64,000 nt of DNA from Scyliorhinus canicula (lineage: Eukaryota). Made by a program: the position numbers and the translations under genes. Below, in pieces: positions 1-64,000 of the stretch. The notes beneath the pieces were generated by a model. It was given only the letters and a program-made list of their open reading frames with translations, ran no database searches and was not told the DNA's origin. Each line of letters opens with the position of its first letter. Position 1 is the stretch's first letter. The stretch covers positions 492,363 to 556,362 of the forward strand of contig NW_024055478.1 in NCBI RefSeq assembly GCF_902713615.1, written 5' to 3'.

Positions 1-150
1 GTCACTGTCCGTGTGGAGTTTGCATATTCTCCCGTATTTGCGTGGGTTTCGTCCCCACAACCTAAAGATGTGCAGGGTAGGTGGATTGAACACGCTAATA
101 TTGCCTCTTTAATTGGAAAAATGAATTGGGTACTCTAAATTTTTTTTTTT
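1..150 (+). mobile_element. Partial tRNA-derived SINE (HE1-like)
   Basis: gtcactgtccgtgtggagtttgca...gatgtgcagggtaggtggattg core shared with many copies in the window. Confidence 0.75.
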
Positions 151-1469
151 TAAATCTTAAGGTCTCGTCTTCTTTTCACCCCGATTGGCTTTAACTAATT
201 TATAATTCACTCAATTCGGCCAAATTGTCTGTCTATCAATTTTAAGAGATATATGTATTTAAATATATTGGTGCCAATTTCTCATTCCATCGCCTGCCAA
301 TTTTCTAACTTATCCACACGTGCATCGAGACATTATTGGGGAAACACAGTTTTCGCTAAGAAATTATCAGCCCTAGACTGGATGTTACTACAGAGACGGA
401 ACTACCAGTTCTTAACTGAATAACAATGGGGCCTTTTATCTAGTTGATGTCATTGTTCTTACAATCGTAAGCAAGTCTCAAGCAACTTGCAAAATGTAAA
501 ACCTGAGAAAGAAATTCGAGCGTGTTATCTGGATTAACCCTTAATGGGTTCCCAGCTATTCGTTGCACTAAAGTAATGCCTACTGTGAGTATAGTTAATT
601 TATTCTTAATGAGTTCTCATTTAAACTTTTTATATCTGACAAAAGTCAATTTCTATAACTCCTTTACTCATTGTGAACAACCCCAGCCTGACATCCACAG
701 TAAAGAAAACAAAGAATATGTTAATGTCTGAAATCAATTGGGAATGTTTAATTTCTGTTTTAAAGATATTCTGAATATGTTGTCCTGGACAATAAATGAA
801 TTGGAATACTTTCCCTTGGGTGTGTCTCAATGGAATATATCAATCTGGTATCCACCTACGTTCTCGTGAAAGTCTGGAATGTGTAAATGGGATGAATAAG
901 TTGATCACTTTCTCTTGGAAATATTTACATCCTTGCCCATGAACTTTGTTTTAAAGAAGTCCAGCCACTACATAAAATATCAGCACCGTAACATGGGGAG
1001 ATAAGAAAGACAGACTCACTTTGGTCTTTTCATCAGCACATCTGAGAGTTAAGAATGTGTGACATGATTTGGGGATACTGGTGTGAGTGTGCAGATGTGA
1101 TTTGTTACATGTGAAAAACAGCAAGTGTAAATTCACAGTGAAATGGGCTGAAGAGTGGGACCCAAACACACACAGCTACTTGAGACACAGCAGGAGATAA
1201 AATGGTTAATGTGACCAAGGGATTGAGACAACATTGTGACAGCACCAAGGCATTGACACACACTCCAGAGAGAAACTGACTTTAAAACAATCAATGGAGA
1301 TGGTGCTTCTACCCAGAGTGTAATGGTAATGCTGCTGCACTTAGATACTACTGCTCAGACATTAGAGTGTGTCTGCTCTTATTTATACTGAATAAAATCT
1401 AACCACTGCCACCAATAAGGGCTATAACTGTGAATCATTTCAGAGTTTGGGAAAGTGGGGGTGTTAAGG

Positions 1470-2665
1470 GTCAATACAAATCAGGAGTTGGCCATTCGGC
1501 CCCTCGAGTCTGCTCCACCATTCAATGAAATCAGAGCTAATCTGATTGTGGTCTCAACTCCTTTCCTTCCTCCACCCTTTCACTCTCTTGTCAATCAAGA
1601 ATCTATCAAATTCAGCCTTAAAGCAGACTCAAAGGCCCTGCCTCCACCACTCTCTGGGGAAGAAAGATTCATAGACCCACAGTCATCGGGGCAAAATTAT
1701 CAGCATCTTCAATGGGAGACCCCTTATTTGTAAATGTTGTCCCCTAGTTCTAGTCTCTGCCACAAGGGGAGGCATTCTCTCTGTCAATTCCAGTCAGCGT
1801 CTCATGTGTTTAAATAGGATCATCTTTCATTCTTCTAAACTGCAATGGATACAGGCCCAACCTGTCAAACCTTTTCTCAGAGGATAACCCCCTCATTCCA
1901 GGAATCCGGGGAGTTAACCTCTCTACTGCATCTAAAGCACTTATCTCATTACTGAAATAATGAGACCCAAACGGTACACAGTGCTCTAAATATGGTCCCA
2001 CGAAGGCCCTGTACAACTGCAGCAAAACATCCTTACTTTTTGTTTCCATTTCCTTTGCAATTAACAACAATATGTCATTGACCTTCCTGATCACTTGCTG
2101 TACCTGCAGACTAACTGTATCAGGGCACACTGATCCCTCTGTAACTCCAAGTTCTGCAATCTCTCCATTTAAATAATATTGTTTATTTAATACTTCCTGA
2201 CAAAATGGACAATTCACATTTTCCAAAGTTATGCTCCAGCTGACAGGTTTTTGCCACTCACTTAGCCTATTTGTAATCCTTTGCAGATTCCTAAAATCCA
2301 CTTCACAAATTACTTTCCTACCTGCCTTTGAGGCATCAGAAAATGTAGCCGCCAGACATTCAATCCCGTCATCCAACACATTCATACAGATTGTAAATGG
2401 TTGGGAGCCCAGCACTGAACCTGGTGACATTCCACTTGTCACATCTTACCCACCCAGAAATGACCCATTTATACCTACTGGCTGCTTCCTGTTCACAAAC
2501 CAATCCTCTATCATTGCTGATATGTTGCCCCCACACCATGAGTTCTTATTTTGTGTAATAACCTTTGATGTGACAGCTTCGGAAATGATAAAAGCACATC
2601 TACAGGTTCCCCTTTATTGACATCCCTTGTCACTTCCTCAGAGAACCTTGCTAAATTAGTGAATA
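1470..2665 (-). mobile_element. CR1-clade LINE 3' fragment (degenerate RT and tail)
   Basis: ORF 1810-2442 has the LLQLYRAFVGPYLEHCV and FDRLGLYPLQFRRM motifs of the CR1 ORF2 C-terminus. Confidence 0.85.
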
Positions 2666-2667
2666 AA

Positions 2668-2846
2668 ATGAAATGAAAATCACATTGTCACAAGTAGACT
2701 TGAAATGAAGTTGCTGTGAAAAGCCCCTAGTTGCCACATGCCGGCACCTTTTCGGGGAGGCTGGTACGGGAATTGAACTGTGCTGCTGGCTTGCCTTGGT
2801 CTGCTTTCAAAGCCAGAAATTTAGCCCTGTGCTAAACCAGCCCCTA
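2668..2846 (-). mobile_element. SINE with (tttca)n tail
   Basis: aaatgaaatgaaaatc...cccctag...gctaaaccagcccc; same family at 15165, 55535 and 58690. Confidence 0.8.
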
Positions 2847-3629
2847 ATGTTCTAGTCATGTTCAGAATGTTCTAGTCAATCACGGTTGATTCCCTGAACC
2901 CATTTTCAAACACTGTCAAAAGTAAAATCAAATTTCCTTTACCCCTCTGGGTCCTTTGCCAATGGCCTTAGACGGACTCACTTTCTGTTAAAGAGCCTGT
3001 CAAACTCTCACCCACTTTCCCGAAAGTGAACAAATTTAATCAGGAAAAGTCAACAAATTCAAATATTTTCCTGTGAAAAGTTTATTGATCAAACAGAACA
3101 GGGTTTAAAAAAATAACAGAAAATTACTTGAGGATCAAAGACAACCAGAGTAACAGGATGTTCACAATATTCTGGTCCCAAATAGTTTCCCTTCAGCTCC
3201 TTTGTACCCTGTTCCCTGTGACTCCCCGCTTTGGACACGGGGCACTGAACCGTCAGGCCCTGTCACCCCTCTCCACTGAACCCTGATTGGTTGGAGGTCC
3301 AGTTCCCAGTCAGCCTCGAGCACCTTCCTGTCTCTATTTGTGACGCACATGGCAGTTCCCCAACTGAGGAATAGGCCCCGTTATTGTCAGCTAAATTCAG
3401 CCCTCAGCTCCATCACCTCGCTGTCATTGACATGAGCAATAGAGACAGAAAGGTGCCCGAGGCTCAAATAGGAAGACAAAACTTGTGGATTTAGACCCCC
3501 ATAAAGGTCAGCAGCTTTTGAGAAAAAAATCAAATTCCCAGTCAACAAATGAAAGGATGACACGACGGGACTTCAAGTTTTATGACTTTTGTACTGATAA
3601 CGGCACCGTTGCCGCTTCCGTCGACGCAG

Positions 3630-4824
3630 TGTAGCACGGGCCCGGGGTGACGGCGACATTGAGGATCTGGGGGCAGTGGAGACGGCATGGGGGGGAGGCA
3701 GGGACTTCAATCTGGGCCCCAATACAGAATAATCACTGGTTCGTTCCGGGTAGAATAGACGGGGCGTTCCTAAGTTGGCACAGGGTGGGTATCAAAAGGA
3801 TGGGGGACGTGTTCATTGATGGGACTTTTGCTCGTCTGAAGGAGAAATTTGGGCTACCCCCAGGGATTACCTTTAGGTACATGCAGGTTCGTGAAAAAGG
3901 TGGGGGAATTCCCACTGCTGCCTGCCCGGAAGATACAGGACAGGGTGGTCTCAGGGGTGTGGGTAGGGGATGGCAAGATATTGGAAATATATCAGGAGCT
4001 GCAGAAGGCGGAGGAGGCCTCGGTGGAGGAGCTGAAGGGCAAGTGGGAGGAGGAGCTGGGTGAGGAGCTGGATGAGGGCCTGTGGGCTGACACCCTGGGC
4101 AGGGTCAATTCCTCCTCACCTTGCTCCAGGCTCAGCCTGATATAGTTTAAGGTGGTGCACCGGGCACATATGACAGTGGCGAGAATCAGTATGTTCTTTG
4201 GGGTGGAGGATAGGTGTGTGAGGTGCTCGGGGAGCCTGACAAATCATGTCCATATGTTCTGGGCATGCCCGGCACTTACAGGGTTTTGGAAAGGCTTCGC
4301 AAAGGCTCTGTCCAAGGTCCTGAACACTCGGGTAAAACCGAGCTGGGGGATAGCGATATTTGGGGTATCGGACGATCCGGGAGTGCAGGAGTCGAAAGAG
4401 GCCGGAGTTCTGGCCTTTGCCTCCTTAGGAGCCCGGAGAAGGCTCTTGTTAATGTGGAGGGACGCGAAGCCCCCAAGCGTAGAGGCTTGGGTCAGTGACA
4501 TGGCGGGATTTCTCAGGTTGGAGAAGATAAAGTTTGCCTTGCATGGGTGCTTGCAGGGGTTCTCCAGGCGGTGGCAACCGTTCCTTGACTTTCTCGCGGA
4601 ACATTAGGTGGAGGTCAGCAGCAGCAGCAAACCGGGGGGGGGGGGGGGGGGGGGGGTGCTTAGGCAGTGGATGGATTTCATTTGAAAAGGGCAGATACCC
4701 CACCTTATTTTGTTAAATTAAGTTGTTTTCTGTTTTACTGCTACGTTTTCTTTTCGTTGTTTTCTTTTTGTAGTACTTTGTAAAAATTATTGAAAACTTT
4801 TGAATACAAACAAATTTTAAAAAA
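3630..4824 (+). mobile_element. L1-clade LINE 3' end (ORF2 C-terminal Cys-rich domain, 3' UTR)
   Basis: SRLSLI*FKVVHRAHMT...C.RC....NHVHMFWACP motif; G-run and T-rich UTR ending in an A-rich tail. Confidence 0.85.
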
Positions 4825-5074
4825 GTTTTATGACTTTTAATACAACAAAAACAAACTAGAAGCTACTTTAACTCAGAAACCTACACGTTAAACTATAAAC
4901 GAGAACTGTGCCCTTGCAAAATCTAAAATCACACTCCACGATTATAGTTACTCTGTCCTGGAAGTAGAAACTTAATTGTGTCAGAACCTGTCCGAAGTGA
5001 AGATTCATTCCCGAGGATTTACTTCCGTTCTTCAACCAAGACACCGAGGTAAAAAAAGGGAGAATAGAATAGAA

Positions 5075-5665
5075 TGTGAACTAGCAAAATACATAAAAAT
5101 GGACTGTAAAAGTTTCTGTGGCTACGTAAAAAGGAAACGTTTGGCTCAGACAAAGATTTGTCCATTCCAGATAGAGTCAGGAGAATTTAGAATGAGGAAC
5201 AGAGATCTCTACAGCCACCTCGGTCAACACTCTGGGATGTGGGGATCATCAGCTTTTGGGGATTTATTCACTTTCAGCCCCATTAATTTCTCCAGTACTA
5301 CTTTTTCACCAATACTAATCTCTGCCAGTCCCTTGGTTCTCTGGTGTTTTGGGGACAATTTCTGTATCTTCCTCTGTGAAGACAGCCACACATTGTTTAG
5401 TTTCTCTGCCATTTCCTTACTCCCCATTATAAACTCTCCCGTCTCTGCCTGGAATGGACCCACATTGGTCTTTGCTAATCTTTTCCATTTCACATTCCTG
5501 TAGAAGCTTTTCCAGTTGGTTTTTATGTTTCTCGCCAATTTGCTCACATCGGTTTCTTGATCCTCCTTTGCTGAATTCTAATGGATCTCATGGAATCTTT
5601 TAACTTTTCTTGTTAGCCACGGCTACATCATTTTTCCTGTTGGATTTTTGTTCCTTAAAGGAATC
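5075..5665. mobile_element. CR1 ORF2 fragments in both orientations
   Basis: KLARNIKTNWKSFYRNVKWKRLAKTNVGP (minus) and ELAKYIKMDCKSFCGYVKRKRLAQ (plus). Confidence 0.75.
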
Positions 5666-5699
5666 TATATTTGTTGTATAAGTGTGAAATGAAAGTTGC

Positions 5700-5906
5700 A
5701 AAAATCCCAGAGGACTATAGGCTGCTCTCGCCATTGACAGAGAGAGAGCTGACTGGAGCTGATTTAAGCTGAGGGTCAGCACATCTCAGGCGAGAGGCCT
5801 GGCTGAGAAGGCCGGGCCTTCATGAATAAACTCAGCCAATACAGGAGTTGAATCCTCACTGTTGGCCCCGAACCAGCCGTCCAGCCAACTGAGCTAACCG
5901 ACCCCT
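5700..5906 (-). mobile_element. tRNA-derived SINE (same family as 23562-23756)
   Basis: Minus-strand head GGGGTCGGTTAGCTCAGTTGGCTGGACGGCTGG. Confidence 0.8.
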
Positions 5907-6371
5907 GTTAAATATGTAATAATTCCTTAACCATTAGGTAGTCCCTGTACCAATCAGTTTCCCAGTCCACCTCAGACATCTTGCCCCTCATACCCGGATA
6001 GTTTTCTTCTGTGAGGGACATCCAGATAACTTAAACAAATGAACCATGTAAATACCAGGGCCCATCTCCATGGCAACGTGGCACGCTTTGGGGGGTTTGA
6101 AACAGAAATAGAAACTAAATATCTTCACACTTGCAAACACCCTTTCACTCTGTGATCCTTGTGCAATTTGAAGCCAGGTTGTAGCAACAAGTCTCAAAGA
6201 GCATCAGCCCACTGGAGGCAAAGTGGTAAGACCGGCCAGTCCAGCAGAAAGAAACCCTCCGACCATCCCCACTGACCACCTGTCAGAATGAACAAAATGC
6301 AGCCCTGGGTGTAGAGCAGAAACAATAACAGCAGAATCCAACCCCTGTAATCAATTGTGAAATTGTTGGTG

Positions 6372-7022
6372 TCACAGCAGGTGTGCTGAAACATGCAATC
6401 CCGTCTCACATTGAGAGGTGGACGGTGTCTCCCCAGTGTGAACTCGCTGATGTCTCCGCAGGGTGGATAACTGAGTAAATCCTTTCCCACACTGAGAGCA
6501 GGTGAATGGCCTTTCCCCAGTGTGAACTCGCTGGTGTGTCTGCAGGTGAGATAACTGAGTGAATCCTTTCCCACACGGAGAGCAGGTGAAAGGCCTCTCC
6601 CCAGTGTGAACTCGCTGGTGGCTCCGCAGGTGGGAAATGTGAGTAAATCCTTTCCCACACTGAGAGCAGGTGAATGGCCTCTCCCCAGAGTGAACTCGCT
6701 GGTGTGTTTGCAGGGTGGATAATTGAGTAAATCCTTTCCCACACTGGGAGCAGGTGAACGCCCTCTCCCCAGTGTGAACTCGCTGATGCTTCCACAGGCC
6801 CGATGAATCACTGAATCCCTTCCCACACTGAGAGCAAGTGAACGGCCTCTCCACAGTGTGAACTCGCTGGTGTGTCTGCAGGCTGGATAACTGAGTGAAT
6901 CCCTTCCCACACCGAGATCAGGTGAACGGCCTCTCCCCAGTGTGACTGCCTATATGAATCTCCACCTGAGATGGGGCTTGGAATCCCTTCCCACAGTCCT
7001 CACATTTCCACGGTTTCTCCAT
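6372..7022 (-). pseudogene. C2H2 zinc-finger array gene, [14 protein letters not shown]..., with one in-frame TGA at 6918-6920
   Basis: TGERPF linkers; six intact C-x2-C-x12-H-x3-H fingers and one whose first Cys codon is TGA; terminal-exon acceptor at 7381 (tttttacag). Confidence 0.8.
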
Positions 7023-8299
7023 GTTTTGGGTCTCCTCGTGTCTCTCCAGGCCGGATGATCAGTTGAAGCCTCATCCACACACACAAGGGTACGGTCTTTA
7101 CACGCTGTGAATAGTGTGATGTTTTTTCAGGCTGTGTAACTGGTTAAAGCTCTTTCCACAGTCAGTTCACTGGAACACTCTCACTGGGGTGTGTGTTGTG
7201 TGGGTCTCGGTGCTTTTCCAGTCACACTGATGTTTGAAATCTTTAGCTGACAGTTCCGGTAAACATTTCACCTTCTTGATTCAAAGGCCGATGATATTCA
7301 GGTTCTAAGGAATTGAGTGACTATCAGATCGAGACGTGACTTTTGAGATTTCTGTCTGTAATTCCTCCTTGTCTAATATCCTGTAAAAACAATTTACAAA
7401 ATTCATCACTGTCAGTACAGGGTAGAAACAGACAATTCTAGTTTCTATGTCACATTTTTTCCTTTCTCTTATTCCCCGAAAGCTGCAAATTTCCATCCCA
7501 CACATTCTCCCTACATTCACACTCTGCTGTATCTAATATTCACCCGCCCAATTCTCCTGAAGGTGCTGATTCATGTTAATTGATAGATCCAAACTCACAG
7601 CTTCCTGTCCAGGAAATCAGAACAAATACGAGCTGCAGTCAGCCATTCGGCCCATCAAACCTGAGCCATTCAATGGGATCATTGGTCGATCTACCTCAGC
7701 GCCATTTTCCCCACACTATCCCCATGTCCCTTGACCTCTTGAATATCTAGAAACCTATCAGTCTGTGTCTTGAAAATACTTGATGACTGAAGCTCTAGAA
7801 TCCTCGGAGGTCGAGAATTCCAAACCTTCACCACATCCTCAAACAAAGAAATCCCTCCTCATCTCAGCTTTCTCTCCGTTTACCTGCCTGTTCCCCATAA
7901 CCCTTAACACCCTCAATCAGAAATCTGTCTGTGGCTGGGGTGGGGGGATGTCAGGCATGTGATACGGGTCCAGGAGTAGCTGCTTTTCCACAGGTTCTGG
8001 TGCCACTAACCTATAATCTGACACTTATCTTGATTGCCCGGCACTCATCTCCCTAATCCTTGAATTAATATTTGTTATCGTGTCCCTGGAAGACTCGGGG
8101 TTTGGTCTGGTAGGATTATGCTGGAAAAAGTGAAGAAATCATCGATAAACAGCGCAGGTGGATTCAGCGGGAATGGAGCCGCCTTTTCAACATGGCGGCC
8201 TGACCCTCGGGAGGTCTCTCGACCCCCCCGCTCTCCGGGGCTCTCTGGGAGGCGGCAAAAATGATGACTGCCAACATTATCCGTGGTTTTGACCAGAGG

Positions 8300-9330
8300 C
8301 TGAGTGTGCTGACTCAATATCTGTGAACTCATGCGGCCCAGCTGCAAAACGCCATGAAGAGGTTCGATGATCCGGAGGAGAGAATCCTGAACATTCAGCA
8401 AGATGCCTCTTTGATGGAGGCAAGAATTCAATCCTTTGAAAACCAGCCGAGTGGCTGGCGGAGGTCCTGGAGGAAGGACTTGGAGGATCGAGGGTCGGAG
8501 AAAGAACATCCGAGTCGTCGGCCTGTCCGATGGTCATCATAGAATTCACAGCGCAGAAGGAGGCCACTCGGCCCATCGAGTCTGCGCCTTGGAAACAGCA
8601 CCCCACCCAAACCCATACCTCCCCCATCCCCATAACCCAGTAACCCCACCTAACCTGTTATTTGGGCACTAAGGGATATTTGTCATGGCCAATCCACCTA
8701 ACCTGGACATCTTTGGACTGTGGGAGGAAACCGGAGCACCCAGAGTAAACCTACGCAGCCACAGGGAGAACGTGCAGATTCCAGACAGACAGTGAGCCAA
8801 TCCGGGAATCGAAACTGTGACCCTGGAGCTGTGAAGCAACTGTGCTAGCGTGCTGCCCATAATGATGTTATTTTCTGTCCATTTAGTGTGGAGGGTAAGA
8901 CTCCCGTTAGGTACTTCAACGACCGACTGCCACGTTTTCTCAAGCTGGATATGAAGCCTGGGCATTTCAAATTAGAAAGGGTGCATCGGTCTTTGAGACC
9001 GAGGGATAGTTTTCATCCCAGGCCTGTAATCATTCACTTCCACAAATTGAGAGAATGTCCTGGAGGGGGAACAGCGAGGTAGCACCTGGCCCCAGGAAGG
9101 AGTGAGGATTTACTCCTTCCAGGACTTTGCGGCAGCAACACAAAGCGCCGAGGCTTCGATGAAGTTCAAAGTCAGCTCAAGCCTGTGGGGAGTGAATTAC
9201 GTCAGGCTTTACCCTGCAACCCGAAAAATGGTATCCAACAACTCCGTCAAGTCTTTCAATAATCCAACTATTGCCTTGACCTTCATTAAATCCATGAAGG
9301 GCAAGGATCTGGAGGGATGGTTTGCAGCTC
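8300..9330 (+). mobile_element. Degenerate L1 ORF1 (Transposase_22-like), interrupted by a SINE
   Basis: LEDRG/RRKNIRVVGL, ERVHRSLRPR...RPVIIHF, and FQDF...LYPA motifs across shifted frames. Confidence 0.75.
8540..8860 (-). mobile_element. HE1-like SINE nested in L1 ORF1
   Basis: catagaat tail, CR1-like 3' segment, core, and tRNA head ending gtgctgccc. Confidence 0.8.
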
Positions 9331-9399
9331 GGACTAACTCAGGTTCTACTCCAGACTCTTTTCCTGTCATGGTGTTGTCTGAATTTCAGAATCACAGAA

Positions 9400-9850
9400 A
9401 CACACATTGGGACAGGAGTAGGCCATTCAGCGCCTCGAGCCTGTCCTGCCATTTAGTGAGATCATGGCTGATCTGTGACCGAACTCCATATCCATGAATA
9501 TCTTTGCTCAACAAAACTCTACCTCAGAGTTAAACATAATAACTGATCCAGCTTCACTTGCTGTTTGTGGGAGAGAGTTCCAAACCTCTCCCACCCTGTG
9601 TGTGAAGACGTTCTTCCTAACACCTCTCCTGAATGGTCCAGCCCTAATTGTTTTAGACAATAATCCTGAGTTTTAGAATCTCCAATCAGTGGAAATAGTT
9701 TATCTTTATCTACCCTGTCTTTCCCTTTTAATATCTTAAATACTTCAATCAGATCACACCTAAAATGTCCAAATTTTGGTGAAAACAGGCCTAATTTATC
9801 GTTAAAACTTTGGGTCAGAGCTTCTGAAATCTCTCCCTCGCCTCCCACAG
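9400..9850 (-). mobile_element. CR1 3' fragment
   Basis: LGLFS...RCDLIEVFKILKGKDRVDKDKLFPL. Confidence 0.8.
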
Positions 9851-9896
9851 CATCCTGGGACACAATTCATTCAGACCCGGTAATCTAATAATCTTC

Positions 9897-10202
9897 TGGC
9901 CGGCACAATAGCAGAGTGGTTAGCACTGCTGCTTCACTGGGCCAGGGAACCGGGTTCGATTCCGAGCTTGGTTCACTGTCTGTGCGGAGTCAGCACGTTC
10001 TCCCCGTGTCTGTGTGGGTTTCCTCCGGGTGCTCCGGGTTCCTCCCACAAGTCCCGAAATATGAGCCTGTTAGGTGAATTGGACATTCTGAATTCTCCCT
10101 CTGTGTACCAGAACAGGCTCCGGAATGTGGCGACTAGGGGATTTTCACAGTAACTTCATTGCAGTGTTAATGTCAGCTGACTTGTGACAATAATAAAGAT
10201 TA
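9897..10202 (+). mobile_element. SINE ending ...cttgtgacaataataaagatta
   Basis: tRNA head with gggttcgattcc B-box; same family at 11815, 32092 and 46130. Confidence 0.85.
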
Positions 10203-10574
10203 CAATGAATGGGTCAAAGAGCCTCTATCCGTGCTGTAAAAAGAGGGAATGAATGAGAAGGACATTACAGAGAAACTGCCAAAGCCACAACATTCACCAG
10301 CTCTAAGGACACACCTTAGTTCCCTTTCCAATCTGAAAGCAGCCTGAGCTGGATTTACATTCCCCTTAATTCATCATTGCTGGGTGATAATCCTGTACTT
10401 CCTTACCTCACACCACTGTGACAGCACCTTCACTACACAGACTGCAGCAACTGACCAAACATCACCTTCCCAGTTATTCCTGAAGGCACCGCCTTCCCAA
10501 CCTGGCCCCTTGCCTGAGGTGTGGTGATCCTCAGGTCACATGACCGCCGGTCAGCTCTCTCTCCCGGGACCAGG

Positions 10575-10640
10575 CCCTGCGTCACAGCCACCAGCTTGGG
10601 GAAGCAGAGCGCATGCGCTAGCGTCTTGGTGACGCAACAG
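10575..10640. promoter_or_regulatory. Candidate bidirectional housekeeping-type promoter (NRF1 palindrome plus two opposed CRE half-sites)
   Basis: AGCGCATGCGCT at 10608-10619; TGCGTCAC at 10578-10585; GTGACGCA at 10629-10636; local CpG enrichment. Confidence 0.55.
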
Positions 10641-11814
10641 CTGGTGGGCGAGACCTGAAGGTTTCTGTTCCCAGCCGGGTCCTAGTGCCCGAAACAGATT
10701 TTAAAAATATTCACCCACTCCCAGGCTGAAGCTGATGGATGTTTGTTGCCTGGAGGTGTCTCTGGATTACGTAGACATTCAGTGTGAGAGGCTGCAGCCT
10801 CTGTATAGCTACCTGAAGTGGGTTATACAACGTTTGATTACATTTCGTGGTCCTTTCCAGTTCATTATCAGGATGTTTGTGTGATATTTTCTTAACATTA
10901 GGGTGATATTTCTTTATTTAAAATACATTTCAGCAACAGGCTTACTGGGGATTTTTAACGGATAGAACATTATTTATTATCGCACTATTTCCCTGGATGT
11001 TTGAACATCTCAGTCTCTCGTCTCTTTCACACTCACTGACACAAACAGAAATTAGGTAAAGGTCAAGTTGAAACTGTAATGATGAAAATGGAACGTAGCC
11101 TCCAATCTTTATATCTCTGCAGGTATGTTGTCTTCTTGTTTAGCTGATCCTTTAGTTGGAGTGAAGCGTTTTTAGAAATATATAATTCTCACGAGGCTCT
11201 GAAGCTTCTTGTAGATGAATAGCCAGGAGGTTGGTTCTCAGGGGGACTTGGAAGCTGGAATAAGTTCAGTCCTGTGGCTGCACTGGGAGACATTCAGCTC
11301 TGCTGGTTCAGCTGGTTCCTGGTCCTACAGATGCTTCTCACACACACATTTGCTTTGTTCAGGGTTTAGTATACTGCATCCCTGACAATTAACTGCATGG
11401 TTAAAACTCTGAGACCCAGAACACCCCGATACAATAGCAGTTTACGATGCTCACTCACGCTTATCTCTGCCCCAATTCGAGCTCATTCTCCTGTGTTCAA
11501 TACGGCACTTGGAGATCAACAGTCCTGAGATTTCATATTCCTCAAATGCTGGTTCATCCTGACACAACGACACATTTAAACTTCACAGGTGGCTGCAAAG
11601 TTTCCTTATGCAGGTCCGTGTTCAACTAAATATGGGTCACAGCATCGAATATTGCCCACAGTTTAATGTCCATAATAACATGTTAAGTTGCAGCCACCTT
11701 GGCAGAGTTTGTGGATCTTACAGTCTATAATATCTAGTATCCTTGTGCCGAACGTGACATCTTCAATCTACTCTTGGGTCTGATTAATACAGTGCATTGT
11801 AGCTGGGTGGGATG

Positions 11815-12112
11815 GGCGGCAGGGTAGCAAAGTGGATAGCAATGTTGCTTCACAGCTCCACGGTCCCAGATTCGATGCACAACTTGGGTCACTGTCTGTG
11901 TGGAGTCTGCACGTTCATCCCGTGGGTTTCCTCGGGTGCTCCGGTTTCCTCCCACAAGTCCCAAAAGACGTGCTGTTAGGTGAATTGGACATTCTGAATT
12001 CTCCCTCTGTGTATCCAAACGCGCGCCGGAATGCGGCAACTAGGGGCTTTTCACAGTAACTCCATTGCAGTGTTAATGTAAGCTTACATGTGACAATAAA
12101 GATTATTATTAT
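11815..12112 (+). mobile_element. SINE (same family as 9897)
   Basis: Shared core and tail. Confidence 0.85.
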
Positions 12113-12119
12113 GGAGGGG

Positions 12120-12290
12120 GTGGTGATTACTCTGGCTGCCGACTTCTGTTCCGTGGTCTTGTCTATTCCCAGTGGCCCTGAAGAGGGAGCATGTGGTATC
12201 CACCGGAATGTTTGACACCTTCCACACCCAGTGGATACCTCAGCGGACAGAGTGTTTCAGAGACACTGGGAACCATATTCTGGTTCCGTT
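12120..12290 (+). mobile_element. Tx1/L1-like ORF2 C-terminal remnant
   Basis: REHVVSTGMFDTFHTQWIPQ-like motif. Confidence 0.4.
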
Positions 12291-12465
12291 AGGAAGGTTC
12301 CCTACACTTTTGTTGGGGCTTCTGGCTGATTTTGGTCGTTTATTTTGACTGGACCACATGCTTGGGGAAAGCAAGAGCAGAAAGAAGGTCTAATAGAAAC
12401 TAGAATGATCTGTTGTGCATTTCTATCACATTCATACAGTGATCATTTTTGGAAACCTATTTCAG

Positions 12466-12718
12466 ACATCAGAACGGGAGGATTGGCAGCTGGGCAACTC
12501 CAACCAAATATAACATCAAGATCTCACAGTCACTCAATTCATTAGGATCTAAATATCACAAACTGTCAATGTGTTTGCCTGTTCTGACTGTGGGAAGAGA
12601 TTTCAAACATCAGTGTGACTGGAAAAGCCCCGACACACACACACACACCAGAGTGGGAGTGTTCCAGTGAACTGACTGTGGAAAGAGCTTTAACCAGTTA
12701 CACAGCCTGAAAAATCAT
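12466..12718 (+). pseudogene. Truncated 5' part of a paralogous zinc-finger terminal exon, cut by a CR1 fragment at ~12720
   Basis: Shares gatttcaaacatcagtgtgactggaaaagc and gtgttccagtgaactgactgtggaaagagctttaaccagttacacagcctgaaaa with the reverse complement of 7125-7240; ctatttcag acceptor at 12465. Confidence 0.8.
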
Positions 12719-13149
12719 CTTGTTTCCTCTTGTGGGAGAGTCTAGCACGACAGGGCATAATCTAAGAGTGAGGGGTCTCAAATTTAGGACAGAAATGAGG
12801 AGATATTCTTCCATCAGAGGGTAGTGAATCTGTGGAATTCTTCAGCTGGCATTCTATCTCTGCAGTTTACCATAAATAGGCAGAGGTGAAGTTGGCTTTA
12901 CCTGGATGGGCCGCTTGGTGGCGCAGTGGCTCTTTCACTGAGCCTTTCAAGTTCACTGAACTTTCAAGTTCAGACACATCCCAGACAGGACTGGTGAGGA
13001 ATATCTGTTTGGGAAAGGGGAGACAACTGTATAATCGGGGAAAAAGATCAGTGCCGATGGACCTGAGAGAAATGAGTTCAGCAAAGTCTTACTTTCTTCA
13101 TTTTTCATTCAATATTAATTAAAATTTCTGAGAAAATATTACACAAAAG

Positions 13150-13155
13150 TTTATT
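13150..13155 (-). terminator. Probable membrane-form polyadenylation signal AATAAA
   Basis: First AATAAA I found on the minus strand, ~400 nt after the TM2 stop. Confidence 0.55.
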
Positions 13156-13553
13156 TTGATGTTTACAAAAGAGAACATAGCGATTGAGGGTCACAGTGAG
13201 AACAGAACACATGCCCTCTGAGCTGCCAAATGTGTGTACAACTGTAACAGGCACAAGAGAGAACAGGAGCTCAACATAAAGGGAAGGCAACAGTTATATA
13301 AGGAACAAGATAAGTTACTTATTTAGACGTGACATTGAGGGAAATTATTAGCTACAATTATAATACAATTATGTCTCGTACATTTCAAACTGAAAGCAGA
13401 AATACTGTCCATGATTGTCTCAGTTACAGATGCAGAATAATAAACTGAGAGAATTTTACTGTTAGAGTCACCAAGAGGAGATATTGTATTTCTGTCACAC
13501 ACAGATCATAATAAACAGCTGAGGAAAATCTACAGCGTCTGAACGTCAACCGA

Positions 13554-13562
13554 TCACTTGAT
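13554..13562 (-). CDS. IGHM: IgM TM2 coding part (IK*), giving cytoplasmic tail KIK
   Basis: ttttatctctgttttacag acceptor then ATC AAG TGA; analogous to mammalian KVK. Confidence 0.9.
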   Translation of the reverse strand: MK

Positions 13563-13700
13563 CTGTAAAACAGAGATAAAATGATGAAGCAGATGTTTAT
13601 GATCTGGGACATTGATGTTAGAGTTTTTAATCAATCAAGCATTTATGGTTTTTAAAACGCTTCTGCCGGTTTGCAGGGTGAGTGGATTGAATCTTCTCAC

Positions 13701-13828
13701 CTTCACCAGAGTGACTGCAGTGCTGTAGGACATGCTCAGGACGAACAGTGTGATGAATGTGGAAGCGGTTGTCCAGATGTTCCCGTTATCATCCTCATCG
13801 TCTTCAGTCCAGGTGTGGTCTGTGGTAT
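13701..13828 (-). CDS. IGHM: IgM TM1 exon (DTTDHTWTEDDEDDNGNIWTTASTFITLFVLSMSYSTAVTLVK)
   Basis: 128 nt, phase 1 in and phase 0 out; acidic spacer plus the conserved antigen-receptor TM motif (W..ASTFI.LF.LS..YS..VTL.K). Confidence 0.96.
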
Positions 13829-13994
13829 CTACGAGGATAGAGCCCAATAAATATATTAAGTTGTTTATTAATCCAGGATATATTGTTAATATTCTCATTT
13901 AATTTTCTTTATCTGATCATTCATTCTCTAATATATTTTTCATTGCATAGCTACTGTAGAGTTCGTGACACTCACCAACCGATCTCTGTAACTT

Positions 13995-15335
13995 TCTTTT
14001 TCCAATTTAGGGGCAGTTTAGCGTGGCCAATCCACCTACCCTGTACATCATTGGATTGTGGAGGTCAAACCCACGGACACGGACAGTCATCCAGGACCAA
14101 GATCGAACCCAGGTCCTCGGCGCCGTGAGGCTGCAGTGCTAACCACTGCGCCACCATGCCGCCCCTTGCCTGACATTTGTATTTGTTCTTTAGCATTTGT
14201 GTCTGTGTGGATGGGGATCTCATGTTTTGCTTCTTTTGCCTGTCCAGATGTATGTAAAATGCCATTGTGTGTATTCATGTGCCAATGAGTACTGATCTGT
14301 GTATTTGTGTGTCAGCGCCTGTATGTACACTTTGTTTATCTTCTATCAATGTGGAGATATGAGTGTGTTATTTATTTTTTTCATAAATTTAGTGTACACA
14401 ATTCATTTTTTTTCCAATTAAGAGGCAATGTAGCGTGTCCAATCCACCTAGCCTGCACACATTTTGGGTTGTGGGGGCAAAACCCACGCAAACACGGGTA
14501 GAATGTGCAAACTCCACACGGACAGTGACGCAGAGCTGGGATCGAACCTGTAACTTTGGCGACATGAGGCATCAGGGAGAATCCACTGCGCTTCTGTGCT
14601 GCCTTAATATGAGTCTGTTATTGTGTATGCTTATGTGTTGAAGTCTATGTTTATATATTAATGCCTGGGTTAATATGTGTTTGTACTTTCCTGCCTAGTA
14701 ATATGTGTTATTGTGGCCTTTTGCGTACATCATGCATGCCAGTGTCTTAATGTTTGTGACTGGATAAGCGCATTTGTGCTTGTATATGCGTGTGCATATA
14801 TATGTGTGTGTGTTTTATCATAGAATTATCATCATAGAATCCCTACAGTGCAGAATGAGGCCGTTCGGCTCATCGAGTCTGCAGCGACCCTGTGAAAGAG
14901 CACCCTACCGAGGTGCACGCTCCCGCCCCACCCTCATAACTTCATAACCTCACTTAACCTTTTGGATACTAAGGGGCAATGGAGCATGGCCAATCCACCT
15001 ACCCTGCTCATCATTGGACTGTGGGAGGAAACGGGAGCACCCGGAGGAAACCGATGCAGACACAGGAGAACGTGCAAATTCCACACAGGCAGTCACCCAA
15101 GGCTGGAATTGAACCCGGCCTTTGGCACTGGGAGACAGTAGTGCTGTGTATGCATTGATGAAAAAAAAGGAAAATCACTTATTGTCACGAATAGGCTTCA
15201 AATGAAGTTACTGTGAAAAACCCCTAGTCGCCACATTCCGGCGCCTGTTCGGGGAGGCTATTACAGGAATCGAACCGTGCTGTTGGCCTGCTTGGTCTGC
15301 TTTCAAAGCCAGCAATTTTGCTCTGTGCTAAATGA
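13995..15335 (-). mobile_element. Cluster of SINE copies (~13995-14165, 14400-14600, 14820-15150, 15165-15335) in the CH4-TM1 intron
   Basis: Repeated ggccaatccacctaccctg core and tRNA heads. Confidence 0.8.
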
Positions 15336-15379
15336 TGGTTGTTTATAGCTATGTATTACTTGTGTATTGATGTCTCCAT

Positions 15380-16060
15380 GTGCACTAATGTATATTTGTG
15401 TTAACATGTGTACGAGTCTGCTGACATATATCTACATGTACCCATAATTGTGGTAATGTGGATTATTGTCTCTGTCCTTAATTCTATACTTCTGTCATCG
15501 TGAAATTGTGCGATTGGTTACATTTGTGTTTCATATTCTGATGTTAGTCTACTTGTCTGGTTTTATATGTTTGCATTTGCATCTTTGTGTATCTGTGTGG
15601 ACATGTGGGTGTATGCGTATGTTTGTGTACGCTTGTGTGCAATGCAAATGCAAATCCGGGGAGGCTGGTACGGTTATCGAACCATCCTGCTTGGTCTGCT
15701 TTAAAAGCCAGCGATTCAGCCCAGTGAGCTAAACCAGCCCCTTGTGTGCCTGATTGCGTACGTATATTAGTGTCTGTATGTGTCAATGTGTCTGTGTGAG
15801 TATAAACGTGTGCTTTTTTTGTCTTTTTGTGCATGTTTGTGCATTTCTGTACACGTTCACGTGCGTTCTTGTGTCAATATATGTTTGGTTTGTTGTGCCG
15901 GGTGTATGTTTTGTGTGTGTGTGTGTATGTGTGTGTTTGTGTCCATGTGTGCATGTGTATATGTCTGTGGGGAAGGGGGTGTATGTATGTGTCGTGTTTA
16001 AGTCTGTTTAACTGTGTGTTTGCGTATTTGTATCAGCTGCCTGTAGCTTTGCCAGTTGTG
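15380..16060. repeat. Degenerate (TG)n-rich simple sequence
   Basis: Low-complexity TG/TATG content; explains the Cys/Val-rich ORFs. Confidence 0.8.
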
Positions 16061-16639
16061 GGTATTATTGATAGCCATGGCGCATATGTTGAACTTTGTG
16101 CTTATAAGTGTGTTTTCTGTGAGTTGCAAGGTGACATCAGGTGACCGAATGCAAAAATACAAGGAGGTGCCTCAGGAGAGAACATTGAAAACCCAGGGAG
16201 AATTCCATCACCAGTCTGGATTTGGATTATGGGGAATCAGTTTTAGCATACGGATAAGAGGAACTAGAGTGCTAACAAAAAGTAAAATTCTGTTGCATAA
16301 ATAGATATTTAAAGAACATCTTTATCATGATGGTCTTTTCACATCTTCAGGCAGTAAACTACAAGCCGACTTGTAATGTCAGTGACAGAATCCTCAGAGT
16401 ATAGACCCGTCCGCTCTCAAACTCGCTGCTTGGGGATTGGGAGGACAGTGAGTTAATCATCTCTGGATAAAAACAAATTCCTGCGGATGCTGGAATCTGC
16501 TGAGATTTTCCAGCATTTTCTCTTTGGAGTGAATAATCTCCCTCTCTCTGGTCAGCTGAACAAATTCTCTTTGGGTTTCCACCTGCTGAGGAGGTGGAGA
16601 TACAGAGAGTCCACTCATCACCTTCCTCCACTTTTCCTC

Positions 16640-18500
16640 GGGAACGTGGAGGTGAAATGGGTTAATATTGCCCCTCCCCTCTCTGTTGTTGAAGTGGGGG
16701 TACAGTGGGTTAACGAATGCCCCTCCCCCTCTCTGTTGTTGAACTGGAGGTACAATGGATTAACTAATGCCCCTCCCCTCTCTGTTCGGGATGTGGGGGT
16801 ACAGTGGATTGACTAATGCCCCTCCTCTTCTCTGTTTGGAACGTGGGGGTACAGTGGGTTAACTAATGCCCCTCCCCCTCCCTTCTCTCTTCGGGACGTG
16901 CGGGCACAGTGGATTAACTAATGCCCCTCCCCCTCTCTGTTCGGGATGTGGGTGAACAGTGGATTAAGTGATGCCCCTCCCCTCTCTGTTGTTGAAGTGG
17001 GGGTACAGTTATTTAACTAATGCCCCTCCCCCCCTCTCTGTTGGGGAAGTGTGGTACACTGTGTTAACAAACTCCCCTCCTTTATATGGTGTATATGTGG
17101 GGATAAGTGTATTAAATACTGCACTCCCCACGCATTGGTGTGGAAGTGGGGTTACAGTGGGTTAACTAATATCCCTTCCTCTTTGTTAGGGAGTTGCGGT
17201 GCAGGGCATTTACGAATGCCTCTTCCCCTCTCTTTTTTGGGTAAATGTGGACAGAGTGGATTAACTGATGCCCCTCCCCTCTCTCTTTTGGGGAAGTGGG
17301 GGTACAGTGAATTAACTAATGCCCCTGCCCTCTCTGTTGTTGAAGTGGGGTACCGCGGATTAAATAATTCCCCTCCTCTCTTTTCAGGAAGTGAGCACAC
17401 AGAGGATAAAGGAAAGCCCCTTCTCCTCTCTCTATTGGGAAAGTAGGGGTACAGTGGATTAACTAAAGGCCCTCCCAATCTCTTTGTTGTGGAAGTGGGG
17501 GTACAGTGTCTGAACTAAAGACCCTCCTCCTCTCTCTGTGGGGAGAGTGGGGGTACAGTGCATTAACTAAAGATCCTCCTCCTCTCTCTGTGGGGAGAGT
17601 GGGGATACAGGGCATTAACTATAGATCCTCCTCCTCTCTCTGTGGGGAGAGTGGGGGTACAGTGCATTAACTAAAGATCCTCCTCCTCTCTCTGTGGGGA
17701 GAGTGGGGGTACAGGGCATTAACTAAAGATCCTCCTCCTCTCTCTGTGGGGAGAGTGGGGGTACAGTGCATTAACTAAAGATCCTCCTCCTCTCTCTGTG
17801 GGGAGAGTGGGGGTACGGTGGATTAACAAAAGACCCTCCTCCTCTCTCTGTGGGGAGAGTGGGGGTACAGTGCATTAACTAAAGACCCTCTGCCTCTCTC
17901 TGTGTGGAGAGTGGGGGTACAGTGCATTAACTAAAGGCACTCCGCCTATCTCTTTCCAGGGGAAGTGGGTGTACAGTGTGATAACTGATGCCCCTCCCAA
18001 TCTCATTTTTTGTGGAAGTCGGGTACTGGGGATTAAATAAAGACCCTCCGCCTCTCTCTCTTTTGAGGAAGTGAGCACATAGAGGATAAAGGAATGCCCC
18101 TCCTCCTCTCTCTGTTGGGAAAGTAGGGGTGCAGTGGATTAACTATGGGCCCTCCCAATCTCTTTGTTGTGGAAGTGGGGGATGGTGGATTAACTAAAGG
18201 AGCTCCGCCTCTCTGTGTGGGGAGAGTGGGGTTACAGTGGGTTAACTAAGGACCCTCTGCCTCTATCTGTGGGGAGAGTGGGGGTACGGTGGATTAACTA
18301 AAGGCCCTCCGCATCTATCTGTGGGGAGAGTGGGGATACAGTGAATGAACAAACTGGATTCCGCCTATCTCTTTCTTGGGGAAGTGATGTAGTGGATTAA
18401 CGAAAGGCCCTCCCACTCTCTTTTTGTGGAAGTGGGGGTACAGTGGATTACCTAAAGGCCCTCCGCCTCTGTTGGGAAAGTGTGGGTACAGTGGGTTAAT
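16640..18500. repeat. ~52-bp minisatellite in the CH4-TM1 intron
   Basis: gtggggagagtgggggtacagtgcattaactaaagatcctcctcctctctct recurring at 17538, 17590, 17642; degenerate at both ends. Confidence 0.93.
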
Positions 18501-18928
18501 CATTTCCCTTTCCCCTCTCTTTGATGGGGAATTGTTGGTCCATGTTTCTGTGTGAACCTCAATTCTGTTCCCAGTGGGTGTGATGCAGTAACTTAAAGCT
18601 GACATTAATTTTAAAGGGATGGACAATGGGAGAAGCAGGAACACCGAGATCTAAATGTGATGGGTTTGTTTGTCTGAAATGGGAAATTGTCCGATTTCTC
18701 CTCAGCGGGAGGAAAGTCAATGAAGATATTTTGCTGAATCCTGGAATGAATGAGTTTTACTCTGTCTCTAACCCAGGGTGTATCTGAGCTGGGAGCACTG
18801 ATTGTATCAGACTTGGGGCCGAGACCTGTAGAAATCCGGGTCTCATTGAACAGATCTAATATCAGCAAAGTGGAAGCGACATTAATTAAGTGGCTGTACA
18901 TTTAAATCACAACTGGAGGGAAAATAAC

Positions 18929-18948
18929 TTTATTATTTTTATTTTATT
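18929..18948 (-). terminator. Secretory-form polyadenylation signals (three AATAAA)
   Basis: Plus-strand tttatt at 18929, 18938 and 18943, 23-42 nt after the tailpiece stop. Confidence 0.8.
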
Positions 18949-18970
18949 TCAAAATATAACCAATCGATTC

Positions 18971-19362
18971 TCATTGACATGAATTAACGGTATCCATCAG
19001 AGCGAGGGAAATGTTCACAAAACTGGGTTTACCGCTGGATTTATCAACCGTTCTGTTGATGATCTTCAAGGGGATGGCTTCATGTCCCACCACACAGGAG
19101 TAAGAAGCGCCGCTGGCCCACTCCTTCGCTGCAATGGATAACAGGCTGTACATGAAGAAGGAGCTATTGCCGTTCTCCGCCATCACCTCGGTGTTCTTGT
19201 AGTTCCCGGGATTCACCGGCTTGTCATTGACGGTCCACTTGACGAAGATCTCTCGGGGGGAGAAACCTCTCACTAAGCAGCTGAGGGAGACGAATCTCTG
19301 AGCGGAGACGTCTTCAGCCGAGGGCAGGAGGACAGAGACAGACGGTTCCCGTGGATTGGGAT
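18971..19362 (-). CDS. IGHM: IgM CH4 plus secretory tailpiece ([19 protein letters not shown]...[24 protein letters not shown]); internal donor after 19033 for the membrane form
   Basis: ctgcag acceptor; tailpiece has the N-glycan site NIS and penultimate Cys; G|GTAAA internal donor at the DKSS-G boundary. Confidence 0.97.
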
Positions 19363-19669
19363 CTGCAGAAAATGTACAATAAATGTCAATAAAATGGGGA
19401 ATTCCGGAGACAATGGAACCGCGGGTTAGATATGAGAGAAATGTGTTTTGTGTTGGATTTTAAAGGTTTCCATTTTCCACTTTGGGATCTGTCCGGTTTC
19501 CCAGCTCGGAGCAGAGGTGGACACAACCTTTTCCCTGAGAATTTACGGATATTGGATTCGAAAGTTTCAGAAAGTGTACAGCAAGGAAACAGGCCATTCG
19601 GCCCAACTGTTCTGCGCTGGTGTATAAACTCCACACCAGGCTCCTCCCACCTTACTCCCAGAGGATTGG

Positions 19670-20935
19670 AAAACTGCCTTATTCAAAAGGGGAGGGAGTC
19701 AAAATCAGGTAACTATTAGGCCAGCGACCTTAACATCTGTCCGTGGAAAACGGTTCGAGTCCATTATAACAGATCCAATAGCTGAGCATTTCGAAATACA
19801 TAACATAATCAAACAGAGTCAGCACGGCTTCATGAAGGGTAACTCATGCCTGAAAACTTTATTGCCCTTATTCGAGGTGATAACGCGAAGGCTAGAGAGG
19901 GGGAGGGGTGGGGGGCAATAGATGTAATATACATGAATTTCAAAACTGTGTTTAATAAATGAATGTACTATTCCCATGTTTACAGATGGCAAAAATAGGT
20001 AGAAAGGCAAGTGGCGAGGATTACAGAAAATCCACAGAGGGACAGAGAATGTGAGGTTACACACTTTGGGAGGAGGAAGAACATAGCGGAATATTATTTA
20101 GCTGGAGAAAGACTGGAGAAAGCTGAAGTAACGGGGGAATTGGGGGTCCTCGTGCAGAAACCACAAAAAGCAAATTCTGCAGGTAATATGGAGACAAATT
20201 GAATGTTGACATTTATTTCAAAGGGAATAGAATATAAACATGGGGCAGTCTGGCTAAAACTATACAAGGCATTCCCGTACCGGACTCCACGAACAGGCGC
20301 CGCAATGTGGCGACTAGGGGCTTTTCACAGTAACTTCATTGAAGCCTACTTGCGACAGTAAGCGATTATTATTATTTAGTTAGACTACACCTGATACACT
20401 TTGAATAGTTTTGTTGCCCTTATCTGAGGAAGACAGATTGGTTTTGAAGGCAGTCCAGAGAAGGATCATGAGGTTGATCCCGAGTATGGAGGCATTTTCT
20501 TATGAGCTGAGGGTAACTTTGCTGGTTTGTACTTCTTGGAGTTCAGAGGAATAAAGCGACCTAATTGAGACAAGATTCTCGGGGAGTTTCTTTGTATAGA
20601 CGCTGAGAGGTTGTTTACCCCTGTGGGAGCGTCTCGGAGCAGTGCAGGATCACAAAGTGAGGGTTCGCCCATTTCAGACAGAGATGAGCAGGAATTTCCT
20701 CTCTCAGAGGGTAGTGAAGCTGTGGAGTTATTTAACGCAGGGGGGCTGTAGATTCTGGGTCGGCGAGTACGTTCAAGGTTGAGGGAGACATATTCTAAAT
20801 CAGTCAAGGCGTCAAGGGATATGGGGATAAGGCTGGAAAGAGGAGTTGAAGATAATCACAGCAGATCAGTCATGACCTCACTGAAGGCTGGACCAGTGTT
20901 GATGGGCCCAATGGGTTACATCTGCGCCTAAGTCC
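19670..20935 (+). mobile_element. Fragmented CR1 ORF2 and tail in the CH3-CH4 intron, with a SINE fragment at ~20280-20380
   Basis: NYRP.TLTS, QHGF.KG.SC, CEVTHFGR motifs, degenerate. Confidence 0.75.
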
Positions 20936-21164
20936 TGTGGACTATGGTCTCGCTCCATCTAAACTCAACATCGCTGTTTTCAATTCATTGTTCATTCGTC
21001 TGCATATCAATTTCCCCCTTAAACTCTAAGGGCCCAGAGTATTTAGTTAGTGGAATTACCAATCAGAATGGACCATAAATACACTGAATGCTAAATACTG
21101 ACCGCTGCACTGACACTAGAAATAGACACAATGACTGACTTATTGCTTCAGTCTCACCGCTCAC

Positions 21165-21473
21165 CTATTTTTTTGTGGATTGAAATTCTTAAAGGAGTTG
21201 GCAGGTCCTGATGGCTCGCCACACAGTTAAACACAGCCCCACTCAGCCACGCTTGTGTCGAGATGTTTAATTTGCTGAGCACGCTCTCAATATCTGCCCC
21301 AGGCTCGTCTGCAATCTCTGATTTCAGCGGCTTCTTCGCTTCACTCCAGGACACGTTGACTCCATAAGGACCATTCGAAATGACGCAGGTTAAGGTTACA
21401 GTCGCCTCCAGTAAGACCTGTTCTATTGGCGGTGGCAGTATTGTTACTGAGGCAACAGTGCAAGCGTAAGGAT
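21165..21473 (-). CDS. IGHM: IgM CH3 exon ([25 protein letters not shown]...SIHKKI)
   Basis: 309 nt; ttcacag acceptor, GTGAG donor; [20 protein letters not shown]. Confidence 0.96.
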
Positions 21474-21649
21474 CTGTGAATGAAAACATGAAAATTAACC
21501 CACGTTTCATCTTCAGAATCAGGACAGCAGGATTCAGCCTTCACTCTCTAATTGGGAATAAAGCAACTTCAAAATATCAACCCCGACAGACCGCCTTTAA
21601 TCTTCGATATACAATAGAAAACCAGCGTGTTCTGTGAAAACTATTAAGG

Positions 21650-21970
21650 AATCATAGATCACTACAGTGCAGAAGAGGACCATTCGGCCCATGGAGTCTG
21701 CACCGACCCGCGAAAGAGCACTCTACCTAGGACAATTCCCCCACCCTATCCCTGTAGCCTCACAACCCCACCTAATCATTGGACGTTCAGCGTTAATTTA
21801 GCATGACCAATTCACCTAACCTGCACATATTTGCCTGCGGGAGGAAACCAAAGCACCTGGAGGAACCCCGTGCAGAGACGGGGAGAAGGTGTAAACTCCA
21901 CACAGTCACCCGCCGTCAGTATTGAACCGGGTCCCAGGCACGGTGAGGCCTCAGTGCTAACCACTATTGT
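21650..21970 (-). mobile_element. HE1-like SINE in the CH2-CH3 intron
   Basis: Tail, core and head as in other copies. Confidence 0.75.
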
Positions 21971-22418
21971 GAAAATCGTTTAGCCCCGGTATCATTTTAA
22001 TGAATCAGTATTGCAGCATTCCCAATGCGATTTATAATTCCTGATCTCTGGAGCGCAGTCATGAATGCTCATTTATAAATAGGTTGGATGAACTTTCCAA
22101 CACTTTCACCCGAAACAATAAAGGTTTCATGCCACCCACTGCCTCTGAAATATGATCAGCTGTTTCGGAATAAAGCTAATATCAATTCCACCTCACTCAC
22201 TAAATGATTTCAAAGTAGTGGAAACATTCTTTGCTGTTCTGGTAATATCCTGAATGGTGAGCAACCCTAATGCAGCCCTTACATCAGAATGAAACACAAA
22301 CTACATGGCAGTAAATTAGAAGTTATTATGTGCTTTGTACAAACTTCAGTACATTCCTGATTTGGATTAACATCAGAATGCAGGATAATTTATTGTTTCC
22401 TCTGTTTAGATCTCTTAC

Positions 22419-22727
22419 CAGACGCGGTGATGTTGTGATTTTGGGTGACCTCTTGATGAGTGACCTGGCAGGTAAAGACCGCTTTGCTGAACCATTCCCC
22501 AGCGGAGACTGTCAGCCGACTGCTCGCCGAGAAGTTCCCGTTCACTTCACAGGCGGGAGAGGTGACAATTCCTGAACTCATGGGTTGTCCATTCTTCAGC
22601 CACTTCACCGTGATTGAATTTGGCTGGAAATCGTTAATTGAACAGACGATGGTTGCAAATTTCTGTCTTGTGATTTCTTCACTGGAACTCACGGTGAGGA
22701 GAACATTTGGAGCATAAATTCTGGGAC
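22419..22727 (-). CDS. IGHM: IgM CH2 exon ([19 protein letters not shown]...NHNITAS)
   Basis: 309 nt; ttgaag acceptor, GTAAG donor; IVC, VKWLKNG, FTCQVTH. Confidence 0.96.
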
Positions 22728-22936
22728 CTTCAAGAAACACAATTAGATATTTCGTGCAGAAGAAATTGATAAACAAAATGAGTTCATATACTTAAAAAAA
22801 TGTTTGTGGTCAATAGACACTAAGCTGGATTTTCCAGGGATCAGGAATTTGCCGAGTATTACAAATGAGTTCTATCCAAGACCCTATACAAGGTCATCAT
22901 AGGTTTTCTATTTCTCACAGGTTCCACAACACTTAC

Positions 22937-23236
22937 ATTCCATTCCAATGCTCTTGTCTGAGACGCTGTGTTGAACCTCACAGTTGATTTTGCTGCATTC
23001 CCCCTCTGACTCGGTGATGGTTAACTGGCTGCTCAGGGTGTAGGTTCCCTTCTTGGTTTTTACTGATGGGTATTTCTTAACTCCAGTGGTGATCAGCTGC
23101 CCATCTTTCTTCCAGGTAAGGCTGGTGATTTCTGGGGAGTAGTCCATCGCCAAACAGCCGAAGGTCACGGAGCCGTGGGTGTTGTGTTGCTGACAGGAGG
23201 AGACCAGGCTGTAGAGAGTGGGCGGAGTCGGTGTCA
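22937..23236 (-). CDS. IGHM: IgM CH1 exon ([18 protein letters not shown]...DKSIGME)
   Basis: 300 nt; cccccag acceptor, GTAAGT donor; C1-set Ig domain (FGCL, LTWKK, YTLSSQL, NCEV). Confidence 0.96.
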
Positions 23237-23561
23237 CTGGGGGAGAATGGCCCATTCAACAAGTTAGACTCTGGTATTTGTAATTTATAAGTAACCAAGC
23301 ATTTCATAATTTGACTAGAACTATGATTTTATCCTAACATTTACCGATTAAATCCCACATCCACATTGAATCTTCTGTCAGTTCTATCGTTCGGAATCAC
23401 TACTTTTTGTCCCTTCTTCAGAAACTCACCTCTTTCTCCGTCTCCATCCAAAAAAGCACATTTTGATGTAATCTGAATGGTGTAACTTTCATTGAATTGA
23501 AAGAGAGGAGCAGAGAGTTTTCTCCATTATTTCAGCCACCATGTAATATAAAATGCAAATG

Positions 23562-23756
23562 AGGCCATAGTCCCGGAGACTGTTCTTTCCCTTTGAGAAC
23601 TGACTGTGGTGATTTAACTTGAGGGTCACCACACATCAAGCGAGGGGCAAGGTTGAGAATGGGGGTCTTCATGAATAACCTCAGCCGGTGCAGCAATTGA
23701 ATCCGTGCTGTTGGGATCGCTCTTCGTCATGAACCAGCCGTCCAGCTAACTGAGCT
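23562..23756 (-). mobile_element. tRNA-derived SINE whose 5' end runs into the 29-bp array
   Basis: Alignable by eye with the copy at 5700-5906; minus strand starts AGCTCAGTTAGCTGGACGGCTGG (A-box-like) with a GGATTCAATT B-box-like motif. Confidence 0.8.
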
Positions 23757-25590
23757 GTGTACGTCACAATCCAGCTAACTGAGCTGTCTACGTCACAATC
23801 CAGCTAACTGAGCTGTGTACGTCACAATCGAGCTAACTGAGCTGTGTCCGTCACAATCCAGCTAACTGAGCTATGTCCGTCACAATCCAGCTAACTGAGC
23901 TGTGTACGTCACAATCCAGCTAACTGAGCTGTGTACGTCACAATCCAACTAACTGAGCTGTGTACGTCACAATCCAGCTAACAGCTGTGTACGTCACAGA
24001 CCAGCTAACTGAGCTATGTACGTCACAATCCAGCTAACTGAGCTGTGTACGTCACAATCCAGCTAACTGAGCTGTGTCCGTCACAATCCAGCTAACAGCT
24101 GTGTACGTCACAATCCAGCCAACTGAACTGTGTACGTCACAATCCAGCTAACAGCTGTGTACGTCACAGACCAGCTAACTGAGCTGTGTACGTCACAATC
24201 CAGCTAACTGAGCTGTGTACGTCACAATCCAGCAAACAGCTGTGTACGTCACAATCCAGCTAACTGAGCTGTGTACGTCACAATCCAGCTAACTGAGCTG
24301 TGTACGTCACAATCCAGCTAACTGAGCTGTGTACGTCACAATCCAGCTAACTGAGCTGTGTACGTCACAATCCAACTAACTGAGCTGTGTACGTCACAAT
24401 CCAGCTAACTGAGCTGTGTACGTCACAAACCAGCTAACTGAGCTGGGTACGTCACAATCCAGCTAACTGAGCTATGTACGTCACAAACCAGCTAACTGAG
24501 CTATGTACGTCACAATCCAGCTAACTGAGCTGTGTACGTCACAATCCATGTAACTGAGCTATGTACGTCATAAACCAGCTGACTGAGCTGTGTACGTCAC
24601 AATCCAGCTCACTGAGCTGGGTACGTCAGAATCCAGCTAACTGAGCTGTGTACATCACAATCCAACTAACTGAGCCGTGTACGTCACAATCCAGCTAACT
24701 GAGCTGTGTACGTCACAATCCAGCTAACTGAGCTGTGTACGTCACAATCCAGCTAACTGAGCTGTGTACGTCACAATCCAGCTAACTGAGCTGTGTACGT
24801 CACAATCCAGCTAACTGAGCTGTGTACGTCACAATCCAGCTAACTGAGCTTTGTACGTCATAATCCAGCTAACTGAGCTGTGTACGTCACAATCCAGCTC
24901 ATTGAGCTGTGTACGTCACAATCCAGCTAACTGAGCTGTGTACATTACAATCCAACTAACTGAGCCGTGTACGTCACAATCCAGCTAACTGAGCTGTGTA
25001 CGTCACAATCCAGCTAACTGAGCTGTGTACGTCACAATCCAGCTAACTGAGCTGTGTACGTCACAATCCAGCTAACTGAGCTGTGTACGTCACAATCCAT
25101 GTAACTGAGCTATGTACGTCATAAACCAGCTGACTGAGCTGTGTACGTCACAATCCAGCTCACTGAGCTGGGTACGTCAGAATCCAGCTAACTGAGCTGT
25201 GTACATCACAATCCAACTAACTGAGCCGTGTACGTCACAATCCAGCTAACTGAGCTGTGTACGTCACAATCCAGCTAACTGAGCTGTGTACGTCACAATC
25301 CAGCTAACTGAGCTGTGTACGTCACAATCCAGCTAACTGAGCTGTGTACGTCACAATCCAGCTAACTGAGCTGTGTACGTCACAATCCAGCTAACTGAGC
25401 TTTGTACGTCATAATCCAGCTAACTGAGCTGTGTACGTCACAATCCAGCTCATTGAGCTGTGTACGTCACAATCCAGCTAACTGAGCTGTGTACATTACA
25501 ATCCAACTAACTGAGCCGTGTACGTCACAATCCAGCTAACTGAGCTGTGTACGTCACAATCCAGCTAACTGAGCTGTGTACGTCACAATC
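23741..25590. repeat. 29-bp tandem array (gtcacaatccagctaactgagctgtgtac), ~64 units, AGCT-rich
   Basis: Directly visible near-perfect tandem units, with a few 26-bp deletion variants. Confidence 0.98.
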
Positions 25591-25974
25591 AATTTGTCTT
25601 ACAAAGGATGTCTCTTCATTTGTATCATTGCAGTTTTGGGAAATTCCCTTTGTACAAACTGACTGATGCCCCCTCCTCTCTCCACCTCACTACCCCCACT
25701 CCCCAAACCAGAGAATAGTTGCTTTGCTTCAAAAACACCTTCCGAATGCACCTTTATATAATTACAATAAAACTCTACATTTGAGTAATTGCAACATTCT
25801 CTAATTTTAGGATCATGCACATTAACAGTGGGAGGCGACCATTCGGTCCGTCCAGCTTCCTCCCCATTCAGTAAGATCCTGGTTGTGCTGATCGTGGTGT
25901 TAACCCTACATTCTGCCTGCCACTGAGACCGGGCTGTCTGCAACCCCCCCCCCCCCCCCCCCACCCCGCCCCGC

Positions 25975-27790
25975 GCTCTCTGAGCGTTCCCCCATCTCTC
26001 TGCCGTCCCCGCTGGATTTCTGTACCTTCCTCCTGGTCCCTTCACTATTGTTTAGCTCTCTACTCTTTTCCACGGCTCTCTGCGCTTTCCTCCGCATCTC
26101 TGCACTTTGGGCTCTGAATTTTCTTCCTGCTCGTTGTGCTTTGCCCATGTCCGCTGCACATTCCCCAGTTCTTTGGGCTTTTCCCGGTTCCTGGCACTTT
26201 CCGCGGGCTTTTTGAACATTTCGCCAGGACTGTGAGCTTTACCCCGATTCTTATGGCTTATCGCCCACTCTATGGACTTTCGTCCGGCTCTATGCACTTG
26301 CGCCAGCTCTCTGTACCTTTCCCCGGTTCTCTGCTCCTTCCCCTGGCTCTCTGCCCCTTCCCCCGGTCCCCGGCTCTCTGCACTTTCCCCCGGCTCTCTG
26401 CGCCTTCCCCCGGCTCTCTGCGCCTTCCTCAGGCTCTCTGCACTCCGCCGGCTCTCTGCTCCTTCCCCCGGCTCTCTGCTCCTTCCCACGCCTCTCTGCA
26501 CTCTCCCCCCGGCTCTCTGCGCCTTCCCCCGGCTCTCTGCACCGTCCCCGGCTCTCTGCTCCTTCCCCCGGCTCTCTATGCCTCCCCCCGGCTCTCTGCA
26601 CTGTCCCCGGCTCTCTGCGCCTTCCCCTGGCTCCCTGCTCCTTTCTCCGGCTCTCCGCTCCTTCCCCCCGGCTCTCTGCTCCTCCCCCCGGCTCTCTACA
26701 CTTTTCTCCTGCTCTCTGCACTTTCCTCCGGCTCTCTGCTCCTTCCCCGGCGCTCTGCTCCTTCCCCCGGCTCTCTGCTCCTTCCTCCGGCTCTCTGCTC
26801 CTTCCCCCGGCTCTCTACACTTTCCTCCGGCTCTCTACACTTTCCTCCGGCTCTCTGCACTTTCCTCCGGCTCTCTGCTCCTTCCCCGGCGCTCTGCTCC
26901 TTCCCCCGGCTCTCTGCCCCTTCCCCGGCTCTCTGCTCCTTCCCCGGCTCTCTGCACCTTCCCTCAGCTCTCTGCTCCTTCCCCCGGCTCTCTGCTGCTT
27001 CCCCGGCTCTCTGCGCCTTGCCCCGGCCCCCTGCACTCGCACCCCCACCCCTCGCACCCCTCCCCCTCCCTGCACTTCCCCTGGCTCCTTGCACTCCCAC
27101 TACCCGTCCCCCGCCTTTCCCTTGCTCTCTCCACTTCCTTCCTTCCTCTGTCCTTTTCTACGGCTCTCTGCCCATTCCCCTGCATCTCTGCCCATTCCCC
27201 TGCATCTCTGCCATTTCACCTGCATCTCTGCCCATTCCCCTGCATCTCTGCCCTGTCCCCTGCATCTCTGCCCATTCCCCTGCATCTCTGTGCTTTCCTC
27301 CCAACTCTGCCTTTTCGCCGCCTCTTTGCTCTCATCCCCCGGCTCTCTGCTCCTTCCCCCGGCTCTCGGCACCTTCCCCCGGCTCTCTGCTCCTTCCCCC
27401 GGCTCTCGGCGCTTTCCCCCGGCTCTCCGCACTTTTCTCCGGCTCTCTACTCCTCCCCTCGGCTCTCGGCGCCTTCCCTCGGCTCTCGGCTCCTTCCCCC
27501 GACTCTCGGCTCATTCCTCCGTCTCTCTGCGCCTTCCCCCGGCGCTCGGCTCCTTCCCCCGGCTCTCCGCACTTTCCTCCGGCTCTCTGCTCCTCCCCCC
27601 GGCTCTCTGCCCCTTCCCCCGGCTCTCTCCTCCTCCGCTCGGCTCTCGGCGCCTTCCCCCGACTCTCTGCTCCTTCCCCCGACTCTCGGCTCATTCATCC
27701 GTCTCTCTGCGCCTTCCCCCGGCTCTCGGCTCCTTCCCCTGGCTCTCGGCTCCTTCCTCCGGCTCCTTCCCCCGGCTCTCGCCACTCCCG
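25975..27790. repeat. 19-20 bp tandem array (ggctctctgctccttcccc[c]); G/A-rich on the IgM sense strand
   Basis: Visible tandem repeat; accounts for all ORFs in 26052-27903. Confidence 0.95.
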
Positions 27791-27889
27791 TGTTATGCAG
27801 ACACATTCGGGCGCCACTGGACATCAGTTTCGCTCCAGTTCTCTATTCCTCTCGCTGCAGACGCTCCCTTGCCGATTTCCTGAGCATCA

Positions 27890-30780
27890 GTGAGAGAGGA
27901 TGAGTGAGTAACTGAGTGAGGGTAGGAGAGTGAGTGTGTGTGAGTGAGTTGGCTGATTGAGGATGTCTGAGTGTTGATGAGTGGCAGATCAGGGTGAATG
28001 ACTGAGTGAGGGTAAATGTGTGAGGGTATGTCACCGAGCACGAATGAGCCAGGATGGGTGAGGGAGAGTGAGTGAGACGCAGGGAATGAGTGCCGCTGGG
28101 TGAGTGAGGTTGTGTAGTGAGAGTCAATGAAGGTGAGTGAACGAGGTTGGGTGAATGAGGGTCGGTGAGTGAGGATGATTGAGTGAGGATGCATGAGTGA
28201 GTGCGGGTCAGTGAGGATGTAACTGTTGCTCAGTGAGTGAGGTGCGTTATTGAGAATTAGTGGGTGTGCGAGGGTGAGTGAGGTAGTGTGAGTGGCAGAG
28301 AATGAGTGTGGGTGGTGCGCGAGGGTGGGTGTGTGATGGTGGTTGAGTGAGTCAGGGTGAGTGAGGGGATGGGTGTGGGTAAATGAGGGTGTGTGAGGAT
28401 GGGTGGGTGAGTGAGGGTGAGTGATAGTGGGTGACAGGTTGGGTGCGTCTGGTGAGGATGGCTCAATAAGGGTGTATGAGGGAATGTGAATGAGTGAGGG
28501 TGCGTAAGTGAGGAAGGGTAAGGATCTGTGAGTGAAGGTGTGTGAAAGAGGATGGGTGCGAGTGTGAGGGTGAATGAGTGAGGCTGGGTGAGTGAGTATG
28601 AATGAGTCATTGTAGATGTGTGAGGGAAGATTCGAGAGCGATGGTGGGTTGGAGGGTGAGTGAGTGAGTGTGGGCGAGTTAGGGTGGGTGGTGGTATTTG
28701 ATTGAGGGGGGAGTGAATGTGTCGGTGAGGGTGGGTTACTGATTGAGGGTGTGTGGGTGTGTGAGTGTGGGTGAGTGATTCAGTGAGCGTGAGGGTGGGG
28801 AGTGAGTGAGGGTGGGTGGGTGAGGGTGTGTGAGAGTGGGTGAATGACGGTGTGTGAGGGTGGGTGAGTGACGGTGTGTGAGTCAGGGTGTGTGAGGGTG
28901 GCGGAGTAAGTGTGGGTGGGTGACTGAGTGAGGGTGAGAGCCTGAATGAGAGTGGGTGAGAATGAGTGACGATGGGCGTTAGTTTGAGGATGAGTGGGTG
29001 AGAGTGTGTGAGTGAGGGTGAACGAGTTAGGTTGGGCTTGAAAGGGTGAGTCAATCAGGCCGAGTGTTGCTGAATGAGGCTGGGTGAGTGTGTGTGTGAG
29101 GGTGAGTGAGTGTGTCAGGGAGGGTGGGTGAGTGAGAGTGTGTCAGGGAGGGTGGGTGAGTGAGTGTGTGTCAGGGAGGGTGGGTGAATGAGTGTCTGAC
29201 AGGGAGGGTGGGGGTGAGTGCGTGTCAGGGAGGGTGGGTGAGTGAGTGTGTGTCAGGGAGGGTGGGTGAGTGAGAGTGTGTCAGGGAGGGTGGGTGAGTG
29301 AGTGTGTGTTAGCGAGGGTGAGTGAGTGTGTGTCAGGGAGGGTGGGTGAATGAGTGTCTGTCAGGGAGGGTGGGTGAGTGTGTGTCAGGGAGGGTGGATG
29401 AGTGAGTGTGTGTCAGGGAAGGTGGGTGAGTGAGTGTGTGTCAGGGAGGGTGGGTGAGTGAGAGTGTGTCAGGGAGGGTGGGTGAGTGAGAGTGTGTCAG
29501 GGAGGGTGAGTGAGTGTGAGTCTGTCAGGGAAGGTGGGTGAGTAAGGCTGTGTCAGGGAGGGTGGGTGAGAGTGTGTGTGTCAGGGCGGGGGTGGGTATG
29601 TGAGAATGTGTCACGGGGGTGAGAGTGTGTCAGGGAGGGTGAGTCAGTGAGTCTGTGTCAGGGAATGTGGGTCAGTGAGTGTGTCAGGGAGGGTGTGTGA
29701 GTGAGGGTGTGTCACCGAGGGTGGGTGAGTGAGAGTGAGTCAGGGAGTGTGGGTGAGTGAGTGTGTGTCAGGGAGGGTGGGTGAGTGAGTGTGTAACAGA
29801 GAGAGTGGGTGAGTGAGAGTGTGTCAGGGAGTGTGGGTGAGTGAGAGTGTGGCAGGAAGGGTGGGTGAGTGTGTGTGTGTCAGGGAGGGTGGGGGAGTGA
29901 GGGGGAGGATGGGGGAGTGAGATTGTGTCAGGGAGGGTGGTTGAGTGTGTGTGTGTCAGGGAGGGTGGGTGAGTGAGGGGGAGGATGGGGGAGTGAGAGT
30001 GTGTCAGGGAGGGTGTGTGAGTGAGGGGGAGGATGGGGGAGTGAGAGTGTGTCAGGGAGAGTGGGTGAGTGAGGGTGTCAGGGAGTGTGGGTGAGTGAAA
30101 TTGTATCAGGGAGGGTGGGTGAGAGTGTGTGTGTCGTGGAGGATGGGTGAGTGAGAGTGTGTCACGGAGGGTGGGTGAGTGTGTGTGTGTCAGGGAGGGT
30201 AGGTGAGAGAGTGTGTGTCAGGCAGGGTGGGTGAGAGAGTGTGTCAGGGAGGGTGGGTGAGAGAGTGTGTGTCAGGGAGGGTGGGTGAGTGAGAGTCTGT
30301 CAGGGAGGGTGGGTGAGTGAGTGTGTGTCAGGGAGGATGGGTGAGTGTGTGTGTGTCAGGGAGGGTGGGTGAGTGAGAGTGTGTCACGGAGGGTGGGTGA
30401 GTGTGTGTGTGTGAGGGAGGGTAGGTGAGAGAGTGTGTGTCAGGTAGGGTGGGTGAGAGAGTGTGTCAGGGAGGGTGGGTGAGAGAGTGTGTGTCAGGGA
30501 GGGTGGGTGTGTGAGAGTCTGTCAGGGAGGGTGGGTGAGTGAGTTTGTGTCAGGGAGGGTGGGTGAGTGATGGTGGGTGAGTGAGAATGTGTCAGGGAGA
30601 GTGAGTGAGTGAGGGTCAGTGAGTGACCGTGTGTGTGAGGGTGTATGTGAGGGTGGTTGAGGAAAGGTTTGCCATTGAGGATGGGTGAGTGAGGGTCAAT
30701 GAGTGATGGTGAGTGAGTGAGGGTAAGTGAATGATTGAAGACAGGTGAGAGTGAGTGAGTGAGTGAGCGTGGGTGAGTGA
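27890..30780. repeat. G/T-rich repeat region, core ~26-28 bp unit gtgtgtcagggagggtgggtgagtga (~29090-30560)
   Basis: Visible tandem and degenerate repeats. Confidence 0.93.
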
Positions 30781-31159
30781 CCATTCCCAGATGCTCCCAG
30801 CCCATCAGGACGATATTTCTCTGGATGATTTTCTGCTCAGGCTCAGCTTCCTGTTGCCTGTTGTCCACAGCCGAGCTGGGGGCTCCTCCATTCGGCTCCA
30901 CCACCCCCACCTCCTCCATCTCTCTCCATCCATCCTGTCCTGATTCTCCACATTGATCAGCTTTCAGTAACACCGGCTTTGTAAAGTCAGACAGCAGTGT
31001 AGATCACTGGGCAGCTGCTTTAATGCCGATGTAATTTCATTTTCCACAAAAAAATTTAGGACTGGGACAATGATCATTCCTGCAACTTAATGGATTTTCA
31101 TTTTGCAAATGGGATTTTTCTGTCATATTGTATCACGGACAGTGTTGTTGTGTTTATTC

Positions 31160-32085
31160 ATTCTTGTGATGTAGACGTCTCTGGCTGGGCCAGCATTTAT
31201 TTTCCATCCCTCATTGCCTTTGAGAAGGTGGTGAGCTTCCTTCTTTAACCATTGCAGTCCATGTGGTGTTTCCCCAAGTCAGTTACATACATGGTTTTGA
31301 ACCAGCGGCACTGAAGGAACGGTGACATACTTTATAGTCATGATGCTGAGTGACTTGGAGTTCAGCTTCCAGTTGGTGATGTTCCGATGTGTCTGCTGTC
31401 CTTGTCCAGATGGCCGCTGTCATGGGTTTGGAAGGTGCTGCCTAAGGAGACATGATGAGTTTCTGCAGCGGATCTTTAGATGGTGGACAGGCTTTGGGGA
31501 GTCAGGAGATTAGTTTTTCACCGCAGGATTACTCACCTTTGATCTGTTCTTCTGGCCTCAAAATGTATATGACTCGTCCAGATCACTTTCTGGTCCATGT
31601 GAACCCCCAGGAGGTTTCGAGTGGGGATTCAATGATGGTAATGCCATTGAATGTCAAGGGGCAGTGGTTAGACCGTTCTTACTGGAGGTGGGCTTTGCCT
31701 TCGATTGGGTGACTTGACTGTTACTTACCACTTGTCAGCCAGAACCTGATGTAGTCTCCATGTTGCTTTATTTACACGTAGATTTATTCAGTGACTGCAC
31801 AGTTGCAAATTGTGCTGAGCTTGGTGCAATCATCTGAGAACAACCCAGTTCAGACATTATGGTGAAAAGGTCATTGATGAATAAACTGAAGATGGTTTGT
31901 CCGAGGACACTGCCCTGAAGAAGTCTCGCAGTGATGTCCTGGAATTGAGATGATTAACCTCCAGCAATGGAATCCATCTACCTTGGTGCTGGTTATGACT
32001 CCAACCAGCGGAGATTGTTCTCCTGATTCCCATCCATTCATTCTTTGGTTGGGCTCCCCGATGCCACACGTTTAAATGATGCCGT
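31160..32085 (-). mobile_element. Degenerate CR1/L2-superfamily LINE 3' fragment
   Basis: Reverse-complement similarity to 43050-43850. Confidence 0.6.
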
Positions 32086-32091
32086 GATTTG

Positions 32092-32405
32092 GCGGCCCTG
32101 TAGCACAGTGGTTAGCACTGTCGCTTCACAACACCAGGGATCCGGGTTCGATTCCCACTAGGGACATTGCCTGTGTGGAGTCTGCAGGTTCTCCCCGTGT
32201 CTACGTGGAATTCCTCCGGGTGCTCCGGTTTCCTCCCACAAGTCCTGAAAAACATCCTGGTAGATGGATTGGAGATTCTGAATTCTTCCCCGGTGTACCC
32301 GAACAGGCGCCAGAGTGTGGCATGTCGGGGATTTTCACAGTACCTTCATTGCAGTGTTAATGTGAGCCCACTTGTGACAATAATAAAGATTATTTTGTTT
32401 ATTAT
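32092..32405 (+). mobile_element. SINE (same family as 9897)
   Basis: tRNA head gtggttagcactg...gggttcgattccc and shared tail. Confidence 0.85.
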
Positions 32406-32439
32406 TGATGCTAGATTCAGTCGCTCTCATCTGTGTATC

Positions 32440-34210
32440 TGAAAGTGTGTGCGTGTCTGAGTGTGTGTGAGAGAGAGGGAGAGTGTGGGTATGGGTCTGA
32501 GAACATGTGTTTGTGTCTATGTATGTGGCTGCATGCATGCGAGAGATGGATCAAGAGAGAGGGAGAGAGAGTATATGTGTGAGTGTGTGTATGTGTGAGA
32601 GTATCTCTGTGTGTCAGAGAATATCTGTGTGTGAGAGCGCCATTGTGTGTATTTGTGCGAGCGAGAGGATGTGTGTGTGTGAGGGAGCAAAATAGTGTCC
32701 ACAGGAGAGAGACTGTATGCGCAAAACTGTGTTTGAGATAGCATGTGTGCCAGACATCATGTGTGTGAGAGCGTGTGTGTGAGTGTGTGACAGAGCATAT
32801 GTGTGAGAGCATGTGTGCAAGAGAGGATATGTGTGAGAGAGCATGTGTGAGAGAGCATGTGTGTGAGAGAAAGTGTGCACGAGACAGCATGTGTGCAAGA
32901 GAACATGTGTGAGAGAGCATGTGTGCGAGAGTGCATGAGTACCAGAGAGCATGTGTGTGAGAGAGTGTGTGTGCAAGGGAGAATGAGAGAGCATGGGTGT
33001 GTGAGAGAGTGAGTGAATGAGAGAGCATGTGAGTGAGAGGGCATGTGTGTGAGGGACCGTGTGTGCAAGAGAGCGTGAGTGTGAGAGATAAGTGTGTGAG
33101 AGAGCGTGTGTGTGAGAACACACGTGTGGGAGAGTACATGTGTGTGAGAGAGCATGTACGCAACAGAGCATGTGTGTGAGAAAGCATGTGCGTGAGAGAG
33201 CATGTGTGTCAGCGAACATGAGTGTGAGTGAGTGAGTGAGAGAGTGTGTGCGAGAGTGTGAGTATCAGAGCTCATGTGCATAAGAGAGCATGTATGAAAG
33301 AGAGGATATATGTGTGAGAGAGCAAGAGTACAAGAGAGCGTGTGTGTGTGAGAGGCCGTGTGTTTGAGAGAGTGTGTGTGTGAGAGAGCGTGTGTGTGAG
33401 AACACACGTGTGGGAGAGTACATGTGTGTGAGAGAGCATGTACGCAACAGAGCATGTGTGTGAGAAAGCATGTGCGTGAGAGAGCATGTGTGTCAGCGAA
33501 CATGAGTGTGAGTGAGTGAGTGAGGGAGTGTGTGCAAGAGTGTGAGTATCAGAGCTCAGGTGCATAAGAGAGCATGTATGAAAGAGAGGATATATGTGTG
33601 AGAGAGCAGGAGTACAAGAGAGCATGTCTGTGCGAGAGGCCGTGTGTTTGAGAGAGTGTGTGTGTGAGAGAGCGTGTGTGTGAGCGTGAGAGAGTGTGCG
33701 TGCGAGAGACCATGCATGTCAGGGCGAGTGTGAGAGAGAGGGCGTATGCGTGAGAGAGTGTATGTGTGAGAGAGCGAATGTGTGAGAGAGCCTGTATGTG
33801 AGAGAGCATTTTGTGTGTGAGAGATGTGTCTGACAGAGCATGTGTGTGAACGAGCGTGTGTGCAAGAGATAATGTGTGCGAGAGTGCATGTGTGTGTATG
33901 TGTGTCTGCGAATGATTTTTAATGTGACTGAGATTGGTAAAGCGTGTAAGAGAGTGTGTGTGAGAGAGTGTGAGAGGGAGATTGCCTGTGAAAGAGAGAG
34001 AGGGATAATGTGCCTGTGCATGTGAGAGAGTGAGTGACAGTCTGTGTGAGGGAGAGTTGGACAGAGATAAAGTTGGTGACAGAGAGTATGTAAGAGACTG
34101 AGTGTGTGAGGCAGTGCGTGTGTGTGACTGTGTGTGTGTGAGAGAGAGACTGTGTGTTTGAGGAATAGTCCGGGTTTGTGGGAGAGAGGGAGTGTGTGAG
34201 GGAGAAACAG
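32440..34210. repeat. (GA/GT)-rich simple-sequence region with an internal 284-bp duplication
   Basis: aacacacgtgtgggagagtac occurs at 33117 and 33401. Confidence 0.9.
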
Positions 34211-34404
34211 TGTGACGATGAGAGATTATTTAGTCTGTCAAATTTCATTCTGAAACACGGGGGAATGAATCATGCAAACTGCTCGATTCTAATTGATAAA
34301 TGGTCAACTTACGACAATAACAAATCAATAACCTCTCTGAAATTAATTTCAAAACTCCCTTCGCCTTTCAGCTATTTCTCCTGTCTGTCTGAACTGGGCA
34401 CAAT

Positions 34405-35240
34405 GTATTATCACTGAGACAAATGTGAGGTTATCCATTTTGGTAGGAATAACAGCAAACGGGACTATTATTTAAACGATAAAATACTAAAGCATGCCGC
34501 TGTGCAGAGAGACTTGGGTGTGTTAGTGCATGAGTCACAGAAGGTTGGTTTACAGGTGCAACAGGTGATTAAGAAGGCAAATGGAATTTTGTCCTTCATT
34601 GATAGAGGGATGGAGTTTAAGACTAGGGAGGTTATGTTGCAATTGTATAAGGTGTTAGTGAGGCCACACCTGGAGTACTGTGTTCAGTTTTGGTCTCCTT
34701 ACTTGAGAAAGGACGTACTGGCACTGGAGGGTGTGCAGAGGAGATTCACTAGGTTAATCCCAGAGCTGAAGGGGTTGGATTATGAGGAGAGGTTGAGTAG
34801 ACTGGGACTGTACTCGTTGGAATTTAGAAGGATGAGGGGGGATCTTATAGAAACATTTAAAATTATGAAGGGAATAGATAGGATAGATGCGGGCAGGTTG
34901 TTTCCACTGGCGGGTGAAAGCAAAACTAGGGGACATAGCCTCAAAATAAGGGGAAGTAGATTTAGGACTCAGTTTAGGAGGAACTTATTCACCCAAAGAG
35001 TTGTGAATCTATGGAATTCCTTGCCCAGTGAAGCAGTTGAGGCTCCTTCATTACATGTTTTAAGGTAAAGATAGATAGTTTTTTGAAGAATAAAGGGATT
35101 AAGGGTTATGTTGTTCGGGCCGGAAAGTGGAGCTGAGTCCACAAAAGATCAGCCATGATCTCATTGAATGGCGGAGCAGGCTCGAGGGGCCAGATGGCCT
35201 ACTCCTGCTCCTAGTTCTTATGTTCTTATGTTCTTATGTT
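34405..35240 (+). mobile_element. Young 5'-truncated CR1 insertion with (tcttatgt)n tail in the J-C intron
   Basis: 188-aa ORF 34502-35068 (LYKVLVRPHLEYCVQFWSP...RGDLIE) followed by 3' UTR and tandem tail. Confidence 0.92.
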
Positions 35241-38042
35241 CACATTGAATATAACAGATTGACGGGTGTTTAATGTCCGTGACAGAGATCCAGTGTTTGC
35301 CAAGAAATAAACAAACCAGGAAACATTCACATTGGAAACTGATGACCTGATTTGATGCAATTTTCTAATTAAATATAATCAATAAAGCAATCGAGGCGGG
35401 CCACCTCTTCAACCTGAGTAAATAAATGTATTGTTTTCTAAATTATTTTCAGTACAATTAAACATTCTCCAATAGCTTTGATATCGCACGCCAGTGTATT
35501 ACTCTTGTAGGAGTTAATTTATGTTGAATTAGTTAGTACTAATGTCGCATTGCAAGTTATTGCCAATTGTCAATTAGTTGTCCTGTCTGCTGATTTGTAC
35601 TCTATAACATAAATAATAAAAAATGGTTCTCTGTAATTCAAAACCTGTTGCTGCCTGAAATCTGCTAAATAATTTGGAGTTAATTAAATATTAAACTTCA
35701 AATTATCGGATGGAATAATTCAGACATGTGTAATATATCATCTGTTTCTTAAAGCGGTGCTCTCGAATTGATAAACTGTTGTTACTCGAAACTATATATC
35801 TAACAATAAAGTCCTTGTTAGTTTGTGATCAATAAAAGTGTTTCCGAGATTTAATCATTCAGGCAATTCGATTAACTTTATTCTTGAAAATATTGCTTAA
35901 AGAAAAATAGCATGACCGGAAAAGTTTATAGGCTGGGAATATTTTGTGATTATTTATGAAGCTGTTTTAATAATAACATACTGATTCTACAGCACTGTTC
36001 AGTTGCTCAAGACATATTTTAATTCTTTATTTCTCTGATTACGTTTTCAGTTACTTAAGTAGGAGTTTTATATTGCAGTTTGGCAATTTATGTATCCGGT
36101 TATTATATTAGTTATGTGCAGCAGCTCGTATATTATCTCTTCAGCGTCAGTTGTCGTTGTCTCTATTTTAATCATAAGGAGTTTCTCAGAGGTGGAAGTC
36201 GCTGAAAGTGAAGGAATTGTTCTTATGATTTTATCTAAATTGTAGAAATGTTCGTACTGCTCATTGCTGGAGACAGTAAAAGCTCGAAATTCAAAGAGAT
36301 TAATTTAATTACAAAAGGAGAATATTAGCTGTGCAAAAAATAATAACATCCTGTCTCGCAGAGCTGTGCTGTACACAATATAACAATAAAACAAATTATA
36401 CAATAGAAGAATGGATTATATCTGAGCCTCAAGCTTATTTCTTATTAAATCATAAATTGAACAAGAACATTTCTCCATCATTTTCTCATTATGTTTCAGT
36501 GATATAGAGGATCTGACTCAGTAGTTTTCATTAAGTGTTGCACTGATTAATGGTTTGCAGAGCACAGCAGAATGGTGGAAGGCGATTGATGATTAATGAC
36601 ATTAATATGATAACATATTTGGATAATATGGTTATAACATAGCATTATAATTATTTAAGTTATATTAATTTTACTCACTAATTTGAAAACGTTTTAATTA
36701 AATAGTTTCAGATTGCAGTAACGAATTGCGTTCTTAATGACGCCATGGTTTTGTTTAATCAGTTATCACCATGTTAAATTTAAAAATGTCTATCAAATCT
36801 TTAATTCCTTTCTTTATTTTCGAAACCTGCTGCGTTTACTCCCTACAATTGTATTTCAAGGAGATTAAAACACGCAAACCTTTTTACATTTAACCAGAAA
36901 ACGTGTAACTGCTCAATGTCACCCAGTTTGAACAATGCAGAAACTACAGAGAAACAGAAAACCGCTTCACAAATTGTACTTATTCAAAGTCACCCGGACA
37001 CAGTATCTCCTCAGCAGGAAAACCCCCAAATCATCGTAAGGGCTGAACCCGTTTCATTGAGAAACAGCTCAATTCTACATTCAACAGAATCAAACGTTAC
37101 ATTTCAAAAACATCTGAATATCGAATCTAGCAAACCAGTTCGCCACCAAATGTATGAATTATCAAACTAAATAGAAATACAAAACAACAGTAATATCACT
37201 GTGAGTATGTGGGGTATGTCCAAAATATTTTTGAAACTTTACCACATTTTATTCATATTGGACCATATTTCAAACGCATTTAAACAGTTGGAAGGAGAGA
37301 TAAAGCTGCATCCATCAATCCCACCAAGGTGGGACACTGAAGAAAAGCCAGGCTGTGATTGCAGTAACAAATTATGTTTGGAAAGAGCATTTTAAACTGT
37401 GGCTTAGTTTAATCTGCAACCATCACTTTTAAAAAGCACTCTAAAATCCTGACTGTATTCTGCCTAAAATCGTGCAGCAGTTTCAAACACGTGTATTGTT
37501 TTCATTCAATTACAAAACATGGAACCGCTCAGTATCAACGAGTATAAAGAACATAGAAACGCCAGAACCGTTTCATAAACTTTACTTATTCAAAATCACC
37601 CAGACAGAATCTCCTGAGCAGAAAAACACCAAATTACATCACCGAGGGGCTGAAATTCGTCTCATGGAGAACCAGCTCAAATCTACAATTCAACAGAATC
37701 AAACAGCATTTCAAGAAAATCTCAGTCTAGAACCCACGAAATCCGCCTTTCAGCAAGTGAATGAACAATTAAAACACACAGAAATATGGAAGAATATCAT
37801 CAGCATTGTCAATAAGCCTGAAGTGTTCAATAAATTGACATTGATGCTTCAGCATATTTTGTGAATATTGGGTCGATTTCTAACACTTGTACAGGAGGTG
37901 GTAAAACCTGCAGCCACCAGATGTCACTGAGATTAAACATTGCAGAAATACCAAACTGTTTACAGGCGTTAGGTATTTAAAGTACCCAGCCACACAGTAT
38001 CACTCAAGTAAAACAGTTCATAAATAATGGAATGGTTCTTAC

Positions 38043-38090
38043 CTGCAGTCACCGTCACTATGGTGCCTTGTCCCCAGTCGTCCATGGCGG
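38043..38090 (-). CDS. IGHJ: JH segment AMDDWGQGTIVTVTA
   Basis: WGQG motif, 48 nt, GTAAG donor at 38042, phase 1 compatible with CH1. Confidence 0.96.
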
Positions 38091-38128
38091 CACAATGTCA
38101 CATCCCTGGGCAGCTCCGTACAATAACC
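38091..38128 (-). other. JH 5' RSS, 22-bp spacer
   Basis: Plus strand reads CACAATG (38091-38097), 22 nt, ACAATAACC (38120-38128). Confidence 0.9.
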
Positions 38129-38456
38129 GCACCTACACAAAATAGACAGAAATCCACCATTATTTTAAATTTTCACAAACCAGTGGCAAAGTAAACTTGT
38201 AATGAATTTTCATTAAATTATAATTGCATTTGTGGATGTCGCTTGTTGTTCAGAAATGACGCTAATGTTTTATATTGCAGAGTAACACATGAACATGTTA
38301 TTGAAATCACTAACTAATGAGTGAATAATTGCCACAGATTTCCCATGTTAATTATTGTCATTTTGTCAGTGCTGGACATAAATAATGCTACACTGTGAAT
38401 AAAGTTGGATTGTAAAAGCGAGCACTAAGCTAGCCTCAGTTAATTAGTGCTGAGGG

Positions 38457-38484
38457 GCTTTTTGTACTGACAGTAACTGCTGTG
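38457..38484 (-). other. D 3' RSS, 12-bp spacer
   Basis: Minus strand reads CACAGCA, gttactgtcagt, ACAAAAAGC. Confidence 0.9.
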
Positions 38485-38507
38485 CCAGGTATATCCCCTG
38501 CTGTAGT
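38485..38507 (-). CDS. IGHD: DH diversity segment ACTACAGCAGGGGATATACCTGG (23 nt; all three frames open: TTAGDIP / LQQGIYL / YSRGYTW)
   Basis: Flanked on both sides by 12-spacer RSSs. Confidence 0.93.
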
Positions 38508-38535
38508 CACAGTGACAGACACCCGCACAAAAACT
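38508..38535 (-). other. D 5' RSS, 12-bp spacer
   Basis: Plus strand reads CACAGTG (38508-38514), 12 nt, ACAAAAACT (38527-38535). Confidence 0.95.
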
Positions 38536-38743
38536 GCACTCACTCTCTGTTCAGTCCTGCCGCTCAATATTCACTTCAAATACACGTTTACTTCTGATCT
38601 AATTTACTATTTATTCAAACGTTTACAAAACACAATGTACAAAGCTCTGCCCCAAATTATAGACATATTAAAACAAGGATCATATTCAGGTCAGTAATTG
38701 GTGAAACTGAGACATTACATATAAACACAGTCAAAATGATATC

Positions 38744-38943
38744 AGCAAATTACTGCGGATGCTGGAATCTGAAACGAAAGGGAAAATGCTGGAAAATCTC
38801 AGCAAGTCTGGCAGCATCTGTAGGGAGAGAAAAGAGCTAACGTTTCGAGTCCGGTGACGCTTTGACAAAGAGTCAAGTTAGCTCCTTTCTCTCCCTACAG
38901 ATGCTCCCAGACTTGTTGAGATTTTCCAGCATTTTCCCTTTCG
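38744..38943. mobile_element. 200-bp palindromic insertion with 13-bp target-site duplication, in the V-D interval
   Basis: Direct repeat tcaaaatgatatc at 38731-38743 and 38944-38956; ~68-bp inverted arms (~38774-38841 vs ~38876-38943). Related remnant at ~16470-16525. Confidence 0.85.
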
Positions 38944-39110
38944 TCAAAATGATATCGGTAGGTTTGTTAGGTTTTACTGTGAACATTTGTCTGTCTCAGT
39001 TGTGTCAGACGCGGTTCGTGGTCGGGTTCTGACCCCTGACATTAATATTAGATTTGGATCAAGTGCTGACCTTCAGGTTAAGGTGCAAGTTGCTGAATTC
39101 CCTCTCGAGC

Positions 39111-39149
39111 TGTTCTTGTGCGGGTCCAGCCCTGGTTCCTCTCACTGTG
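39111..39149 (-). other. VH 3' recombination signal sequence, 23-bp spacer
   Basis: CACAGTG (39149-39143), 23 nt, ACAAGAACA (39119-39111). Confidence 0.92.
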
Positions 39150-39454
39150 GCCTCTTGCACAGTAATAGATGGCGGTGTCTTCGGTCTTCAGGTTCGTCAT
39201 GGCCAAAGAGAAGATGTTGTTTGAAGTGTCTTTGGACGCAGTGAATCGATCTTTAATTGCTGGGGCGTAGTTGTTGTTAGATGAACTATAGTGGTAAAGC
39301 AGCCACTCCAGCCCCTGTCCGGGAACCTGGCGGACCCAGTACATGTCGTAGCTGCCAAGATTGAAGCCGCTGGTTTTACAGGTCAGTGTCAGGGAGCCTC
39401 CGGGACGCCCGGTCTCTGCCTCTGGCTGAGTCAACACAACATCCGACTGGACAC
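39150..39454 (-). CDS. IGHV: VH exon: [101 protein letters not shown]
   Basis: ttacag acceptor at 39455; open frame with canonical Cys, WVRQ, and YYCAR; followed directly by an RSS. Confidence 0.97.
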
Positions 39455-39582
39455 CTGTAAAAATATATCAAAAAGCCCGAGGATTAATGCTGGTGAAATG
39501 ATTGGTGACTCTGGAACATTCCAGAGAGAGACTAACACTGAGACAGTAACAGTGAGAGACTTGGACAATAAAAACTACTCAC

Positions 39583-39628
39583 GGGATAAGAAAGTCAGCA
39601 ACAAACTGAGAGAAATGGCCCACCTCAT
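39583..39628 (-). CDS. IGHV: VH leader exon MRWAISLSLLLTFLS(R); an in-frame upstream ATG at 39640 would add MTRR
   Basis: 46-nt exon ending at a GTGAGT donor (39582-39577); 128-bp intron; phase 1 joins to GT-GTC-CAG-TCG giving RVQS. Confidence 0.93.
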
Positions 39629-39718
39629 CCTTCTGGTCATTTGGGGGAAATGGTTGTGTCAGGAACTCAGTGAACAAACCAGCTCCCGGACTGTTGGATT
39701 CGGGTCCCAGTGAGCGGC

Positions 39719-39727
39719 ATTTAAATA
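39719..39727 (-). promoter_or_regulatory. TATA-like box of the VH promoter
   Basis: TATTTAAAT on the minus strand ~80-90 bp upstream of the leader ATGs (39640/39628). Confidence 0.65.
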
Positions 39728-42489
39728 CCCTGCAGAAGGGGGCGGCTTTCCAGGCGCCGCCTGTTGATTCCCTGGTGCAGGCGGCGACTGGATCCACGTC
39801 CCACCTTCCACCCGCACCCCCCTCCCCTCCCCGCCAACAGAATGGACACAGAGATTTATTATAGGTTATTATTAAAAGTGGACATTTATCTGTAGCGGGA
39901 TATTTATTTGTCTGAATTGATTCTTTATAACGTCCCCAATGGTTCTAATGGCGAACTTGGTGATAAAAAAAACTATTCCATTGTAAATTCAGTCTAATTT
40001 ACAACAATAAGAGTCTCAATCCCGTTTGCAAACAAGTATCATTCATCAGAGGAATTGTTAACGATTTATGTAACTAAATGCGGGAATGAACAACGTGATT
40101 CCATTTGCAGTGCGGTTGGCCATCACTGCACAATGTGGGCCTGGAGACAAGAAGGAACTCTCACATTACACAATGTCTCTCCTGGTATTTCTCGAACTGT
40201 TCCTGAGCCTCAGACAGTCCTGTGAACATTCGCGGTAAAAGAAGCCGCTTGCCTGATAATTCAGGAGTGAGTTGACAGAGAAACATAAAATGCACACCAG
40301 CTTTTGACAGAGAAGTTCATGAATCAGAACGGACGCGGCGATCAGCAAAGTTATTCTTCAGCATCCAAACCATTGCAGCTAATTGTACTGACCACCGGCT
40401 GTCTAACATTCACTGGTGTTGGGAACACAGGATGTCAGGACTTTGCGGCATATTACACAATATCACAGGAATAAATGTTTTATCTTCCACTGAAGCAGGT
40501 CATAAACTGGTCATTTCTCCACTCAATGGCAGCAATAAGAGGGACTGTTAAATAATGGAAATCAGCACAAATTAAACTGTACAGAACACGGTGTTAATCG
40601 GGTATAAGAGACGCCTCCGTTTAAATGAAATCAACAACTCGGAGAATATTCCAGGAATTCCGGCGGGTTGAAGGCAGTTTTAAGACTTTCTTTTAATTTA
40701 ACTTTTTTTTTTGCATTTCTACTGATCTTATTGGGCTTGTGGATTGGATCCATCAACACCCCTCACTCTCACTTGATTAGGTTTAAAAAAACGGACTTTA
40801 AAAACTAGTGACCTTTACTCGGAACGAAGATAAATTAAATAACCTCAGAGTGAACAGAGAATTCAGTTAATATATTTATTTAGATGAAATACCATCTAAA
40901 ACTTTTACTTCATGTGCGACTGAAAAATTTATTGTTTGAATGGATAAATCCCATTTAATCCATTCATATTCAGGTTAATCTGCCCCACACAGTATTTGGC
41001 AGCAATCCAGCAGCCTGCAGTCAGGGAGGCTCGAATGTTCAATGTTGTTTACAGGAAGCATCTGGATTTTTTTTCAAAGATCTGTTTGCTCAGTACTGAC
41101 CGCTTGGCTGCAGGCCAATTTCAAACTCTTAACATTGTCAATGAGGACCATTTATAAACAAATCTACCCAGCAACAGTACTGGAGATCATTTTACGTTTT
41201 AAATTGTGAACCTATTTGAATTGTTCCCACCTCTATGGAGAGTTATCCAGCTTCTCTTGCCACTCTTCGCAACATAGCCGGCTGACGGATCTCTCCCACA
41301 TCTCATAACATTGTGATGATGGATAGAAATACAATTGGACTATCAGACAGGGGCCCATTTGTAACAAATCAACATGTATATTCTTGCCTTTTTTCCTATA
41401 TGCTTCCATGGAACGCGGGACTCACTGGCAAGATCGCCACGTGTTCCCTGTCCCTAATTGCTGTTGAACTGAGTGGTTTGCTGGGCCAGCTCAGAAGGAA
41501 CTGAAGAGTCAGACATGTTGCTGTCTGACTGAAGCCACATGTGTGTGAGACCAGGGAGGGATGTCAGATTTCCTTCATTGGTGAAGCAGAGAGGATTTCA
41601 TGGCCACAGTTAGTCTGTATTCCAGATTTATTAATTTAACTCAAATTCCCCCACCGGCCATGGTGGGATTTGTTCCAGAGTTCCCACAGAATTAGCCCGG
41701 GCCTTTGGATTATTGGTTCAATGGCATGAATACTCCCCCGCCCACCCACCCAAAAGATAAAGGGATTACTGCTTTGATATCGGGATGGATGTTGGTTGGA
41801 TGCCTGAATATTTTGATTGAGGAATCAGTGAATGGCGTTGATGGATGGATAGATGGTCTGAAAGATGTTGTTCTACATTCTCAGTATTGCGCTTGATAAC
41901 TTCACAAATTAAAGCAGGTCCTCTATAGTTTGCGTCAGAATGGCACAATCGGCGGCTGAAGATTTTCTGGGTGAATTCCAACCCCAGACTATCGGGAACT
42001 GACGAGCTGGACGTCACTAAGAGGAAACTGGAGATATTCCTGCGGTTCTGGCGATTCTTCTCTGTTGATGGTGAATCTTTATCTCAAAGACAGAAAGCGG
42101 GAACATGATTACGTTGAGGAGGGACAGTTGTAATATTTGGAGCATGAGGTCATTGCATGTCAATCCAGATGTCCTCACCCAAATTAATGAAGACACCAGA
42201 CTAAAAACATATTAAAGTGAAAATAGAAATACGGTGAAATTCAGTGGACAGCTGCAGACATTGAATTACTTTACAAAACAGTGTAATAATAAATCGGGAT
42301 TTAAAGGTGCATTAACGTCATTAATACAGACATTAGATACAGACATTTTCATTTCCACCCTCACTTTAAAAATCATCTCACACTCCAGTCTGGAGATTCT
42401 GAGGTGATTACTGACCAATGCAGCAGAGGCTGCTGGGTAGCTGCACATAATCCTTGGTGTGGTTTAATTCCATTTCACATTGAATTCTT

Positions 42490-42705
42490 TTTTTTATAAA
42501 TTTAGATTACCCAATTATTTTTTCCAATTAAGGGGCAATTTAGCATGGCCAATCCACCTACTTTGCACATTTTTGGGTTGTGGGGGCGAAACCCACGCAG
42601 ACACGGTGAGAATGTGAAAGAGACAGTGACCCAGAGCCGGGATCGAACCTGAGACCTCAGCACCGTGAGGCGGTTGTGCTAACCACTAGGCCACCGTGCT
42701 GCCCT
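42490..42705 (-). mobile_element. Short SINE
   Basis: Core plus head gggcagcacggtggcctagtggttagcac (minus). Confidence 0.8.
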
Positions 42706-43049
42706 TTCACATTGAATTCTGATGTAGATGTGACTTCTTGGTGACAGAATGGTCAATGCTATCTCAATTAAGTTTACTCTGAATAAATTATGTTAAACAT
42801 ACGAATATAGGAAAGAGGAGCGGAAGAAGGCAATTCAGACCTTCGAGCCCACTCCGTCATTCAATCATCATGGCTGATCTCTTCCTGGTCTCAAATCCAC
42901 CTCTTTTAAATGAATTGCATTTACATTTTGTAAAAGAAAATGCGGATCATAATTGGTGAATATAACTTTTTTATGTAGTGAGTTGATGATAATTGATTAA
43001 TATTATTTAACTTTGTGAATTGTGACAATTGGTAATATTCGCCACGGAA

Positions 43050-43850
43050 TTGCTGAACAATGACCATCTCCAGGAAAGTAGAATCTAACCATCGCTCCTT
43101 GACATTCAGTGATATTGCCATCGCTGAATCCCCCACGATCAATACACTGGGGTTACCACCGACCAGAAACTGTACTAGACTAACCATATAAATGCTGAGG
43201 CTACAAGATACGGTCAGCGTCCAGGAAGCCTGCGGCGAGCAACTCACCTCCTGACTCCCAAAGCCTGTTTCCAATCTACAAGGCACAAGTCAGGAATGCA
43301 ATTGAATACTCTCCAGTGGCCTGGCTGCGTGCAGCTCCAACAAAATTCAAAAAGCTCGACACCATCCAGGCCAAAGCAGCCCCGCTTGACTGCCACCCTC
43401 TTGCCACTCATTCCATCCACCACCGACGAACAATGACAATAATGTACCACCCACAAAATGCACTGCAGGAACGCAGCAAATCTTCTTTGGAACACGTTCT
43501 AAACCCAGGACCATTACCTCCCAGAAGGAAAATATAGCTGACAAATGGGAAGATCACCACTTGGAAATTCCCCTCCAAATCTTCTAGTCCCTTCCCTGCT
43601 GACGATGTCGAATGTTTTTTGAGATTGATGAAAGTATGGTGAAGAGGTCTACCTCCAAATTACTCACTATCCTGACTTGGAAATATATCACCGAATCTTC
43701 GCTGTCGCTGGTTCAAAAACCTACAGCTGCCTCCCTAACAGCAGCGTCGGTGTACCTACACCAGAGTGACTGTAGAGATTCAAACAGGCAGTTCACCTCC
43801 TCTTTGTGAAAGGCAATTAGCGATGGACAATAAGTCATTGCTTAGCCCTC
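43050..43850 (+). mobile_element. Degenerate CR1/L2-superfamily LINE 3' fragment
   Basis: AW...AAPT..KKLDTIQ.KAA and SLVQK..NSLP-type motifs. Confidence 0.65.
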
Positions 43851-44679
43851 GACGGCCCCACCGTATAATTTAATTTAAAACTGTACTTTGTGGAACGATG
43901 GGAATTTGTCAATCTAACTACTTATATTCATAAATAAATGAAAATTGGTGAACATAATTGCTATGCTTCTGAACATTTATGACCTTCGCCTTCTCTGCTG
44001 GAAGATATAAGACATCCCAGAGGAGATTCATGATGCAAAATCATAACCAATACCGGAAAACAAAGTGGACAGAGGAGACTGCAGCAACTATCGACATATA
44101 TCATTCACAGCAGGACTGGGAAGGCTTCTCCACTGGTCACACTTTAAACACTTCATTTGCTTGCAGGCTGAATGTAGCTGAGAGCAATGTGTTTGCGTCG
44201 CTAGATTTACTCTGGACATGATCTGCTCCCTCTGCCACATGTCTACCTCTTCACCTTACTTTCGTCAATCTCAATAAACATTAGACACTGTCAGCGGAGT
44301 AGGGAATATAAGATTTGGGAAAGTTGGCTGTCTCCTAAAGCTCCCCTGTCTCAATCACTTCTTCCATGGCAAAATGCACTGCATTGTACAGTTTGATGAT
44401 TCCACTTAATCCAGATTCTAAGTGAATAATTGGGTGAAAGAGGACCATGTCCCACACCCAACTCTATTCTGCAGCTTCCTCTCCATGCTGCTGATCTTCG
44501 CTTTCCCTGAATATATGGATGATTCCCCTTGCACACTATGCCAGGCTGCAACCTCTACAACCTTTCAGTCATGAAAACGGAGATATAATCACAATATATC
44601 CTTATCAAATAATTTCTCTACGCTGAAAATTCGGTCATCCAAAAAAAACATTATCTACAGAGATTCATGGACTCTCTCC

Positions 44680-45230
44680 CCAGTGCCTGTAACTTGCTTC
44701 CTTCCCACACGCATGAGGAAAACCGTGGCCATGGGACAAGGTGTCGCACTCTCGCCACAGTCACACTAAATAAGAGCAAGTGAGCAGATTCTGCTCCCTG
44801 GTTTCCATGGTGAAAGACTGCCTGGATGTAGAATGTGATGCTGTCATGGGGAAAGCAGATGCGACCTTTACTTCACTCATTAAATGTCCATTGAATAACA
44901 TCAAGCTGACCCTTTGGAACAAGCAGATGGTTTATAAGGCCTGAACGCCAGAACCTTGCTGTATGGCTGTGAAACAAGGAACACTTACAGCTGTGAAGAA
45001 AAATAGCTCAGCCAATGTCATCTTTGTTGTCCGCAATGCATTATGGATATATACTGGCCGGACAAAATCAGAAACGCGGCAGTTCTCTCAAAGACAGAGC
45101 ATTCAAGTCTCTCCAAGATAATTAAAAAGAGGTGGCTTGCACATTTCCAGTGTGGTCTCTAAGTCGGCCATGGTCACACGACCAAGGAATTTCCTCTTTG
45201 CGAAGTAGCTGGAGCCACGCACCCAGTGGG
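44680..45230 (+). mobile_element. RTE-clade LINE remnant
   Basis: TLLYGCET and I.WPDKIRN.AVL motifs, heavily decayed. Confidence 0.55.
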
Positions 45231-46129
45231 AAGGCAGATATTCCACTTCAAGGATTCTTCCAAGTGTGACATAATGTCCTTAAACCTAGGAAATTTGTAT
45301 TTGCTCTGCTATCATGTGGGTAATATTGAGTTTAATATTTTACCAACGTCCCAGTGTGAACTGGGCTTGAGGGACAGGTCTACATGTGAACACAGGTGCA
45401 CTGCAATTTCCAAAAGTTAATGGAAAACTCTATTTTGTTCAAAATGATGAATTTACTCTTGTGTGACACTCTATCCATTGGAAAGTTGTTTTCATGGTGA
45501 GGTATATTTTCCTGCCTAGTTTTATATTCACCAATCGTCTGATACACTGGCAGTGTCAGACAGATCAGTGCTCTCACAGAATCACCAGATTAGCACCCAC
45601 AGGTTAAATATCCACCCAATCATAGAACTCTCATCTGGCTCAGAAGAGCAAGTGAATTCTCTGCAAAAAGGGATTAGCCGTTCATGTAGGTGTGCAGATA
45701 AAATATTGTTCTTGAGTTTTGCAACTGTAATCGATCAAGGCGCAATGTTATCTTCAGAATTAATTGTTTCGCTTTGCGATGTCTTCATGCATCTCGGCCC
45801 TAATCTCCGGCATGCATTCCGTACTCCTCTTTACCTCAATTCCCTTATTAAAATCACCCCATATAACGTGCCTCATCGACCAAGTTTTTAATAATCTGAC
45901 CTAATAACTCTTTACACACATATTAATCCAGACCCTGCAGCAGGAATGACTGCAATAGACCCTACAACAGTTTAGAATATTCCAGACCCTGAATCAATAA
46001 TCACTGCTCTATATCCTATATCATTTAGGGGTAATCAACCTTTGTATCAGTAATTCCTCCACGAGAGCCTGTCTCGGTTTATGTTAGTCTAGACCCTGCA
46101 TCAGTAATCACTGCACTAGATCCAAGCTC

Positions 46130-46395
46130 AGTAGCACTGTTGCTTCACAGCGCCAGAGTCCCAGTCTGTGCGGAGTCTGTACGTTCTCACCGTGTCTGAT
46201 TGGGTTTCCATCAGGTGCTCCGGTTTCCTCCCACAAGTCCCGAAAGATGTGCTGTTAGGTAATTTGGACAGTCTGAATTCTCCCTCTGTGTAGCCCAACA
46301 GGCGCCTAAATGTGGCGACTAGGAGCTTTTCACAGTGACTTCATTGCAGTGCTTATGTCAGCGACCTTGTGACAAAAAAAATTATTAGATTAGTT
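46130..46395 (+). mobile_element. SINE (same family as 9897)
   Basis: Shared core and tail. Confidence 0.8.
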
Positions 46396-47679
46396 TAGGT
46401 TAATCGCCACCCTGTATGAGTGATAATCATTTTAGACCTTGTCATAGAGTCATGGAGAGTTAGAGGTTTACAATACAGAAAGATGCCCTTCACCCACCAT
46501 ATCTGCGAAGGCAACCAGGTACCTATATATCGTAAGATAGTCCAGAGATGGGCTTCATACCATAAAACCATATGACACAGGAGCAGAATTAGACCATCCG
46601 GCCAATCGAGTGTGCTCCGCATTCAATCATAACTGTTAAGTTTCTAATAGCCTATCTCCTGCCTTCTCGCCATAACCCCTGATCCCCTTATTAATCAAGA
46701 AACTATCTATCTCTGTCAGCCCGGATGATATAGGAAAGATCCTTCGGCACTGCCACATCAAATCTTCACCACTCTGTGCAGCTCATGTTAGATACAGAGT
46801 ACATTTTTCCCTACATTCCCATTAAACACTACAAGGTAATTGAATGCTCCAACCACATTTTAGAGTAAAACGCCCTCTATGTATTCCAATTCATTGGATT
46901 CGATACATTTAGTTGGAAACCAATGGGGTGAGATTGGGCTGAGAGAATATATTGGACACATGTTGACTTCATGTTGTCGATTAAAGACAATGGCCCATCG
47001 TGGAGAGACATGAAACAGAACCAGTTAGGAGAAAGACACAGATATCAGATACAGGAAAACCCTGCGAACACATTTCGCATGTCATTATATTTCGAGATTG
47101 GAGGGAATCTTTCCTCATTCTGAACATGGATATCATCATGGCATTTTTCTCATATAACTGATGAAGAGACAAATGTCCAAAAACAAACACTACTGGAATC
47201 GGTTGATCTATTTACATCTTTATCTCTATTTCTGTGCTGTGCCGGTGGGGATATAGATGTTGTGCTTTTGTCAGTCCACAATCTAATCTGGGACTTCTAT
47301 TTCTGTGTTTATTAACATAAACACCTCACTGGTCACAATGAAATGTTCATGTTAGCAAAACGAGATAAACACATTCACGTATTGATTAGTTTCAACTCAA
47401 AATAGCGGGTTATTTTAAGCATATTGACAGAATAATAAAATGTATAGAAACTTCCATTAGAACAGATGTTTCTTAATTGAAATACAAAATACGTTTAAAT
47501 TAAAGATTATTTCTGAAAGTTCTGATGCCTCAATTAATAAAACATCTTTAAACAGGCCATTATTCCACTGAATGTTAATTTGATTGAAATAGTAACCGAT
47601 TTAAAGTAGATAAATCCAAACATCAGGCAGAGAAGTGAACTATATTCACATTAATCTCAGATCTTTCAACATATTATGA

Positions 47680-61880: not shown

Positions 61881-62361
61881 ATTCTTACCAGGCCTGAGTG
61901 TGGCCCAGGGCCGGGCAGTTGTGACGTGCTTTGGAAATCCACGTTGGATGAAGTTACCTCCTTATCTAGAATTTGCAACAATGACTCAGGAAGCCGTCCC
62001 CCGCTCTGTGGAGAGATGCCCGGAGTTGCAATATCTTTCATTTTTCTCCCTCCCTCTGAATGTCCGGAAATAATGGATAAAATAACAGCAAAATTATCGA
62101 TAAAAGTACAGAAATACTAACATAGAAATGTCATCTTCGTTCTTTAGTGGAGTGTCTGAACTGTGGTTTGGACCCACAACCTTCTGACTCAGGAGTCAGA
62201 GTGGTACCAGTAGTGAATTAGATCCCTGCCTAGCTCCCAGTAGATTAGCACAGAGGTCACATTGTACAGCTGCTAGAAATCGAAAACAGAAACGGAAGAT
62301 GTTGGAAATACTCAAAAGATCATCTCTAGATTCTGTTTCCTTTGCTCACATTCTTTATGGG

Positions 62362-62705
62362 CAGCACGGTAGCATAGTGGATAGCACAATCGTTTCACAG
62401 CTCCAGGGTCCCAGGTTCGATTCCGTCTTGGGTCACTGTCTGTGCGGAGTCTGCACATCCTCCCCGTATGTGCGTAGGTTTCCTGCAGGTGCTCCGGTGT
62501 CCTCCCACAGTCCAAAGATGTGCAGGTTAGGTGGATTGGCCATGCTAAATTGCCATTAGTGTCCAAAATTGCCCTTGGTGTTGGGTCGGGTTACTGGGTT
62601 ATGGGGATAGGGTGGCGTTGTTGACCTTGGGTAGGGTGCTCTTTCCAGGAGCCAGTGCAGACTCGATGGGCCGAATGGCCTCCTTCTGCACTGTAAATGC
62701 TATGT
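62362..62705 (+). mobile_element. Full-length HE1-like SINE (tRNA head, core, CR1-derived tail)
   Basis: gggcagcacggtagcatagtgg...ggttcgattcc...gggccgaatggcctccttctgcactgtaaatgctatgtctatg. Confidence 0.85.
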
Positions 62706-63514
62706 CTATGCTCTCAGAGAATGATATCCAGTGGCGGAGAAATTTGGTTAACAACCGGCGTTGAGTTCCACTTCTTCCATTGTCAAACAAATCCAAGAGT
62801 GGGAATCGAACGCAGACTTAATGGGCCGAATGGCCTCCTTCTTCACTGTAAATTCTATGACGCCTATGAAGTTAAACGCATGCACCGTGTCACAATGGTT
62901 AGCACGGGGACGTCAATGAGCCAGGGCTCCGAATGATTCCGAACTTCGCAACTGTGTGGAGTTTGCAGGTTCTCCCCGTGTCTGCGTAGGTTTCGTCCGG
63001 GTGCTCCGGTTTCCCTTGACATTCCAATGGTCTACAAGTTAGGTGAAATGGCCATTCTAAAATTCACCCTTTTGTCTCCTGAGATGTGCAGTTTCGATTG
63101 GGTTACGGGAAAGTGCCAAGGGAGGTTCCTCTTTTGCAGGGTCGATGAAGACTCGATGAGCCGAATGGCCTCCTTCTGCACTACAGGAATACTATGAAAT
63201 TCAGAAGCAGGAGTCTTCCCAAATGTGCCACTCTGGAGCGTAACATTGTCAGCCAGAAAGATATTTGCAGTTTGAAATCGATTATCATCCTTCTGATTAA
63301 GTGCCATCGCCAGGAAAAGTATTTCTCTCCTCAGATCATGCCTAGACTGCAGGGAAATTCCAGCAGATTCTGATCTTATCTATCATTCCACTGGACGCTG
63401 TCTGTGTAATACCATAAACCCCATCCCAATCATGAAGGCTGTTAGCGTTATCTCGCATTCGATAAAGCATTTGCTATTATATCAACAGCCACAGGAGCAC
63501 ATGCACATGTGCAT

Positions 63515-63533
63515 ACACACACAGACACGCACA

Positions 63534-63568
<35 letters not shown>
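63515..63568. repeat. (CA)n microsatellite
   Basis: Directly visible. Confidence 0.95.
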
Positions 63569-63570
<2 letters not shown>

Positions 63571-64000
63571 TGTATCAGACAAAACCTCGATTTCCGTGCT
63601 CCAAACACTGACAGTGTTTTCATGAAACTGGGCCCAGTGATGTGTTCCGTAATGCACTGGAGACTGATTTAGCACCTCAAGCAGTATATTTGTTACACTC
63701 TAAATAAGCCATGGCTTTGCTGTTTCTATTTGGTCTTACACAACAAATGTGGACACAAAGATGTGGCCTTTGTAATGGTTGCATTAATAGCCTCGCTGCC
63801 ATTCAAATTTTAGTGCAATCCTCTACTAATAGTTCTGGAAACATTGGTCCTGTCAGTTCTGAATGAAACATCTTTCTGGTATTGCTAATTTGGACCCTGT
63901 TTCTGTTCGTGTTCCACCTTGATACTTCTCGCTGAATGTTGCACACAGTGCTTTTCTTAATATGGAGACACAAATAAATGCTTATTTCATCCTGTTTCTC

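What the first reader, a model, noticed from the sequence alone, without database searches (positions are those of the whole stretch)
23741..25590. Switch-region-like AGCT array ~500 bp 5' of shark C-mu1
Seen: ~64 tandem 29-bp units, each with two AGCT palindromes (ccAGCT and GAGCT) plus AACT, i.e. about one AGCT per 15 bp and roughly 110-120 in total (estimated, not counted exactly), ending ~500 bp before the CH1 acceptor. Established: AGCT is the overlapping WRC/WGCW AID hotspot, GAGCT is the mammalian S-mu pentamer, and the AT-rich, AGCT-dense Xenopus S-mu can support switching. Switch-like recombination between IgH clusters has been reported in nurse shark, without canonical S regions as far as I recall. 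Inference: this array has the position and motif density of a functional S region and could be an AID break hotspot for inter-cluster switching.
Basis: partly seen in the sequence, partly recalled or inferred. Interest (0 to 1): 0.8.

Follow-up and report, generated by a model that had tools for sequence, protein, structure and literature searches.

The report
SINE-born AGCT repeat before shark Cmu1
A shark IgM antibody gene has, 504 bases before its first constant exon, a real 1.85-kb repeat packed with the DNA motif that the antibody-mutating enzyme AID prefers; the repeat grew from the head of a jumping element, and nothing yet shows that B cells use it for class switching.

Summary
Window 23741-25590 holds 64 tandem units (60 of 29 bp, 4 of 27 bp) with 113 AGCT, or 61 per kb against 3 per kb elsewhere. 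The IgM gene is on the minus strand, and the array ends 504 bp upstream of the Cmu1 acceptor inside a 14.8-kb J-C intron.

The array runs without a break into the body of a high-copy tRNA-type SINE. Seventeen of the 29 bases are the SINE's A-box head, so much of the AGCT density is inherited. The array is young and unstable: its last 495 bp are a perfect copy of the preceding block. AGCT positions vary as much as other positions.

A bamboo shark IgM gene with a 15.4-kb J-C intron has no such array. A related species carries the unit at high abundance. First-reader notes of this scan report the same array, 0.2-0.6 kb long, at the same place in about ten other IgM clusters of this genome; I did not check them.

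By motif density and position it matches a frog-type, non-G-rich switch region. It has no G clusters and no promoter was shown nearby. It lies 14-16 kb from the V promoter. Use in switching is untested.

The parts
23741..25590 (-). AGCT-dense tandem array: 64 units (60 x 29 bp, 4 x 27 bp) with 113 AGCT. The coding-strand unit is TTGTGACGTACA + CAGCTCAGTTAGCTGGA.
   Evidence: TRF; motif counts; unit list
24545..25590 (-). Higher-order duplication. 25096-25590 is a perfect copy (0 mismatches in 495) of 24545-25039, a 19-unit, 551-bp period. Inside it a 10-unit (290-bp) sub-repeat has 9 mismatches in 261.
23545..23757 (-). Body and head of a tRNA-type SINE, in the same orientation as the Ig gene. 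The array's last unit runs straight into it. The 3' limit is approximate.
   Evidence: Alignment to the SINE copy at 5640-5960; blastn; read depth at 23580-23730 is hundreds of times the neighbouring spacer in two species
23237..23740 (-). 504-bp spacer between the array and the Cmu1 acceptor: SINE body plus about 300 bp of unique intron.
23485..23525 (-). About 40-bp intron element roughly 250 bp upstream of Cmu1. It is shared with bamboo shark: 89% over 38 bp by blastn, about 35 of 40 by my count on the alignment.
   Evidence: blastn; alignment
22911..23236 (-). Cmu1 exon (C1-set domain). The acceptor is at 23237/23236. The 3' donor was not mapped exactly; 22911 is the end of the open frame.
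18974..22791 (-). Cmu2 (in 22393-22791), Cmu3 (in 21157-21540) and Cmu4 with the secretory tail (in 18974-19459).
23237..38042 (-). J-Cmu intron, 14,806 bp, holding four tandem arrays.
38043..38090 (-). JH segment (WGQGTIVTVTA), with a heptamer and a 22-bp-spacer RSS upstream and a GT donor at 38042.
38485..38507 (-). Single D segment flanked by 12-spacer RSS on both sides.
39150..39640 (-). Leader exon (39640-39583), leader intron and VH exon (39454-39150), followed by a 23-spacer RSS. A TATA-like box lies near 39727.
26284..27765 (-). Neighbouring 20-bp array, 693 bp upstream of the AGCT array in the direction of transcription. Its coding strand is 51.7% G with 47 GGG runs per kb and 30 WGCW per kb.

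Best explanation
The array is a lineage-specific minisatellite. It grew by tandem amplification of a 29-bp piece at the 5' end of a tRNA-type SINE that sits about 0.25-0.5 kb upstream of Cmu1 in a catshark-like IgM cluster.

Seventeen bases of each unit are the SINE's Pol III A-box head. This head carries one AGCT natively. The second AGCT arose either from a G-to-A change in that head or from a second native AGCT brought closer by an 8-bp deletion. The other 12 bases are most simply the 5' flank of the insertion.

In this cluster the array then expanded to 64 units by unequal exchange or slippage in blocks of 10 and 19 units. Part of the AGCT density (at least one of the two per unit) is therefore inherited from the SINE and multiplied by amplification. 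I see no evidence that AID targeting selected for it.

Because the array lies in the transcribed J-C intron, it offers AID-expressing B cells a ready-made substrate like the frog S-mu: non-G-rich and AGCT-dense. Whether it is actually hit or used for switching is not shown.

Shown here: the anatomy, the SINE contiguity and homology, the perfect duplication, the multi-copy status and the absence from one bamboo shark gene. Inferred: the order of events and the lack of selection.
For: - The last unit continues without a gap into a SINE body. Another SINE copy in the window (5640-5960) aligns base for base across TAGCTCAGTTGGCTGGACGGCTGGTTC.
- A head model built from read consensus and that copy matches 23695-23756 at 81%. 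It also matches two loci that ARAGORN calls tRNA-like, 15659-15740 and 55624-55712.
- Word depth at 23580-23730 is 15,000-67,000 in a DNA run of the same species, against 40-100 in the adjacent spacer. In a second species it is 34,000-158,000.
- 29 of 64 units are identical to the consensus and there are 23 unit types.
- 25096-25590 equals 24545-25039 with 0 mismatches in 495.
- Variants per position are 2.0 in the eight AGCT positions and 2.0 in the other 21.
- The bamboo shark IgM locus L001 has a 15.4-kb J-C intron with 3.4 AGCT per kb, at most 8 in any 1 kb, and no array. It has a different SINE family at the comparable place, next to the shared ~40-bp element.
- Scan notes report 0.2-0.6-kb versions of the same array 430-520 bp upstream of Cmu1 in about ten other clusters. 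I did not check these.
Against: - A SINE origin does not exclude later co-option.
- By the scan notes the array is kept at the same place in many clusters. Its unit is abundant in a second species.
- It lies next to a G-rich array with mammalian S-like composition.
- The test for constraint on AGCT positions has little power: 58 variant sites, many of them copied by block duplication.
- Only one bamboo shark cluster was compared. It has a germline-joined VDJ and comes from a short-read assembly, which could collapse repeats.
- The origin of the 12 non-A-box bases is not settled. They match 9 of 12 bases of a downstream stretch of the SINE head.
Confidence: 0.7

Rival explanations
1. The array is a working proto-switch region. 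Transcription of the J-C intron in activated B cells exposes the AGCT-dense array to AID. Closely spaced deaminations on both strands become double-strand breaks, and these breaks are joined to breaks in the intron of another IgM or IgW cluster. The SINE origin is simply how the element was acquired, and the array is now kept because it raises the switching rate.
For: - The position is right and the density is 61 AGCT per kb over 1.85 kb.
- Frog S-mu is not G-rich, forms no R-loop, and still gives about a quarter of S-gamma1 activity in mice through its AGCT-rich part (PMC2442634).
- Synthetic repeats with 50 AGCT per kb support switching (PMC4245955).
- RNA-like runs that carry spliced Cmu1-Cmu2 also have low-depth contigs running from Cmu1 through the spacer into the first units. 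The array edge is therefore transcribed at least as pre-mRNA.
- A G-rich array (51.7% G, 47 GGG runs per kb) lies 693 bp upstream.
- Scan notes report the same array at the same place in other clusters.
Against: - No junction or mutation data exist.
- The array is 14-16 kb from the V promoter. In mammals, as I recall, AID action falls off within about 2 kb of a promoter, and no I-exon-like promoter or spliced sterile transcript was seen.
- Coding-strand G is 27.7% with no GGG run. In mouse cells, lowering G from 46% to 29% cuts switching (PMC4245955).
- AGCT positions show no extra constraint.
- Array length ranges from about 7 to 64 units among clusters by the notes.
- The array is absent from a bamboo shark IgM gene. 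Bamboo shark belongs to the same order as the nurse shark, in which switching was reported.
- Reviews describe that switching as SHM-linked and without S regions (PMC4279169, PMC4588147).
Confidence: 0.2
2. The array has another cis function in the IgM gene. It could be a repeated transcription-factor platform acting as an intronic enhancer or silencer: each unit holds a CRE-like TGACGT, a Myb-like TAACTG, and CAGCTG in the 27-bp variants. It could also be a run of Pol III A boxes that recruits TFIIIC and acts as a boundary.
For: - The motifs are visible in every unit.
- A canonical octamer ATGCAAAT lies in the spacer at 23553-23560.
- The spacer holds a ~40-bp element shared with bamboo shark.
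Against: - The motif matches are short and were not tested.
- Octamers are not enriched: 4 found against 2.9 expected.
- The array varies in length and is absent from bamboo shark.
- The conserved element lies outside the array.
Confidence: 0.05
3. The array is real but its length here is partly an assembly artefact. The perfect 495-bp duplicate could be a mis-assembled or collapsed-then-expanded repeat, so the true allele would be shorter or longer.
For: Zero mismatches in 495 bp. Short-read contigs cannot span the array.
Against: - The rest of the array carries an ordered pattern of distinct variants, which is typical of real higher-order repeats.
- Contigs of an independent run show in-phase extra copies, going back 116 bp, which is 4 units.
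Confidence: 0.05

Closest known systems
Xenopus S-mu (AT-rich, AGCT-dense switch region)
   Same: Both are tandemly repetitive and lie in the intron before Cmu. [quoted passage not shown] Frog S-mu shows that such a sequence can support switching (PMC2442634).
   Different: - The frog locus is a translocon with downstream isotypes and germline promoters; this is a single-isotype cluster with no promoter shown near the array.
- This array is built from a SINE head and is very homogeneous and young.
- No junctions are known for this array.
- I could not fetch the frog sequence, so no density comparison was run.
Mouse S-mu, (GAGCT)nGGGGT repeats
   Same: Both lie between J and Cmu1, are tandem repeats, and contain GAGCT/AGCT. 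The length is of the same order: 1.85 kb here against about 3 kb in mouse (PMC2193334).
   Different: - By its consensus, mouse S-mu has roughly 150 AGCT per kb and G clusters on the coding strand.
- Here there are 61 per kb, 27.7% G and no GGG run, and the GAGCT reads on the template strand.
- G-richness in this intron belongs to a separate 20-bp array 693 bp upstream.
Minisatellites derived from SINE or other transposable-element sequence
   Same: - The array is contiguous with the parent element.
- The unit is homologous to part of that element.
- It shows block duplications.
- Length differs among paralogues (by the scan's unchecked notes) and unit abundance differs between two species.

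   Different: Its place in an antibody gene intron and its AID-hotspot content give it a plausible side effect that ordinary minisatellites lack. That TE-derived minisatellites are common is my own knowledge; I did not look it up here.
Nurse shark inter-cluster 'switching' (Zhu et al. 2012, known to me only through reviews)
   Same: It is the only described process in sharks that would use breaks in the J-C intron. Reviews link it to AID and to hypermutation (PMC4279169, PMC8201067).
   Different: Reviews state that shark loci have no S regions or cryptic promoters (PMC4279169, PMC4588147). The primary paper is not held, so I could not check where its junctions fall or what its introns contain.

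Membership tests
Immunoglobulin switch (S) region | Lies in the intron between the rearranged VDJ and the first constant exon | tested here: met
   The array is at 23741-25590 inside the J-Cmu intron 23237-38042, 504 bp from the Cmu1 acceptor.
Immunoglobulin switch (S) region | Tandemly repetitive over about 1 kb or more | tested here: met
   64 units, 1850 bp, 92% matches.
Immunoglobulin switch (S) region | High density of AGCT / WGCW AID hotspots | tested here: met
   61 AGCT per kb against 3.0 per kb background; z = 4.4-4.8 in 2.5-kb bins. The axolotl criterion is z > 4 (PMC9911811).
Immunoglobulin switch (S) region | G-rich coding strand with G clusters that form R-loops (mammalian type only) | tested here: not met
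   The coding strand is 27.7% G with GC skew +0.16 and no GGG run. The separate 20-bp array at 26284-27765 does have this composition.
Immunoglobulin switch (S) region | Own germline (I) promoter and spliced sterile transcript | tested here: inconclusive
   Only low-depth unspliced contigs run from Cmu1 into the spacer and the first units, at about 3-5% of exon depth. No splice into Cmu1 from within the laid stretch was seen. Contigs cannot show transcript starts.
Immunoglobulin switch (S) region | Somatic recombination junctions and AID-type mutations within it in B cells | not testable with these tools
   No B-cell genomic long-read data were available. The single read-laying run used contigs and covered only the array's edge.
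Immunoglobulin switch (S) region | Kept across paralogous genes and related species | tested here: inconclusive
   The unit is multi-copy in the source species and more abundant in a second species. Scan notes report it in about ten other clusters; I did not check them. It is absent from one bamboo shark IgM intron.
SINE-derived minisatellite | Array contiguous with the parent SINE in the same orientation | tested here: met
   The last unit runs into the SINE body at 23757 and below.
SINE-derived minisatellite | Repeat unit homologous to part of the SINE | tested here: met
   17 of the 29 bases align to the A-box head of another copy in the window and to the read-derived head model. The origin of the other 12 bases is unsettled.
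SINE-derived minisatellite | Parent element is a dispersed high-copy family | tested here: met
   Other copies lie at 5744-5895 and 10473-10559, with head matches at 15690-15731 and 55635-55703. Word depth is hundreds of times that of the flank in two species.
SINE-derived minisatellite | Signs of unequal exchange or slippage (higher-order blocks, identical units) | tested here: met
   A 551-bp block duplication with 0 mismatches in 495; 29 of 64 units identical.

The most novel reading that the evidence does not exclude
Catshark IgM clusters carry a two-part switch-like module just before Cmu1: a G-rich array followed by a SINE-born AGCT array. AID-expressing B cells use it as the preferred break zone for exchanging constant regions between clusters. 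Switch regions would then have arisen independently in a shark lineage by co-option of a transposable element, or at least be far older and more widespread than the 'first in amphibians' view.
Probability: 0.2. Interest if true: 0.8.

Novelty: new variant of a known kind. Interest (0 to 1): 0.45.

Why it matters
Reviews state that shark Ig loci have no switch regions or cryptic promoters, and that how inter-cluster switching is directed is unknown (PMC4279169, PMC4588147, PMC8201067). This cluster has, in exactly the right intron, a sequence that would be called S-mu by the criteria used in amphibian genomes.

If B cells break there, the array would show how a switch region can be born from a transposable element. 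It would also move the origin of targeted switching below the tetrapods.

If they do not, it is a useful natural negative control. It would be a transcribed, AGCT-dense array that AID ignores, which bears on what besides motif density recruits AID: promoter distance, R-loops, pausing. Either outcome can be tested with catshark spleen DNA and with standard switch-replacement assays.

Tried and rejected
- ARAGORN and Rfam (E up to 1) find no tRNA or other RNA family in 22800-26300. The SINE head is too decayed to be called there, and its identity rests on alignment to other copies.
- The primary papers on shark switching (Zhu 2012; Zhang 2013; Hsu 2016) are not held. I could not check where the published junctions fall.
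- DNA of Mustelus asterias, Scyliorhinus torazame and a chromosome-level Chiloscyllium assembly could not be fetched because the files are too large. The only cross-species locus is one bamboo shark scaffold.
- I did not lay reads on the whole array, because read laying excludes long repeats. Only the proximal edge was laid. Depths there are summed contig word depths, not copy numbers.
- The plain lag-identity profile is blurred by the four 27-bp units. The block structure was read from the unit list instead.
- Each unit can form a hairpin, CAGCT-5 nt-AGCTG. It is weak: about -4 kcal/mol, with z from -1.6 to -2.6. I draw nothing from it.
- The sigma-70 promoter and terminator scan does not apply to a vertebrate gene.
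- Octamer motifs are not enriched.
- An alternative in which the whole unit derives from the SINE head with an 8-bp deletion is possible. It is less simple than 'flank plus head', because the last unit is collinear with the SINE without any gap.

Full report
**Observation**

TRF reports one array at 23741-25590 with period 29, 64.1 copies, 92% matches and no indels. Parsing gives 64 units: 60 of 29 bp and 4 of 27 bp. AGCT occurs 113 times, which is 61.1 per kb or one per 16.4 bp, against 3.0 per kb in the rest of the window. WGCW is 61.6 per kb against 16.7. In 2.5-kb bins the array bin stands at z = 4.4-4.8, or 24-36 with a robust spread. A random 29-mer of this base composition has two or more AGCT with P = 0.0044.

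**Context**

The Ig gene is on the minus strand. Pfam confirms a V-set exon and four C1-set exons. Cmu4 ends in an IgM-type secretory tail. The parts are:
- leader 39640-39583;
- VH 39454-39150 with a 23-spacer RSS;
- one D at 38507-38485 with 12-spacer RSS on both sides;
- JH 38090-38043, with the donor at 38042;
- Cmu1 starting at 23236.

The J-C intron is 14,806 bp. The array ends 504 bp before the Cmu1 acceptor and begins about 14 kb downstream of the V promoter region. In the direction of transcription the intron holds four arrays:
- a 16-bp array at 33896-32784;
- a 14-bp array at 30724-28303, with a coding strand of 53% C;
- a 20-bp array at 27765-26284, with a coding strand of 51.7% G and 47 GGG runs per kb;
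- after a 693-bp gap, the AGCT array.

In the gene's orientation the GAGCT pentamers are on the template strand.

**Origin**

On the coding strand the unit is TTGTGACGTACA followed by CAGCTCAGTTAGCTGGA. The last unit continues without a gap into about 210 bp that align to another element in the window (5640-5960, minus strand). That element's head reads TAGCTCAGTTGGCTGGACGGCTGGTTC. Partial copies of the same element lie at 5744-5895 and 10473-10559.

I built a head model from that copy and from the read consensus. It matches 23695-23756 at 81%. It also matches two loci that ARAGORN calls tRNA-like.

Laid contigs give word depths of 15,000-67,000 over 23580-23730, against 40-100 in the neighbouring spacer, in a DNA run of the same species. 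The figures are higher still in a second species.

The element is therefore a high-copy tRNA-type SINE, and 17 of the 29 bases of the unit are its A-box head. One AGCT is native to that head. The second corresponds to GGCT in the other copy (a G-to-A change). Under an alternative alignment it corresponds to a second native AGCT brought closer by an 8-bp deletion. The 12 remaining bases are most simply the 5' flank, because the array starts with them at its distal end.

**Age and dynamics**

Twenty-nine units are identical to the consensus, and there are 23 unit types. The distal 495 bp (25096-25590) are a perfect copy of 24545-25039, which gives a 19-unit block. Within it a 10-unit sub-repeat differs at 9 of 261 positions. 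This is the signature of recent unequal exchange. Variants per position are 2.0 both in the eight AGCT positions and in the other 21. There is thus no sign that AGCT is protected, although the test is weak.

**Distribution**

- Word depth over the first units is about a hundred times that of the unique spacer in the source species. It is over a thousand times in the second species. These are not copy numbers, but the unit is clearly multi-copy and shared by the two species.
- The second species also has the unique spacer, at about 90% identity.
- First-reader notes of this scan describe the same 29-bp array, 201-565 bp long, 430-520 bp upstream of Cmu1 in about ten other IgM clusters of this genome. 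One follow-up judged it to be young SINE-derived satellite. I did not see those sequences.
- The only other species whose DNA could be fetched is Chiloscyllium punctatum (L001). It has a germline-joined VDJ at 10146-10547 and Cmu1 at 25908-26258. Its 15.4-kb intron has 3.4 AGCT per kb, at most 8 in any 1 kb, and no tandem array of note.
- L001 shares a ~40-bp element about 250 bp upstream of Cmu1 with the window (23485-23525). It carries a different SINE family just upstream of that element.

The array is thus not an ancestral elasmobranch feature.

**Comparison with switch regions**

- Synthetic switch repeats that work in mouse CH12F3 cells carry 4 AGCT per 80 bp. They lose activity when coding-strand G falls from 46% to 29% (PMC4245955).
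- Frog S-mu is not G-rich and forms no R-loop. It gives about a quarter of S-gamma1 activity through its AGCT-rich part (PMC2442634).
- Mouse S-mu is (GAGCT)nGGGGT with n about 3 over about 3 kb (PMC2193334).
- Axolotl S regions were called by AGCT density z > 4 (PMC9911811).

This array meets the tests of position, repetitiveness and AGCT density. It resembles the frog type. It fails the mammalian G-richness test, with 27.7% G and no GGG run. The adjacent 20-bp array has the G composition but few AGCT.

**Transcription**

Two RNA-like runs carry spliced Cmu1-Cmu2 joints. They also have low-depth contigs that run from Cmu1 across the acceptor into the spacer, and from the SINE body into the first units, at about 3-5% of exon depth. 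This fits unspliced pre-mRNA. It does not show a separate sterile transcript, and the RNA label of those runs is a guess.

**Reading**

The best-supported account is a SINE-head minisatellite whose AGCT density is largely inherited and then multiplied by amplification (confidence 0.7). As a by-product it places an AID-friendly substrate in the one intron where a break could yield a productive exchange of constant regions.

That B cells really break there is possible (0.2). Several points weigh against it:
- the 14-16 kb distance from the only promoter seen;
- the lack of G clusters;
- the variable length among clusters;
- the absence from bamboo shark;
- reviews that describe shark switching as hypermutation-linked and without S regions (PMC4279169, PMC4588147, PMC8201067).

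A regulatory role (0.05) or an inflated assembly length (0.05) cannot be excluded.

**Novelty**

I found no paper that describes AGCT-dense or G-rich arrays before shark Cmu1, and reviews deny that they exist. The feature itself is a familiar kind of DNA, a TE-derived minisatellite, in an unusually suggestive place. The scan has flagged it repeatedly on other clusters of this genome.

Noticed in passing
window 26284-27765: A 20-bp tandem array (74 copies) lies 693 bp upstream of the AGCT array in the direction of transcription. Its coding strand is 51.7% G and 3.8% T, with GC skew +0.54, 47 GGG runs per kb and 30 WGCW per kb. This is the composition of a mammalian R-loop-forming switch repeat. 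The gap between the two arrays is 33.5% G.
   Followed up: partly
window 28303-30724: A 2.4-kb 14-bp array whose coding strand is 53% C (GC skew -0.84) and has almost no WGCW. It is the opposite polarity to the G-rich array next to it, so it would favour R-loops only for antisense transcription.
   Followed up: no
window 32784-33896 and 16679-18531: Two more arrays. One is a 16-bp unit in the J-proximal half of the intron. The other is a 52-bp unit (36 copies, 73% matches) just downstream of Cmu4. Both have background AGCT density.
   Followed up: no
window 23485-23525; L001 25615-25652: An intron element of about 40 bp lies roughly 250 bp upstream of Cmu1 in both the window and bamboo shark (89% over 38 bp by blastn; about 35 of 40 by my count on the alignment), although the surrounding intron no longer aligns. 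It could be a splicing or regulatory element.
   Followed up: partly
window 38485-38507: The cluster has a single D flanked by 12-spacer RSS on both sides, giving V-23 / 12-D-12 / 23-J. An orphan heptamer with a nonamer-like motif lies near 38397. This may reflect a germline D1-D2 join, as another first-reader note suggests.
   Followed up: partly
L001 10146-10547: The bamboo shark cluster used for comparison has a germline-joined VDJ, one open frame through YSCAMQWSGYFDYWGQGTMVTVTS. tblastn matches to Cmu2 and Cmu3 are split into two pieces each.
   Followed up: no
window 15575-15655: Three exact octamers (ATGCAAAT) lie within 80 bp, downstream of the Cmu exons and next to a SINE head that ARAGORN calls tRNA-Phe. 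Over the whole window the count is not above chance: 4 found against 2.9 expected.
   Followed up: partly
window 48258-50609: A LINE remnant on the + strand: an endonuclease domain and a reverse transcriptase split over two frames.
   Followed up: partly
window 6375-6917: A run of at least six C2H2 zinc fingers on the minus strand. It coincides with the 84-bp tandem repeat that TRF reports at 6416-6945.
   Followed up: partly
protein P0002: A 132-aa protein 83% identical to this shark Cmu1 is filed in public databases as a hypothetical protein of Salmonella enterica on a 480-bp contig. This is almost certainly contamination of that assembly.
   Followed up: no
window 22711-22941 (run X2): A run guessed to be DNA holds one contig with the Cmu1-Cmu2 intron skipped. 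The run may contain cDNA, or a processed IgM copy may exist in the genome.
   Followed up: no
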